Below the pieces are notes generated by a model. That model saw only the letters and a list, made by a program, of their open reading frames with translations. It ran no database searches and was not told the origin of the DNA. A stretch of 59,236 nucleotides of DNA from an uncultured Christensenella sp. Its GTDB lineage: Bacteria; Bacillota; Clostridia; Christensenellales; DTU072. The stretch lies in NCBI GenBank assembly GCA_964368435.1, contig CAYJBS010000002.1, positions 1 through 59,236 on the forward strand. Reading direction: 5' to 3'. A program made the translations under genes and the position numbers. Shown here piece by piece: positions 1 to 59,236 of this stretch. Position 1 is the first letter of the stretch, and each line of letters starts with the position of its first letter.

Positions 1-27
1 TCTCTTCACAGGAGAGGCTTTTTACTG
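1..27 (+). terminator. Probable rho-independent terminator of an upstream plus-strand gene, truncated by the window edge
   Basis: CTCTTC-ACA-GGAGAG hairpin (pos 2-16, one G-U pair) followed by GCTTTTT. Confidence 0.3.
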
Positions 28-74
28 TATATAGTAAATTAGTAAATTACTAAATTATGAAGGAGACAAAATTA

Positions 75-560
75 ATGAAAATTCCTACTACTTTAAAACA
101 CAAACCTGTCATCGTTTGTGAAAATTATGAGAATATCGACGGAAAATATGCTTACGATTCCGACGCAAAAGGACTGTCATTGGGACTTGCGCAATGGAAC
201 GATCGAGGCAAACTGGACATTTCCGCAAAGGTTTGGCGGTACACCGGCGAAAAATGGTCGAGACAATCCGAAGAGATGCCCATGCATAGGGTACTCGATT
301 TATCGATACTTGTTTGTCGCGCCTTCCTATACTTCAAAGACGCCTACAGAATACCCGGCTTTTATAATAAGGATAATCCTATTATTGACAGAGTCGGCTT
401 GCAAGGCGACGCCATGACCGTTGAGGTATGCGCCGATAATCCCATGATAGACGAAGACATCGTACTGTTCATGAACGAACTGGCAAAGAACGGTGAGAGT
501 CTCGGCGAGAGGTTCTCGACTTTGGCAAGATTGCTTAAAGATATGGAATATACCAAATAA
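75..560 (+). CDS. Hypothetical cytoplasmic protein (161 aa); no family confidently recognised
   Basis: ORF 57..560. The in-frame ATG at 75 has a GAAGGAGA RBS (59-66) 8 nt upstream, so it is preferred over the ATG at 57. No signal peptide or TM segment. A terminator follows at 645-669. Confidence 0.7.
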   Translation: MKIPTTLKHKPVIVCENYENIDGKYAYDSDAKGLSLGLAQWNDRGKLDISAKVWRYTGEKWSRQSEEMPMHRVLDLSILVCRAFLYFKDAYRIPGFYNKDNPIIDRVGLQGDAMTVEVCADNPMIDEDIVLFMNELAKNGESLGERFSTLARLLKDMEYTK

Positions 561-644
561 TCGGTTTTTTCCTCAAATTACAACAAAACAAATTAAGTTT
601 CATAACGAGCGATAGCCGAGGTATCTCATACTTGTGAAGTCAAC

Positions 645-669
645 AAAAGCTCCTATTACGGGAGCTTTT
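645..669. terminator. Bidirectional rho-independent terminator between convergent genes
   Basis: AAAAGCTCC-TATTACG-GGAGCTTTT. The GC core stem is 649-653/661-665, flanked by an A-tract and a T-tract. It lies 85 nt past the stop codons at 560 (+) and 754 (-). Confidence 0.6.
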
Positions 670-753
670 CGTTTTGTCAAAATAACAAATTATGTGTCAT
701 ACCGAATCAAGTCAGACAAAATTGCGCATAGCAAAATTTTTTGTTTGGCGGAA

Positions 754-3700
754 CTATGGAGCAGGTTTCTCGGGCGTCTTGACTCTTTCTCCTTCCTTGA
801 AGGGATGCTCTCTCGCAGGTTTGTTGCCCTTGGGAATGTTTTGTATTCCCTTCTTGTAAAGCGACTTTTTGTGCGATCTGTTGTAGTTGTTTAGGAAACT
901 TCTTCTCCTGATACCGGTGAATGTGATGACTACGATGAGCACTACAAATACACCTATTGTGGCGAAAGTGATATAGTTGAGCAGCTTTGTGTCTATCGTT
1001 ATGCCGGCAAATGTGCCGTAAACATCGGTTTCAGTCTCTCTGACAGCTATATTGGCTTTGGTGGCAAGCACATAAGTATCAAGGTTGTTGGCGCTGAATA
1101 CTACACTCTTGCCATCGCCCTGAATCTCCACACCGCTTATTTCGGTGATAGTGCCGTCAGGAGACAATCTGTAAACTGCGAAACGGACATAGTTGTAATA
1201 TTCTTCCGGAATGGGCAGTGTAACAAGAATCTCTCCTGTTGAGGTTTGAGAAGCTGCGCCTGTCAAGCTGACTCTGTTTATGCTGACAACCGTTTTGGGT
1301 TTTTCGGCGACGATTGTATTCAAAATTGTAGCCTGAGCATTGTCGTACAACTCGACTGTATTTGGATAAGAAGTAACTTCTATTCTTGCGCCCGGCGCTA
1401 GGTTACCTTCGATTTTGATACCCGAATCGACATCTTGGAGCAACATATTCTCGCATTTGCGTTTCAGCGTCGTCAATTTGTTGTATAGCGTTGTGGCATA
1501 AACTGATTTTTGGTCCGGGGACAGATCAAGATATGCGTCATACACTTGTAACACGTTGTTATAATCCGTCACCTTGACAACATTTATGGCAGGGAGTTTT
1601 TTGGTGTTGTTTTCGACCAAAGTCACCCTTGCCATCTCCTTGGCAAGTATGGCGTGCTCCTCTGTCAACTTCTGAAAATAGGCATAATACTCGCCTTCGA
1701 CTATTGCTTCTTGAATCCATTGATTGCCATAGTACGCATAGTCGCGATACGCCTTCAAATAATCGTCCATCTCCCGATAGTCCGACTTCAACTCATAGCT
1801 GGCTTTTTGGCTGAGTCCGGCAATATAGGATTGGAAGCCCGCAATCTCCTGGCGCAAGGTGTTCTCCCTGTCACGCAGACGTATTATGAGATTTTCGAAA
1901 TACGCTCTTCTGGAGTCGTCAATACCCTTTGCCGCAGCAAGATCTTCTTCATATCTGTCTACGGTGTCAAGGTCTTTTTGGCTCAAGGTCAAGTTGTTTA
2001 TGTCGAGAAGGAAGGGAATCATATAGAATTCGAGTTCTGCTCTGTTGCCTGCCAAATCCTCGATGATGATTTTTACGTAACCCTTCGAATCTTCGCTGTT
2101 ATCAACGGAGTTGGTGGCAATTATGTGCCCTTGCGACAACGGGAAACCTATGGTTTCGTCGCGCCGTACAATGTATTGCGCGGTTTTTAGGTTTTCTTCG
2201 CGGAAGGTTATGGGCTGATCAATATAATAGGTGTTCGGCGTATCTGTGACGCTGGGAACAATGATTCCCGATTCGATTTGCGGCGGCACGGTATCTATGT
2301 TTATTTCGAATATTCTTTGATAAATAAGTCCCGACTCCGTCCTGGCAACAACACGCAACGTTTCGCTTCTTGTGCTGGTTACCATGCCATAGCTTGTGCC
2401 CGTCACAGCGTCCATAGGCCATTGGTTCTCGAGGCTGGAGCCGTCGCGGTAATATACTATTCTGACATTTGATTTGTTGGCTACGGCGTTGGTTCTTTCT
2501 ATGCTTACGCGAACCTCTTCTTGGTTGGTCCATTCTCCGGAATTTATTAGTTTTATTTGGTCCGAATCCTCTGCAATCTTGACCTCGCCGTTGAGCTTGA
2601 ATTCGGGAATAACTTTATCTACTTTTATGCGGATGGCTTGGGTATACTTCTTGCCGTTGGCAGGGCATATAGCTTGTACAACAAGGATAGCATCATTATT
2701 TTTGCCGAAATTGTCCATTCTGTCGGTTGTGAAAGTAATGGCGTCGCCAATGACAATATTCGAAGGAGTCCTCGTATATTGTGTCTCGCCATCTGCTGAT
2801 TTGACGAGATACTGATAGTTTACGGTGCTGGGGTTACGGAGAGCCGGATCTATTCTGATGACAATGGTCACCGAAGAGCTTGCCCACTGTCCGCTGGTAT
2901 CTGCCAAAGTCAAACCGTGAAGACTGCCGCCTACGTCGATAGAGCCGAAGTTGCCGCCGTTGTATATATTGCCGCCAACATAGGTTTCAAGTGTAAAGTC
3001 AGGTCTTCTGGTGTCAATTTGCACAACTGCCGGCTTTTCGTGTACAACTTCCGAACCGGCTTGATTGGTCAATTTGAAAAACATTGTTTTCTTGATGTCT
3101 TGGTTGAAACGGAAGGTCATGTTGTTTTCCGTTGAAGGCTCTTGATTGTACTTTATCCAGGTCTGTCTGTTATCTATAGAATACCAATAATAAACGCCTG
3201 TATGAGAATTCGTGCTGAACTCAATATTTATTTCTTCTGTCCAAGTAAAAGTGAAAATATTATATTCCTCACCGTCAATGGTCGTTTGGGTATTTGAACC
3301 CTCGCCCTCGGGAAAGTTTATTATGAATGACGGCTCAAACGAGTCAACTAAGAAGGTATACTTGTCTCCTGTGTGACTGCTTATGTTATCCAGCGTATTT
3401 CTGGCGAACAAATAGTAAGCAATGCCGACGGCAGCCTCGCCTTCGACGATTTGTACAGGCTCGCCCGATTTCATCAACTGCCACCCGTTCAATTCCGTCG
3501 GAGTGGGCAGATCGCTCGGGATTGAGATCTCTTCCGTCACTTGGAAATAATAATACTGTATCGGCGCTCTGTCGGTAAATTCAGGATTGCGCAGTGTTAT
3601 GGTCTCATTGTTATAGACAAAGAAGTCTTCTATCTCTCCGTTCAACTGGCTTATCATATCCTCAACATCGGGAGTGCTGTTGTCTATTTTGATTTCGTTG

Positions 3701-6700
3701 CTGTAGAACGGCACAGGATTGGAACTGTATTTTGCTGCGTTGAAAGCAATGACAATTATGTTGCCGGTATAGAAGCACTTGTTGGTAGTGCTTGTAGGGT
3801 CGGAAAATCTCGGCGCGCTATTTTCGTCGACGCCCCAGAAGTCGAAAGCGCCGTTGATCAATGATACCGGAATGGCGTATTCGTAAATATCGGATTTTTG
3901 GTTGAGTTCTGTCAAACTGTGCTCGGCATAAAATTCAACAGGTGTCTTGTCGTGAAGGATTATGATGCCATATGTATAGTCGGCATAGGACTCGCCTGCG
4001 GGCAGATTTATGAGTATGCTCAAAGGTCCTTCTATCCAGCCGGTTGAGGTGTCTTTGTTGTAGCCCGGAGCCTGCGGTTGTATGGCGGCGGTTATGTTTA
4101 TGGACGAGCAGTTGAAGGGGATTTTTATGGTGTAAGGACTTGTCGTTTTTTTCTGCCCTTCAAAGCTTATGGCATAACTTTCGAGATAAAATTCTACGAT
4201 TTTTTCGCCAACGGCATTTGCTTCGATTTCCACAAGTAAGTTGTTTCCCGTGCCCTTTGTGTACGCTCCGGCGCTGTCTATTCTGTACCAGAAATTGAAG
4301 TGACCGTCATGATTGCTTTTGAAGGTCAATTCTACATCTTTGCAGACCGGCTGCGTGGTGGCTGTGAACTGCGGGTTCTCGGCATCGTAAACCAGAAGGT
4401 CTTCCTCATTGCGATTGTCACGGACAGCACTCAAAAGAATATCTCTCTTATCTATGCGCGCATCAAAATATACAAAGCTCTGCAAATCCGAACCGCTGGT
4501 CAATCGGAACATAAACGTTCTGGTGAAGATGTTGCCCTGTCCCTCGGGTATTTCTACCAGAAATTTGAATTTTCCAAGCGGAAGACCGTCGCTATCCAGC
4601 AACGACTGCAGCACTCTTTCGGGAATGTTGCTGTCAACCATAAGCTCGCATTCAATGCCCGACAGGCTGATATCTGCCACGGTCTTGGAATCCAGTGTCA
4701 GTTCTATGTTGCCGTTCGCCCAAGCTCCGCTGATTATTGGCACCAACGATTGTTGCACGAAAGCCGTAATATCGACATTGGGTGTAGCCAAGTCAAGTCT
4801 TATTTCCGGGGTGTTGACTTCGTTCTTGCTCTTGACCTGCGCTGCGTTGTAGGCATAAAGTTTGAAGTACCTTCTTTCTACAGAGTCGGAAAGGTAAAGG
4901 CGGAATTTTGCCATTCCCGGAGCCAAATATTTGGGGTCATCCTCATCAAGGTCGGCATAATCGGCGGAGACATCCATGATGATGTCATCTCCGTCGCCAC
5001 TGCCGTCGGCAGCCCAAACGAAAGTCCTTTCGAAATTCTCGTAACCTGTGCCGGAAATGCCGTAAGCAAAGGTATATTTGTCCATAATGGGAGCGTTTAT
5101 GTATACGGGAATAGGCGCATTCGCCCAACCCTTTTCGTTTTCTATTTTTGATACCAAATCGAGGCTTACGGAGAAATCGCTGTAAAGGATGCTGCCTGTA
5201 AACGTCTTTTCGTCATAAAGTCCCGAACGCGACTCCAACCTGAAGGTATATATCCTCTTGTTCACGGGAACAGGAGTGAATATCGCATCGGTAAAAGTAT
5301 AATATTTATAGTTTTGGGCGTCAGTGTTGTCTGCCATATTGGCATATTCCGTTTCGCGCAATACGCCTTCGCTATCGAAATAAGTATACTTGTATGTACA
5401 TGTCAAATCCGATTCGTTGAAAATCAACATGCCCTCGGGCGTTCTGTTGTAGACAACGAAGCCGAGGCTGTCGCTGGCATATCCTACGCGGTAATCCGGA
5501 CCTGCCGCCTCGCCAAAAGAGCGAATGTCGGTGTTTAGTTTGTCTTTTGCGGTGATGGAAACAACAGGCTGTTGCTTGTCGATGAAAGCGTCATATCTTC
5601 CGCTGGATGCCGACTCTTTGTTGGCGTCGCTTATGGCGCGGAAGTTTATGTTCTGGGTGGTCTTATTGAGGGGCAAGGTATAGAATTCCGTTCCGCTGCC
5701 GGCATTCTTTGCCAGCGCAGTCCAATCACTGACTCCTATTATTTTGTATTCGTAACGAACAGGCGATTGACCTTTCTCGGTGGGAGTGATTATGTAGGTG
5801 ATATCGTTGTAGCTCCATTGATAATTTTTGGAGTTATAATCATATATTTCGTTTTCGCCGTTTGCATTTGTTTTGGTAGATTGCGCTCTGATTTCGATTT
5901 CGGGACGCACGATATCCATTCTGGCATGTATGGATTTTCCGGTTATGGGATTGGTGGTGCGATAGCCTTTTTTTACGCCGCTTTGGTCAGTCACCCTGAA
6001 ATGCACGGGACCGTTCAAGTTTTCTATGATAAAGCACATGTTGGGAGAAGTGCCGTTGGCGGGGTGCCATTGTTTTTGCGGGCTGTTCATATCAAGAATG
6101 CCGTCAATGGAATAATCATACTTTTTGTTGGGTGTATCACCTTGACTGACTATGTCGAATCGCAATTGTGTCGATACCCAAATGTTGCCGGCTGCTCCCA
6201 GTTCGGCGACATACGGCTTCCAAGTGGTGCCTGAATAATAATATGAAACGACATCTTGTATTTCGATGTCGGTAGGATCTATTGAGGGATTATAAATTAT
6301 GTTAAAGATACCGGTATTTATGTATTCTTCGGTTATGGGTTGTCCGGTACCGGTGGTCGTTTCGGCAAAAGCGCGAAACTTTATGAAACGATTGTAGGGT
6401 TCGGGTAGCGGAAAAGTCCACAGCATATAGTCCACACCGTCGGACTGAATGATTTGCATCTTGTCAGCCTTCAAGAATTCGTTTTCTTCGCCCTCCCAAT
6501 TCGTGCCGGCAAGAACATCGGAATAGCTGAGTCCCGAAACATAGCTGAATTGAGTAATGCTGGGGTTTTTGTTCGGGCTGGTCAATAAAAATCTAAAAGA
6601 AATAAATTCGTAGGACTCGCCGCCAAGATAAGGCGTCCATGCCCCTGTGTCAATATCGTATACGCCCGCCTCAACGGTGAATGCCAAATCGGCAGTTGCG

Positions 6701-6816
6701 GCTAGCGCCGGATTCTCTTCGTTCCCAACAGACATTGTGACGGACAGCGCAAAAGCTATCAAGCAAAAAATAGCAAGAATCGGTATTATAATAGCCTTTC
6801 TTAGTTTAGAATTCAT
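754..6816 (-). CDS. 2,020-aa type-I membrane-anchored surface protein with multiple Ig-like beta-sandwich repeats and a membrane-proximal helical stalk
   Basis: 6,063-nt ORF with a GAGG RBS 7 nt upstream of the ATG. N-terminal signal sequence MNSKLRKAIIIPILAIFCLIAFALSV. Eight domain-boundary motifs of the form D-x-x-x-P (MDIVRPEI, IDKQQPVV, LDLATPNV, IDNSTPDV, VDSFEPSF, IDTRRPDF, VDKVIPEF, IDTVPPQI), typical of bacterial Ig-like repeats. One C-terminal TM helix followed by a basic 51-aa tail. Confidence 0.93.
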   Translation of the reverse strand: MNSKLRKAIIIPILAIFCLIAFALSVTMSVGNEENPALAATADLAFTVEAGVYDIDTGAWTPYLGGESYEFISFRFLLTSPNKNPSITQFSYVSGLSYSDVLAGTNWEGEENEFLKADKMQIIQSDGVDYMLWTFPLPEPYNRFIKFRAFAETTTGTGQPITEEYINTGIFNIIYNPSIDPTDIEIQDVVSYYYSGTTWKPYVAELGAAGNIWVSTQLRFDIVSQGDTPNKKYDYSIDGILDMNSPQKQWHPANGTSPNMCFIIENLNGPVHFRVTDQSGVKKGYRTTNPITGKSIHARMDIVRPEIEIRAQSTKTNANGENEIYDYNSKNYQWSYNDITYIITPTEKGQSPVRYEYKIIGVSDWTALAKNAGSGTEFYTLPLNKTTQNINFRAISDANKESASSGRYDAFIDKQQPVVSITAKDKLNTDIRSFGEAAGPDYRVGYASDSLGFVVYNRTPEGMLIFNESDLTCTYKYTYFDSEGVLRETEYANMADNTDAQNYKYYTFTDAIFTPVPVNKRIYTFRLESRSGLYDEKTFTGSILYSDFSVSLDLVSKIENEKGWANAPIPVYINAPIMDKYTFAYGISGTGYENFERTFVWAADGSGDGDDIIMDVSADYADLDEDDPKYLAPGMAKFRLYLSDSVERRYFKLYAYNAAQVKSKNEVNTPEIRLDLATPNVDITAFVQQSLVPIISGAWANGNIELTLDSKTVADISLSGIECELMVDSNIPERVLQSLLDSDGLPLGKFKFLVEIPEGQGNIFTRTFMFRLTSGSDLQSFVYFDARIDKRDILLSAVRDNRNEEDLLVYDAENPQFTATTQPVCKDVELTFKSNHDGHFNFWYRIDSAGAYTKGTGNNLLVEIEANAVGEKIVEFYLESYAISFEGQKKTTSPYTIKIPFNCSSINITAAIQPQAPGYNKDTSTGWIEGPLSILINLPAGESYADYTYGIIILHDKTPVEFYAEHSLTELNQKSDIYEYAIPVSLINGAFDFWGVDENSAPRFSDPTSTTNKCFYTGNIIVIAFNAAKYSSNPVPFYSNEIKIDNSTPDVEDMISQLNGEIEDFFVYNNETITLRNPEFTDRAPIQYYYFQVTEEISIPSDLPTPTELNGWQLMKSGEPVQIVEGEAAVGIAYYLFARNTLDNISSHTGDKYTFLVDSFEPSFIINFPEGEGSNTQTTIDGEEYNIFTFTWTEEINIEFSTNSHTGVYYWYSIDNRQTWIKYNQEPSTENNMTFRFNQDIKKTMFFKLTNQAGSEVVHEKPAVVQIDTRRPDFTLETYVGGNIYNGGNFGSIDVGGSLHGLTLADTSGQWASSSVTIVIRIDPALRNPSTVNYQYLVKSADGETQYTRTPSNIVIGDAITFTTDRMDNFGKNNDAILVVQAICPANGKKYTQAIRIKVDKVIPEFKLNGEVKIAEDSDQIKLINSGEWTNQEEVRVSIERTNAVANKSNVRIVYYRDGSSLENQWPMDAVTGTSYGMVTSTRSETLRVVARTESGLIYQRIFEINIDTVPPQIESGIIVPSVTDTPNTYYIDQPITFREENLKTAQYIVRRDETIGFPLSQGHIIATNSVDNSEDSKGYVKIIIEDLAGNRAELEFYMIPFLLDINNLTLSQKDLDTVDRYEEDLAAAKGIDDSRRAYFENLIIRLRDRENTLRQEIAGFQSYIAGLSQKASYELKSDYREMDDYLKAYRDYAYYGNQWIQEAIVEGEYYAYFQKLTEEHAILAKEMARVTLVENNTKKLPAINVVKVTDYNNVLQVYDAYLDLSPDQKSVYATTLYNKLTTLKRKCENMLLQDVDSGIKIEGNLAPGARIEVTSYPNTVELYDNAQATILNTIVAEKPKTVVSINRVSLTGAASQTSTGEILVTLPIPEEYYNYVRFAVYRLSPDGTITEISGVEIQGDGKSVVFSANNLDTYVLATKANIAVRETETDVYGTFAGITIDTKLLNYITFATIGVFVVLIVVITFTGIRRRSFLNNYNRSHKKSLYKKGIQNIPKGNKPAREHPFKEGERVKTPEKPAP
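910..972 (-). other. C-terminal transmembrane anchor of the 2,020-aa protein (residues 1949-1969)
   Basis: ITFATIGVFVVLIVVITFTGI followed by RRRSF and a Lys/Arg-rich 51-aa tail (positive-inside rule). Codons checked in the DNA: RRR = 901-909. Confidence 0.8.
1438..2013 (-). other. ~190-aa helical, coiled-coil-like stalk of the 2,020-aa protein (residues ~1602-1793)
   Basis: Charged and Tyr-rich sequence with few Pro/Gly (DRYEEDLAAAKGIDDSRRAYFENLIIRLRDRENTLRQEIAGFQSYIAGL ... LYNKLTTLKRKCENMLL), lying between the Ig-like region and the last beta domain plus TM anchor. Confidence 0.45.
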
Positions 6817-6997
6817 TCGCTGACCTCACTTTCTATGTGTACAGTTCTAATATACATAAATATAATAACATATATAATATAAATATAAAAGTGTTTTCTT
6901 GAAAATTTACTAAATAGTTGCTCTCCGCCGCAAATGCCAAAAGGTTGCTAAACTGCAAATATCGTCAAAAAATAAACGGGCAGCAAGTGTCATATAG

Positions 6998-7039
6998 AAC
7001 CTAAAACAGGTTCCCATTTTTATGTATTTGGGAACCTGT
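6998..7039 (-). terminator. Terminator downstream of the zinc-ribbon gene
   Basis: Perfect 10-bp inverted repeat ACAGGTTCCC (7006-7015) / GGGAACCTGT (7030-7039), followed on the minus strand by TTTTAGG. An alternative smaller hairpin, GAACC-TAAAACA-GGTTC (6997-7013), shares one arm. Confidence 0.55.
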
Positions 7040-7111
7040 ATGTTGGGTTTATTGAAGTTGTTTTTGTGCGCTCAACCTTATACACAGTCGCACACTTGGG
7101 AACATTTCCTT

Positions 7112-7627
7112 TTATTCGTCGTCGGAATCGTCATCGTCATCGTCTGCGTCATCGTCCTCGTCTGCCGCATCGTCATCATCTTCCGCATCAAGCGCATACT
7201 CGAAATCTTCTACATCTTCGGACAAAGACTCCTCTTCAGCCTCGTTGTAGCTCTCCTCGTCATCCCATTCCTCTGTTTCAGCAAGCTCTTCGAGAGATAT
7301 CGGCACCTCTTCTATTTCTTCATCTTCGATGACCTCTTCGCTGTCGTCGTCTTCATCGATCTTCGACCATTCATCCGGCTCGATATCGTCAATAATCTTC
7401 TTCTTGACCTTTTCCGCTGCTATTTCCATCAAGCAGTTCTCGCAGAACCGCTCTCCGTCTCCAATAAAGTTTATGCGGCATCTGGGACAAATCTCGCTGT
7501 CGTCATCAATATCATCTTCTTCCTCGCGCAGTTTGCCTGCAATCTCAAACTGACAAATCTCACAATATTCCGTATCGTTGAGAATGTAGTTTATTTCACA
7601 TCTGGGACACAGCTTATATTTGGGCAT
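7112..7627 (-). CDS. Double zinc-ribbon protein with an extreme poly-acidic C-terminal tail (171 aa)
   Basis: AGGAGG RBS immediately upstream. Two CPRC-x11-C-x2-C motifs (CPRCEINYILNDTEYCEIC and CPRCRINFIGDGERFCENC). 20 of the last 28 residues are Asp/Glu (…DAEDDDDAADEDDDADDDDDDSDDE). Confidence 0.8.
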   Translation of the reverse strand: MPKYKLCPRCEINYILNDTEYCEICQFEIAGKLREEEDDIDDDSEICPRCRINFIGDGERFCENCLMEIAAEKVKKKIIDDIEPDEWSKIDEDDDSEEVIEDEEIEEVPISLEELAETEEWDDEESYNEAEEESLSEDVEDFEYALDAEDDDDAADEDDDADDDDDDSDDE

Positions 7628-7677
7628 GGTACCTCCTGAATTTTCGAACTCGCGTAAGCTATATTCATTTTGGATAT

Positions 7678-7706
7678 ATTATATTGACTAAACAATATTT
7701 TGTAAA
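7678..7706 (-). promoter_or_regulatory. Sigma-A-type promoter of the zinc-ribbon gene
   Basis: Minus strand TTTACA (7701-7706), 17 nt spacer, TATAAT (7678-7683), about 50 nt upstream of the ATG at 7627. Confidence 0.5.
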
Positions 7707-7823
7707 CTGTTTTTTCATAGTTTTTTGCTTAATATCGTATAAGAATACAAAGCATGGCTTACAATTATCATATGCGGCTTTCTTTGATAATTACAAATAT
7801 ATTTTTATAGGCACCACAAACAC

Positions 7824-7865
7824 AAAAAAGGCTGCTTTGCCTAAGGTAAAACAGCCTTCTTTTTT
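7824..7865. terminator. Rho-independent terminator after the DUF5050-like lipoprotein gene (bidirectional form)
   Basis: Long hairpin AAGGCTG(C)TTTGCC-TAA-GGTAAA(A)CAGCCTT with one mismatch and one G-U pair. Flanked by AAAAAA (7824-7829) and TTTTTT (7860-7865). Confidence 0.6.
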
Positions 7866-7894
7866 CATTAAAAATTCTTTCTTGACGATCTCTA

Positions 7895-9331
7895 TTATAG
7901 CGCGCTTATTCTGTCGGCGTCGGTCATCTTGCCCAGCAGAGTATCCTTCTGGGTTTCTGCGTCTCTTGCCTCGACTGCGTCAAGGTCCAAATAAAAAATG
8001 TTGTTGGTTATGGAGCTTTTGAAGAAATACAGCGTACCGTCAATGATTTCTGCACCTATCCATTGGGAGCTGAAAGCGCCGCTGTAGTACATCTCTGCGT
8101 TGCCCTCTACCTTGACCAAAGCGCCGTCTGTGACATCAAACAGCTTTATGTTATAGAGTTTGTCGCCCGATGTATAGTACATATAGTATGATGTGCCGGC
8201 ATCCTCGCTGACTAAATAAAAATCATAAGGAACCACAGTGGCGGAGAAGGTTATGGCGTTGTATTGGTATTCTCCGGCAAGGGTGTAGACATCGAGCTTC
8301 GAAACCGCCGTATCCGACGCATTGGTAGCCGCGCCAAATGCCAATACTTTGCCTTGCGCAAAATAAAAGTTCTTGTACTCAAAACCCTTCGTCGTCGTCG
8401 GGTTGCTGGTGAAACGAACAAGATTTGCGGTATTGAAGTTCAATCCTGCATCGTAAGTATACGAATACAGTCCTGCAGCAGGCTGATTTGTGCGACTGTC
8501 GGTGATGCTATAAAAAACCGTCAACTTGTCACCGTTATATTTTATTTCGATAATAGTCGGAGTAAGAGCGGCGTTTGAGCCTAGCATATCGGTGCTTATG
8601 ATGGCGGCATTCTTGTCGCCGTTTATTGCCATAGCGTATATGGTCTTCTTCGAGGTCTCTGCATCTGTCTTGGAATAAAAAACATAGTTGTCCATCGCGT
8701 TGGCATCGGCGGTGGGCTTTGTGAAGAAATACGCCGTGTCGACACCCTCGACTATGGTCTCTTCCTTGAACTTCTTGTTCGATAGGTCTATGCGGCATAT
8801 ATTCTGCTCAAATATGTAGACGAGTTTTTGTCCGGATATTTTGTAGGGTACCGAATGGTTCTTGAATTCGGCTACAACCTGAGTGCCGGTGCCGTCAACC
8901 TTTGTGCGCATGATGACCATTTCTGCCGTCTTGGCATTGCCTTCGCTGTCCTTGTCCACGCTTGTTGTGGAATAATAAATATAGTCATCAAAGATATAAA
9001 GTCCGCCAAAATTCTTTTCTGTGGAATAAACTTTTTTTGGCACTATCAAAGCAAAAGTATCTTTCAAGGGCTTGCGGTCGGCATTAAGCTCGACACGCGC
9101 TATGGCGCCTTTCAGGGTTTTGCCGAATTCGTTTTCGGCGGCTTCTTCTGCATAGCCGTTTATGAAGTAGAGATACTTGCCGTATGTGACTGCCAAACCG
9201 CCGTTCGAAGTGACGGTTTTGTCAGCATAATCGACAGCAACAGCGTCTTGCTTGAAATTCTCGACACAACCGGTCAATAAAAAAACACCCAAGCATAGGC
9301 ATATAATAATCAAAACAATCTTTTTGCTCAT
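7895..9331 (-). CDS. DUF5050-like (TolB-like beta-propeller) lipoprotein, 478 aa
   Basis: MSKKIVLIIICLCLGVFLLTGC is a signal peptide with an L-T-G-C lipobox. Recurring blade-like motifs: GKYLYFINGY, DDYIYYSTTS, QKLVYIFEQ, DNYVFYSKTD, YYMYYTSGDKLYNI, DGTLYFFKSS. The start at 9331 (GGAG RBS) is preferred over the ORF-track start at 9367, because the predicted -10 box (9368-9373) abuts 9367. Confidence 0.85.
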   Translation of the reverse strand: MSKKIVLIIICLCLGVFLLTGCVENFKQDAVAVDYADKTVTSNGGLAVTYGKYLYFINGYAEEAAENEFGKTLKGAIARVELNADRKPLKDTFALIVPKKVYSTEKNFGGLYIFDDYIYYSTTSVDKDSEGNAKTAEMVIMRTKVDGTGTQVVAEFKNHSVPYKISGQKLVYIFEQNICRIDLSNKKFKEETIVEGVDTAYFFTKPTADANAMDNYVFYSKTDAETSKKTIYAMAINGDKNAAIISTDMLGSNAALTPTIIEIKYNGDKLTVFYSITDSRTNQPAAGLYSYTYDAGLNFNTANLVRFTSNPTTTKGFEYKNFYFAQGKVLAFGAATNASDTAVSKLDVYTLAGEYQYNAITFSATVVPYDFYLVSEDAGTSYYMYYTSGDKLYNIKLFDVTDGALVKVEGNAEMYYSGAFSSQWIGAEIIDGTLYFFKSSITNNIFYLDLDAVEARDAETQKDTLLGKMTDADRISAL

Positions 9332-9367
9332 TGATAAATTACTCCGCGATAGAATTTGTGTTAACAT

Positions 9368-9396
9368 ATTATATAATATTAAATAGTTTATTGCAA
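9368..9396 (-). promoter_or_regulatory. Sigma-A-type promoter of the DUF5050-like lipoprotein gene
   Basis: Minus strand TTGCAA (9391-9396), 17 nt spacer, TATAAT (9368-9373). Confidence 0.5.
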
Positions 9397-9435
9397 GTTT
9401 TTTCTTTATGCGGATGCGGCAAGTCTTCCGATAAA

Positions 9436-10209
9436 CTAAATCTCGATGTCATTTATGGAATTGAGTACCATATCGGGCTTGATATCCGATGCGTTCAGCA
9501 TTTCGATAGTTGTTTCGCCGGTAAGCACAAGAATACTCGTCATTTTGTTGTTCTTGCCAAAAAGTATGTCGGTATACAGCCTATCGCCCACCATCGCCAC
9601 CTTGCCCGGTTCTACATGACAATGGTCAAAAACAAATTCCGCCATCGGCGCATTGGGCTTGCCGATGACGACAGACGGCGTTCTGCCGTTGGTCTTCTCT
9701 ATAAGAGCCATAATGGCGCCCGTATCGGGCATGTTGCCGTACTCTGACGGACATACGAAGTCGGGATGCGTTGCGATAAACTCCCTGCCTTGCTCAAGCA
9801 GGATACATGCGTGAAAAAGCTTGTCGTAAGTCAATGAGGTGTCAAAACCCAGTACAACGATATCGCCGTCGTCCTTGATTTCTATGCCATAATCCCCCAT
9901 TTCTCTTTTGAGCTGATCGGTACCTAAAACATAAACCGATTTGTATGGACGGTATCTTGAAAGATATTGCGCCGTTGCCATACCCGAGGTGATGATCTGT
10001 TCGATCTTCGCCTTGTACCCCAGTCTATGTATCTTTTCCAGATAGTCATACTTGGATTTTGAGCTGTTGTTGGTGACAAAGCAAACCATTTTGCCTGCCG
10101 CCGTCAATCTGTTTAGGGTATCGATGGCGCCATCAAGAGGGATATCCCCCATATTTACGGTGCCGTCAAGATCGAAAAGAAATAAATCAATATCCTTGGT
10201 TTTCTTCAT
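9436..10209 (-). CDS. HAD-IIA family phosphatase (NagD/AraL/YutF-like)
   Basis: HAD motif I LFDLDGTV, motif II VTNNS, motif IV VGDRLYTDILFG. Length of 257 aa is typical. Overlaps the upstream gene by 23 nt. Confidence 0.9.
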   Translation of the reverse strand: MKKTKDIDLFLFDLDGTVNMGDIPLDGAIDTLNRLTAAGKMVCFVTNNSSKSKYDYLEKIHRLGYKAKIEQIITSGMATAQYLSRYRPYKSVYVLGTDQLKREMGDYGIEIKDDGDIVVLGFDTSLTYDKLFHACILLEQGREFIATHPDFVCPSEYGNMPDTGAIMALIEKTNGRTPSVVIGKPNAPMAEFVFDHCHVEPGKVAMVGDRLYTDILFGKNNKMTSILVLTGETTIEMLNASDIKPDMVLNSINDIEI

Positions 10210-11230
10210 AGTTTATCAGTCTTTCTATTACTCCTGTGTTATTTATTATATTTGTCAGTCCCTGTGCGCGCCTACTTTCTTCTATAATCATCGAAAAATG
10301 TCTTCCGATATCGATATCTTCGAGGCTGACGCCCAACGCTCGAAAGATTAAAGCGACGCTGTTCAACTCTTCTTTTGATAGCATATATGCGCTCATTTTT
10401 GCGCTTTGTTGCTTGAGCGCACGCTGCGCGTCAAGCTCGGCTGCAGTATGAGTCGCCGCTGGTATAAGCATATCATTAAAGTCCCACTTTGTAAAGATTA
10501 TCCCGACACTAAATAATAAATAAGCGATAACAAAACGGCTCGACAACGCTTCCGCCGCGGCGCGCTTGTTCCTAATGCGATAAACAACAGGCAAGCGGTC
10601 TTTGCCACTCAAATATTCAGCTCCCCCCTTCAGAAGATGCAACATTGTCGGCAAGAAAAAATCTTTATCCGCAGGCTTAACGATGAAATTTTTGCATTGT
10701 TTTACCATAGCTTCAAGCGCCGCATCCTTGTACGGCAGCAGTAGTCCGCTGCAAAAATCATCCAGTAAAGAATAATACATAACCAACGCTTCACAAAAGC
10801 CTTTAGCGGCAGTAAGGGTATCCGAAATGTCGATTATGGAACTATCAAAGTAGGCTATTTCTGCAAAACCGCTTTTTTCTCCGCTCAACATCCCATCACA
10901 AAAGCAGTCGGCAAAAATTTCTGTAGGATAGAACGAAAAGCGCATATCCCCGGCGGCTTTTCGGACTGCTCTTATTGCGTCAAGTCCGCCTACCGCTACA
11001 AAATACCTTATATGCTCGCCGAAATTCATTGTTCGCGCAGTGTGCGCTTCACACAGCTTTGTGCGGTTGCCTTTTTTGAACAGAGCGTCGGCTACACGGC
11101 AAGCAAGCTCTTTATGTTCTTGCTCGAAAATAACGGCGACTGCGCCGTTTTTATAAGTTACGGAAACGAGTTCGGCAAAAAGCTCTGTGTCTTTGCCTAT
11201 ATGCAGATTTGTGCGGGTACGGGTATTCAT
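10187..11230 (-). CDS. Hypothetical protein (347 aa); possibly a degenerate dehydroquinate-synthase / glycerol-1-phosphate-dehydrogenase-like (AraM-like) fold
   Basis: ORF with normal codon usage and a 23-nt overlap with the HAD gene. FVAVGGLDAIRAVRKAAG only loosely resembles the GGGSxxDxxK motif of Fe-ADH/DHQS-like enzymes. No obvious RBS. Confidence 0.65.
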   Translation of the reverse strand: MNTRTRTNLHIGKDTELFAELVSVTYKNGAVAVIFEQEHKELACRVADALFKKGNRTKLCEAHTARTMNFGEHIRYFVAVGGLDAIRAVRKAAGDMRFSFYPTEIFADCFCDGMLSGEKSGFAEIAYFDSSIIDISDTLTAAKGFCEALVMYYSLLDDFCSGLLLPYKDAALEAMVKQCKNFIVKPADKDFFLPTMLHLLKGGAEYLSGKDRLPVVYRIRNKRAAAEALSSRFVIAYLLFSVGIIFTKWDFNDMLIPAATHTAAELDAQRALKQQSAKMSAYMLSKEELNSVALIFRALGVSLEDIDIGRHFSMIIEESRRAQGLTNIINNTGVIERLINYEENQGY

Positions 11231-11291
11231 AGCAAAATTATAACCACAAAAAAGCGTAATAATACTGTATAAAATGCTGTTTTTTGGAAGC

Positions 11292-12341
11292 TTATGCCAA
11301 CAAGCTCTTCAACTCTTTCAGCAATACATCTATTTGGCTGTCGGTTCCTATGGTCACACGAATAAAATTGTTGATGCCCGGCTTGTCAAAATACCTGACA
11401 AGAATGCCTCTCTCTTTCAATTTCAAATAAACCTCTTTGGCATTGTCTAGTAGCACCAACAGGAAGTTGGAGCCGGATGCAAGCGTATTTATGCCGACCG
11501 CCTTTAATTCCGCAAAGACTCTTTCACGTGTGTTTATTATTTTCTTTATTATGGCGTCATAGTACGCCGTGTCGCTCAGCGCTGTTGCTGCTATTTCCAT
11601 ACTCAAGCGGTTTACGGTATAGCTGTTTATGCTGTCTTTTATGCGCTCCAGTGCTTTTATGAGTTGCTCATTGGCAAGCGCATAGCCGCACCTAATGCCG
11701 GCAAGTGCATGGCTCTTTGACAGCGTTTCGACAATCACAAGGTTGTCGTATTTCTCTATCAGCGGAGATACATCTTCCGAACAAAAAGCCGCATATGCTT
11801 GGTCAACAATGACTATTTTGTCAAGGTTTTGTTCAACAATTGCCTTGATTTCGTCAACGGACAGCGTAATGCCCGTGGGGGCGTTGGGGTTGGCGATGAC
11901 AATACCCCTGCAATTCAAACCGAAATAATCAGAGGCACAGATGGCATATTCCTTCAGCGGAATTATTTTCGAACGTAAGTTGTAATATGAGGCATAAACT
12001 TGATAAAAGCTGTAGGTTATGTCGGCATAAGCCACCTCGTCACCATTGTTAAAAAAAGCCGCGAAGCACATGGACAGCACCTCGTCACTGCCGTTGCCGG
12101 TAAAAATGTTTTCTTCGGAGGTCTTCTTTTGCTTTGCGATAGCTTGTTTGAGCGACAGCGTCCGAGGATCGGGATAAAGCCGCAAATCGGTAGCGTCAAA
12201 ATTTTTCAGCAGCTCGGCGACCTTAGGACTGGGCGGATAGGGATTCTCGTTGGTGTTGAGTTTTATGTAACGTTTGTCCCTGGGTTGCTCTCCTGCTATA
12301 TACGGTGATATGCTTTTGGCTAAATCCGAATAAAATTTCAT
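11292..12341 (-). CDS. hisC: Histidinol-phosphate aminotransferase
   Basis: N-terminus IAGEQPRDKRYIKLNTNENPYPPSPKV. PLP-Lys context ETLSKSHALAGIRCGYA. The 349-aa class-II aminotransferase length fits. GAGG RBS. Confidence 0.88.
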   Translation of the reverse strand: MKFYSDLAKSISPYIAGEQPRDKRYIKLNTNENPYPPSPKVAELLKNFDATDLRLYPDPRTLSLKQAIAKQKKTSEENIFTGNGSDEVLSMCFAAFFNNGDEVAYADITYSFYQVYASYYNLRSKIIPLKEYAICASDYFGLNCRGIVIANPNAPTGITLSVDEIKAIVEQNLDKIVIVDQAYAAFCSEDVSPLIEKYDNLVIVETLSKSHALAGIRCGYALANEQLIKALERIKDSINSYTVNRLSMEIAATALSDTAYYDAIIKKIINTRERVFAELKAVGINTLASGSNFLLVLLDNAKEVYLKLKERGILVRYFDKPGINNFIRVTIGTDSQIDVLLKELKSLLA

Positions 12342-12358
12342 TGTTATTACCTCGCCTC

Positions 12359-12388
12359 ATTTTAGCATAAACGCGAAAAATATGTCAA
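12359..12388 (-). promoter_or_regulatory. Sigma-A-type promoter of hisC with extended -10
   Basis: Minus strand TTGACA (12383-12388), 18 nt spacer, TGC-TAAAAT (-10 at 12359-12364). Confidence 0.5.
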
Positions 12389-12424
12389 CATAAAGCTGCC
12401 ATATTGCAAAAAAGCCTATTTAAA

Positions 12425-13513
12425 TCAGTTTTTTATATATAAAGAGGTTTTGGGTTTGCGCTTGGCAAGAATACCGCCGATAAAATCCTGCAAAAACGCC
12501 ATAACGGGTACGCTGAGAAAGACTCCGATGAAGCCGAACAGTCCACCACCCACCACCACTGAGGTGAGAATCCAAAAACTTGACAAGCCGACATACCTTC
12601 CGACAATGATGGGATAAGTCGTCACTGACTCTATCTGTTGCAAAATGACAATAAAAATTATGAAAATAAGCGCCTGCTCCGGACTTACGGAGAAAATCAG
12701 CAAGGCGGAGAAGCCGCCGCCGATATATGCGCCCACCATGGGAACGAGATTAACCAGCGCTGTTATGGCGGCAATGAGCGGAGCAAACGGCAAGCCTATT
12801 ATCGACATCACAAGATAACACACCATACCCAACAGCATAGCTTCAAGCAGCTGTCCGCCGATATAGCTTGAAAACTTATCTATGGCAAGTTGCAGCGCAT
12901 CCAGGATGTCCTTAACTTTTTCTTTTTTTGTTAGACTGTATATTAGTTTTTTGAACTGATGCGCCAACTCCTTTTTATTGGAAAGTATCAAAACAGCCAG
13001 GAAAAGTCCTAGAAACAGGTTGATGACGACTTTCAATATATTTTCGGCAAGCTCCAGCATCTTTGGTATATACTCTTGCAGTCGGTCGATAAAATCCGAA
13101 GTCACTTTTTGCAGGTTTTCAAAAACTAATCGGAAAAAAGCATTGTCTGATGAAAGTTTTTCAAAGGCATTGCCCGATTGAAAGGAGGAGGTGACACCGC
13201 CGATGCTTTCAACGAGTTTGGGAAAGACCAAAAACCCAAAACCCGTCAATATGCCTGCAAACAGTATGACGGCGCATGCCAGTGACAGCGGACTTTTGTA
13301 TTTTTTAAGCTTTTTGAAAACTTTCTTCTCGAAGAATTCCATAGGCACATGCAAAATAATTGCAAAAATCGCGCCGATAATGAGCGGCGTAAAGGCATTT
13401 TTTATCGTGCCGAACACATTCAGAAATTTGTCAAAATTCCATATCAATATGCCTGCAAGTGTAATAAGAACAAGCTTGTTTACAAACTCCTTTGAAACGC
13501 CCTTCATAGCCAT
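12425..13513 (-). CDS. AI-2E family transporter (PerM/YtvI-like integral membrane protein)
   Basis: 362 aa with about 8 hydrophobic helices. The C-terminal half (…ALVNLVPMVGAYIGGGFSALLIF…ILQQIESVTTYPIIVGR…) is typical of UPF0118/AI-2E. Confidence 0.88.
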   Translation of the reverse strand: MAMKGVSKEFVNKLVLITLAGILIWNFDKFLNVFGTIKNAFTPLIIGAIFAIILHVPMEFFEKKVFKKLKKYKSPLSLACAVILFAGILTGFGFLVFPKLVESIGGVTSSFQSGNAFEKLSSDNAFFRLVFENLQKVTSDFIDRLQEYIPKMLELAENILKVVINLFLGLFLAVLILSNKKELAHQFKKLIYSLTKKEKVKDILDALQLAIDKFSSYIGGQLLEAMLLGMVCYLVMSIIGLPFAPLIAAITALVNLVPMVGAYIGGGFSALLIFSVSPEQALIFIIFIVILQQIESVTTYPIIVGRYVGLSSFWILTSVVVGGGLFGFIGVFLSVPVMAFLQDFIGGILAKRKPKTSLYIKN

Positions 13514-13570
13514 AGTATATTCAATTCTGTTAAGCTATATCCCGTACTGATTCTATTTATTTTTGCAATG

Positions 13571-13619
13571 AAAAAAGAGGGCTGAACTCATGTCGTTTGA
13601 GTCAAGCCCTGCTTTTTTT
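13571..13619 (-). terminator. Rho-independent terminator of the giant gene
   Basis: AAAAAAG-AGGGCT-GA-ACTCA-TGTCGTT-TGAGT-CA-AGCCCT-GCTTTTTTT. On the minus strand the hairpin starts about 25 nt past the stop at 13644 and is followed by TTTTTT. Confidence 0.6.
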
Positions 13620-13643
13620 GCTTTTATGGAATATGATTATTAT

Positions 13644-16600
13644 TTAGTATTGAGTGATAACATTGACGAGTTTTATTCTTACGACAACAGAGGGCGAACC
13701 CGGCACATTCAGCGTTGTGGCTATGGTGTAGGTGGTGCCTGTCGGAGCATAAGTGTCTACGTCATAGAAGCCATTCAGCTGTCCTCCGTAGTTGCTGAAC
13801 TGCAATCCTTGAGGACTGTGATACCAGCCGCCATCGGTGGGTCCCATCTTCCAGACGCTTGCTTCCTGCCACGGCATGTATGTCACAGTCTTCGACCAAT
13901 GCCAGTTTGTGAAGAGACCCCAATCGTTCATCCATCCATCATCCTCATATCGGTAATGCACCTGAAGCAGCGGCAGATTGTAAAGCTCAAATCTTGTGCC
14001 TCTCTCTACCTCGATTATCGGTACTGCGTTCTGCGTTATTCTGTTTACGGTATTGTAGTAGAAACTGCTGATTGCGCTATCGCCATAACCGCCCTCTTTC
14101 AGCCCTGTCGGATACTTCCAGCCACCGTCTACGCAAAGCGGGGAGTTGGGATACGCTTCGCCATGATCGGGATTTACGATATAAGCCGTTTCGTCACCGG
14201 GGTTGCCGTAGTCGTCGTTAATGACGCCGCCGTTCTCGTTTCGGTTGCAAGAATTGTCAACGGTTCCGTCGAATTCCTTCCAATCGTTCTCCTCGGATGC
14301 CTCGCTGAGGTTATAGATATGCACGGTGTCGTACGCCGCCAAAAGTATTGTACCCTTGATGTTTTCGACAGACTCGGGGTATGCGCAATATTGATCTATG
14401 CCATAATCCACCAGCGCTATTGAATATCCGGGATACATTTGGTTCTCAGCGGTTGTGAACTTGTGCTTCACTACCTTCTTTTCGGGCATTGCGTACCATT
14501 CCTCAAGTTTTGCTTTGGCTTGGGATTGCGACTCGTTCTGCGACCAGCTGTTGTGCGGAAGTACGCCGGGCATATTGTCTTGGTTTATGGCGGAGCCTGC
14601 AGGAGTACGGAAGTTGCGCAAGATCAACGGAGCGCTTATGCCCGATTCAAGCCCTCTGGAGCCAATTCCGTATGAGAAGATTTGTTGGAAGGTCTTGGGG
14701 AAGGTGAAGGTGCCCGATACTGTGACAACCGAAGGTATATTGGTGTTTACCCACTTTCTCAAGCTCAAGTTGGGGAAGCTCCACCTGATTATTTGTCCGC
14801 CTCTGCCACCCAGCGTCATTGTGGCGTATTGTGTTGTGCCACTGCCGAACATCACCTCACCGAAGTACCATTTGTTGTTATTGTTGTAATAGGTGCCTCC
14901 GCCTTGAATATTCAGGAAGTTCTCTTGCTGTCCGGAACCGAAGGTCACTTGGAAGCCGTACTTGCTGTCATAGCCATGCAGCGCCTTGTTGAAGGGGACA
15001 TAGGTTCCGCCTTCATAATACACCACTTGGAAGTACTCTTTGAAGGAACCCAGTGTTTTGTCCGGCAACAGTATGATGTCTTCAGGACCATATTCGGTAT
15101 CGTCATTAAAGGCGTCTATAGTGTACAACTCGTTGGTTTCCGGATTAATCAAGGATTCTTGATCGCTGTAGCCGCCGTATACCCACGGTGTTGAATTGAA
15201 AGTAAAGGTGAAGGGCTGATTGTCAATATCCATCGAAGTCGTCGTAGATATGGTCAAATCATAATAGTTTACGTAGACCCTGCCTCTGCTGCCGCCCGAC
15301 CACAAAGCGTCTGTGAAATAAGGAGTAAGCGTTGTGGATATTCTGGTGGCTCCTTCATAATAGTATGCTTCGCGAGTAGCGTAATCCACAGCGGCTAAGC
15401 CGCTGGCTATTTTTTCTTTCCACTCCTTGGTTGTGACATATATCCAGATATAGTCGGGCATAGGTACGCCGCCTCTCTTGATATAGTAATATGGGTTGGT
15501 GATGGTGTAGGAGTTCAGGTTACCCTGCGTGTAGGTTATGGCTTCGCCTTGTCCTTCCACAGAGAGGTGTGCCGCGCTCGAAATGTTGTAATTGTCTTCA
15601 ATACCTTGTTGGATTGTGGCAATATACTGTTCTTCCATTGTGATGGCAACTGCCGCTTTCTGCTGACCGTCAACGCCCATTGCTAAGCCCGGTATCGTGA
15701 TATAGAAGTTCATGAAGCCGCCTCTATAGGAGAGAGGCTTGCTGGGATCCATTGCAAAACTCATCAGCAGGCTTTCTTGCTCGTCTTCTTGCAGTTCATA
15801 GGTGCCTGTCAGTTGTCGTCCTGCGCCCAGTCCTTTGTAGGTGTGAACGACAATCTTGCCGCCCTCTTCTACTCCGGCATAATTCCCCATGGTGAATGCC
15901 ATGTATTCGTCTTCAAAGCCGTCAAAGTATACCCTGAACTCATTGCCTGCGCCCATAAACAGCGCTTCGCCTATCGCCTTTGTGAGGTTGGGCTGTCCAA
16001 GATAGTCATAGGACTTCAGCACTGTGTTTTCGGCGCCGTCCTTGAAGATGTTTTTGAAGCCTTCTTGATTTCCGAAGATGTCGATGGTGGTCTTGACCTT
16101 TCTGGATTTTACGAAGACAGGATAAGTTATTCTCTGCAACGAATCTCCGTCACCTATTTGGGCATAGACCTTGTAGTTGCCGCCGACAAATCTCAACTTG
16201 ACAGTGGCGTCATCCCAGGTGACTTCAATATTGGCTCTGACTGAGTTGTCTAGCGAGGCAAGGTCAAAGAGTGTGCCGTCGTTAAAGACAATCGTCGTGC
16301 CCTTGCTGCCATGCTTCAGATAGCCTTGCTCTCCGTCAAGCAATGCCGCCGTAGTATTTACGTAAGGTTTGAAGGGGTCAAACACGAAGCTGTAAGTCAT
16401 CAAGCCGTCTTCATCGAGTATCGTTTCATAGTTGGGCGCTATGTCCGGATCTGCGGCAAACATGCTCTTGACGGTACGGTCGACATAATTTATGTCGATT
16501 ATGTGTTTTTGGATCCCGCCGAAAGTGTTGCCGAAAGTGGCATATAGCCGTCCGACGCCTGCTTTGTAACCGATCTTGCCCACAGCCGTATTGTTGACAA

Positions 16601-19600
16601 ATCTTGTGTTGATGTCGGTGCCGTCATAGGTTATTTGGTCGAAGCGGTAGGTCGCTCTGTCTCCAAAGCGCTCATAATCCGCGCCGCTCACAAGTCTATC
16701 GCTGACGATTTCGTCATAGACAACGGAATGGCTGTAAATGTTGCCATCCTTTTCTACTATAGCTCCGTAAACATCAATATAATAGTTGTCGACATCGAGT
16801 CCTGAGTAGTAGGTCATATCCATAATTCTGGCTTCCATGGTATAGCCGTGGTCACCTATCTTTATGGATTTTATGTCGGATGCCGCCGTCGGTTCGTCTA
16901 TGGCGACTTTCAGGTCTACTACAACATCGCGTCCTGTATACAGATTTTTCGAAGAGGTGGCTACGCCTGTTCTCTTGTCAAATATCGTATAGTTCTTTGC
17001 TTCCAGCAAGAAATCGATGGAGCGGGGACCCGTAGCATAATCGTGGCCTTCCTCGTCTCTGTTGTTGAGCAATATCCTTGCGCGTCTGAAGTATGCGAAG
17101 GCGCCATCGGCGAATACCTCGCTGTATTTCTTCTCATAAGGATTTATTGGGATGACATCGTCTATTAACAAATATGACGGATCATATGTCCCGTTCGGCA
17201 TATTGGCTACCTTCACGAAGTCTTCGCCTTCGGTTTCATAGCTGACTTGATATTCGGTAATGGTTCTGTCATAGACCAGCACATCGACCTCTATGGATTG
17301 CAGTCCCGTCTTTATTTGCCGTACGGTCTCTACGCCGTCGATGAGGACGGTTTCGTTTTCATAGATGTAGATGGTGGCTATTGCGGCGTTCTGCTTCTCC
17401 TTGGTGTACGTGCCGCCTTTTACGGACATCGTATTGGAGATATGGCTGAACGACCAGTCCACATAGAGGATAATATCGTTGGCATTGTTTTTGAAGCGCG
17501 CTCTAAGCATCGTCGGCAGTCCCGTGAAGCCCTCGAAAGGCTCTATCAGCAGTCTCTTGATGCCGCCGCTCAAATCCTGCTCGATTCTTTGGAGATTGTA
17601 GTCGGCGTCGTAAGTTGTCACCTCTTGGGGCGTAAGCACTGCCAGACTTTGCAGCTGACTGGGTATGATCTGTACCGGCACATCAAAGGTCTGTTCTAGT
17701 TGGGTGCCCTTGGCTATCGTCGCCTGCACATAATAGATGCCGCCGAGATAATTGTAACGCAAGCGGGAAATGTCCCAATCTATTGCCAACTCTTCTTCAG
17801 CACCTGCGCTGAACAATACTGTCGCCGTATCATAGTCGCCGAAGTCTATCTTCTCATAGACACTGCCGACAATCAACGAATCAATGTTTTGGGCAATCAT
17901 TTCGCGCAGATAAACGCGCACTGTTTTTGTTTGGCGTACATCGAAGTTCTCTACGCCATAAGCCGTATCAAATTCAGTCGTTCTGCCGATACGGAAGCTT
18001 ATGTCATAAGCTTTCTCGAGGAAACCGTTTGCTTTGTAGTCAGCGAAGTTCAGCGGGTCGATTTTTACGTCGACGCCGAGTCCGCTTCTTACATCTGTAT
18101 TTACGATAAGATTGATATACGGAGCAAGCTGTTGTTCAAGAGAGACATACGGGAATATAGCAAGCTCGTCGGGAAGTTGCGCCAGAGGTATGGTGCCAAT
18201 CCTTATGATTTCGGGCAACAGAGAAATAGTAATTGTGTGATAAATATATCCGAAGATGCTGTTGCCTATCTTGGCGGTAGCTTGCGTCGAAGTGCTGAGG
18301 TTTGTGTATGGCTCAACATTTGTCCATACGACATCAAGCGGCAGTACCTCGCTGGCATTGTTCTTGACGAACTTGACTTTTGCGTAGGCAGGAAGCGGTA
18401 TGTTGTCATAAGTCTTGTAGACAAGCTGATCGAAATCAACTTCGTTTGTCAGTTCGCCTGCTTGTTCTGAAGCAAAGAACTTGATGTCCTTTCTGAGCTG
18501 CTCCATATCGTCGATGTAGGTATAAACTATCCTCGGGCTGGTGTTGACAACGTTTATGTCGAATTTCTGCAAATTCTTCAGTCTGTTGCCGACGGTGACA
18601 CCCTGCGGCAACGCAAAGCCTGCGCTGGCATAGAAGGTTTCGGAATACTCTCCCATCTCAAGTCTTGCATCAAGCAGCGCTCTGCCGCCTGCGGTGAAGT
18701 TGACGTACAGTTCTTGTATTTCGGTCATCTTGAAGGCATCATTGATATTCAATACGCCGTTCTGGAAGGTCCAAATGATTCCCAATGCCTCATCTTCCAC
18801 AGTCTTATCGGCAAGCAACTTTACGCCTGCGGATGTGGCAAATTGCGAAGCAAGCGAGCTTATGGTTCTGTTATGGATGTGCGCTTGCGGAACATTGACT
18901 ATGATTTCTTGGCGCCAGATGGCATTGGTTTCGTAGCCTTTGTTGCGGACAGTAAGTATTATGCTGTTCTCTCCGCTGCCATTGTAGCTGATACCGCCCT
19001 CGTTGGAATATCTCCATGCCGGAATGCCTTCATTGAGTTCAAACTCCCAATAATTTATGAAGCCTGCCTGCCTTGATTTGTTCCAAAGCCTTATGCCTCC
19101 CGACAGTAACAATCCAATATTGTCGTAGCCGTATTCGTCTTTGTAGTCGTCAAACTGCGCAAGATAGTCATCGATTGTCGTATCATCATACGGGTCTATC
19201 GTGACACTGTTGTCGGCTATGGCTATTCCCAAAATATCCAACTGTTGTATGGTTATTCTGACGTTTCTTATGATTTGGTTGCCGAATATCGGATCGGACA
19301 ACGCGGCGTCGGTATAGAATACCTTGCCTCTGAAGTTGTTGACAAGTTGCGCTTCGTCTATGTCAAGCCACTCTATCGGTACATTGTTTTGGGTGATACC
19401 GGAGAAGTTTATGACGGGACGGTTGGGAAGAACTATCGTCTCGTTGGGGGCGAACGACAAGTTGGTGGCAATGTTTGTCGCCACTCTTGCCGGCACATTC
19501 AGCGTAACTTCAAGCACCTCGTTATCGGTGGTATAATCGCTGTAATATTTGTCCCAAGACTTAATGGTCAACTGTCTGTTGTTCTCACCGACATTTGCGG

Positions 19601-22600
19601 CGGCGGTACGCTGATAAAGCCTATCCATTTCTGCCTTGTTTTCGGTAGAGTTGTCATAGTAGTCGTCCCATGCTGCAGCTTTCAGGTTTTCGTTGTCGGG
19701 GTCTTGCCTCTCGATGCTGTCGAGAATGCCGTTCATTATGTCTTTCTGATGTGTGTTTGCTGTCTCTCTGATCATGATATCCCACGCAACGGCTTTCAGC
19801 GAAAGTATCGGCGCGCCGGGGTTGTTGTCAAACACTCTCTTTCTCATGGCATCCAATTCTTTGCGGTACGAGTAGGCATAAAGAGTGTTCCAGGACTCAA
19901 CCTTGGCGTCGCTTATGCTCATGGTCGTATAACCCATCTGCTGCTTCATCAATCTGACATCCAAAGTCGATTGAGTTCTGGCATCCTGCTTGCCATACCA
20001 TACTGCCCACGCTTCTATCTTCGCCTGTCTTACGGTCAGGTTGTTCTGTATGCGAAGTTGTTCGACAAGCGTATTCATCGCCGAACGGTCTATTCTCATA
20101 CTATCCGAGTATAAGCCGTCCCAAGCGTTGACAATGCAAGTACCTTCATTGTATAAGGCGTTCATATTCGACAAGCGAATATCTGTCAGTTGCTCCGCCA
20201 ATTTGAACTTGGCAATCTCTCCGCCGACAAGCGCCTTTGCTTTGTAGATGCCGCCGTTGTAGGACATCAGCGGTATCATCCAGCTCAGCGTAGCTCCTTC
20301 AATAAGTGTAAAGCTTTGGATAATGCCTTCGTATTCCAGCGTAATGTTGCGTTGGGTATATTTTTCTGTGCCCGGAGCAAAGACCGACATAGTTCCGCCG
20401 GTGCCGTCACCGTAGTTTATGTTGAAGGTATCGGGCAGACCCAGTCTTTGAAGGATGGTCTTCTGCGCTCCGCCGGAGTAAATGTCATAAGGCACTACTT
20501 CTCTTGCGGTGTTCAGATCGCTGCCGATAATTTCTTTGGAGCGAATCTCGACGAGTATCTTGACGGTTTGAATGAAGCCAATCTTGTCAACCAGTTTGTA
20601 GGTTACGGAATATATCCTGCGGCTCAAATCCGAAGAGTCGTAAGAACTCAGCCTGCCGTCGGCTCCATTGAGGTCAACAAAGCTGCCCGACATGACTCTC
20701 CAATCGTTGATGGGCAAGCCCTCGGAAGTGCTGACGTTCATGTGGGTTATGTTCTTCATCACGGTATAGGGGTCTTTGCAGTCAAACGGACTGAATTGTA
20801 CTACGCCGTCATAGCCGTTGTGGGCGGCATTGCCCGCATCTGCGGCTTCTATGCCGTTCATGGACAGCTCAAGTCCACTATTTACTGTTTCCTCGCCTAA
20901 TGCGTGGGCTGATGCCGTAACGGTAGTTATGCTTCTGTCAATAATGTTGAGCGACACCTTGACTCTTGCTGCCTGCACCGGCGCGCCGGTGTAGGAATAA
21001 GTCAGCCATACATATGGCGTCTCATCTGTGTCGTACATCAGTGACGGATAAGTCTTTATGCCGTCTACTATCTTTTTGTCAAAAGACCAACTCAACTCAT
21101 TGAAGAAATAAGTCTTTTGTTTGTCGCCTTGCTGATATTCATACTTAAACATTTTGGGCAAGGTCGCCAAATATTCGTGTTCGTTAAAGGTGTCTGGGTC
21201 GATGTCTTCCATATCCAGGAATTGAATGTTGTCGGCGCCGGGGATTATGTTGAAGGGCTCGACAACAACTTTTACGTTGCTGTAAGTCAAATTCAGCGCA
21301 TATCCGGGCAATATCACTGCGTCTTGTAAGCTTATGCCTGCCGGATCGATCTTCACGGCGCTAATATCCCAAAGCATGGCTATGCCCTGCGATCCACGGG
21401 AATGTCCGTCTACAAAGCTTGCCATATTTCTGTCGGGCAGAGCGTCAAATATTGTGAAGGTCGGATCATAGTTGCGTCTCGAACCGGAGACTGCGCCCGA
21501 TGAACCCACCCAAGAGCCGCCGAACATTGTGAAGTCTGTAAGGTCGTACGGATCGTGGAAGGTGATCTGGGACGGCGGAACCATTACGGTATGAGTAAAC
21601 TCATTTGTTCCTGTGTCATGCTCAACTTTGACGAATTCCGAACCCATTGTGCTGAGGACTCTGAAGTTCAATCCGGTGTTGTTTATGTCGATTTCTTGAT
21701 AGGTGTCCTCTTTCGGGTTGGTTTCGTCGTCATAAACGTAGGTTTGGTTATAAACATATTCTTTGCCGTCTCCATCGATGGCATAATCCACGATGACCAA
21801 GTAAGAATTGACGTTGTTTCGACGTGTCCATTCGTTCATAGCCGTCTGCGCCGCAGTTTGAGGAACTCCGGCAATGATTGTTTTTCGCTCCTTCATTTCT
21901 CGGCTTCTGATATCATAGTTTACGCCTGCAGGATTCAAGTTGCCATTGCCAAAGTCTGCTACTCTGCCGGTATACTCCCAATAGCCGTCTATCCAGTCGC
22001 CTTGCTTCGTGCGATCGTCCTCTTCCATATAATTGCTATCTTCGGGAAGCTTGACGGTTTCGTTGCGGAATGAAGCGCTGTTCAGGAACAGTGTGATTCT
22101 GTCTGCTAATACATCCGCAGTGGCGTCCAGCGTGATTTTTGCGTATACGGACAAGTCAAAATACTTGACGTCACGCCGCAAGTTTTTGCCGCCATCGACG
22201 CGCTTGCCTTCGGTAAGCACGCCGTTTTTGTAATAGGTATTCAGCGGACTGCCGTTCAAATCCATTGTGTCATACATATTGTATGCCAAATTGAATGGCA
22301 CTGCGTGCGCAAGCAGGTTCGAGGCATCTTGCAATATGTCGTGCAATTGGTTGAATACAAGCACAATAAGCTGCTTCAATCCATTGAGTAGCAAGCTGAT
22401 AAGGCCGCCAACATAAGGTATATAGCTCGACACCGCAGCAAAGGGTCCGATAATCGCGTCGCCGACAAGTCCCGGATTGTTTATGCCGACTGCAATAAGG
22501 TCGATTAAGCCTATTCTTTCGCCTCCCAGTGAGAAACTGGCGTTTCTAAGGTAAGATTGCAGCACAGTTGCAATGGCAAAGTGAATGAAGCCGCCAGGCA

Positions 22601-25600
22601 ACTTGGCTAGCGCGCTGTTCAACGCTTGATAGAAGGCGCCCTTGCTTGCATACATCGGATCATAAATATTGGAGTCGTCCTCGTTGAAGGTGCCAAGGAA
22701 AACATTGTATTTGTCCTCGTCAACAGGGTTGCCGTCGCTATCCTCTTCGCGGTTAAATGAACCTGTTGAGGTATCGATAGGAAGAATTCTCTTGGTTTTG
22801 CTTATGTTGCTCATGTTGATCATATTGAACAACAATCCCTGCACCGTCATGAGCAAGTCATTCAGCATGGCTGAATCGGGCCAAATCTCAATATAGGTAT
22901 AGTCATTGTAGAGATCGCCGCCGCCGCCTTCATAAATAAGGTTGCCCATATCTGCATCATAGTCGCTGTACGGCTCGCCGTCATCGTTCCATGCTTCGTT
23001 GTCGACATTGTCGGCATTGTTGTGTTCGTCTCCGTCCTTGACGTCTGCGCCCAATCTGATGCGTATCTTTTGGAGCAACGAGGGCAGAATAGCCTCTTCG
23101 GTGTCGGGTTGAAGGAATTTCACAACCGGCTCATTGTCGTACCAGTGGAAAGGACGCTTCGAGAGTTCTATGGTGCCGATATCTTTGACATAGTTCGCCG
23201 ACGCCGCTTGTTCCTCTGTTATTGTGAAAGTGAAATTTCTGTTGTTGTAAACAGGGGAGCGCACTTTTATGGTATAGGTGCCGGTGGTAAGCAAAGGCAA
23301 CGATTTTTCAAGGTCTGTGGTGTCGCCATAGCTTTCCAATCTGAAAGAGCCGTCATAGCCTATTTTTCCTGCAGCAAAGTTTATGGGCTGTATGTCATAA
23401 TAAGCCTTTGTGCCAAGAGTAGGACTGCCGTCTATCTTTATCCAAATCTCAATATTAGGTAAGTCGTCTTCGGTGGTTTCTTCAACAATGGGCATGCCGT
23501 TGCCGTCCACAAGGCTACCGATAATTGTCAAATAAACAATTTCGCCGGTGGGTTCCAGTTCAAAGTTGCGGGTATATGTCTGGACAGAATCCGGATTAGT
23601 ATAGATGCTGTCTAACGTCAAAGCACCTTCTTCGTATCCGCCCGCCAAAGCTTTTATGGTGTGGGTCGCCGAGGTATTTCCTGCCGCGCCCAAATCGTAT
23701 ACCTTGAACGTAAGGCTATAATTGCCGTTTGCATCTGCGGTGACGCCTTCGCTGTTGTTGTAGTTTACGTAAGTGTAAGGCAACTTCTTTCCGACTTTGT
23801 TTTTTACGACACCCGAGACGGTAACTGTGGCATATTCGACAGTCGATACCATGAAATCAAGCCTTTGCGCCGAGGAAACTTCTTTCGGCGAAACAATGAT
23901 TTCTTTCTTGACATGAGTGCCATAACTTATCTTTGGATGTTCAGCCTTGATTTCATATCCCATCTCGACATCATAATAAAACGTTCCGCGTAATACATAA
24001 CGCTTGCCGGCATAGGTATAGAATCCCTCTTCATCCGGCGACATCGTATTGAGCACTTCAATTATGGCCTTGTCATTGCCGTCATCGCCGTCATCGTCGT
24101 TTTCTTCATCCAACGCTTCGGGACAAGGTATATTCAGGAAGAAATACCAGCCTTCTTTGTTGGTGTAAGCTGTAAGGATATTCTCGTTGGTTTCGTCCGG
24201 GGTGCCTATCGTGATTTTCATGCCCTCGACACCTTCGTTATCTTCTCCCGGAGCAGTTACACGGCCATAAAGTCTGCCTGTGTTGCCGGCGGGTATAATG
24301 ATTTGTCCGGTCTCTTCATCGATGATATCTTCCTCTTCAGGAGGATCGATCAGCGTTCTGGGATACAGTGCAATCGGCAGAAGTATGCCCTTGTTTTCAA
24401 AACTGTTGGCGCCGGTCAAACCTGAAAGCAAAGAGTTGCCCCACTTCGCCAAAGGAATGGAGATGTTGACAACGGGTATCTTTATGTTAAATTGAGAGCC
24501 GAGTTGTAACAATATTCTGTGCTTTTCAAGATAAACATTCGTCGAACCGGTGTTCCAGGTCAGCGTTTGGATGGCTATTTCGATGGCGTTGCCTACGGTC
24601 TTGGTGAGCCGCAGTTTGCCTCGTTTGTAGCGGTTGCGATAGAATATCGGTTCTTTGGTTTCGGTATCAACGCCGGAAACGATGTCACCGATGGCGTCAC
24701 CGAAGTTGCCTGCTTTTGCAAGCGTGGCAAGCGCTTTCAGCACATTCAAAGTGGCAAGCATAGCTTGCTGTGAATCCGTCAGCACGCCGTTATAGCCCGC
24801 ATCATCGTCGGGATAATACACCGGTCCAGTCGGGGTGTTTGCGTAAGGCTCATCGCCGCCCTTCGAACCCATTTGTCCCGGGGGATAAATCGTATATAAA
24901 TCCTTTCTTTCCCAATAATCAGTTCTCTTGTCAAGGAAAACCTCAAGATTATAGAGCTTTATGCCGTCCAATACGCTGTCAAGCAACGCAATGGTTTCTA
25001 TGTTGAAACCGTTTTGGCTGTTGAACATCAGACCGCTGAGTCCGCCGTATTTTGTCAGCTGGAATGCCGACGGCACTTTTACGGTGTTGGGGTTGAAGGA
25101 AATGGTCAGACCGCCTCTGGGCACCGTAAGGTTGACGCTGTTGCCCAGATTGTCTACTTTCAAGTTCATCGAAAGGTTGTTTATGCCTTCCGCTACATTC
25201 ATCGACATTCTTATGTCGGCAAAGTCCGGCAACATCATTCCAAGTAATGAGTTAAGCACGGCGGTATTAGGATTCAATATAAGCTCTTGATTGCTGAGCA
25301 ACAGAGCAAGCGTCGGCACTTCCTTTGTTACTTCGATTGTCTGCGCCGCTTCTTCTATCCATTTTGCGTAGAGAGTAGTGGCTTTTATGATTGCCAACGG
25401 GAAAGTCTCTTTCAGCGTACTGAAATCGGGGGTGATATACCAGCCTTTGAATACATAATCATCTCTCACCGGAACAGGTTCGGAATCCAAAATAGAAACA
25501 GTAACGCTGTCCATATGTTCTCCGCCGTTTGTGTTGAAGGTGACGGGGAACTTCGGCTGGGTGTCCTCTGCCCACTTCGCATAGAGCGTTGTGGCATATC

Positions 25601-28600
25601 TCACCGTGAACGGGAAAGCAGCTTTCAAACCGTAGAAGTTTTCGCTTTCGTACCAACCTTCAAAGACATAGCCTTCTCTCGTTGTTTCGGGAGATGACGC
25701 TATTTTTGTGGCGGTAAGACTTTCGACAGCCTTGCCCTCGTTTGTTACGAAGGTCACCAAATAACCCTCTTCGTCCTCAATGAACTCTTCTTCTCCGCTG
25801 CCCGTCAAAAGGCTGTTCATCAATTCGATGACATTTATGCCCTCTTCGGGGGTAACAAGCGGCTCCGAGAACAGACCGGACAACAGTCCGAGTATGTCTA
25901 TGCCTGTAAGCGAAACTTTGAAAAGTCCAAGCTTCGATAAGTCGGCATAAATCTTGTTGGTAGCGCCAATGAAATACAGCGACAGCAAGGGATTCTCGTT
26001 GTAGCGTATTACGAAGGCGACATTTGTTTTTGTGGGGTCTGCAAAGCTGATGACTGCGCCTAAGGTTATGCCGAAGGTCATCACGGAGTCTTGCATATCA
26101 AAGACCACTCCGCCCTCTTCCATTCCTACCAGCCCTTCAATGAGTCTTTCGAGGGCAATGATGGCATCGGATTTCGGGAAACCGGGTTTCTCCGAACGAG
26201 TTTTTATGCGTAGTTCCGCTTCGAGATTCAACGCAACAGTATCGATAACATTTATGTCTTCATATTCGTTGTCACGCGCTTCCTGAGCAGGATCTATGAT
26301 GTCCATCTCTTCATAAATGAAGTCGACGTCGCGCATCATGGATTGGCTCTTCTCAAAGCTGTAATTTATTTTGAAGGATTTGTATTCGTCAAGCACCAGC
26401 ATAATGCCTGCCAAATCGTCCTTTTCGGAATATCCTATCTTCAACGAATCGAATACCGGTATATCCAAAATTATATCAGGCACACCGCCTTTGGTGACAT
26501 TGTTGAGGTTCTCTAAAAGTGCTGTCAGCAATCCGCCCGTAATGGCAAGGCTGACTTCTTTTGAGTGTCCGACAAACAACAGCATGTTTGCGCCGAAAGG
26601 CATATCTTTTATATCCGGATACAGTCTTGCCAGAGCTTCCGCCTGCGCAAGGCTGTTGCCTTCGTCACCGTTCATCGGGGCAGACTTCGGCTCTTCGTCA
26701 ACGGCAAACATGCCATTGAGCATATCCTTGACTATTGCGCCGAGGTTCAGCGCCGTTGTCTTAATCGCGGGCAATGCTATACCGTTCAAATCGACATAAA
26801 TATCGCCTTGGATATCCGAACCGACATAAGCTATCATCATCTTGCGTTGTCCGTCTTGTAATATCTCGAGTTGCAGTCTGAGGTCGCTCAAGTTGGCGAA
26901 GGAAACGAATGTGGACAGTTTGAAGTCAAACTTTATGTTGAGTTCTTCCGCCGCTTGCAGCTGCAACTGCATTCCCAATAAAGGCATCGTAAGTTCCGAC
27001 AGGTCGAACAGCGCGCATAGATCGTCATTTACTTTCAGCGAGCTATTGATTTCCGTTGCCCAGGCATAGCTGTTCAGCGTTTCGAAATCCGAGAAGTCGA
27101 CTGCTGCGAAGAAATTCTCGTTCGGACCAAGTCTGGCATTTACTTTGCTGATGCCCATCGAAAGGTTAAGTTTCGAGGGTACAACCGTGTTGCCTTCTTC
27201 GTCTCTTATGCCTGCGTCAATAGGTATGGTCAACTTCAGCGTGTTGTCCAGATTATTGAGTTCAAGTTTTATGTCGCCTACCTCATCAAAAGGCAGGTTG
27301 AACAAGTCGGTAATAATGCTTGCAATAGCCGAAGGCATCGCAACAAGAGCAAAGGTGCCCTTGCCTATAGATAAACTCTCGAACAGATTGCCGATTTTTA
27401 TGCCCAGCACTTCCGGACCTGCTTGTTCTTCGTCGGCTTCGTCAGCGTTTTGGATGGCAGAAGGCATGCCCGTTTCGGTTGCTATTTCGTCGGTCTTAAT
27501 GAGGAAATTCTTCAAGAGTTCTGCATCTATGCCCGAGAAGATAGCTGCCGCCTCGACATCAATCTTGATTTTCGGGATACCTAAAAGCGAAGATTCGATA
27601 TACAATCTCGGGTCTAGCTCGCCGCGGGTGATATAACCGCCTTCGAAATAAACTTTCAAGATTACTTCGCCGTCTTCATTTACCATTTCGCCGATTACGT
27701 CAAGCGCGCCTATGCCGCCCTGCAAGTCTATATCGACCTGAAGGTTCAGCGTAATAAGCCCTTGCACTGCTTCAAGTATTCTGATTTGGAAAATAGTCGG
27801 CAGTTCTTGCACGCTGAACAGCGTGCTCCAGTCAAGAATATGTTTGATGAAATCAGCTTCAAGAGTCAGCGACACGCCTATCGTGAATCTGGTCATTACT
27901 TCATTTATGACGAAGCATTGCGCAAACAAATCGGCGTATTCTTCGGTGGTATATTTGTTGTAGAAGTTGTTGTAGGTGGCGTCATCTATTGCTATGACGG
28001 TGTCGTGGAGCATGGAGAATTCAAGCATATAGCCGACAGTCTCGCTGCCCTCTTCTCTCTTCTTCTCCAGCACAAGCCCTACATTGAAGTCGTCGTCATA
28101 GTTTACTCCCAGTTTGCCTCCCGTAAAGATCTTGTCGACAATGGTGAGCAGTTCGTCGCTTATGTCCGGACCAAGGAAAAGTTTCATGACTTCGGTCATG
28201 AGTTCAGAGGTCAACACAAGTCCTGCCTCTTGAGAATTTATTCTGATGAGCGCTTGCAACAAGCTTGATGCCATCACTTCGTCGGCATTGTTGGCGGAAT
28301 AAAGAGCCTCGAAGGGATTTTGTACGCTTTCGCCTATAGATTCTTTGTACTCTCTATAGCCGGGTATCGAATCATACACTGCATTGGACAGCGGATTCAG
28401 CGTCACTTCCTCGTCGCTCATTCCCATCATATTGAGTAGCAGTCTTGAAATATACATCTCGGGCATATGCAGGTTCAGCGCGCTGTCAAAAATCTCGCCT
28501 TGCAGATATATGTCACTGCCGATCAACCATGCATCGATTATGACTTGCTGGAATTCCTCTGAGGAACCCTCGTTCTCATAGTCGAGGATATAATATTTCA

Positions 28601-31600
28601 GCATAATTTCGGCTCTTATGGCATCGTCTATGTCAGTCAAATCTTCTGAAAGCAATTTCGAGAAATCAATGCCTACAAGCCCCGTCAATTCGACATACAG
28701 GGAATGCTCTTCCAAGAACCTGACTGCGCTCTCAATACCGCCGATTGCGGGGAACAGCGCAAGAATATCGTTTATGCCCAATACGCCTTCTTCCAAAGCT
28801 ATTTCCAAGCTGGCATTGAGTTCGAAATACACCTTAAGTTCGTCATAAGGCTTATATTCTTCTTTCTGCGCCTTTGACAACAGTTCGGGAATGGTGGATG
28901 CCCAGTCACCTGTTATGGGATCGATATATTTTGTTTCGTTGGCAAGTTTCAAATCGATTTCTTCGCCAAGCAAAGCAAGTCCAAGCGAAATGTTTGCAAG
29001 ATGGTTGTTCTTTGTGGCAGCTTCGGCATATAGCGTGTCAAAAGTAGCCACGATGTTCTCGAGACTGCTGAGTCTTGTAAGCATCTCTTGAACGGCGCTA
29101 GAAGATCTGTGCGTAGCAAGATTGCGCCATGCGTCTACTTTTCTTAAGTAAGCATATTGATATACATTTCCGGCAAGCGCGGCATACTCGGCGTTCATTT
29201 CCTGAACTTCCGCGGTATAGCTAAGCGTTTGATAAAGCTGCAACATATAATCCCAAGCCTGAGCCTGAAGGATGCCGTCCATCAAATTTACTCTGTCTAT
29301 TGTAATGGAATAAATTCTCCACCAATCCCATGCCGAGGCTTTTGCTTCGCTGGCCGTGCCCAGTTGCTCGGCTTGCAGCGCATCCATTTCGTCCAGCGTC
29401 ACATTGATGTCTTGAATCTCGACATTAATGTTGTTTATGGTGGCTAAGAGGGTATTCCTTTGGCGCAACAGCTGTGCAAGAAGTGTTTGATCTGTTGTGC
29501 CGCTTATTTGGTTGTTGAGATTTTGAAGGTCAAGGTATAGACCTGTTGCAGGAGCCTGTGTGCCAAGCTGCGTTGCAAGCGCGGCTATTCTCTGTTGTTC
29601 GTAGGTCCTCAAAGCGTCCCACGCATTTGCGCGGACGATGATATCACTGTTGGCTAGCTGAGCCTCGATGAATTGAAGGTCTGTTTCTTCAAAGGTGGCG
29701 GCATGATCGGTCATTATTCTCAACCAGCCCAACGCCTTCTTGTCTTTCTCGGTAAAGAGATTTCCTTTGATTTCCCTTTCGAGAATGTTCTGCATCATAG
29801 TATTGATGACAACATGCGCGGGATTCAGCGCATTCAGCGTTTCGGCATATTGTCTCCAAGCCTCTGTTTTCTGTCTTGCTGCATTCCAAGCAGGGAAGCT
29901 TGCGCCGACTGCCAGCAGAATTGATTCCATCGAAATCTTCTCGGACTCGCTCAACGAAGTCTTCTTATAGAGTATGTCCCACGCTTCGCTGTACTTCGCT
30001 TCATTGCCCAATGCTTCAAAAACACTGTCAAGAGTCTGGACTTGTAAAGAATTGCCCAGTTCCCTCATTCTGTTCCACGCCAACATTCTGGCGGTGACCT
30101 CGTCATCATATAGCAACGCTTCCATGAGTGTCGCTGTGGCGGTTTGGCGAGCGGCAACTAATTTGTCCCAAGCCAATGCCAATTTCTTTGTGTGAGTATA
30201 TAGCGGATGTCTTTCGTTGACCCAATCCAACATCTCGTCCATCTCTGCGATCTCGTCGGGAGATGCCAAGCTCTGCTGATATATGAATCTCCAAGCCTCT
30301 GCTTTCTCGTATTCTCTCAATCTGAGAAGATCTGCGGTGTTCAAATCGTTCTTCCACTCTTCCCAAGCCTCTTGTTTGTTGCCGTCGGCTCTCTCAAGCA
30401 GCATATTGAGATAAATAAGGTCTCCGCTGTCATATTCGGAGGATTCCAGATTTATGTCAATCTTCAGTTCGACATGCTTGTCTACTCCGACCTCTACATT
30501 GGGTTCTATTATGCCGCCGATATATTGGTCGACATCTATGCCCAGCATCTTGAGCACTGATTTTATCATGCCCGAAACCAACCTGATAGTCAGTCCTTTT
30601 TGTTCGTCAAGGGCAATCTTCACCATCGCCATTGTTCTTTCCATCTGTTGATCAAGCGTCAACTCGGTAGGATCGGCATTAAACAGCGATTGATAATGCA
30701 TAAGATTGCTGTAATAATCGGCATTCTCGGTATCGTTCGAATCATCTTCAGCGAGGGTACCGCCGCCCAGCACGGTAAAGATATCCATGACGCCACGCAC
30801 TTCTATCTTTTCCAGTCCGATATTGCTGGCATCGATGAATAAGTCGCCTTTTATGTAGGTCAGCAACATTTCGAAACTTCTGTTGGCGGTATAGATATCC
30901 ACCATAACTTGCAAATCTTCAAGTATGTTGAGCATACCTACGGTGACCTTGACATCAAAGTACAATGTGTCGCCCATGTCCTCTTCAAGCGCCAATATAG
31001 GAGCCAGCGCTCTCGAGAAGGGATTTATGTCGCCGATAAGCAATTCGAGCAATTTTGTAAAATCATAAATACCGCTTTCGTCTGCAAGCGTCAACTTGAA
31101 TTGCGTACTCAACGAAAGACTGTTTATGTTTTGGAGCAAATGATAATTTATTTTTTGCGGGCTGATAAGAGTCACTGTATCCCATTTTTCGAAATTCAGC
31201 CTGATGCCGTTTATGGAAATACCCAGCGCCAGAATTTTGTCCATTTCGGTTTCGCTTATATATCTGTCACCCATGGCGATCTCGACACCGATAGTCATAC
31301 TCTTGTTTTCGGGTATGGCGTATATCTTGGCGTGAAGTTCGTTGAATATTTCGAAGTTGTTTAGGTTAAACATCGAAAGCAGCGCTTCGATAGAGGTTCT
31401 CTTGGCAAGTACGAAAAGTCCCTGCTCTCTCAACAAAGCTTCAATGGTCAGCTTGTTGGCAAATGCGCCGCTGGCGTGGAAGAGGTTTTGTTCGGCGGAT
31501 ACCGCTGCTTGCGGCGCTGCCGTCGCTGCCTCTCCGAAGAGCATATCGGTGACATTCTCGATATAGATTCTGTCGCCGCCGATGTCTCTTATGTCTATAA

Positions 31601-34600
31601 ACAAGTTGCCATCGTTGACGTTTATGCGGGCAAATCTCTTGCCTGTCTTCCAGTTGCTGATGGTCACTTGCAATTCGATATCTTTGAAGCTCATCAAGTT
31701 TATGTTGGCTTTTACGTCGATCTCGAAAACCATATTCTGATCGTTCCAAACAGTCAGAATAATCGATTGAATAACCTCGCTCAAGCCTTGATTGTCAAGC
31801 AAACTCTTCAGCGGCTCTTTTATGAACTGCCTCTCGGTTACCATGCCGGCTTCCAATTCGATAAGAATTTTTGTGCTGACACCTATTATAGGCACTGTAT
31901 TTCTGATTTCTATGAAGGTCTCTGACGGTGGCGCAAACTCATGGCTGGCGCCGTCGACATCTATTTCGAAATCGTCTCTTAGTTTCAAGTGCAGTCTTAT
32001 GCCGTCGCCGGTGGGAATATAGTTCTCATCGACTGCATTAAAGGATATTTCGATGTTCAATAAACCGTCTTTGAAGACGCCGACATCGATGTTCAGTTCG
32101 CCCACCGAATCCATTGCGCCGGTCAAATCAATGCCCAGCAAATTGAGAATGGCAAGCACAGCCGCGCTACCTACATGCGCCGCAAGTCCTGTTTGGTCAA
32201 GCGTCACATCTATCGGCGCTCTGCTGCCTGACGCGTTCAGCGCATAATTGCTATAAGCGTTGAAGAGCCCTGCATCAAGCTGTTTGTTGGCTGATGATGA
32301 AGGAGTTACGGTTGTGCCCAGTGCGGAGAATATCGATTGGAAATAATCCATTGCGTCTACGATATGCGCGCGCTGAATATTGAAGGCTTCCATATCGAGA
32401 AATATGTCGCCGTTTATATACAATATACTAAACACATATTCGTCTGACCTTGTGAGCACCTCATTGCCCAATTCGTCTGTTACGTATTTCATCGTGTACA
32501 GCGAGAGGTTGAGGTCGGACTTCATAATATCGGTTATGTTGATGCTGCCTTCCAGCTCCAAGCGGAAATAGCTGCCTATCTGCTCAAGCACCTTCAATAC
32601 AGGCACTATGCTCATTCCAAGGTCAAGATAAAAATCTTGCGTACCGATAAAGGTCTCGATTAAATTCGAGAAGTCATATTGTGACAATTCGTCGGCCTCC
32701 CAGCCGAAATCCACTGCAAGCTTGACATAGATTGACGCAATATTCTCATCGATAGTTTTGTAGTCTTCTTTTATGAAGTTTTCGGGCAAACTGATGTTGA
32801 GTTCGCTGAAGCCCGGTTTGATACTGTTTATGGACAGGTCAAGTCCAAAATTCGCGACATCAAGTTCCACACCGAGAATCCTGTCGCCGTTAAGCAATGA
32901 TGCTTCGATTTTGGCGTTCTGTCGGGCGGCAGCCATGATAATGTTGTGCATTTCAGAATATGCGTTGACATAGATTTCCGCAAGGCGAAGTTGTTCGTCC
33001 CGCGCGACTTTTATTCTTGTCCATGCGCCGCCTTCGTCAGGACGCAAAATATAAGATACCAATTCGCCGTTTTCGGTAATGCTGTTTAGTACAGCGGCGT
33101 CTATTTCTTCATTATAGAAAGTCCAGCCCGAAGCGGCTCTTCTCGGAGCAGTGTTCAAGAGCAACACGCCGTCGATGAATTGTGACATCCTTTCGCGACC
33201 GGTTTCGTCGGCTCTCAAATAAAGTATTTCCCAAGCCCAAATTCTGTAATAGGCTGTCCAAATTTCGGGCATTCCATACAGAGTTTTGCGGAGTATCGCC
33301 TCGTTGTAGATGAGGTTCAGATTGTTGATATCTGTTTGTTTCTCTACATAGAGTTGTGTCCACGCTTCTTCTCTTATGCCGGCATCGGTGAGTCCGGAAT
33401 TTGTGGCTTTTATGGAATTATAGAGGGTGTCAAGTTTTGTTTTGGTCGTAGGACTGCCGGTATACATTTCGTAATAACCCGTCCAGCTTCTCGATCTTAT
33501 GACCGACAGCGATTCCAAAGGATATCTCTGCTGCATCTCTTCGAAGAGTTTGTCCATTTCTGTCTTGGAATTCAAAGCGTTGTTGTACCATCTTTCCCAG
33601 GCTACCGACTTGAATTGCATATTCAAGACAACGTCAAGTTCTTGCAGACTTCTGTTCTCTATTTCGTTCTTGGAAAGTTTTGCGGTATATGTTGCGATGT
33701 CGTTTTGGAGGTCATTGTAGATATCGTTCCAAACCATAACTTTGGCGCGTTCGTCGGAAATCGAAATGTCCGCCGATCTTATTGCGGCAACCCTGCGGTC
33801 AAGCGCCGTTCTTTGTGCGCCGGAGCTTTGTTGCCACAACTCGTCATATGCCCACAGCTCTGTGTTATCGGCATTCAGCTCCCCGGCTTCTTCGAGATAT
33901 CTGTCCATTCTGGAAAGGTCGAATCTGGCAAGTCCCAGCGCCGTATCTCTTTCTTTTTCCATGTTCAGTTGAACCATGTCGCTCCACGCGCGGTTCATAA
34001 GACTTGTTTCGTCATTGAATATCGATTCAAGCAACAATGTAATAACGCCGGTCGCCGCCGTCATAACAAAGCCTTCGTCCTGACCAAGCAGAGCCATTAT
34101 ATATTCCTTGGCTCCCGTATCGGGCGCGTTTTGGAGAGAAGAGTTCATTGCCTGCGAACGCAGCGCTGCAAGTGCGGTCAATTCGGTGAGGCTGACGTTG
34201 TTGGCTTGACTGATTTCCGCACTGCTCGAGAACAGCTTGCTGATGATGTTTATGGCATTGGGTATTCTTATTTTGCCTGCATTTATGGCGCTGGCATCGA
34301 TATATGCGGTGGTAATGGTCTCTCCGAACAAATCGAGTTCTTGGAGAAGATAAATGCCGAACAGCACTTTTCCTTTGCTGTTGGTCGCTTCAAGCAGAAT
34401 CTGCAAGCCCGAAAGGTCGCCGTTGAGCAACTTCCAGATATTTACGACGGCTTCCAGTTCGAACGTAATGGTCTCTTCGAGATCCGACAGCGTTCTTATG
34501 ATGACATCAAATCCCAGCGAATCGTTGCTCAAAAGGTCCGCCAACAAATCGCCTAAATAAATGCTGTCAGTGCCCGTCGCCGTACCTGCCGCAAGATTCA

Positions 34601-37600
34601 TCTGTCCTTCCAAAGCTATTTTGAAAGTACTCCATTCGTCGTCTATTTCGAAATATTTTGCTTCGTTTATTGTCATAGGCAACGGATTGGTAATATCAAT
34701 AGACGGTATATCTATGGAGAAATTGAAGCCGAGAATCTTTTCGAATTCAAGGTTTAGGTTGAGTAGTTTGTTGTCTCCGAACAGTCCCAATTCTGCCGAC
34801 GGATGGTATCCTCCTTCTGCGAGGAATGCCTCCAAATCAAAGCCCAACGAGGCTATTACACCATAAATGGCTCCGGCTGTAAGCTCGAAGATGATGGGCG
34901 AAGTAGCTATTGTTTCGTCGCTGGCGATGCTGAGCAGAATTCTCGAAGCAAGCAGCGCTGTGCTGTTGTCGGCGGCGCTCAACGGTGAAGAAAGTTCTTT
35001 GCCACTGTTCTGCGGCAAGATGCTTTCAGGGGAACCGGTAAAGCCGGCAATAATATTTTTGACGTCTCTTATTACGATAGGCTCGATTCCCAACACTCTG
35101 AGGTCGAGATAGGCGTCTGCAATGCCGTCGTCGTCTATTACTATATATAAGGATAGAATATCGCCGAGAATGAAATCGCCCGCTTCTCCATATGCCGTTT
35201 CCCAGGAAAGGGCTTTGAGTCTGGCGTCGTCGGGCAGATAATTGTATTCCAAACGCAATCTGTTGAATACTTCTTCTATTCTTTCTCTTTCTGTCAAATT
35301 GTTGCTGGTTGTGATGAAGCTATAGTATGCGTCCCAAGCGTCAGCTGCAAGCGCACCGCTGCCAAGTGAAGCGTATGTGTTTTCCATTCTCGAGCGGTTC
35401 AGTACATTGACTTCACTGTGATAGCTGTCATAAGCTTCTTTGGAAGTCAAATTGAAATACAATTCGAGGTTTCGCAAATCCGCGATGGAAAGCAAGTCAA
35501 TATTTGCCGACAGGTCGAAATATACTTCCAGTCCGTATATGTTCTCGATGATGCTGAAAATAAGACCGATATCGGGATTTCTTTGCAGCCAGAAATTCGT
35601 AAACATATTGACCAAATAGTCGAACTGATAGCCTTCGTCGGGAGTTTCGAGCGAAAGGTCGAGTTTGCCGCTGAAACTTATGCTTATTCTTTCGAAATTG
35701 CTTATGTTGGCATACTGGCTTTCGTCGGGCACGGCTATCTTGTCGGTGAATCCGACGTCAAGACCGCCTAAACGCAAGCCCAAATTGACGTCATAATCGG
35801 TACGGTCGCCGCGTTCATAGATGAGATTGCCGTATTCGTCTCTTTGCTCAAGTATGTTGAAGAACACCTCTGCTTCGACGGCTATGGGATTAAGCGCCAA
35901 CGTAACATTTGCGCCAAAATCCAATTCACTGAAATAAGGAGTGATGTCTACACCAAGGAACCCTATTACGTTCATTATGGCAGCCTTTGCAAGCGCCACT
36001 GTGAAACCGCCGTCGAAGAACATAAAGTCAAGGTAGGTTTTTATGTCTTCTACAGCATAAGACGGGGCGGAGTTTTGGGGTTGGGCTGCATCTTCGGGCA
36101 ACAGCACCGTGAACAAATCCTGCCAATAGGTGATTATGTTTTCGATATTTTCGAGTTTTACTTTGCCTATGTCGAACAATTCTGTGTCAATATAGACATC
36201 TGCGCCGTTATAGACGGCTCTTATGACGAGTTTTTGTTCGCCGCTGCCGTCATCGCTTGTGATTTCTATGCTGAAGTTGCTCTTCAAGAGGTCTGCAAAG
36301 AATATGTAGCCCTCTATTTTGAAGTTCAGCGAGACATTGGATTGACCGTTGAAAACTATTTCGGTGTCTATGCCCATTCTGTCGAGGTTTAGTAATGATG
36401 CGCTTGAAATAAGTTTGTCCCAAGCTCTGGCAAACTTCTCATTGTCGGTGACGTTCTCTTCCTTTTCGGCGATCTCTTCGACAACCAAAGTCAATCTGGT
36501 ATCCATCTCGACTCTCTGTTGAACTGTTAAGGAGCCGGTATACAATCTGTCCCACGCCTCACGCTTCAGCTCTTCGTCTTTCAGTTCCGTCTCATCTTTT
36601 ACGATATCGATAAACTCTCTCAGTTCTTTCTTGTCAAAAGGTGAAACTGCCAAAAACTCTTGCAGCAGCGGAGTAAATGTAAACAGGTTTTTGCCTTCGC
36701 TGTTTATGGGATTATTGATGAAGAACAAACTTCCCTCAACCTTGACATATATGGCTTCGGGAATGCCGTTGGCGGTGCCTTCTGCATAGTCTATTTTTTG
36801 CGGAACTTCAATAACATGCCTGTCTTCTTCAAGCACTCCGAAAGAGAAGTTGCCGATATGCGCTTCAAGTAAAAAGACGTCTGCGCCTGTGCTGAGGTCT
36901 ATACCGAAATTCTCTCCGAGCATAAGGGCAAGATAAGTTTCGCGGATAGTCACCGGCAAATTGAGTTCCAGCATCTGGAGCAGGTTGTTCATAACCTCAG
37001 AAGAGATGTTGATTGAAAGCTTGTCGTTGCCAAACCACATTTGGAGCAGTATTGCCGTCGGGTTGTTGTAGGAGGCATTCAGGATATAATCCTTTGATGC
37101 CTGAAGAATTTTGTTAAAGTCCGCAGCGTTGTCGGGGGCAAGATTGCTGATGTCGCCCTGTTGTTTGTAGAGCGCAAGCGCCAGCATGTCTATGTCATTG
37201 CGGTCAAAATGATTGTAGATCCTTGCTTTTGCTTCGTTCAAATAGGCTTCTTCGACGAGCTGTCGATTGGTGCTCAAGTATGACGCTACACGCGCGTTTA
37301 TTTGTTCGTTGTTTTCGCCGGGATATTGTGCCCTGAATTCAGCTCTCCAGTGGTCTTGAAGCAAGCTGAGCGCATTCTTCCTTGCGACTTCAGGCATAAT
37401 CTCTTTTGTTCTGAGATACAAGCTTTCCAGCAACTCGTCATAAAGGGCGTCGAGTACAACTTTTGTTTGGGGGCTTGCCGAAGCATAAAGACCTCTCCAA
37501 GTCTCGGCATCGACAGACACTTTTTCTTTGTAGATGTTCCAAGACGAATACTTGATTCTGTTGCTAGGATCGGATGTATCGAGCCGCGGATTGCCTGTTT

Positions 37601-40600
37601 TGGTATCAATAATGGTGCGTCCGTTCAGCTTGTTGACAATTTCGTTGAGTTGTAAACGTAGTCTGTCCCACGCTTGAGCTTGTTGTTTGTATTTGGGGAA
37701 AGTGGGATAAAGATTGGTGACATAATTAAGCGCTGCGTTTGCTATGGCAAACTCATCCGTCAAGTCGGAATATTCGTCATTCTTTTGGTTCAGCAGTTGC
37801 TGTGCCGCCAGTATTTCTTCGAAAGCGCCGTCTCCATCGCTGATGTAATCTTCAAGATCGCTTATTTCTTCAATCAATATATCTTTTGCTTGCGTACCCG
37901 CAGAATAATAATTTGTCCAGAAAATAGATTTCTTGCGGTCGGAATCCTTGCAGATGGCGTCCCAAGACATGGACTGCGCCTTGATGATGATGTTTGCCAG
38001 CTGTGTTCCTTCAGGCTCATAGTTTTGGTCTTCTTTCAAATCACGTTGGCGCTGAACAAGCTCGTCTTTGTACTTCTGGAACATATCGTTCAAATAGCTT
38101 TTTTCGGCAGTCTCCGAGGTGTCTGAATTCAGCTTGTTCCAGGCAATGGCTTTCGACTCGTCATCGCTCTGCATGATTGCTTGCACTATGTCGTCCATGG
38201 CGCGGCGCTGAAGTTCCATGCCGGCAAGGTATTTTTTGTCCCATTGCATCGCAAACAACTGGTGAAGCGTGCCTTCCACGTCGGTCAAAGCAATTTTCGG
38301 CAGTCCAAAGTGCGAAAGGTCGACATAAGCCTCGTTGTTGATGAGGTATACGGCAAGGAAAATCCCATAGGTCTTGCCATCAATATCAGAAGTGTGTCCG
38401 TTGGCGCCGACTTCGTTGTCTCTGTCATAAATGACTATGGCAAGTTCACTGTCTAAAATATTTAAGATACTTATATTACCTTTTATTGAGTATCCAATAT
38501 TAATGCTGAGTTCACCCAAAGAGAATCTGACGGCAAGACTCTTGACAAGTTGCCCCATGAAACTCGACGGATCGCCGCCCGAATATAAGCGGTCGAACAG
38601 ACCGTTCAGGAAATTGTTTTCGTAAACCTCGGTGCCATCGGGCTTAAGAGAAATATATCCCTCACTGGCGACAGAAATCTTTAGGCTTTCTGCCCAATAT
38701 TTTATGTTTTTGTATTCTTCTACTTTGTGTCCTGTGACCAGCGTATTTCTGCCAATCTTTACGTATAAATCTCTGATGAAATTCAAATCGAGAGTTATCG
38801 CTTCTATTTGGGCATTTCCGGAATCGAGGATACCCATATGGATTTGAATATAATCACCCGTTGCTTTATAGAGCTGTAATTTTATGTGGGCATTGACTTC
38901 GGGCGCTGTCATATTGGTGCCGAGGAATTGAAGCAGTACCGTAAGCAGCTGCGCGCTGACCAATATTTTTATGGATTCAGTAGGTTCTTCTTCGTTGTCT
39001 CTTCCGATGATGATTTCGGAGATTATGGAACCTATGAGTCCCATCATATCCATAGGATCATCTGCCTCAAGCTCAATCTGATCGCCTGCGGCATTGTAAT
39101 ATTCCGCCATGGCGGCGTTGTTCGCTTCGCCCATACCCGAAAGTAGATTGCGGATGCCGACATTCTCCATTTTTAGTTTCGGCAACTCGGCAATGATGTT
39201 GAGCATCGGCAGTTTGCGTTTCAAAACGCCAAGCTGTGAAAGATCGAGATAGAGCGTGTCTTCGCTTCCGACATAATAAACAGTCAGGAAAGCTTCCCTT
39301 TTATGCAAGTCGTCTGCCGGCAAATAAACCATCAAAGCAAGCTCGATATTGCTGAAAGTAACGATATTCAGGTTGGCTTTTATGTCGTATTCGAGATCAA
39401 GACTGCCCGTCTCGTCTATGCCCAAATTGAGCATAACATTCTCTATGATGCCTCCGACTATGCCCGACAAATCGATGCCGTCGCCTGAGGGGAAGGTAGC
39501 GTTTGTGCCTACCGAAATCTCGCCTGAAATATTTATGTTGTAGACGGCAACGTCGTTTACGTCGGTATAATCGCCGTATTTTCCTTCGATCTCGGACAAA
39601 TCAAATTCGGGGAAGGTGAAATAAGTGATACCTTTGACTTTTACGCCGTCGTAGTTTTCGCCGCCGAGATGCACGCCCAGAGCAATATCCTCGGTCACTT
39701 GTATGTCGAGAGCAATGCTGTCAAAAATATTTGCTAAATCAAGTTTCAGGGAAGCGCCTTCAAATCCAAAATCGGCGCCTTCGAGGAACAATCCCAGCAC
39801 TTCGTTGAGTCCTGCTTTGTCGAAAGCAAGCGTCAGCTTCTTTGTGCCCGGCTCTGCCGTCAAGTTCTTAGTGAGGATGTCAAGGATTTTGGCAAAATCC
39901 AATCCGCCCTCCTCCTCATCGCCATCGGCGTTTTGGGGTTCGATCGGTTCGACATAAGCAGGATTGACGTAGGGCATAATGCTGCCTAAAATATCTTCAA
40001 ACAGCACGCCTTGCAGGTCTATGCCGCCTATACTTATATTGGGGATTATGACATCTTTTTTGCCGTCGCTTCTTATTCCTTTGAGGGCAGACAAATCCAA
40101 ATAAAGCACATTGTTTACGACGGCAGCGCCTATCGCAATGGCATTGGGGTCAGGCAATAAATAGCCTCTGATGAATTGTTCACCATTGAAGGTCATCAAA
40201 ATTTCGGCTTTTGTGTTGCGGTTGTCGAACATATCGAGAGCCGCCTTGACATTTATGTCAAAACGATATTCGCTCTGTTCTTTGAACTTCAGAGGAATGT
40301 CGCCTACGGCGCCGAGGTCAACGAAGTCACCCAGCACCGTTCTCAACGTCAATTCCGAATTGGCTTCGTTTTTGATGAATAGAGCGGCGTTTAGTTCGAC
40401 ATTGCCCAAACTGCCTCTCGTATAAGTGGTGTCCTGACCGCCTGCGCCCAACGATAAGTTGGCGAAGGATATGGCAACGGTCTTTTCGTTTGAGGCTTTT
40501 ATGGAAATAGGTGTTATGCGGATATCAAGGTCATACCCGTCTTCAATCTCGGGACAAGTGACACGCATGCCCATACCTGAGAATACATAGTCGTCTTTCT

Positions 40601-41534
40601 TGGTGCCGTCAGCAAGCACAATTTCTTGCAGAGTATTTATGGCAGAAAGCTGCGCCGACATGACGGGCCAGTCTTTGTTTTTTATGGTGTCGAGGTCAAA
40701 ACCAAACAGCATCTTGAGCAACGGATCGAGGTTGGGCAAGCCGAAAGCCTCCCACTCAATAGTAAGATCAAGAAGACTGCCTATCTTCAAACCTGTTTTG
40801 AGAATCTTCAACAGGTCATTGGCTTTCAGTGTATGACTGACAAACTGAGTCTTTTTTGATTCGTCAAAAGAAACGGTGGAAACACTGGAGTCGTATAAAA
40901 TGTTCATAGAAATGGCAAGACCGACATATTCGGCTATTTGCTTCGCCGATTCCGAACTGCCAAAGTTCGGCGCGCCGGCAAGGAACATTCCTAGCATATA
41001 TGAAATATCAAGATTGCTTTCGATGAGCGCCTTGGATATCATTTTGCCTACTTGTGTGAGATTGAGCTCTCTCATGTAGTATTTTTGGCCGTTAATTTCA
41101 AGATACGCATTTGCTTCGACATAGTAGAAACCCAATACTACGTTGCCGTTGTAGACGTTCTTGACGACGAAATACATTTCGCTCTTCATGTTATCGAGAA
41201 GATTTATGTTGGCTTTTACGGTTACGAGGTAGTCAACATTATAAACGGGCGCCACGCCGTAATCGGTGAATTTGTAGGCAACTTGGAAATCAAGGTTCAG
41301 CCATTCGGGATCTGCGACCGTCTTGCGGTCCATATTGTTGACGGCGTTCCTTATGTATGTGTTGGCTTCCTTCTGCGACATTACGATGACTTGCTGATTG
41401 GAGTCAACATTGTCTTTTATGCCGCTTGTTGGAGCTTCATATTCGCCCTCGCCTCTCGCAGAGCAAGATATCAATGCGAATGCCATAATTATGCATAAGA
41501 GCAATAATATCAGTTTTGTTAATTTGGGTTTCAT
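13644..41534 (-). CDS. Giant 9,296-aa surface lipoprotein of unknown function
   Basis: Single ORF of 27,891 nt with no in-frame stop. GGGGAGG RBS (41542-41548) 7 nt upstream of the ATG. Lipoprotein signal peptide at the N-terminus and a terminator after the stop. My hand count of 9,296 residues matches the track. Residue-to-nt mapping was verified in the DNA: YVFEGWY at 25650-25670, LYLDL at 39240-39254, W7289 = CCA at 19668-19670, Y6371 = ATA at 22422-22424. Confidence 0.95.
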   Translation of the reverse strand: MKPKLTKLILLLLCIIMAFALISCSARGEGEYEAPTSGIKDNVDSNQQVIVMSQKEANTYIRNAVNNMDRKTVADPEWLNLDFQVAYKFTDYGVAPVYNVDYLVTVKANINLLDNMKSEMYFVVKNVYNGNVVLGFYYVEANAYLEINGQKYYMRELNLTQVGKMISKALIESNLDISYMLGMFLAGAPNFGSSESAKQIAEYVGLAISMNILYDSSVSTVSFDESKKTQFVSHTLKANDLLKILKTGLKIGSLLDLTIEWEAFGLPNLDPLLKMLFGFDLDTIKNKDWPVMSAQLSAINTLQEIVLADGTKKDDYVFSGMGMRVTCPEIEDGYDLDIRITPISIKASNEKTVAISFANLSLGAGGQDTTYTRGSLGNVELNAALFIKNEANSELTLRTVLGDFVDLGAVGDIPLKFKEQSEYRFDINVKAALDMFDNRNTKAEILMTFNGEQFIRGYLLPDPNAIAIGAAVVNNVLYLDLSALKGIRSDGKKDVIIPNISIGGIDLQGVLFEDILGSIMPYVNPAYVEPIEPQNADGDEEEGGLDFAKILDILTKNLTAEPGTKKLTLAFDKAGLNEVLGLFLEGADFGFEGASLKLDLANIFDSIALDIQVTEDIALGVHLGGENYDGVKVKGITYFTFPEFDLSEIEGKYGDYTDVNDVAVYNINISGEISVGTNATFPSGDGIDLSGIVGGIIENVMLNLGIDETGSLDLEYDIKANLNIVTFSNIELALMVYLPADDLHKREAFLTVYYVGSEDTLYLDLSQLGVLKRKLPMLNIIAELPKLKMENVGIRNLLSGMGEANNAAMAEYYNAAGDQIELEADDPMDMMGLIGSIISEIIIGRDNEEEPTESIKILVSAQLLTVLLQFLGTNMTAPEVNAHIKLQLYKATGDYIQIHMGILDSGNAQIEAITLDLNFIRDLYVKIGRNTLVTGHKVEEYKNIKYWAESLKISVASEGYISLKPDGTEVYENNFLNGLFDRLYSGGDPSSFMGQLVKSLAVRFSLGELSINIGYSIKGNISILNILDSELAIVIYDRDNEVGANGHTSDIDGKTYGIFLAVYLINNEAYVDLSHFGLPKIALTDVEGTLHQLFAMQWDKKYLAGMELQRRAMDDIVQAIMQSDDESKAIAWNKLNSDTSETAEKSYLNDMFQKYKDELVQRQRDLKEDQNYEPEGTQLANIIIKAQSMSWDAICKDSDRKKSIFWTNYYSAGTQAKDILIEEISDLEDYISDGDGAFEEILAAQQLLNQKNDEYSDLTDEFAIANAALNYVTNLYPTFPKYKQQAQAWDRLRLQLNEIVNKLNGRTIIDTKTGNPRLDTSDPSNRIKYSSWNIYKEKVSVDAETWRGLYASASPQTKVVLDALYDELLESLYLRTKEIMPEVARKNALSLLQDHWRAEFRAQYPGENNEQINARVASYLSTNRQLVEEAYLNEAKARIYNHFDRNDIDMLALALYKQQGDISNLAPDNAADFNKILQASKDYILNASYNNPTAILLQMWFGNDKLSINISSEVMNNLLQMLELNLPVTIRETYLALMLGENFGIDLSTGADVFLLEAHIGNFSFGVLEEDRHVIEVPQKIDYAEGTANGIPEAIYVKVEGSLFFINNPINSEGKNLFTFTPLLQEFLAVSPFDKKELREFIDIVKDETELKDEELKREAWDRLYTGSLTVQQRVEMDTRLTLVVEEIAEKEENVTDNEKFARAWDKLISSASLLNLDRMGIDTEIVFNGQSNVSLNFKIEGYIFFADLLKSNFSIEITSDDGSGEQKLVIRAVYNGADVYIDTELFDIGKVKLENIENIITYWQDLFTVLLPEDAAQPQNSAPSYAVEDIKTYLDFMFFDGGFTVALAKAAIMNVIGFLGVDITPYFSELDFGANVTLALNPIAVEAEVFFNILEQRDEYGNLIYERGDRTDYDVNLGLRLGGLDVGFTDKIAVPDESQYANISNFERISISFSGKLDLSLETPDEGYQFDYLVNMFTNFWLQRNPDIGLIFSIIENIYGLEVYFDLSANIDLLSIADLRNLELYFNLTSKEAYDSYHSEVNVLNRSRMENTYASLGSGALAADAWDAYYSFITTSNNLTERERIEEVFNRLRLEYNYLPDDARLKALSWETAYGEAGDFILGDILSLYIVIDDDGIADAYLDLRVLGIEPIVIRDVKNIIAGFTGSPESILPQNSGKELSSPLSAADNSTALLASRILLSIASDETIATSPIIFELTAGAIYGVIASLGFDLEAFLAEGGYHPSAELGLFGDNKLLNLNLEFEKILGFNFSIDIPSIDITNPLPMTINEAKYFEIDDEWSTFKIALEGQMNLAAGTATGTDSIYLGDLLADLLSNDSLGFDVIIRTLSDLEETITFELEAVVNIWKLLNGDLSGLQILLEATNSKGKVLFGIYLLQELDLFGETITTAYIDASAINAGKIRIPNAINIISKLFSSSAEISQANNVSLTELTALAALRSQAMNSSLQNAPDTGAKEYIMALLGQDEGFVMTAATGVITLLLESIFNDETSLMNRAWSDMVQLNMEKERDTALGLARFDLSRMDRYLEEAGELNADNTELWAYDELWQQSSGAQRTALDRRVAAIRSADISISDERAKVMVWNDIYNDLQNDIATYTAKLSKNEIENRSLQELDVVLNMQFKSVAWERWYNNALNSKTEMDKLFEEMQQRYPLESLSVIRSRSWTGYYEMYTGSPTTKTKLDTLYNSIKATNSGLTDAGIREEAWTQLYVEKQTDINNLNLIYNEAILRKTLYGMPEIWTAYYRIWAWEILYLRADETGRERMSQFIDGVLLLNTAPRRAASGWTFYNEEIDAAVLNSITENGELVSYILRPDEGGAWTRIKVARDEQLRLAEIYVNAYSEMHNIIMAAARQNAKIEASLLNGDRILGVELDVANFGLDLSINSIKPGFSELNISLPENFIKEDYKTIDENIASIYVKLAVDFGWEADELSQYDFSNLIETFIGTQDFYLDLGMSIVPVLKVLEQIGSYFRLELEGSINITDIMKSDLNLSLYTMKYVTDELGNEVLTRSDEYVFSILYINGDIFLDMEAFNIQRAHIVDAMDYFQSIFSALGTTVTPSSSANKQLDAGLFNAYSNYALNASGSRAPIDVTLDQTGLAAHVGSAAVLAILNLLGIDLTGAMDSVGELNIDVGVFKDGLLNIEISFNAVDENYIPTGDGIRLHLKLRDDFEIDVDGASHEFAPPSETFIEIRNTVPIIGVSTKILIELEAGMVTERQFIKEPLKSLLDNQGLSEVIQSIILTVWNDQNMVFEIDVKANINLMSFKDIELQVTISNWKTGKRFARINVNDGNLFIDIRDIGGDRIYIENVTDMLFGEAATAAPQAAVSAEQNLFHASGAFANKLTIEALLREQGLFVLAKRTSIEALLSMFNLNNFEIFNELHAKIYAIPENKSMTIGVEIAMGDRYISETEMDKILALGISINGIRLNFEKWDTVTLISPQKINYHLLQNINSLSLSTQFKLTLADESGIYDFTKLLELLIGDINPFSRALAPILALEEDMGDTLYFDVKVTVGMLNILEDLQVMVDIYTANRSFEMLLTYIKGDLFIDASNIGLEKIEVRGVMDIFTVLGGGTLAEDDSNDTENADYYSNLMHYQSLFNADPTELTLDQQMERTMAMVKIALDEQKGLTIRLVSGMIKSVLKMLGIDVDQYIGGIIEPNVEVGVDKHVELKIDINLESSEYDSGDLIYLNMLLERADGNKQEAWEEWKNDLNTADLLRLREYEKAEAWRFIYQQSLASPDEIAEMDEMLDWVNERHPLYTHTKKLALAWDKLVAARQTATATLMEALLYDDEVTARMLAWNRMRELGNSLQVQTLDSVFEALGNEAKYSEAWDILYKKTSLSESEKISMESILLAVGASFPAWNAARQKTEAWRQYAETLNALNPAHVVINTMMQNILEREIKGNLFTEKDKKALGWLRIMTDHAATFEETDLQFIEAQLANSDIIVRANAWDALRTYEQQRIAALATQLGTQAPATGLYLDLQNLNNQISGTTDQTLLAQLLRQRNTLLATINNINVEIQDINVTLDEMDALQAEQLGTASEAKASAWDWWRIYSITIDRVNLMDGILQAQAWDYMLQLYQTLSYTAEVQEMNAEYAALAGNVYQYAYLRKVDAWRNLATHRSSSAVQEMLTRLSSLENIVATFDTLYAEAATKNNHLANISLGLALLGEEIDLKLANETKYIDPITGDWASTIPELLSKAQKEEYKPYDELKVYFELNASLEIALEEGVLGINDILALFPAIGGIESAVRFLEEHSLYVELTGLVGIDFSKLLSEDLTDIDDAIRAEIMLKYYILDYENEGSSEEFQQVIIDAWLIGSDIYLQGEIFDSALNLHMPEMYISRLLLNMMGMSDEEVTLNPLSNAVYDSIPGYREYKESIGESVQNPFEALYSANNADEVMASSLLQALIRINSQEAGLVLTSELMTEVMKLFLGPDISDELLTIVDKIFTGGKLGVNYDDDFNVGLVLEKKREEGSETVGYMLEFSMLHDTVIAIDDATYNNFYNKYTTEEYADLFAQCFVINEVMTRFTIGVSLTLEADFIKHILDWSTLFSVQELPTIFQIRILEAVQGLITLNLQVDIDLQGGIGALDVIGEMVNEDGEVILKVYFEGGYITRGELDPRLYIESSLLGIPKIKIDVEAAAIFSGIDAELLKNFLIKTDEIATETGMPSAIQNADEADEEQAGPEVLGIKIGNLFESLSIGKGTFALVAMPSAIASIITDLFNLPFDEVGDIKLELNNLDNTLKLTIPIDAGIRDEEGNTVVPSKLNLSMGISKVNARLGPNENFFAAVDFSDFETLNSYAWATEINSSLKVNDDLCALFDLSELTMPLLGMQLQLQAAEELNIKFDFKLSTFVSFANLSDLRLQLEILQDGQRKMMIAYVGSDIQGDIYVDLNGIALPAIKTTALNLGAIVKDMLNGMFAVDEEPKSAPMNGDEGNSLAQAEALARLYPDIKDMPFGANMLLFVGHSKEVSLAITGGLLTALLENLNNVTKGGVPDIILDIPVFDSLKIGYSEKDDLAGIMLVLDEYKSFKINYSFEKSQSMMRDVDFIYEEMDIIDPAQEARDNEYEDINVIDTVALNLEAELRIKTRSEKPGFPKSDAIIALERLIEGLVGMEEGGVVFDMQDSVMTFGITLGAVISFADPTKTNVAFVIRYNENPLLSLYFIGATNKIYADLSKLGLFKVSLTGIDILGLLSGLFSEPLVTPEEGINVIELMNSLLTGSGEEEFIEDEEGYLVTFVTNEGKAVESLTATKIASSPETTREGYVFEGWYESENFYGLKAAFPFTVRYATTLYAKWAEDTQPKFPVTFNTNGGEHMDSVTVSILDSEPVPVRDDYVFKGWYITPDFSTLKETFPLAIIKATTLYAKWIEEAAQTIEVTKEVPTLALLLSNQELILNPNTAVLNSLLGMMLPDFADIRMSMNVAEGINNLSMNLKVDNLGNSVNLTVPRGGLTISFNPNTVKVPSAFQLTKYGGLSGLMFNSQNGFNIETIALLDSVLDGIKLYNLEVFLDKRTDYWERKDLYTIYPPGQMGSKGGDEPYANTPTGPVYYPDDDAGYNGVLTDSQQAMLATLNVLKALATLAKAGNFGDAIGDIVSGVDTETKEPIFYRNRYKRGKLRLTKTVGNAIEIAIQTLTWNTGSTNVYLEKHRILLQLGSQFNIKIPVVNISIPLAKWGNSLLSGLTGANSFENKGILLPIALYPRTLIDPPEEEDIIDEETGQIIIPAGNTGRLYGRVTAPGEDNEGVEGMKITIGTPDETNENILTAYTNKEGWYFFLNIPCPEALDEENDDDGDDGNDKAIIEVLNTMSPDEEGFYTYAGKRYVLRGTFYYDVEMGYEIKAEHPKISYGTHVKKEIIVSPKEVSSAQRLDFMVSTVEYATVTVSGVVKNKVGKKLPYTYVNYNNSEGVTADANGNYSLTFKVYDLGAAGNTSATHTIKALAGGYEEGALTLDSIYTNPDSVQTYTRNFELEPTGEIVYLTIIGSLVDGNGMPIVEETTEDDLPNIEIWIKIDGSPTLGTKAYYDIQPINFAAGKIGYDGSFRLESYGDTTDLEKSLPLLTTGTYTIKVRSPVYNNRNFTFTITEEQAASANYVKDIGTIELSKRPFHWYDNEPVVKFLQPDTEEAILPSLLQKIRIRLGADVKDGDEHNNADNVDNEAWNDDGEPYSDYDADMGNLIYEGGGGDLYNDYTYIEIWPDSAMLNDLLMTVQGLLFNMINMSNISKTKRILPIDTSTGSFNREEDSDGNPVDEDKYNVFLGTFNEDDSNIYDPMYASKGAFYQALNSALAKLPGGFIHFAIATVLQSYLRNASFSLGGERIGLIDLIAVGINNPGLVGDAIIGPFAAVSSYIPYVGGLISLLLNGLKQLIVLVFNQLHDILQDASNLLAHAVPFNLAYNMYDTMDLNGSPLNTYYKNGVLTEGKRVDGGKNLRRDVKYFDLSVYAKITLDATADVLADRITLFLNSASFRNETVKLPEDSNYMEEDDRTKQGDWIDGYWEYTGRVADFGNGNLNPAGVNYDIRSREMKERKTIIAGVPQTAAQTAMNEWTRRNNVNSYLVIVDYAIDGDGKEYVYNQTYVYDDETNPKEDTYQEIDINNTGLNFRVLSTMGSEFVKVEHDTGTNEFTHTVMVPPSQITFHDPYDLTDFTMFGGSWVGSSGAVSGSRRNYDPTFTIFDALPDRNMASFVDGHSRGSQGIAMLWDISAVKIDPAGISLQDAVILPGYALNLTYSNVKVVVEPFNIIPGADNIQFLDMEDIDPDTFNEHEYLATLPKMFKYEYQQGDKQKTYFFNELSWSFDKKIVDGIKTYPSLMYDTDETPYVWLTYSYTGAPVQAARVKVSLNIIDRSITTVTASAHALGEETVNSGLELSMNGIEAADAGNAAHNGYDGVVQFSPFDCKDPYTVMKNITHMNVSTSEGLPINDWRVMSGSFVDLNGADGRLSSYDSSDLSRRIYSVTYKLVDKIGFIQTVKILVEIRSKEIIGSDLNTAREVVPYDIYSGGAQKTILQRLGLPDTFNINYGDGTGGTMSVFAPGTEKYTQRNITLEYEGIIQSFTLIEGATLSWMIPLMSYNGGIYKAKALVGGEIAKFKLAEQLTDIRLSNMNALYNEGTCIVNAWDGLYSDSMRIDRSAMNTLVEQLRIQNNLTVRQAKIEAWAVWYGKQDARTQSTLDVRLMKQQMGYTTMSISDAKVESWNTLYAYSYRKELDAMRKRVFDNNPGAPILSLKAVAWDIMIRETANTHQKDIMNGILDSIERQDPDNENLKAAAWDDYYDNSTENKAEMDRLYQRTAAANVGENNRQLTIKSWDKYYSDYTTDNEVLEVTLNVPARVATNIATNLSFAPNETIVLPNRPVINFSGITQNNVPIEWLDIDEAQLVNNFRGKVFYTDAALSDPIFGNQIIRNVRITIQQLDILGIAIADNSVTIDPYDDTTIDDYLAQFDDYKDEYGYDNIGLLLSGGIRLWNKSRQAGFINYWEFELNEGIPAWRYSNEGGISYNGSGENSIILTVRNKGYETNAIWRQEIIVNVPQAHIHNRTISSLASQFATSAGVKLLADKTVEDEALGIIWTFQNGVLNINDAFKMTEIQELYVNFTAGGRALLDARLEMGEYSETFYASAGFALPQGVTVGNRLKNLQKFDINVVNTSPRIVYTYIDDMEQLRKDIKFFASEQAGELTNEVDFDQLVYKTYDNIPLPAYAKVKFVKNNASEVLPLDVVWTNVEPYTNLSTSTQATAKIGNSIFGYIYHTITISLLPEIIRIGTIPLAQLPDELAIFPYVSLEQQLAPYINLIVNTDVRSGLGVDVKIDPLNFADYKANGFLEKAYDISFRIGRTTEFDTAYGVENFDVRQTKTVRVYLREMIAQNIDSLIVGSVYEKIDFGDYDTATVLFSAGAEEELAIDWDISRLRYNYLGGIYYVQATIAKGTQLEQTFDVPVQIIPSQLQSLAVLTPQEVTTYDADYNLQRIEQDLSGGIKRLLIEPFEGFTGLPTMLRARFKNNANDIILYVDWSFSHISNTMSVKGGTYTKEKQNAAIATIYIYENETVLIDGVETVRQIKTGLQSIEVDVLVYDRTITEYQVSYETEGEDFVKVANMPNGTYDPSYLLIDDVIPINPYEKKYSEVFADGAFAYFRRARILLNNRDEEGHDYATGPRSIDFLLEAKNYTIFDKRTGVATSSKNLYTGRDVVVDLKVAIDEPTAASDIKSIKIGDHGYTMEARIMDMTYYSGLDVDNYYIDVYGAIVEKDGNIYSHSVVYDEIVSDRLVSGADYERFGDRATYRFDQITYDGTDINTRFVNNTAVGKIGYKAGVGRLYATFGNTFGGIQKHIIDINYVDRTVKSMFAADPDIAPNYETILDEDGLMTYSFVFDPFKPYVNTTAALLDGEQGYLKHGSKGTTIVFNDGTLFDLASLDNSVRANIEVTWDDATVKLRFVGGNYKVYAQIGDGDSLQRITYPVFVKSRKVKTTIDIFGNQEGFKNIFKDGAENTVLKSYDYLGQPNLTKAIGEALFMGAGNEFRVYFDGFEDEYMAFTMGNYAGVEEGGKIVVHTYKGLGAGRQLTGTYELQEDEQESLLMSFAMDPSKPLSYRGGFMNFYITIPGLAMGVDGQQKAAVAITMEEQYIATIQQGIEDNYNISSAAHLSVEGQGEAITYTQGNLNSYTITNPYYYIKRGGVPMPDYIWIYVTTKEWKEKIASGLAAVDYATREAYYYEGATRISTTLTPYFTDALWSGGSRGRVYVNYYDLTISTTTSMDIDNQPFTFTFNSTPWVYGGYSDQESLINPETNELYTIDAFNDDTEYGPEDIILLPDKTLGSFKEYFQVVYYEGGTYVPFNKALHGYDSKYGFQVTFGSGQQENFLNIQGGGTYYNNNNKWYFGEVMFGSGTTQYATMTLGGRGGQIIRWSFPNLSLRKWVNTNIPSVVTVSGTFTFPKTFQQIFSYGIGSRGLESGISAPLILRNFRTPAGSAINQDNMPGVLPHNSWSQNESQSQAKAKLEEWYAMPEKKVVKHKFTTAENQMYPGYSIALVDYGIDQYCAYPESVENIKGTILLAAYDTVHIYNLSEASEENDWKEFDGTVDNSCNRNENGGVINDDYGNPGDETAYIVNPDHGEAYPNSPLCVDGGWKYPTGLKEGGYGDSAISSFYYNTVNRITQNAVPIIEVERGTRFELYNLPLLQVHYRYEDDGWMNDWGLFTNWHWSKTVTYMPWQEASVWKMGPTDGGWYHSPQGLQFSNYGGQLNGFYDVDTYAPTGTTYTIATTLNVPGSPSVVVRIKLVNVITQY
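13647..14297 (-). other. Trp/Tyr/Gly/Asn-rich C-terminal domain of the giant protein (residues ~9080-9296)
   Basis: Seven Trp in 37 residues (W9201, 9205, 9211, 9213, 9222, 9228, 9237; nt 13824-13934): DDGWMNDWGLFTNWHWSKTVTYMPWQEASVWKMGPTDGGWYHS. No LPXTG motif, no C-terminal TM helix, no SLH or choline-binding pattern. Confidence 0.5.
16086..21383 (-). repeat. Ig-like (Big_4-type pattern) beta-sandwich repeats in the C-terminal third (residues ~6718-8483), interrupted by W-repeat cluster 6
   Basis: Recurring pattern [IVL]-x-W-[DSTL]…G-G/x-Y-x-[VA]-x-A…[VI]-x-[VI]-x-[VI]. Examples: IAMLWDISAV…VKVVVEP (6718-), LSWSFDKK…ARVKVSLNII (6814-), IEWLDIDE…VRITIQQ (7386-), VVWTNVEP…HTITISL (7735-), AIDWDISRLRYNYLGGIYYVQATI…VPVQII (7917-), YVDWSFSH…GGTYTKEK…IEVDVLVY (8024-), EVTWDDATVKLRFVGGNYKVYAQI…YPVFVKS (8437-). 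Confidence 0.4.
19530..20147 (-). repeat. [AS]-W-[DN] helical repeat cluster 6 (residues ~7130-7335, 6 very regular copies)
   Basis: Trp at 7138, 7176, 7215, 7251, 7289, 7327 (spacings 38, 39, 36, 38, 38). Copies: NAWDGLY, EAWAVWY, ESWNTLY, VAWDIMI, AAWDDYY, KSWDKYY. Each is followed by a ~30-aa helix-prone segment ending in a K-[IAV]-x triplet (KIE, KVE, KAV, KAA, IKS) just before the next Trp. Confidence 0.7.
22335..22607 (-). other. Internal hydrophobic, Gly/Pro-rich segment of the giant protein (residues ~6310-6400)
   Basis: KLPGGFIHFAIATVLQSYL…IGLIDLIAVGINNPGLVGDAIIGPFAAVSSYIPYVGGLISLLLNGLKQLIVLVFNQL. This is the most apolar stretch outside the signal peptide. Confidence 0.5.
23160..24287 (-). 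other. Three CarboxypepD_reg-like beta-sandwich domains with an inserted poly-acidic loop (residues ~5750-6125)
   Basis: GRLYGRVTAPGEDNEGVEGMKITIG…TNKEGWYFFLNIP; VTVSGVVKNKVGKKLPYTYVNY…ADANGNYSLTFKV; IIGSLVDGNGMPI…GSFRLES…GTYTIKVRSPVY. The acidic run DEENDDDGDDGND is at 24072-24110 (checked in the DNA). Confidence 0.55.
25350..25763 (-). repeat. Two tandem Listeria-Bacteroides repeats (Flg_new / InlB B-repeat type), residues 5258-5395
   Basis: YLVTFVTNEGKAVES…REGYVFEGWYESENF…TTLYAKWAE and FPVTFNTNGGEHMDS…RDDYVFKGWYITPDF…TTLYAKWIEE. This is the canonical V-x-F-x-x-N-G-G … Y-x-F-x-G-W-Y … L-Y-A-K-W signature. Confidence 0.85.
29100..30383 (-). repeat. [AS]-W-[DN] helical repeat cluster 5 (residues ~3718-4145, ~11-12 copies)
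   Basis: EAWEEW (3724), EAWRFIY (3748), LAWDKL (3788), LAWNRM (3820), EAWDILY (3852), PAWNAA (3883), EAWRQY (3893), NAWDAL (3972), SAWDWW (4069), AQAWDYM (4094), VDAWRNL (4136). Confidence 0.6.
33000..34007 (-). repeat. [AS]-W-[DN] helical repeat cluster 4 (residues ~2510-2845, ~9 copies)
   Basis: Trp at 2517, 2561, 2602, 2646, 2684, 2725, 2768, 2804, 2838, with spacings of 34-44 residues. Examples: RAWSDM, VWNDIY, VAWERWY, SWTGYY, EAWTQLY, WAWEILY, GWTFY, GAWTRI. Confidence 0.6.
35181..35357 (-). repeat. [AS]-W-[DN] helical repeat cluster 3 (residues ~2060-2118, 2 copies)
   Basis: ADAWDAYY (W2067) and ALSWETAY (W2111), 44 residues apart. Confidence 0.5.
36390..36572 (-). repeat. [AS]-W-[DN] helical repeat cluster 2 (residues ~1655-1715, 2 copies)
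   Basis: REAWDRLY (W1661) and ARAWDKLI (W1705), 44 residues apart. Confidence 0.5.
37035..38267 (-). repeat. [AS]-W-[DN] helical repeat cluster 1 (residues ~1090-1500)
   Basis: Helix-prone, charged sequence containing QWDKKY (W1098), AWNKL (W1132), SWDAI (W1191), AWDRL (W1289), SWNIY (W1332), TWRGLY (W1346), HWRAEF (W1396). Confidence 0.55.
41463..41534 (-). other. Lipoprotein signal peptide of the giant protein (residues 1-24, Cys24)
   Basis: MKPKLTKLILLLLCIIMAFALIS-C: basic n-region, hydrophobic core, and an L-I-S-C lipobox matching [LVI][ASTVI][GAS]C. Confidence 0.8.
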
Positions 41535-41583
41535 TTTTATACCTCCCCTAATTGCTTAGGTAACCGTTTCGTGTTAAGACCCG

Positions 41584-41608
41584 AAAAAGGGCATAGTACG
41601 CCCTTTTC
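41584..41608 (-). terminator. Terminator-like hairpin in the 5' leader of the giant gene; it could also terminate the upstream PIG-L operon
   Basis: Minus strand GAAAAGGGC-GTACTAT-GCCCTTTTTC. It has the same A-tract / short GC stem / T-tract design as the terminators at 645-669 and 59206-59231. It lies downstream of the predicted promoter (41627-41655) and 50 nt upstream of the ATG. Confidence 0.5.
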
Positions 41609-41626
41609 ATATAAGCCACTACAATA

Positions 41627-41655
41627 ATTATACTCACGAGCTTTTTTAATGTCAA
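41627..41655 (-). promoter_or_regulatory. Perfect-consensus sigma-A promoter upstream of the giant gene
   Basis: Minus strand TTGACA (41650-41655), exactly 17 nt (TTAAAAAAGCTCGTGAG), TATAAT (41627-41632). Predicted TSS near 41620. Confidence 0.6.
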
Positions 41656-41793
41656 TAGAAATGGCATTTTTCCTCTTATATATATAAATATAGCGGCTTT
41701 CGTAAAATTAAAGAAAAAGTATAGTCAATTTTTACTAAATTTTTGCTTAAAATAGTCTTAAATTCCTCATGCAAATTTACTTATTTTTGAAAA

Positions 41794-42594
41794 TCACAGC
41801 AACAATTGGTTCTTGAAACCTTCTATTTTGTCCTCAACGAACTGTCGAAGTGTGGTGTTTTTGTCGGACAAAAGCGGTAATAAATCGATACCGAAGCTGA
41901 CCAGCTCCGCAGTATTGACTGCATGAGAACGGCTGAAAGTGGCATTGGCAAGCCGTCTTCCTTGAATCGCCAAATCGTATCTCTTGCCGCCTTTTACTTG
42001 CGACTTATGGACGGCTATCAAACGGCGCAACAGTCGTTTGTATCCCGAAAGGTCAAACAGCGCCTTGTCCTCGTCGTTCAGCCAGTCGAGATCTCGCCAA
42101 CATTCGCAACCGAAAAAGCTGCGCGGCTTATAATCCGGAAGCGCGCGCAAAGCGTTCAAGACGCTTTTGGCTACATTGACATGGGTGTTGTGTTTGTCGG
42201 CGGGGTTGTGGGTATATATCGTGTCGGGACAAAACTCCTTGGCGATCTCTTGTATGTCGGCAATCAAACCTTTGTTTTCATCGTTTATTTCGGCGCTGGG
42301 ATAATTTAGAAATATCAGAGTAGCATACCGCCCTATTTTTGCGGCGCTTATCTGCTCCTTTCTTCGTTGCTCTACCATCTGTTCGTCGGTGAAATCGGCA
42401 TATTTGCCGTTGCGCGGACTGCCCGAGCCGTTGCTGACAATAACAGCTACAAGCCCTTTTTTTTCGTCGTCATAACATTGCACAATGCCGTCTCCGCACA
42501 TAATCTCGGCATCGTCCTGATGCGCGGCGAAAACCAAATGGGTATAAATGTTTTTTTTGCCTCGAATGACTTCGGCTCTTTTGTTTAGTTGCAT
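41794..42594 (-). CDS. PIG-L family deacetylase (LmbE-like N-acetylglucosaminyl deacetylase)
   Basis: LVFAAHQDDAEI (AHPDDE-type zinc-binding motif) and THNPADKHNTHV (HPDH-type motif). The ATG at 42594 has an AAGAGGA RBS 5 nt upstream. The ORF-track start at 42621 is a GTG that overlaps the upstream gene by 16 nt. No signal peptide. Confidence 0.85.
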   Translation of the reverse strand: MQLNKRAEVIRGKKNIYTHLVFAAHQDDAEIMCGDGIVQCYDDEKKGLVAVIVSNGSGSPRNGKYADFTDEQMVEQRRKEQISAAKIGRYATLIFLNYPSAEINDENKGLIADIQEIAKEFCPDTIYTHNPADKHNTHVNVAKSVLNALRALPDYKPRSFFGCECWRDLDWLNDEDKALFDLSGYKRLLRRLIAVHKSQVKGGKRYDLAIQGRRLANATFSRSHAVNTAELVSFGIDLLPLLSDKNTTLRQFVEDKIEGFKNQLLL

Positions 42595-42605
42595 TTTTCC
42601 TCTTA

Positions 42606-43448
42606 TTATTCCAGTTTCCACATTTCCGTCATTTCTATGCTACCGCCGCGCGCAACGGTACGAATAGGCGACAGACTTTCTATTTCGTGTATGCGATCGG
42701 AAACATAGCTTTCAAAGTTGCAATGAAAGTCGGGATACTCGCCGTCCTTGTCTCCAAAAAATTGCTTTGTGAACATTTGGGAGCCTATGGTGTAGACTGC
42801 TCTTATTTCCTCTTTATAGAGTCCCACTTTCAGCGGTTTGGAAACCTTTTCTGTGCTTTTAAGGACAAGCTTGTTGTTGAACAATTCCAGTCTTTCGTCT
42901 TTGATATCGGAATAATGCCAAAGCGCAAGATTGCGGTTTGCAAGGTATCCGGTGTCTTTTTCTTCAAGATAAAGTTCCATCTTTCCGCCGGACTTCAGCA
43001 CCGTCAAGCCCCAAAGACACAGCCTTTTTTCTTCGCCGTTGTTGACAAATTTATGTGTAACTTCAAGAGTTTTTTCACCTGTAAAAACTATTTTTATAGA
43101 AGGAACAAGATGGCTTTCTTTGCGTTCTTCGGTCGACAATATGACTCCGCCATCTATCTTTTCGACGGTTATTTCGTCATTGTCGGGATAATAAGTGCTT
43201 TCGTCTTCGGGCGACAGCCAAAGGCGGTGACCGCCGAAGATATGCCACTTTTTGCCCTCTCCGTATACGGCGGAAACGTCTTTCGAAACGGCGTCTTCAA
43301 TGTCATTATAAAAAATATTGGCGCCGCCTACCTTGTTCAGCGCGATTATTCTCGGTCCGACTTTCAACGGTATGGTGAACTCGATAAAGCCGTTGCTTAC
43401 CTTCAAAGCGTCGCCAAGAAAGCATTGTGTGTTGCTATATTCAATCAT
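42606..43448 (-). CDS. DUF4380-like / aldose-1-epimerase-like beta-sandwich protein (cytoplasmic)
   Basis: 280-aa all-beta-looking protein with FGGHRLWLSPE, which I recall as characteristic of DUF4380 (from memory, not searched). Its ATG overlaps the stop of the upstream gene as ATGA (43445-43448). Confidence 0.7.
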   Translation of the reverse strand: MIEYSNTQCFLGDALKVSNGFIEFTIPLKVGPRIIALNKVGGANIFYNDIEDAVSKDVSAVYGEGKKWHIFGGHRLWLSPEDESTYYPDNDEITVEKIDGGVILSTEERKESHLVPSIKIVFTGEKTLEVTHKFVNNGEEKRLCLWGLTVLKSGGKMELYLEEKDTGYLANRNLALWHYSDIKDERLELFNNKLVLKSTEKVSKPLKVGLYKEEIRAVYTIGSQMFTKQFFGDKDGEYPDFHCNFESYVSDRIHEIESLSPIRTVARGGSIEMTEMWKLE

Positions 43449-46400
43449 AAAGTCCCTCTTATTATTATATATTGTACTATATCGCCCTTGACAATAACAT
43501 TGCTCCCATGACGTTTCGTTTCCACATGTTCTTTTAGTGTGCCGGAGTAGTCATAATAAGCAATGACAAACTCCTCATAAACATGACCACTCGACGGAAT
43601 TTGATCAATGAATGTGTCGAATTCCGCTTCCGTTTCAAAATACAAATCTATCGTTTCGTCATCGTCATCGTTATCGTAGTCAAAGAAATAATATGAGCGT
43701 TCCGACGCAACTACCGGCGCCTCGCCGTCAAAAGTATGGGACGACTGCATATCTTCGTCTGCCGCCAAAAAGTAATAATGGTTTGAGGCTATGATAATAT
43801 CTTGAGTTCCGGTGACTTTTGAATGCAATCTGCCCCAAGTGGCGTCCACATAGTACCAGGCGCCCTCAAGCATGATTGCGTTCCAGGCGTGGTTGACATC
43901 TCCTTTGCCGTTGTTGTTGTTTCCCGCGCCGCTAAGACGAATGACTGTCAGATCCTCTATGGCGCAAAGCAGCGTAAACGCCTTGCTGATGCCGTCACAA
44001 ACGGCTATCTTATTAAGTATTGCGCCTTCGAGATGGAAACTTTGTTTTCGGCTCATATCAAGGTTTATGGTGTCTATCTGCTCTTTTGTAGTTGCTTCAG
44101 CCATCCGTTGCATATAACTGTTATAAACCTCCTCGTCATATGCGACGTTTATGCAAAGCCAGTCGTATATCGCCAGCGCTTTTTCGGAATCGCTCATTTC
44201 AGGCAATATGATTTCGTTCAAAATGGCTCTTGCTGCTTCATAAATCTCTTCTGCTACGCTGCCGACAACGGGATCAGGCCGGTATCCCCAAAGCGCGGCA
44301 AGATACAGCTGCGCGCTGGTAGAAACAGCAAGCGTTCTGTCGTTTTCTAAAATTGGTTCCTTGCCCGGCACTCTGTCGGTATCCGACAGTGAGTCGGAAT
44401 ATCTCGGCTCATAAAGTCTGCTATCGTTCTCGCCGTTATAAGTCGAGCCTTGATCTATTGCCACTGCCTCATCGGGTTTCAAATTAATTGTGACATCGCC
44501 ACCGGTATGCTCAGAAAAAACCATGCTTGTTCCGGGGCCCTCACCATAAGCATTGTTGGCGGCGGTAATAAGCTTGTGAGCGTTTATCAGAACTTCTTCA
44601 GTTTGACTGCCTTGTGTAATGTTGCCGGTTCTTTCATAAAGTGACTGTTCAATATCAGTCTCGTAGTCGATGGCAAAATATAAATCTATATCATATCCTT
44701 CTTCGTCGTCACCAAGCTCTGTCGGGCGAAAGACTTTTATGTAGTTCAATATCTTGCCCAGTTGATAAACGCTGTTTATGTAACGATTCATGCTTGTTCC
44801 GGGTATTTCTTCGAGGTAAGGATATTGCTCCGGATTTATCTTTTTATTTTTTTCACTTCCATAGGAACGGAAGCCGGTATACAAGTCGGAAATATCGGTT
44901 TTTATGCGGTAGTCAAAATTATCGTTCAGCGTGACATCCGAATGCGGCACACGAAAACGATCTGCCGAAAAATCGGCTGAATGGTCTGTGCTATTATAAG
45001 CAAGCGTTTGGGTACCCTTTTTGATTTCTACGGTGTACGAAACACCTTCTTTCAACTTATGCCAAGTGATGAGCGGCGCGTAATTCGTTCCATCGTAGTA
45101 GCCGTTTACCTTGATATCATAAAGCTCGTGGGTGACATTGTCTTTTATGCTGATGATATGCGACTGCTGCCGTTCGACAGGATCGCCGTTATAGCTCAAA
45201 GTACCGACAATCCTGTAGTCGCCGGCAGCGATAAAGGTGTAAGTATCGCCTGTGTGGAACAGATCTTCTCCGACGGGATGCACCGCCCATATCACTTGCG
45301 TGTTTTGAAGCTGTGTATCATAAGCAAGCTGTACCTCGGCGTTCACCTCGTATTCTTTTTTAAGTCCGACTATATCAAAACAGCTTTGCAGCGTCACCGT
45401 CTTTTTTATTATGATTGGCGTTCCGCTGAGTGTAACCTCGGCTTTTACGGTGTACGCTCCTGCGGTCTGGGGAGGGAGCATTTCAAAAGTGTACTCTGTT
45501 GTTTGACCAACTAATGCATTGTCCTTGTACCACTTGATTGAGTCTACATCTTCCAATTCTGTATCGAGACTGAAAAGTATGTCCTCTGCAGTCTGAATGG
45601 GTTGCGTCAGTGGTTTTGAGTGTGTTATCACCTCTTGTATCATCAAAGGCAAAACGCTTATTTCGATGTCGGCAGAAACCTCGGGATTGCTTTTTGAGCG
45701 CACCGTGACAATCACGGGGGATGTCGTTGCCGCAACAGGCGTCACCAAGCCGTTGTTGCCTATCGTGATAAAAGCCTCTCCGCCTTCTGCGATTTCGTAA
45801 GTGACGCTCTTGTCGGCGGTATTCGTCGGCGCAATGGCGTGCGTAATAACATAATAGTCAGTTTGGTCAAGCAGTAGCGTCACCGCATCGTCGCCCAACG
45901 TCATCGCTACCGCTTGTATCGGCGGAGCCTCAACCTCTACTCTTACGGTCTTGGTAACCGATGAGAGCGCTCCGTCTATTTTGGCGTTAAAACGATACTC
46001 TATATTACCCGACTGCTCCGGCATCTTTATTTTATAAAAAGTTATGCCCTGCTCTAGTTCGATTTTGAAATCATCTTCGCCCAATGCTACATAGCCTTCA
46101 CCGACTTTTATTGCCGCTTCGTAGCTGTCCGCCTTTTGCATGCCGGCGTATTCTATGCATTGAAAGCTTACCCAGTCGCCATATGTATAAGCTCTTTTGC
46201 TCCATATGCCTTCATCGTTTATTCTGTCGACATACCCGACATAAAAATCTGTTAGTGCGTACTTCGGACGGCTGTTATTTATGCGTACATACAAGTTAGC
46301 CACTACTTCGCCGTTGTCGTCGCTGCTGATGTGAATGACATAAGGCTCATGACCGGGGATATAGTTCTTTGCTATAATTACTTTTGTTTCATCTATTTCT

Positions 46401-46933
46401 ATACTAGGATCATTTATCCCCTGATAGCTCAGCCCTTTTTCGGTGGCATTTGCCGGGAAATAAACTATTTCGAGGTCATTCAATGCAAAACTGTTGGCGG
46501 AGGCATCGCCATAATATAAATCTATGACATTGTTCTTTATCAGAATATTTTCTACAGGTATCGGATCGGACACCAAAAAATCAACATTGACGGCATTCGC
46601 CGATTGTTCCATGTTGTCGGTGACTGCTACAACTTTTATGGTGTATGTACCGAATTGCGGAAAGTCCAGCGTAAAGGAATCCTCGGCAGAAATCTCCTTC
46701 TTCCAACGCTCAAAATCGCTATCGTCTGTTTTTTTATAGACATTATAGCCTTGCGGACTGCCCAAGGTCTCAATAATTTGTATAATTACGCTTTCGTTTT
46801 GGTCATAACGCTCTTTCAATGTGTTAATTTGTAATTTGAAGCCTTCAAACCTGTCTCCGTTGCTGCAGGCACTCATAGCTATTGCAAGCAATAAAATAAC
46901 AGATAGAGCTAAAAAAAGTCTGGTTTTCTTCAT
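43445..46933 (-). CDS. Big_2 + transglutaminase-like (Cys-His-Asp) lipoprotein, ~1,162 aa
   Basis: MKKTRLFLALSVILLLAIAMSAC signal peptide with lipobox. The start at 46933 has a GGAG RBS 6 nt upstream; the ORF-track alternative is 46945. Big_2-like segments are present (…VYFPANATEKGLSYQ…). The C-terminal TGase core is AVC983DGISKAFTLLC…NH1019AWNAIMLEGAWYYVD1034ATW. The Cys codon is TGT at 43997-43999. Confidence 0.88.
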   Translation of the reverse strand: MKKTRLFLALSVILLLAIAMSACSNGDRFEGFKLQINTLKERYDQNESVIIQIIETLGSPQGYNVYKKTDDSDFERWKKEISAEDSFTLDFPQFGTYTIKVVAVTDNMEQSANAVNVDFLVSDPIPVENILIKNNVIDLYYGDASANSFALNDLEIVYFPANATEKGLSYQGINDPSIEIDETKVIIAKNYIPGHEPYVIHISSDDNGEVVANLYVRINNSRPKYALTDFYVGYVDRINDEGIWSKRAYTYGDWVSFQCIEYAGMQKADSYEAAIKVGEGYVALGEDDFKIELEQGITFYKIKMPEQSGNIEYRFNAKIDGALSSVTKTVRVEVEAPPIQAVAMTLGDDAVTLLLDQTDYYVITHAIAPTNTADKSVTYEIAEGGEAFITIGNNGLVTPVAATTSPVIVTVRSKSNPEVSADIEISVLPLMIQEVITHSKPLTQPIQTAEDILFSLDTELEDVDSIKWYKDNALVGQTTEYTFEMLPPQTAGAYTVKAEVTLSGTPIIIKKTVTLQSCFDIVGLKKEYEVNAEVQLAYDTQLQNTQVIWAVHPVGEDLFHTGDTYTFIAAGDYRIVGTLSYNGDPVERQQSHIISIKDNVTHELYDIKVNGYYDGTNYAPLITWHKLKEGVSYTVEIKKGTQTLAYNSTDHSADFSADRFRVPHSDVTLNDNFDYRIKTDISDLYTGFRSYGSEKNKKINPEQYPYLEEIPGTSMNRYINSVYQLGKILNYIKVFRPTELGDDEEGYDIDLYFAIDYETDIEQSLYERTGNITQGSQTEEVLINAHKLITAANNAYGEGPGTSMVFSEHTGGDVTINLKPDEAVAIDQGSTYNGENDSRLYEPRYSDSLSDTDRVPGKEPILENDRTLAVSTSAQLYLAALWGYRPDPVVGSVAEEIYEAARAILNEIILPEMSDSEKALAIYDWLCINVAYDEEVYNSYMQRMAEATTKEQIDTINLDMSRKQSFHLEGAILNKIAVCDGISKAFTLLCAIEDLTVIRLSGAGNNNNGKGDVNHAWNAIMLEGAWYYVDATWGRLHSKVTGTQDIIIASNHYYFLAADEDMQSSHTFDGEAPVVASERSYYFFDYDNDDDDETIDLYFETEAEFDTFIDQIPSSGHVYEEFVIAYYDYSGTLKEHVETKRHGSNVIVKGDIVQYIIIRGTL

Positions 46934-46946
46934 AATATTCTCCATG

Positions 46947-49900
46947 TTAACGGGGAGACGACAGTATTACAACAAAATATCTGTCGGTTATTTGTAACAA
47001 CTCTTTGACGGTTGTCCCACTGTCACTCAAGGCGTTTTGCAGCTGATCGATAACAACATCTTTTAGTTCTGCTTGCGTGTCGAACTCTTGCGAAAATTCC
47101 AACCCAAAGGAATAAACCGTCTGCGTCATGCTGTATAGATAAGAACGTGCGGCAAGCTCTATTGCCGCCTCATTTTCGACAAGCGAGGAGCCTTCGATCT
47201 CGAACGTTCCATCGGTTGTTGCGGCAGGATGAATGCCGAAGAACTTATAACCGCAAGCTATCATATATTCGTCGTCGCGGAGGAAATATGCATGATTTAT
47301 GGCGACGCCGTCTATTCTCTCGACTCTGGCAAGAAAACTGTCGACATTGTACCAACTTTCTCCGATAAGAACCTTGTTCCAACTGTGTTCAACATTGTTG
47401 CGTTGTCCCAAAACAGTGTTTACGGTGATGCCTTCCATCCAGCATAACAGACTGAAAGCCTTGCTGACGCCTTGGCTGACTGCGTTTTTGGTCAGTAGCG
47501 CGCCCTCAAGATGATAACCTTCGAAAAGATATAGGTCAGCGGGTTTTGGCGTGGTTTTGCCGTATTGTATCAGCGCCTTGTCACTGCTGATGTGGCTTGC
47601 CAAATAATCGTTTATGGCAAGCACTTTTTCGAAATCAGTCATACCGTCGATTATTATGTCTTTCAAAATAACTGTCGCTTCGTTATAGACTGCCTCGGCA
47701 GGACTGCCTTTGATAGGGACGGCTCTCTTGCCCATGCTAACGGCATGGAAAAGCTGATCGGTGGTCTCGGCATTTATGGTGTTTTTCGTGTTTATGGCGA
47801 AGTCGTCGAATGTTTCGATTCTGCCATTGGCGGCATAGTTCTGTTTAAATTCGTACGGCTGTTTGTTGGTTGGGGGCTGACTGATATAGCCCTCTTCTCT
47901 TATGGTCAGCGTAATGCCGAAGCTGCCGTCTATTTGGGAATAGGAGAAATCCAAAGCAGTAATCTCTGTAAAGCAATAGGCGTTTATGGCGGCAGTAACC
48001 AAATTATAGATATTCAACAAATATTCGTTGTCGTACGGGTTTTCTCCGATGATGGGGAACAAATCTTTGTTTATGTTGCGGTATGCCTGTTTGGTGAAAA
48101 TATCTATCTTGAATGTTGCGTTGCCGTTCTCGGCGCTCTGCAACAAATCTGCCGGCTTGTATGAAGTGATATAGTTCAGCAGTTCGCCCATTTCGTACAT
48201 ATCATTTATGTAGCGATTTATGCTGAAATTCAGATATGGAAGGAAGGCATACTGATTTTGGGTAATTGTCCTTGCGGTGTATGAAACCTTGTCACAATAT
48301 ACTCCGCCTTTTTGTTTTATTCGGACAGAGAAATTCTGTTCAAGCGTAGCCATACTAAGCGGCAGAATGATGCTGTAATCACTAAAGACTATTCCTCTGA
48401 TGTCATACCGCGCCTCTTGGGTGTCAATGATATATATCTGATTTTCGTTGACAACCTCGATGACAAAGCTGTTGACGCCCCCCAGTTGGTTCCATTTTAT
48501 GACAGGTCTATATTCGGTATCTACTTTTGCTCCGTCGATAATAAGATATTCTATGTTGGAATCGCCGACCTTGTCCCAAACGCGGAAAGGAGTGGTATAG
48601 CGCACCATCTCTCTCTTTTCGCCGCTGACCGTTTCATATACGGGCAAGCCTTCCAGCGTAGGCGAACCGCTTATGATATACCAACCCTCGACAGTCGCCT
48701 CATAGTTGAAGGTGTTGTTGTTCGTTGAAGTAAATAAGAAGTTCTCGTCCGTACGGATTTTGTTTATGATGCCGTCCTCAAAATTGTCGGCGCCTGCGAC
48801 AGGATCGTACCTGTGGAGATACCAGTCATAGCTGTCGGGAACCTTCTCTTCTATGCCCGTTTGTGGATAGACCTGCACCCTGTCTCCTATGACATATTTT
48901 ATGACAGAGAACTCAAACTCAATCGATGCGGCTATGGTATCTTGGGTTTTGCCTTTTGCCGTCAAAACAAATGAGCCGTAATCCAAAGGAGTAAATTTTA
49001 GTTTGCCATTATGGACGGCATGAAGCGTATTGGCAACAAAATTGCCGTCGCCGCTCTCTCCCTTCCTTTTCAGATACCAGTCATAGCTGTCGGCGCTGTT
49101 CGCCATCAGCGGCTCAAAAGTCAACTCCTCTCCGAAGATATAGATATTGCCTTCCGGCTCGTTCTTGTGCAGTTCAAAGCCTGTGAACGGCATATATAGC
49201 GATATCGAGGGAGAAGTCAAATAAATAGTATCTTCATTTTTCGGGGTGATTTGTACCGTAATGGTATATGTAGAACGTGTGCTGTCGACGCTGGGCAGAT
49301 ACTCGAATTCCCATTCGCCGTCCTGCTCCTGTACTCTTTTGCCGGCGACAAGCCATTTTATGTCGGGATTGGGGTCACTCAACTTGTCAAGTTGCTGAAT
49401 ACTAAAAGTAATCTTCTCCGGGTTTCCGACAACTTGATCGAACTTCGGCGAAGCGTCGAGAACATCAAGACGATAGTTGCCCTCGGCATAGCCGATTCTC
49501 ACTTGCACTCTGCCTTCAAGTGTTTTGCCGGCAAGCGTGCTGCTCTTTGCGATGATGGTGACAATGCCCGGTTTCAAAACAGACAAAAGCCCCGAAGAGT
49601 TTACGGTGGCTATTTCGAGGTTTTGGGAGGTGTATGTGACATCCCTGCCGTCCTGTCCGTGATATGGTTTGAACACTAAATCCAATTGTACCGGCTCGCT
49701 GGGAAAAGACACTCTCATTTCCGGAGAAGAAAAGTTTATTTCTTCGACTTCGGTATTCTCTATGATTACTGAAATGATGGTGTATGCCTCGGGATTCGTT
49801 GAGCTGAAGATTTTTATTGGGACACTGTCGATATCATCCATAACCTTCTTTGCGACGATAAATCCGCTCTGGTCTACAGAAAAATAATCCAATGCGTCAG

Positions 49901-50141
49901 GAGTGGCATAATATACAAGTTTTTTGTTGGTGGCATTTGCGGGAACCAGCGTCGGAGTAAGTTGATAGGTGCCGGTTGTGCCGTGAGAAGACAAATATAC
50001 TATTGAGTTGGGTACGCGCACGCCGGTGGCTTCGACATAGTTTTCATCGCTGCGAGGGTCGCTTTCAGGTATGCATGAATAAAAAACCGCCATAAGCAGC
50101 AGTGTTACAATGATAATCAACGCCCTTCTTGTGTTTTTCAT
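46947..50141 (-). CDS. Big_2 + transglutaminase-like paralog with Ser replacing the nucleophile Cys, ~1,064 aa
   Basis: MKNTRRALIIIVTLLLMAVFYSC is a signal peptide with a possible, atypical lipobox. The start at 50141 is preferred over 50189. Two clear Big_2 segments (LVPANATNKKLVYYATPD…; DVTYTSQNLEIATVNSSGLLSVLKPGIVTIIA). The core is AVS905QGVSKAFSLLC…EHSWNKVLIGESWYNVDSF. The Ser codon is AGC at 47475-47477. The stop is 1 nt from the ORF-track start of the next gene. Confidence 0.88.
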   Translation of the reverse strand: MKNTRRALIIIVTLLLMAVFYSCIPESDPRSDENYVEATGVRVPNSIVYLSSHGTTGTYQLTPTLVPANATNKKLVYYATPDALDYFSVDQSGFIVAKKVMDDIDSVPIKIFSSTNPEAYTIISVIIENTEVEEINFSSPEMRVSFPSEPVQLDLVFKPYHGQDGRDVTYTSQNLEIATVNSSGLLSVLKPGIVTIIAKSSTLAGKTLEGRVQVRIGYAEGNYRLDVLDASPKFDQVVGNPEKITFSIQQLDKLSDPNPDIKWLVAGKRVQEQDGEWEFEYLPSVDSTRSTYTITVQITPKNEDTIYLTSPSISLYMPFTGFELHKNEPEGNIYIFGEELTFEPLMANSADSYDWYLKRKGESGDGNFVANTLHAVHNGKLKFTPLDYGSFVLTAKGKTQDTIAASIEFEFSVIKYVIGDRVQVYPQTGIEEKVPDSYDWYLHRYDPVAGADNFEDGIINKIRTDENFLFTSTNNNTFNYEATVEGWYIISGSPTLEGLPVYETVSGEKREMVRYTTPFRVWDKVGDSNIEYLIIDGAKVDTEYRPVIKWNQLGGVNSFVIEVVNENQIYIIDTQEARYDIRGIVFSDYSIILPLSMATLEQNFSVRIKQKGGVYCDKVSYTARTITQNQYAFLPYLNFSINRYINDMYEMGELLNYITSYKPADLLQSAENGNATFKIDIFTKQAYRNINKDLFPIIGENPYDNEYLLNIYNLVTAAINAYCFTEITALDFSYSQIDGSFGITLTIREEGYISQPPTNKQPYEFKQNYAANGRIETFDDFAINTKNTINAETTDQLFHAVSMGKRAVPIKGSPAEAVYNEATVILKDIIIDGMTDFEKVLAINDYLASHISSDKALIQYGKTTPKPADLYLFEGYHLEGALLTKNAVSQGVSKAFSLLCWMEGITVNTVLGQRNNVEHSWNKVLIGESWYNVDSFLARVERIDGVAINHAYFLRDDEYMIACGYKFFGIHPAATTDGTFEIEGSSLVENEAAIELAARSYLYSMTQTVYSFGLEFSQEFDTQAELKDVVIDQLQNALSDSGTTVKELLQITDRYFVVILSSPR

Positions 50142-50170
50142 GTCGCTCCAATAAAAATTATCGTATATAT

Positions 50171-50199
50171 ATAATAAAACTTTTAACAACTCTTGTCAA
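50171..50199 (-). promoter_or_regulatory. Sigma-A-type promoter of the transglutaminase-like / PIG-L operon
   Basis: Minus strand TTGACA (50194-50199), 17 nt spacer, TATTAT (50171-50176), about 30 nt upstream of the ATG at 50141. Confidence 0.5.
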
Positions 50200-50233
50200 T
50201 ACTTATAATAAACATAAAAATGTAATTAAACAA

Positions 50234-50262
50234 TTGAAAAATAGTAATTATTATTGTATACT
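50234..50262 (+). promoter_or_regulatory. Sigma-A-type promoter of mrnC (possibly producing a leaderless mRNA)
   Basis: TTGAAA (50234-50239), 17 nt spacer, TATACT (50257-50262). Only 7 nt separate the -10 from the ATG at 50270, and there is no Shine-Dalgarno sequence. Confidence 0.45.
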
Positions 50263-50269
50263 TGCAGAT

Positions 50270-50686
50270 ATGTATAAGAACTATGTACCCGTTTTCGGAG
50301 AAAAAATTGACAAAAAGGATTTGATACAACTCAATCCGCTTGTGTTGTCCTTTGTCGGCGACAGCGTGCAGACGCTTTATGTCCGCACAAAGTTGGGGCT
50401 CAACCGACTGCAAAAGACAGGCGCGCTGCATTTATTGACCAGTAAAGAAATAAATGCCGTCAGTCAATCCGAAGCAATGAAAAAAATAATGGATGTTTTG
50501 ACCGAGGAAGAAACGGACATTTTCAAAAGAGCGCGCAACGCAAAGACGCCCAACACCGCAAAACACGCCAGTCCGATAGATTATCATATAGCCAGCGGCT
50601 TTGAAGCCTTGCTGGGATATCTGTATCTATTACAAAGAAGTGACAGAATCGCCGAACTTATCGAAATTGCTTACGACGAACAGTAA
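50270..50686 (+). CDS. mrnC: Mini-ribonuclease III
   Basis: LNPLVLSFVGDSVQTLYVR and RARNAKTPNTAKHASPIDYHIASGFEALLGYLYL match the MrnC signature (compare B. subtilis LAYIGDA… / RGRNAKS…STAFEALLGYL). The true start is Met48 of the ORF-track ORF. Confidence 0.9.
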   Translation: MYKNYVPVFGEKIDKKDLIQLNPLVLSFVGDSVQTLYVRTKLGLNRLQKTGALHLLTSKEINAVSQSEAMKKIMDVLTEEETDIFKRARNAKTPNTAKHASPIDYHIASGFEALLGYLYLLQRSDRIAELIEIAYDEQ

Positions 50687-50701
50687 CCTATATCCAAAAC
50701 T

Positions 50702-51457
50702 ATGGATACCCAAACCACAACAATAGGAGATTTGATTATTATGATATTGGAAGGAAGAAACGCTCTTAACGAAGCGCTGAAAGGCAACATTACTCTCGAG
50801 AAGGTGCTGGTACAATCGGACCACAACCCAAGCCTGGGAAGAATAATTGCCGAAATAAAAGAACGCAAAATAAAGCTGTCCTATGTCGAAAAAAGCGTAC
50901 TCGACAAATACAGCGACACAAAAAGCCATCAAGGCATAGTGGCGTTTGCCACTGATTTTCAGTATTCAGAATTGGAAGATGTTCTCAATGCCAACGAAGG
51001 CAACAAACTTATCATCATACTTGACGGCATAGAAGATCCGCACAACCTCGGTTCCATCGTAAGAATTGCCGACTCCGTAAATGCCAACGGCATAATAATT
51101 CCCCGCCACCGCTCCTGCGGTGTCACCGACACCGTCGTAAAAGTAAGTTCCGGCGCCACTGCGTATGTCAAGATAGCCAAGGTTGCCAACATAAACGACA
51201 CAATACGGCAACTGAAAGATATGGGCATATGGGTATTCGCCGCCGACATGGACGGCGAAAGCCTCTACAAAAGTGACTTGACCGGCAACGTAGCTTTAGT
51301 CATCGGCGGAGAGGGCAGCGGAGTACATTCGCTGACAAGCAAACTTGCCGACAGCATAATTTCACTGCCTCAGCTGGGAAAAATAAATTCGCTCAACGCT
51401 GCCGTAGCCACCGGCGCAATATTATATGAAGCCATAAGACAGAGAACACAAAAATGA
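50702..51457 (+). CDS. rlmB: 23S rRNA (guanosine-2'-O-)-methyltransferase, TrmH/SpoU family (RlmB)
   Basis: N-terminal EGRNALNEAL substrate-binding domain and SpoU motifs (LDGIEDPHNLGSIVRIAD, ALVIGGEGSG, LNAAVATGAILYE). Conserved position after mrnC. Alternative start ATG at 50741, with AGGAG 11 nt upstream. Confidence 0.9.
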   Translation: MDTQTTTIGDLIIMILEGRNALNEALKGNITLEKVLVQSDHNPSLGRIIAEIKERKIKLSYVEKSVLDKYSDTKSHQGIVAFATDFQYSELEDVLNANEGNKLIIILDGIEDPHNLGSIVRIADSVNANGIIIPRHRSCGVTDTVVKVSSGATAYVKIAKVANINDTIRQLKDMGIWVFAADMDGESLYKSDLTGNVALVIGGEGSGVHSLTSKLADSIISLPQLGKINSLNAAVATGAILYEAIRQRTQK

Positions 51458-52017
51458 GAGATTTCGACGACGCCGAACTAATAAAACGCATAAAAGACGG
51501 CGATACCGACGCAATGGATACGCTTATCCGCCGTTATATGGGTTTGGTGCGCAGTCTTGTACGGCGCAGCTTTCTTATAGGCGGAGAAGAAGAGGACCTT
51601 TTTCAGGAAGGGCTTATTGCCATCATCAACGCCGTAAAACAATATGACGCCGAAAAAAAATGCAACTTTTCAACCTATGTGACAACGTGCATCCGCGCAA
51701 GAATAATCGACGCAATCCGCACCGCGACAAGACAAAAGCACCGCGCGCTCAACGATTCTCTGCCGCTCTCCGACGCAGACATCTCCCAAAGTCATATCGA
51801 CCCTGTCGACAATTACATAAAACGCGAAAGGCTCGACACATTTTATAACAAACTCGAAAACATACTTTCCCCACTCCAAAACCAAATTCTGAAATTATAT
51901 TTCGACGGATATTCATATGGAGAGATTGCCGACAAAATGAAATTGCCGATCAAAAAGATCGACAATTCTTTGGTTACAATAAAAAATAAGATAAGAAAAC
52001 AAGAGAAAGTTTTATAG
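51454..52017 (+). CDS. sigH: RNA polymerase sporulation sigma factor SigH
   Basis: FLIGGEEEDLFQEGLIAI, AIRTATRQKHRALN and LYFDGYSYGEIA…KKIDNSL align with B. subtilis SigH (FLIGADREDIVQEGMIGL, AIKTATRQKHIPLN, LYLDGRSYQEIS…KSIDNAL). ATGA overlap with the rlmB stop. Confidence 0.88.
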   Translation: MRDFDDAELIKRIKDGDTDAMDTLIRRYMGLVRSLVRRSFLIGGEEEDLFQEGLIAIINAVKQYDAEKKCNFSTYVTTCIRARIIDAIRTATRQKHRALNDSLPLSDADISQSHIDPVDNYIKRERLDTFYNKLENILSPLQNQILKLYFDGYSYGEIADKMKLPIKKIDNSLVTIKNKIRKQEKVL

Positions 52018-52827
52018 TTTTTCCAATCCCTCTGTCATGGTGTCCAGCCAGTCACCTTCATAAAGTTCCAAAAGTCCCTTATCTGTTGCCGCGGCAAGCT
52101 TGGGATTTATCGGAAGTTTCGCAAACATAGGAATCTTATGCTCGGAAGCAAGTTTTGCCACGTCGCTTTCGCCAAACAACTTGTATTGCTTTTTGCAATC
52201 GGGACATTCAAAATAACTCAAATTCTCGACAATACCCAACACAGGAATATTCATCATTGCCGCCATATTTATGGCTTTTGTGACAATCATAGATACCAAC
52301 TCTTGCGGTGAAGTGACTATTACGACGCCGTCAATCGGCAGCGACTGAAACACCGTAAGCGGTACGTCTCCCGTTCCCGGAGGCATATCGATAAACATAT
52401 AGTCGACATCGTCCCAAAGCACGTCCTTCCAAAACTGTTTCACCGTACCCGACAGCACCGGTCCGCGCCAAATGACGGGGTCTGTGTCCTTCTCCAACAA
52501 AAGGTTTATGCTCATAATTTTTATGCCGGTCTTGGTCAATGCAGGGAATATACCCAGCTCGCAAGCGTCGGCTTTTCTTTTTATGCCGAATACCGTCGGT
52601 ATCGACGGTCCGGTTATATCTGCATCAAGAATGGCAGTTTGGTAACCTTTTCTTGCCATATTGATAGCCAATAGGGAAGTTACAAGCGATTTTCCTACGC
52701 CGCCCTTGCCGCTTATGACGGCTATGACTTTGCGGATGTTGCTTTTGGTGTTCTTTTCTTTCGATGGAGCTTTGCGGCTGTCACAATCTTGTACGCAAGA
52801 TGCGCAGTCGTGATTACATTCGGACAT
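52012..52827 (-). CDS. mrp: Mrp/NBP35 family Fe-S cluster carrier ATPase (ApbC-like)
   Basis: Deviant Walker A SGKGGVGKS, a CPxC-like motif (FECPDC), and an N-terminal Cys-rich leader CNHDCASCVQDC. Confidence 0.9.
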   Translation of the reverse strand: MSECNHDCASCVQDCDSRKAPSKEKNTKSNIRKVIAVISGKGGVGKSLVTSLLAINMARKGYQTAILDADITGPSIPTVFGIKRKADACELGIFPALTKTGIKIMSINLLLEKDTDPVIWRGPVLSGTVKQFWKDVLWDDVDYMFIDMPPGTGDVPLTVFQSLPIDGVVIVTSPQELVSMIVTKAINMAAMMNIPVLGIVENLSYFECPDCKKQYKLFGESDVAKLASEHKIPMFAKLPINPKLAAATDKGLLELYEGDWLDTMTEGLEKL

Positions 52828-52888
52828 TTCAATCTTCCTTGTTTTTTTTCATTAGTTTAACACCATGGAATGCCGATGTCAACGAAAC

Positions 52889-54871
52889 TTAAAGGCTGTT
52901 GCTGACATTGCAGGTTTTGTTTTTGCAAATATAATACGTCGTATCGTTGTTTTGCATATTGTATCCTGCAAACAAATCTCCGTATGCGGAGGCGTCGACT
53001 TTTGTAAACTTCGCGCCCACAACGGTATTGGGACAAAACTGCCGTTTCTTTTCTTTCAGTTCTTTAAGGTTTTCTCTATCCTCGGCTACGGCAATTATTT
53101 CCGTAGAGGGATAATATTTCAGCAACAGTGAAATGATGCCGTAAGACAAGTTGCGATCGGCAATTTTTGCCACAAAATTTGTTTGACGGCTCGCCATCTC
53201 TGCTATTTCCTTTTTGCGCGTTAGTTTTTCAAGTGTCACCAACGCAAGCGCCAGTACCGAATTGCCGCAGGGTATTGCGCCGTCATATCTGTCTTTCGGT
53301 CGCAAAATAAGGCTTTCGGCTCTCTTGTCGGTCATAAAACAACCGCCATGCAAAGTATCTTCAAAGTTCGCCATTACCTTTTCGGCGATAAAAATGGCTT
53401 TCTTCAGATATTTCGGCTCAAAAGTCGCTTGGTACATATCTATAAGCGCCTGGCAATAATATGCATAATCATCAAGAGTGCCCAAAACATTGCTTCTGCC
53501 CTCTCGATTGACCGAATACAGATTGCCGTCCTCATCGGTAAGTTCATTTTCAATAAAGTCCATTGCTTTTTTTGCCAAAATGAGATATGCGTCCTTGTCC
53601 ATAACGGTATAAGCCTTTATGAAAGCGCTTGCCATAAGGGCGTTCAGCGAAGTGATAATCTTATCGTCGGTATACAGCGTATAACGCTTTTTTCGATAAT
53701 GGTATACCGCCTGAATACGCTCCTTCAGCTCTTCACTTCTGACGGGATTTTTGTTTTCCAGCAAGTTCGGCACGTTTTTTCCGTCAAAATTTCCCGATTT
53801 TGTCATACCGAAAAATTTATTAAATTCCGAACCTTCATTTTCGCCCAATAAGTTTATTATTTCGTCATAATCAAAGGAATAAAAAAGTCCTTCCTCTCCG
53901 CCGATATCGGCATCAAGCGCCGTCCAAAAGCCTCCGCTTGTCGAGGTCAACTCCCTAATAACGAATTCTAGAGTGCCCTCGGCAACTTCTCTGTATAATT
54001 GCTTGCCGGTAATCTGAAATGCCTCCATATACGCAATGACCAACAGCGCATTGTCATATAGCATTTTTTCAAAATGCGGCACCAGCCAATATTTATCTGT
54101 GGAATATCGGCAAAAGCCGCTGCCGATATGATCGTATATGCCGCCCTGATACATTTTTTCAAGAGTTCTTTCCACCATATCCATAGCTTTTTCATTCTTT
54201 TCGAAATGACCGTAACGCATCAAAAACATCAAATTATGCGCAGAAGGGAATTTCGGAGCGTTGCCAAATCCGCCGTTGATTTTGTCAAAACTTTTCTCAT
54301 ATTCAGAAAAGACCTTTGCAAAAAGTTTTGCTCCCGACTCTTCGGATATGGCTTGCGGCTGCAAACTGTCTTTCAAAAAATTTGTAAAATCCTCACCGTA
54401 TGCTTTGAACTTCTTTGCCTCTTGTTGCCATCTGAGAACGATGTTGCTCAGCACTTCCACCAGTCCCGTACGCCCGGCAGTCGTTCTCGGCGGCAGATAT
54501 GTTGCGGCAAAAAAAGGCTTTTGCGTCGGAGAAGCGATTATTGTAAGAGGCCAGCCGCCTTGTCCGTTCATCGTTATGCAGGCGTTCATATATATGTTGT
54601 CTATGTCGGGTCTTTCTTCTCTGTCGACCTTTATGGCAATAAAATGCTTGTTGAGCAGTTCCGCCACCTCGGCGTCCTCAAAACTTTCCTCCGCCATGAC
54701 GTGGCACCAATGACAGGTGCTGTATCCTATACTGATAAACAGCGGCTTATCCTCGTTCTCCGCTCTTTCCAACGCGTCATTGCCCCACGGATACCAGTCA
54801 ACAGGGTTGTAAGCATGTTGTAAAAGATAGGGTGATTTTTCATTTTTCAGTTGATTGGGTTTTGTTTTCAT
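52889..54871 (-). CDS. Thioredoxin-domain (DUF255) protein with N-acylglucosamine-2-epimerase-like alpha-toroid (YyaL-like)
   Basis: [18 protein letters not shown]…[12 protein letters not shown] is the canonical DUF255 N-terminus. The 660-aa length fits. GGGGGAG RBS. Confidence 0.9.
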
Positions 54872-54957
54872 AAGAGCTCCCCCTTTTTGCGTATAATAAA
54901 TTATTCCACATATACCTGTAATTAACCGTAATTTGTCGGGTTTTTTGCTTGGTTTAT

Positions 54958-54986
54958 TGACATAGTGAAAAATTAGTGATATTTTT
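54958..54986 (+). promoter_or_regulatory. Sigma-A-type promoter of the esterase gene
   Basis: TTGACA (54958-54963), 17 nt spacer, TATTTT (54981-54986). AGGGGGAGG RBS before the ATG at 55023. Confidence 0.4.
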
Positions 54987-55022
54987 ATATTATTGTTTCT
55001 TTTTGTTTAGGGGGAGGCGCCA

Positions 55023-55934
55023 ATGAATAAATCCAGAATGTTTTTTAAGGTCAGCGATCTGATGTTTCACTATCCGAGGAACTACAAACGCTATCCCGAT
55101 GTCGTTCGTGAGAACAATTTGGTTTTTGACGACCGATACGGCAATTTCACCAAAGCAGACATATATTATAATCCGAAAAAGAAGCAAGGCAAATATCCTG
55201 TGTTCATAAATGTTCACGGCGGAGGTTTTGTCAGAGGCGACAAACGTCACCGCTCGACATTGTCATCCTTTTTTGCCGACAACGGTTGGTTCGTATATAA
55301 CATAAACTACCGTCTTGCGCCGCAGTATCCTCTGCCTGCCGCCATTGAAGACACCTTGAACGCCATGAACTATTTGCTTACCATTGCCGACAAATACGAT
55401 CTCGACACCGACAAAATCGTACTTTCCGGAGATTCCGCAGGCGGTTATTATGCTGCCGCCGCCGCTTTGGCAAGCGTTGATGAGGATTATCGCAAAAAAC
55501 TAAACCTTCCTGTCTACAACGGCAAAGTAGCCGCCATCGTGCCCTTTTGCGCGCCTTTTGATCTGATAAAAATCATGTGTCGCTCCACCCCGATGGATAT
55601 TTCGAAAAATGTTGCCGAATGTCTGGTCGGCTTCAAAATAAACGACGATTGCAGCAATCTTTCGGACTGCGGCTTTCTTGAAAATATCAACCTGCTGAAT
55701 TATGCCCACAGCAAGTGGCCCAAGATATTCTTTGTCACTGCATTGAAAGACTCTTTCTGCGGCGGACAGGGCGAGGAGATGGAACAAAAACTTAAGGAAG
55801 TCGGCGCCGACGTATCGTCATACCAAGCAAAGGATGAGGGACATTGTTTTCACCTTTTGCCATTCTTGAAAGGAACAAGGCTTTGCCGACAAAAGGTCCT
55901 AGAGTTCCTCGAAACCATAAAAAATCCGCAATAA
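55023..55934 (+). CDS. Alpha/beta hydrolase (hormone-sensitive-lipase-type esterase)
   Basis: HGGGF oxyanion motif (NVHGGGFVRG), GDSAGG nucleophile elbow, and C-terminal D…H (KDEGHCFH). Confidence 0.9.
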   Translation: MNKSRMFFKVSDLMFHYPRNYKRYPDVVRENNLVFDDRYGNFTKADIYYNPKKKQGKYPVFINVHGGGFVRGDKRHRSTLSSFFADNGWFVYNINYRLAPQYPLPAAIEDTLNAMNYLLTIADKYDLDTDKIVLSGDSAGGYYAAAAALASVDEDYRKKLNLPVYNGKVAAIVPFCAPFDLIKIMCRSTPMDISKNVAECLVGFKINDDCSNLSDCGFLENINLLNYAHSKWPKIFFVTALKDSFCGGQGEEMEQKLKEVGADVSSYQAKDEGHCFHLLPFLKGTRLCRQKVLEFLETIKNPQ

Positions 55935-55940
55935 CATCTA

Positions 55941-56624
55941 TTAAATATGAAAAATCCGCTTAAATTCCTTCCATAGCATCTTGTGGGCTATTATTATGGT
56001 GGTCAAAATTATGCTTCCAGATGTGGCGGCTACGACTATTGACGGCCAAATTATGGGGCGCTGCGTAATAACGACTATCATAATCGGCAACAGTCCAAGT
56101 ATTGCGACAAGGAACAGGCTGAAAATATACTGACGGGCGTTTTCGATATTTATCAAAATATATGCCCCTATCATTACCGTCGACACGAAGACAATGGCCG
56201 GCAAAATATATTCGTATATCCAAAGATTTTTTCCCATTACCTGCTGAATAGTTATCAAAATAACCGTCAAAGCTACTGCTTGAGTAAAAATTTTGGTGTT
56301 GAAATGGCGGTAACTCATAATTGTGTACCGAATAAAGAAGTACAAATAAAACAAAAATGCCAGTACAATCAGCGTCCAATAAACCTTCGGCGTAACGATA
56401 GCGTTGGTCGTGATGGATATGACCATTATGTTAAAGAATATTATAAAATAAAGTTTATTAAACGGAGTTGTGGCTTTCGGACGGTTCTTTGAACGCTCGG
56501 GAAAGGCTCTTTCGGTCTTTTGAATGTCTATCTTTGCTTGCTCCGAGGTGTCCAGTCTGTCATGGCAGAGAGGGCATACCGAGGTTTTTCCGCTTATTTC
56601 AATATCGCATTTTTCGCAGCGCAT
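55941..56624 (-). CDS. Zinc-ribbon membrane protein (DUF6320-like)
   Basis: N-terminal CEKCDIEISGKTSVCPLCH zinc ribbon followed by about 5-6 hydrophobic helices. The start is 1 nt after the stop of the upstream acyltransferase gene. Confidence 0.78.
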   Translation of the reverse strand: MRCEKCDIEISGKTSVCPLCHDRLDTSEQAKIDIQKTERAFPERSKNRPKATTPFNKLYFIIFFNIMVISITTNAIVTPKVYWTLIVLAFLFYLYFFIRYTIMSYRHFNTKIFTQAVALTVILITIQQVMGKNLWIYEYILPAIVFVSTVMIGAYILINIENARQYIFSLFLVAILGLLPIMIVVITQRPIIWPSIVVAATSGSIILTTIIIAHKMLWKEFKRIFHI

Positions 56625-56625
56625 G

Positions 56626-57918
56626 TTATACCTCCCTCATATTGCTTGCAACAGCCACTTTCAAACCCATTGCGCTCAGCATTGTAAAAAAGTGCCGCTC
56701 CAGTTCTGTGCTGACTATTTGTCGGGTGAAAGTAATCACCGTTTTGTTGTTGTAGGATACTACGCCCATATTGTTGGGAGTCGTGCGGCTGCAATTCAAC
56801 ATAAACGAGAAATTGTCAATATATTCGGCGCCCGGAATGACGACATTGCCTAAATTGGAAATAAACATCGTCTGCTTCGAACTGCTTGTCAACCGCTTGA
56901 CGAACTTTGCAAAAAAAGACTTAATAAAAAGTGGCATATATTTCAACAAAGGTTTCTTGTCCATAAGCGAGGTGAAACTGACCTTCAAATCAAGTTCCTG
57001 CTTCTCAAGTTGCGAATTAAGCTGCTCCTTCATGACTGCGACATAGCTTTCGATGTCGTGCGGTGTTGTGTTGGGGTCGATCTTGCATTTTGCAAAACTT
57101 GTGAAATTATAAATCGATTGCGAAGGATAATACTTGCGCAGGTTTATCGGAATAAAAACGGTAAGAGGGTGTTTTGAGTAACCTTTGTAGTGCGCTTTGG
57201 TTACCGAAAGCATAGCTAATGCGGCAATCAGCACTGTCAAGCTGCAACCGAATCTTTTTGATGCCGACAGAAATTCTTTGGTGTTCAGCGTGCCCTCTAT
57301 GAGTCCAAAACCCTCTCTTTTGAAGAATGCGTCCTTGATTTGGAACGCGCCGCCGCCCGCCATTTTGTTCAAGCCTTTTTTGAAGTTGAATTTTTGGTAA
57401 TTCTCCTTGAAGCCGTCCTTGAATTCTTCAAGGTTCAACGGTTGGTCAACGGTCTTTATGCCATCAGGAACAATCTGTTCGCCCCTTTCGGCAAGATAAT
57501 AATATACAAGTGTTTTCAGAAATTCCAGCGCGGAACTGCCATCGCATAATCCGTGAAAATAATCAATAAATATCTTCTTCTTGTAATAAGTAATGCGCAA
57601 CAAATATCCTTTATTTTTGCGGAAATCAATCTTTTTTAATAATGAACCGTCATCAACGCGAATAAGCGGTTGACGTCTGTTGGAAACAAAATAATGGCGG
57701 AAAAAACCTTGCGAAAGCTCAACTTCAAAAGACGGATACCGCTTGAAAGTGGTTTTCAGCGCCTTTTCGAGGTCGTCACGGTCGATATAGCTTTTCAGCT
57801 CGACACCCAAACGGAACAAACTTTGCGTCTTCAACGTGATAAGCATAGGATAGACGGCGGCGGAGTTATCCAGCCTGAACCAAGAGCCGTATTTTTCCGA
57901 TATTTCAAAATCTTTCAT
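56626..57918 (-). CDS. Condensation-domain-like acyltransferase (alcohol acetyltransferase / PapA5-WS-DGAT type)
   Basis: 430 aa with FHGLCDGSS, a variant of the HHxxxDG catalytic motif of condensation/CAT-like acyltransferases. No signal peptide. Confidence 0.78.
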   Translation of the reverse strand: MKDFEISEKYGSWFRLDNSAAVYPMLITLKTQSLFRLGVELKSYIDRDDLEKALKTTFKRYPSFEVELSQGFFRHYFVSNRRQPLIRVDDGSLLKKIDFRKNKGYLLRITYYKKKIFIDYFHGLCDGSSALEFLKTLVYYYLAERGEQIVPDGIKTVDQPLNLEEFKDGFKENYQKFNFKKGLNKMAGGGAFQIKDAFFKREGFGLIEGTLNTKEFLSASKRFGCSLTVLIAALAMLSVTKAHYKGYSKHPLTVFIPINLRKYYPSQSIYNFTSFAKCKIDPNTTPHDIESYVAVMKEQLNSQLEKQELDLKVSFTSLMDKKPLLKYMPLFIKSFFAKFVKRLTSSSKQTMFISNLGNVVIPGAEYIDNFSFMLNCSRTTPNNMGVVSYNNKTVITFTRQIVSTELERHFFTMLSAMGLKVAVASNMREV

Positions 57919-57933
57919 AATTCGATTATATTT

Positions 57934-57961
57934 GTATTATCGGCAATAGTCAAGCATACAT
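57934..57961 (+). promoter_or_regulatory. Possible sigma-E-type (mother-cell) promoter of yabP-yabQ
   Basis: GTATTAT (57934-57940), ~14-16 nt spacer, CATACAT (57955-57961). This resembles the Bacillus sigma-E consensus (-35 xATATT, -10 CATACA-T). yabPQ are sigma-E dependent in B. subtilis. Confidence 0.3.
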
Positions 57962-57996
57962 ACCTTTTGTGCGTAATAATCTATAAGGGAGGCATT

Positions 57997-58260
57997 ATGG
58001 AGCAACTCATAAAAGAACACAGTCTGCATCTTGAAAAAGGCAGTTTAACAATCACAGGCGTGACAAATGTCGACAGTTTTGATGCAAAAACCGTCGTTGC
58101 CGCGCTTATTAGCGACGCTATCACAATAAAAGGCGAAGGGCTTACGGTGCTTGACCTTGACATCAAAGGGCAAAACCTCGTGATAAAAGGTCAGGTATTG
58201 GCTATCATTTACGGCAAAAAACAAGAAAAGCTGTCATTGGTCAAACGGATATTCAAATAA
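57997..58260 (+). CDS. yabP: Sporulation protein YabP
   Basis: 87 aa. HSLHLEKGSLTITGVTNVDSFDAKTV…LTVLDLDIKGQNLVIKGQVLAIIY fits the YabP family pattern. AAGGGAGG RBS at 57985-57992. The ORF-track N-terminal extension is antisense to the acyltransferase gene. Confidence 0.88.
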   Translation: MEQLIKEHSLHLEKGSLTITGVTNVDSFDAKTVVAALISDAITIKGEGLTVLDLDIKGQNLVIKGQVLAIIYGKKQEKLSLVKRIFK

Positions 58261-58887
58261 GTGGACACCTTAGTTCAGCCGTATTTTTCCGTACTTTATT
58301 TTGCAGCAGGCTGCGCCGCCTATGTTTGTTATGAATTTTTGCGAAGTTTTTCGTCAAAAAAGTTTTTCGCGCCCATAGCCGATTTGTTGTCGGCAATGTT
58401 TGCTTGCGGGCTTTTTGTTGCGGTCTCGCATGTTTTTTATGACGGTCAAATAAAGTGGTACGCGCTGCTCTGCTTTTTTTGCGGCGCAGGTATATTGCGA
58501 ACGTTGTTGAAAGACCGGTTGCGCCAAGCGGCGCAAAAACTTAATGATAAACTACTGCTTTTGTTTAAAAAAGCCGTAAAAGCTGCGCATAAAAAGCTGA
58601 CAGCTATACAAGCTAAAATAAAAGGAGTAATTAAACATGGCAGAGGTACAGCAAAAGAAACAAAGTCAAAACGAAGAAGAAGTCGTACAACAAACAAGAT
58701 TAAAGAAGGTATTAGACGAAGAGGTGACTCAGGAAGAAATGGAGGCAGGACAGCTCGATCAACTCGAATTGTTGCAGGAAATTTACAAAACAGCAACGCA
58801 AGGCATGCAAAGCGTCGAAATAATCCGCCCCATAATAAAAGAAAAGGCGCTGAAAAGCATATTGTTCCGTCAATACAACACCTATAA
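58261..58887 (+). CDS. yabQ: Spore cortex biosynthesis protein YabQ-like membrane protein. The 3' end is uncertain.
   Basis: GTG start directly after the yabP stop. About 3-4 hydrophobic helices in the first ~85 aa. The distal ~85 aa are extremely basic and overlap the next, well-supported ORF out of frame. Confidence 0.55.
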   Translation: MDTLVQPYFSVLYFAAGCAAYVCYEFLRSFSSKKFFAPIADLLSAMFACGLFVAVSHVFYDGQIKWYALLCFFCGAGILRTLLKDRLRQAAQKLNDKLLLLFKKAVKAAHKKLTAIQAKIKGVIKHGRGTAKETKSKRRRSRTTNKIKEGIRRRGDSGRNGGRTARSTRIVAGNLQNSNARHAKRRNNPPHNKRKGAEKHIVPSIQHL

Positions 58888-59179
58888 GGCATTGACAAAA
58901 GAACTTGAACTGCAGGCGGCAACCGAAGGCTTTGATTTGCGTTCATCGAGTTTTTTCAACAAGGCTATGATGTACGGCAGTTTGCTTATGAATACCGTAA
59001 GCGACCGTTCGTCAAGTAAACTTGCCGAGGTGATGATTCAAGGCTTAAATATGGGCATAATCAGTTTGGTAAAAGTAAAAAACAATCTCGATCCGGAAGC
59101 CAAAGTCGATTTGACCTTCGCAGATAAACTTATGGACATTCTTCACAACAATATCGAAACATTAAAACCATATCTATAA
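58637..59179 (+). CDS. Hypothetical helical protein (180 aa), acidic N-terminus
   Basis: AAAGGAG RBS 8 nt upstream of the ATG at 58637. Helix-prone sequence with no TM segment. Followed by a strong terminator. Confidence 0.75.
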   Translation: MAEVQQKKQSQNEEEVVQQTRLKKVLDEEVTQEEMEAGQLDQLELLQEIYKTATQGMQSVEIIRPIIKEKALKSILFRQYNTYKALTKELELQAATEGFDLRSSSFFNKAMMYGSLLMNTVSDRSSSKLAEVMIQGLNMGIISLVKVKNNLDPEAKVDLTFADKLMDILHNNIETLKPYL

Positions 59180-59205
59180 GAGGCTTTTTGCCTCTTCCGA
59201 CCAAA

Positions 59206-59231
59206 TAAAAACTCCCGAAAGGGAGTTTTTG
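59206..59231. terminator. Rho-independent terminator (bidirectional form)
   Basis: AAAAACTCCC-GAAA-GGGAGTTTTTG. A second hairpin, AAGAGGC-TTTTT-GCCTCTT (59178-59196), overlaps the stop codon. Confidence 0.75.
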
Positions 59232-59236
59232 TCGTA

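Follow-up and report, generated by a model that had tools for sequence, protein, structure and literature searches.

The window (the whole stretch of DNA analysed, 59,236 nucleotides) comes from an uncultured gut Christensenellales bacterium and lies on a metagenome-assembled contig; all sequences compared with it are also from metagenome assemblies. Two adjacent minus-strand ORFs (46947..50189 and 43445..46945) encode paralogous lipoproteins, referred to here as the Ser copy (upstream) and the Cys copy (downstream). The spacing of 1 nt given in the original prediction was borne out, measured from the upstream stop to the downstream ATG. The likely start of the upstream ORF is ATG 50141, with GGAG 6 nt before it, and the Cys copy comprises 1162 aa if counted from its second ATG (as in P0001). 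The genes and sites around the pair are as follows.

50171..50199, minus strand: promoter-like site upstream of the Ser-copy start, TTGACA-17-TATTAT (11/12 matches in a consensus scan; a consensus match only)
46947..50141, minus strand: Ser copy, a 1064-aa lipoprotein with a signal peptide, lipobox Cys, Big_2/Ig-like domains and a C-terminal module of ~550 aa
43445..46945, minus strand: Cys copy, a 1166-aa lipoprotein with a signal peptide, lipobox, about six beta-sandwich domains and the C-terminal module
42606..43448, minus strand: mutarotase-like gene, 280 aa, no signal peptide (NCBIfam, synteny and junction sequence)
41794..42594 (or 42621), minus strand: PIG-L family (LmbE-like) de-N-acetylase gene (Pfam PF02585, 77.7 bits; synteny and junction sequence)
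41627..41655, minus strand: sigma-70-type promoter, a perfect match (TTGACA-17-TATAAT), conserved in orthologous loci
41584..41607, minus strand: conserved stem-loop and U-run, AAAAGGGCGTACTATGCCCTTTTT, between this promoter and the ribosome-binding site of the giant gene; no match in Rfam
13644..41534, minus strand: giant lipoprotein gene, 9296 aa, lipobox LISC; a conserved downstream neighbour and candidate substrate or partner

The first four genes follow one another closely, 1 nt apart at the first junction, overlapping by ATGA at the second and 9 nt apart at the third, and are predicted to form an operon of Ser copy, Cys copy, mutarotase-like gene and PIG-L gene, which the promoter-like site at 50171..50199 probably drives. 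The ATG of the mutarotase-like gene overlaps the Cys-copy stop, giving translational coupling. Its product matches the TTE1925-family mutarotase of NCBIfam with an E of 4e-58, below the equivalog cut-off, and DUF4380 and DUF6786 weakly. The PIG-L gene, with its likely ATG at 42594, 9 nt past the mutarotase-like stop, ends the tightly packed operon; both assignments hold at the family level only. The giant gene had been placed one intergenic region (259 bp) downstream of the pair. However, the mutarotase-like and PIG-L genes intervene, and the 259-bp gap lies between the PIG-L gene and the giant gene. The conserved promoter within this gap suggests that the giant gene is transcribed as a unit of its own.

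The two lipoproteins share the architecture that had been proposed for them, with 31% identity over 478 aa in BLASTP (E 5e-50). The alignment pairs HLEGAILNKIAVCDGISKAF with HLEGALLTKNAVSQGVSKAF and YINSVYQLGKILNYIKVF with YINDMYEMGELLNYITSY, and places Ser on Cys inside an otherwise near-identical motif. Both proteins begin with a signal peptide, and the Cys that comes after it does not vary across an alignment of 12 sequences; both cores pass the gathering score of Pfam Transglut_core PF01841 (28.3 and 28.9 bits vs. 23). The predicted Big_2 domains held for the Ser copy (32.3 bits, threshold 22.8 bits), whereas the Cys copy remained below the threshold with 18.9 bits; the AlphaFold model of its N-terminal half is a string of about six beta-sandwich domains. 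In the C-terminal module of ~550 residues common to both copies, an FN3-like sandwich would be followed by an alpha/beta domain and, after a linker, by a helical domain that contains the transglutaminase/papain-fold core, with a small C-terminal domain at the end. The two copies stem from an old duplication and are not each other's nearest relatives.

The catalytic residues were located by codon, and all codons of the triads lie where they had been predicted.

43997..43999, minus strand: Cys983 of the Cys copy (TGT), aligned with the Cys of S. pyogenes TglA (PDB 9CRN; motif svCnGyaqaf)
43889..43891, minus strand: His1019 of the Cys copy (codon check and triad census)
43844..43846, minus strand: Asp1034 of the Cys copy (codon check and triad census)
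47475..47477, minus strand: Ser at the nucleophile position of the Ser copy (AGC), S889 from ATG 50141 (S905 in the earlier numbering from TTG 50189)
47385..47387, minus strand: retained His of the Ser copy; Gln, Tyr, Arg or Thr in sister lineages
47340..47342, minus strand: retained Asp of the Ser copy (codon check and triad census)

From the Cys copy to the Ser copy, CDG changes to SQG and DATWG to DSFLA, with loss of the D after the nucleophile and of the WG after the Asp. Like the papain-fold Cys-His-Asp enzymes of the PF01841 superfamily, the Cys copy has the canonical C...HxW...D order, and the AlphaFold model of its core (pTM 0.80) matches solved transglutaminase-like structures. The top Foldseek matches are 9CRN (E 7e-10), 4XZ7 (9e-6) and 3ISR; TglA is also the best sequence match (E 1e-8), with Cys on Cys. 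TglA and 4XZ7 ("TGase", which we take to be the Streptococcus suis surface transglutaminase) are Gram-positive transglutaminase-like proteins. However, their identity to the Cys copy is only ~12-15%, the TM-scores are modest (0.47 normalised to 9CRN), and both are much shorter and have no Ig-like stalk. The literature searched yielded no paper on TglA, so no function can be transferred from it. Compared with the superfamily in general, the core here is embedded in a conserved ~550-aa module without Pfam annotation, which follows a long stalk of Ig-like domains in a lipoprotein, and the Ser copy lacks the nucleophile. The MAG6410 family of Mycoplasma (NCBIfam NF045980) similarly comprises lipoproteins with a transglutaminase-related core, and its profile matches both copies locally (Cys copy, E 5e-20; Ser copy, E 1e-9). 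However, the scores, 71.5 and 37 bits, fall far short of the family cut-off of 450, and the match covers only ~150 of the 622 profile positions. All that is known of MAG6410 itself is its listing as a lipoprotein gene among the transposon mutants of a sheep-infection screen (PMC5073455).

Comparison of the triads showed that C-H-D is present in 88 of 100 domain instances in a census of 88 loci, and in 156/170 instances among the representative sequences. Most of the non-canonical triads belong to the upstream member of a tandem pair, namely all ten Ser instances in orthologues, together with L080, in the census and 9 of the 14 among the representatives. Every Cys-copy orthologue examined is C-H-D. 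In a neighbour-joining tree with one representative per 50%-identity cluster, the upstream copies form a clade with 100/100 bootstrap, which includes CHD (P0034), SHD (P0007-10), SQD (P0039), SYD (P0050), SRD (P0068), PRD (P0065) and PTN (P0076) triads. The Ser codon is AGC or AGT throughout the subclade of the window, whereas the sister subclade, with S-R-D, P-R-D and P-T-N, uses TCC and then CCG. The codons reveal two independent routes, and the Cys was lost at least twice in the clade. Between the window and L001, dN is 0.098 for the Ser copy vs. 0.185 for the Cys copy, and dN/dS is ~0.1 for each, a rough value since dS is saturated (~1 or more). Purifying selection acts on the Ser copy, which evolves at a slower rate than the Cys copy. 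The Ser-copy orthologues in L004, L088, L090, L094 and L095 each lie just upstream of a C-H-D copy, followed by the PIG-L and giant genes; a mutarotase-like gene stands between the C-H-D copy and the PIG-L gene in the first four and is absent there in L095. L089 (P0065) breaks off inside the downstream copy, and L091 too soon for an assessment.

The original prediction had offered an active enzyme paired with a pseudoenzyme, or a variant using Ser as the nucleophile; the comparative data favour the pseudoenzyme and disfavour the Ser nucleophile. An intact enzyme (the Cys copy) with a conserved non-catalytic partner (the Ser copy) is the best explanation as a whole, and we regard it as fairly probable. 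Both proteins would be tethered to the membrane and extracytoplasmic, each on an N-terminal stalk of Ig-like domains. The Cys copy would be a working cysteine-dependent hydrolase or acyl-transferase acting on an extracellular amide or isopeptide bond, a competence that we infer from its intact triad. The Ser copy has lost its nucleophile by a TGY to AGY change while purifying selection kept the fold and the remainder, and its likeliest role would be that of a substrate-binding, adaptor or regulatory partner, conceivably in physical contact with the active copy. Erythrocyte protein 4.2 is a catalytically dead transglutaminase homologue. As in such homologues and in other pseudoenzyme-enzyme pairs, the inactive protein here would keep the fold and be conserved for a non-catalytic role. 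However, the dead copy here is a lipoprotein of a bacterium, its gene immediately precedes that of the active paralogue in the same operon, and the decay of the triad can be traced stepwise across lineages. The substrate could be the neighbouring giant lipoprotein, which would be processed or cross-linked, or, as the mutarotase-like and PIG-L genes of the same operon suggest, a GlcNAc/GlcN-bearing glycoconjugate or cell-wall fragment; the two candidates are about level.

The proposal that the giant lipoprotein is the specific target of the pair, or of the Cys copy by itself, for processing, release or cross-linking is consistent with the gene order. The cassette of one or two transglutaminase-like genes, a mutarotase-like gene, in some loci a ROK gene, a PIG-L gene and a giant gene is widespread in Christensenellales, and the giant gene follows in 8/8 evaluable pair loci (the window, L001, L002, L004, L088, L090, L094 and L095) and in 14 of the 21 evaluable single-copy loci, even where the transglutaminase-like lipoproteins are only ~27-35% identical. 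The Ser copy, the Cys copy and the giant protein are all predicted lipoproteins on the same membrane face. However, two cytoplasmic-type genes and a conserved consensus promoter separate the pair from the giant gene, and seven single-copy loci (L012, L013, L024, L042, L043, L007/L039 and L028) have the transglutaminase-like and mutarotase-like genes without an adjacent giant gene. The divergent housekeeping cluster upstream (mini-III RNase, SpoU methylase and sigma factor) is equally syntenic across the order; part of the co-location is therefore due to vertical inheritance, which may account for much of the cassette synteny. The analogies with LapG and Bacillus Tgl, from which the proposal had been drawn, fail as family membership, with PF01841 the only catalytic Pfam family at E <= 0.01. 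LapG/LapA resembles the present locus in concept, since there too a cysteine enzyme with the transglutaminase fold is encoded close to a giant surface protein. It differs in that the Pfam matches here are limited to PF01841 and Big_2 at E <= 0.01, the scanned genes of the window include neither a LapD-type regulator nor type I secretion genes, and the giant protein is a lipoprotein. The organism, a member of the Bacillota, is not known to have a periplasmic retention mechanism of the kind on which LapG acts. The predicted link holds only as conserved co-location, its adjacency having been misdescribed, and a dedicated action on the giant protein is rather doubtful.

Equally tentative is a reading in which a pathway that harvests or recycles GlcNAc-glycoconjugates has the lipoproteins as its extracellular arm. 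A transglutaminase-fold amidase/peptidase would free glycopeptide or muropeptide fragments, which would be imported and then processed by the mutarotase-like and PIG-L proteins, and in relatives by the ROK protein. The mutarotase-like gene, coupled to the Cys copy in the window, is the most constant neighbour of the full-length lipoprotein family, and single-copy loci carry the extra ROK gene between it and the PIG-L gene. Among the few neighbouring ORFs scanned, genes for an MFS_2 sugar transporter and for a YdjC deacetylase are present upstream in L018; L013 and L092/L093 likewise have an MFS_2 gene upstream, and L012 and L013 have a GH18 gene downstream. However, the cassette of the window itself is without a transporter, ROK or glycoside hydrolase gene, PNGase structures are absent from the top 50 Foldseek matches of the core model, the two sugar-related proteins are placed only to family, and nothing ties the lipoproteins to any glycan.

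That the Ser copy is a genuine Ser-His-Asp enzyme whose nucleophile was switched from Cys is improbable. The strongly conserved protein has Ser, and not a random residue, at this site across a subclade with 100% support, and His and Asp are kept in the window and four close orthologue lineages (L001, L002/3/10, L009; P0007-P0010). The persistence of Ser across so deep a subclade could reflect selection for that residue, and since Ser-His-Asp is still present in this genome, its upstream copy may have residual or altered catalysis. A Cys-to-Ser swap in papain-fold enzymes normally abolishes or cripples activity, however, and within the same Ser subclade the His is replaced by Gln (P0039; L004/5/6/11) or Tyr (P0050). 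Sister lineages thus do without the His, and others have Pro in place of Ser, which argues against a Ser nucleophile, as does the loss of the flanking D and WG. Finally, a sequencing or assembly error or a decaying pseudogene, conceivable for a metagenome-assembled contig in which AGC is one base from TGC, can be rejected almost with certainty: the ORF is intact at 1064 aa and constrained as described above, and the same Ser (AGC/AGT) recurs in independent assemblies from different samples (L001, L002/L003, L009, L004-L006/L011 and L095).

The two transglutaminase-like lipoprotein genes stand at the head of a minus-strand gene set transcribed in the order Ser copy (the upstream paralogue), Cys copy (the downstream paralogue), a gene for a 280-residue protein, a PIG-L gene, a gap and the giant lipoprotein gene. 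The region is arranged as follows.

50270 to 52017, plus strand: divergent housekeeping cluster of mini-III RNase, SpoU-type rRNA methylase and sigma-70-family factor
46947 to 50189, minus strand: ORF of the Ser copy, likely start ATG 50141 preceded by GGAG, 1064 aa
43445 to 46945, minus strand: Cys copy, 1166 aa
42606 to 43448, minus strand: mutarotase-like gene of the TTE1925 family, 280 aa
41794 to 42621, minus strand: PIG-L de-N-acetylase gene, likely start ATG 42594, AHQDD metal-site motif in the protein
41627 to 41655, minus strand: promoter match of the giant gene, TTGACA-17-TATAAT, a perfect sigma-70-type consensus match
41584 to 41607, minus strand: stem-loop in the leader of the giant gene
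13644 to 41534, minus strand: giant gene, a 9296-aa ORF, 259-bp gap after the PIG-L gene

The first four genes are tightly packed. One base lies between the Ser-copy stop and the Cys-copy ATG, the Cys copy and the 280-residue gene are joined through an ATGA overlap, and the PIG-L ATG is 9 bases beyond the preceding gene. The original prediction placed the giant gene one intergenic region from the pair. That statement of adjacency is wrong, since the mutarotase-like and PIG-L genes intervene and the 259-bp gap separates the giant gene from PIG-L, not from the pair.

BLASTP comparison of the Ser copy with the Cys copy showed 31% identity over 478 residues (E 5e-50), in which HLEGAILNKIAVCDGISKAF pairs with HLEGALLTKNAVSQGVSKAF and the proposed conserved middle region, YINSVYQLGKILNYIKVF / YINDMYEMGELLNYITSY, is also aligned. 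Transglut_core (PF01841) was found in both proteins above the Pfam gathering score of 23, at 28.3 bits in the Cys copy and 28.9 in the Ser copy. The Big_2 domain (PF02368, cut-off 22.8), expected in both, was recovered in the Ser copy (32.3 bits) but scored below the cut-off in the Cys copy (18.9 bits). A signal peptide and lipobox are present in both copies, with N-termini ...LLAIAMSAC and ...LLMAVFYSC judged by inspection; the lipobox Cys is invariant among 12 homologues, and orthologues carry canonical LAAC and VSGC boxes. A codon check located the triad residues of both copies where they had been predicted.

43997 to 43999, minus strand: TGT, Cys983 of the Cys copy
43889 to 43891, minus strand: His1019 of the Cys copy
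43844 to 43846, minus strand: Asp1034 of the Cys copy
47475 to 47477, minus strand: AGC, Ser889 (counted from ATG 50141) at the nucleophile position of the Ser copy
47385 to 47387, minus strand: His of the Ser copy
47340 to 47342, minus strand: Asp of the Ser copy

The Ser of the Ser copy is aligned on the Cys of the Cys copy and occupies the nucleophile position, with His and Asp kept. The Cys-His-Asp triad is complete in the Cys copy (C983, H1019, D1034) and not in the Ser copy, which is therefore a PF01841 homologue and not a canonical catalytic member. The Cys copy has every PF01841 feature tested, and the Ser copy departs at the nucleophile; both proteins are homologues of the PF01841 superfamily, a variant inside a known superfamily.

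The C-terminal module spans residues ~606-1166 of the Cys copy and ~528-1064 of the Ser copy. The AlphaFold model of these 561 residues of the Cys copy (pLDDT 72, pTM 0.80) consists of a beta-sandwich and an alpha/beta domain, a disordered linker, the helical domain that holds the transglutaminase core, and a small domain at the C-terminus. Despite the sub-threshold Big_2 score, the model of the N-terminal 600 residues of the Cys copy shows about six beta-sandwich domains behind a signal helix. The best PDB fold matches of the C-terminal model (Foldseek) are 9CRN (S. pyogenes TglA, E 7e-10), 4XZ7 ("TGase"), 3ISR and 3KD4, the last two being putative cysteine proteases, and all top matches are transglutaminase-like proteins or putative cysteine proteases, so that the core of the Cys copy is predicted to adopt the papain/transglutaminase fold. 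The nearest solved structures, 9CRN and 4XZ7, are just 12-15% identical. In PDB sequence searches, 9CRN was the sole match of the Cys copy (E 1e-8, Cys on Cys), the Ser copy had no match and the mutarotase-like protein had matches at chance level only.

Catalytic cores were aligned for all family members of the fetched loci and for the top 150 representatives. The triad C-H-D (residues at the nucleophile, His and Asp positions) is present in 88 of 100 domain instances from the fetched loci and in 156 of 170 from the representatives. The Ser is fixed among the close Ser-copy orthologues of 68-84% identity (cluster representatives P0007-P0010; loci L001, L002/3/10 and L009 from other genomes), which are all S-H-D, but other residues, including Pro and Cys, occur further out. 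The next lineage out (P0039; L004/5/6/11) is S-Q-D and thus has lost the His. Further relatives are S-Y-D (P0050), S-R-D (P0068), P-R-D (P0065) and P-T-N (P0076), and P0034 retains C-H-D within the upstream-copy clade. In a neighbour-joining tree of the module with 100 bootstrap replicates, the ten upstream-type members (P0007-P0010, P0034, P0039, P0050, P0065, P0068 and P0076) form one clade (100/100). It contains the window subclade (S-H-D, S-Q-D and S-Y-D; 100/100), P0034 as the sister of that subclade, and a subclade of the S-R-D, P-R-D and P-T-N members (98/100). The downstream-copy clade (93/100) is C-H-D throughout. The nucleophile codons are AGC or AGT in the window subclade, one step from TGY, and TCC (Ser) or CCG (Pro) in the other subclade, with TGT at this position in the P0034 locus (L094); these codons agree with two independent losses of the Cys. 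The degenerate members have also changed around the active site, from CDG to SQG, SAG or PEG and from DATWG to DSFLA, DASKA and similar, and P0034 largely keeps these features (CEG, DATWG).

Comparison with L001 gave a dN of 0.098 for the Ser copy and 0.185 for the Cys copy and a dN/dS of ~0.1 for both, with dS near saturation, which indicates that the Ser-copy gene itself is not in decay. A sequencing error or a pseudogene is ruled out by the orthologues and the dN/dS. Taken together, the comparisons suggest that in the upstream lineage catalysis is dispensable and the protein itself is not, a combination that amounts to a pseudoenzyme signature. The Ser copy carries the comparative marks of a pseudoenzyme: a missing catalytic residue, degenerate positions in orthologues and purifying selection. 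The proposed pairing of an enzyme with a pseudoenzyme is thus well supported by the triad series (CHD, SHD, SQD, SYD, SRD, PRD, PTN) together with the dN/dS of ~0.1. The alternative offered with it, that the Ser copy of the window genome is an enzyme with a Ser nucleophile, draws on the retained His and Asp; it is less likely than the pseudoenzyme reading, under which the window S-H-D appears to stand early in the decay series.

Several observations accompany the census. Protein-level change is about twice as fast in the intact Cys copy as in the Ser copy; against L001, L002 and L004 the Cys copy is 71, 61 and 40% identical and the Ser copy 84, 71 and 48%. A tandem pair in an uncultured Christensenellaceae locus (L080:8480-13481), which belongs to a different, shorter subfamily, has an upstream S-E-D copy with no significant Pfam Transglut_core match and a downstream C-H-D copy, suggesting that dead-plus-active tandems arose more than once. 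A few members are C-H-C, with Cys replacing the catalytic Asp (L049:299-3025, P0080, P0089), and proteins of 1,800-2,050 aa such as those of L058, P0056 and P0059 have two complete C-H-D cores.

The two copies were sister clades in 0 of 100 bootstrap replicates. A recent tandem duplication is thus ruled out, and the duplication is old. With 96/100 support the upstream clade joins a separate subfamily of mostly single-copy C-H-D lipoproteins of 1080-1135 aa, and the downstream clade groups with a single-copy type of ~1000 aa. The triad is kept where one type alone survives and decays in the upstream copy only where both are present, with one exception, the solitary D-R-D protein P0163. This protein is encoded directly after an MFS_2 transporter gene at L092:2727-6134 and L093:2768-6175, and in both loci its surroundings lack an active paralogue, a mutarotase-like gene and a giant gene.

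Word-index homologue searches returned just 6 and 8 matches, and a search with the full-length alignment was dominated by Big_2 proteins and brought nothing new; the family was opened up by a profile search with the C-terminal module and a genome scan. The exhaustive profile search gave 866 cluster representatives at E <= 1e-30, ~78 of them with the whole module. The genome scan gave 232 related loci, of which 79 were kept, nearly all from MAGs labelled Clostridia, Christensenellales, Christensenellaceae, "Candidatus Stercoripulliclostridium" and similar and sampled from gut, rumen and digester. The homologue names, where shown, are generic ("transglutaminase domain-containing protein", "Ig-like domain-containing protein", "hypothetical protein"). 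A literature search turned up no paper on 9CRN/TglA, on TTE1925, on this group of lipoproteins or on transglutaminase pseudoenzymes of bacteria. It gave no published function for 9CRN, and the sources consulted assign none to the cassette.

Synteny, judged from phmmer tables and gene calls of the fetched loci, points to an ancestral order of TGase lipoprotein, mutarotase-like, ROK, PIG-L and giant genes. The ROK protein (442-458 aa) is encoded between the mutarotase-like and PIG-L genes in single-copy relatives, and the pair clade has two TGase genes without it. Contexts were looked up for L004, L088, L089, L090, L091, L094 and L095; L089 ends inside the downstream copy and L091 ends too early to judge. 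In L004, L088, L090, L094 and L095 the clade member is directly upstream of a C-H-D paralogue, followed by PIG-L and the giant gene. The mutarotase-like gene lies between the paralogue and PIG-L in the first four, and none was found there in L095. The upstream S-Y-D copy of L095 (L095:9089-12247) is also split into ORFs of 301 and 748 aa; the split and the missing gene may reflect further cassette decay or an assembly error.

The expected co-occurrence with the giant gene holds in all 8 evaluable pair loci but is not obligatory, as it is seen in 14 of 21 evaluable single-copy loci. The giant homologues match with E values between 1e-54 and 1e-150 across the first 1,300-2,300 residues available. 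No giant gene was found nearby in 7 single-copy loci with TGase and mutarotase-like genes, and a GH18 gene takes its place in L012 and L013. The most constant partner of the lipoproteins is the mutarotase-like gene, not the giant gene. The housekeeping cluster, which resembles the Bacillus mrnC-rlmB-sigH region, flanks the cassette in most loci and is equally syntenic, so part of the co-location is inherited gene order; the cluster serves as a marker of positional orthology and is a caution against reading too much into synteny. A terminator-like stem-loop, AAAAGGGCGTACTATGCCCTTTTT, lies between the promoter match and the ribosome-binding site of the giant gene. The stem-loop and its U-run are conserved in L001, L002, L004 and L094 with base changes in the stem, and the promoter hexamers are kept in L001, L002 and L004, while L094 has a similar TTGAC...TATAAT. 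Promoter match and leader hairpin persist in loci where protein identity is just ~40-55%. Possible roles of the stem-loop are stabilisation of the 5' end of the 28-kb mRNA, attenuation, or termination of the upstream operon. A search of the whole window against Rfam gave no match.

Action of the pair on the giant lipoprotein, as first proposed, is a possibility in keeping with the conserved, though not obligatory, co-location; the giant gene's own promoter match and the inherited gene order weaken this functional link. A link of the pair to GlcNAc/GlcN-glycoconjugate chemistry is equally plausible, given the co-transcribed mutarotase-like and PIG-L genes. A further reading, a surface-anchoring cassette of cooperating parts, seems to us very improbable, though no observation conflicts with it. 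In it, the cytoplasmic PIG-L would de-N-acetylate a GlcNAc-bearing glycolipid or wall polymer to yield free glucosamine amines, onto which the Cys-copy transglutaminase, guided by its dead partner, would transamidate glutamine side chains of the giant lipoprotein. The resulting covalent protein-glycan anchor would recall GPI-type or sortase-type attachment in its function, but its chemistry would be new. Among known systems, assignment to the LapG type fails: Pfam at E <= 0.01 gave PF01841 and Big_2 alone and no LapG-type proteinase, neither a LapD-like c-di-GMP receptor nor a type I secreted adhesin with an N-terminal retention module was found among the window proteins scanned, and the giant protein, unlike the LapA/LapD system, begins with a lipoprotein signal peptide. 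A specific likeness to PNGase (Png1-type), considered in view of the neighbouring genes that hint at GlcNAc, is not supported, with none among the top 50 Foldseek PDB matches and only the generic PF01841 match. The Mycoplasma MAG6410 family (NF045980) is rejected by scores of 71.5 and 37 bits against a cut-off of 450, from local matches only; in the literature searched, MAG6410 appears only within a transposon-mutant list (PMC5073455).

The finding is so far an evolutionary and genomic observation, in which the locus defines a conserved surface cassette adjoining the giant gene. The upstream copies provide an unusually clean natural series of active-site decay for a bacterial pseudoenzyme, which starts at C-H-D, passes S-H-D and S-Q/Y/R-D and reaches P-R-D and P-T-N, in every case with an intact paralogue as partner. 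Christensenellales are heritable, health-associated gut bacteria; to our knowledge their cell surface is almost uncharacterised and the giant gene is among the largest bacterial genes, so the cassette offers a handle on this unexplored surface. If the two proteins cooperate, they would be a model for extracellular pseudoenzymes that assist active relatives, and should their substrate be the giant protein or a polymer bearing glucosamine, the system would show by what means the surface of these bacteria is built or remodelled.

Among the few neighbouring ORFs scanned, an MFS_2 gene lies upstream in L013 and L092/L093, and MFS_2 transporter and YdjC deacetylase genes lie upstream in L018. In the window, the proteins of 754-6816 (minus strand, 2020 aa), 7895-9367 (490 aa) and 10187-11230 (347 aa) had no Pfam match. 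The single-copy locus L007 (L007:9140-11266) has PIG-L followed by a GCS2-family (glutamate-cysteine-ligase-like) gene and no giant gene there, an arrangement that recalls low-molecular-weight thiol pathways. The Pfam matches of the giant protein are two Flg_new repeats only, and its sequence is rich in Leu/Ile/Ala, not Thr/Ser/Gly.
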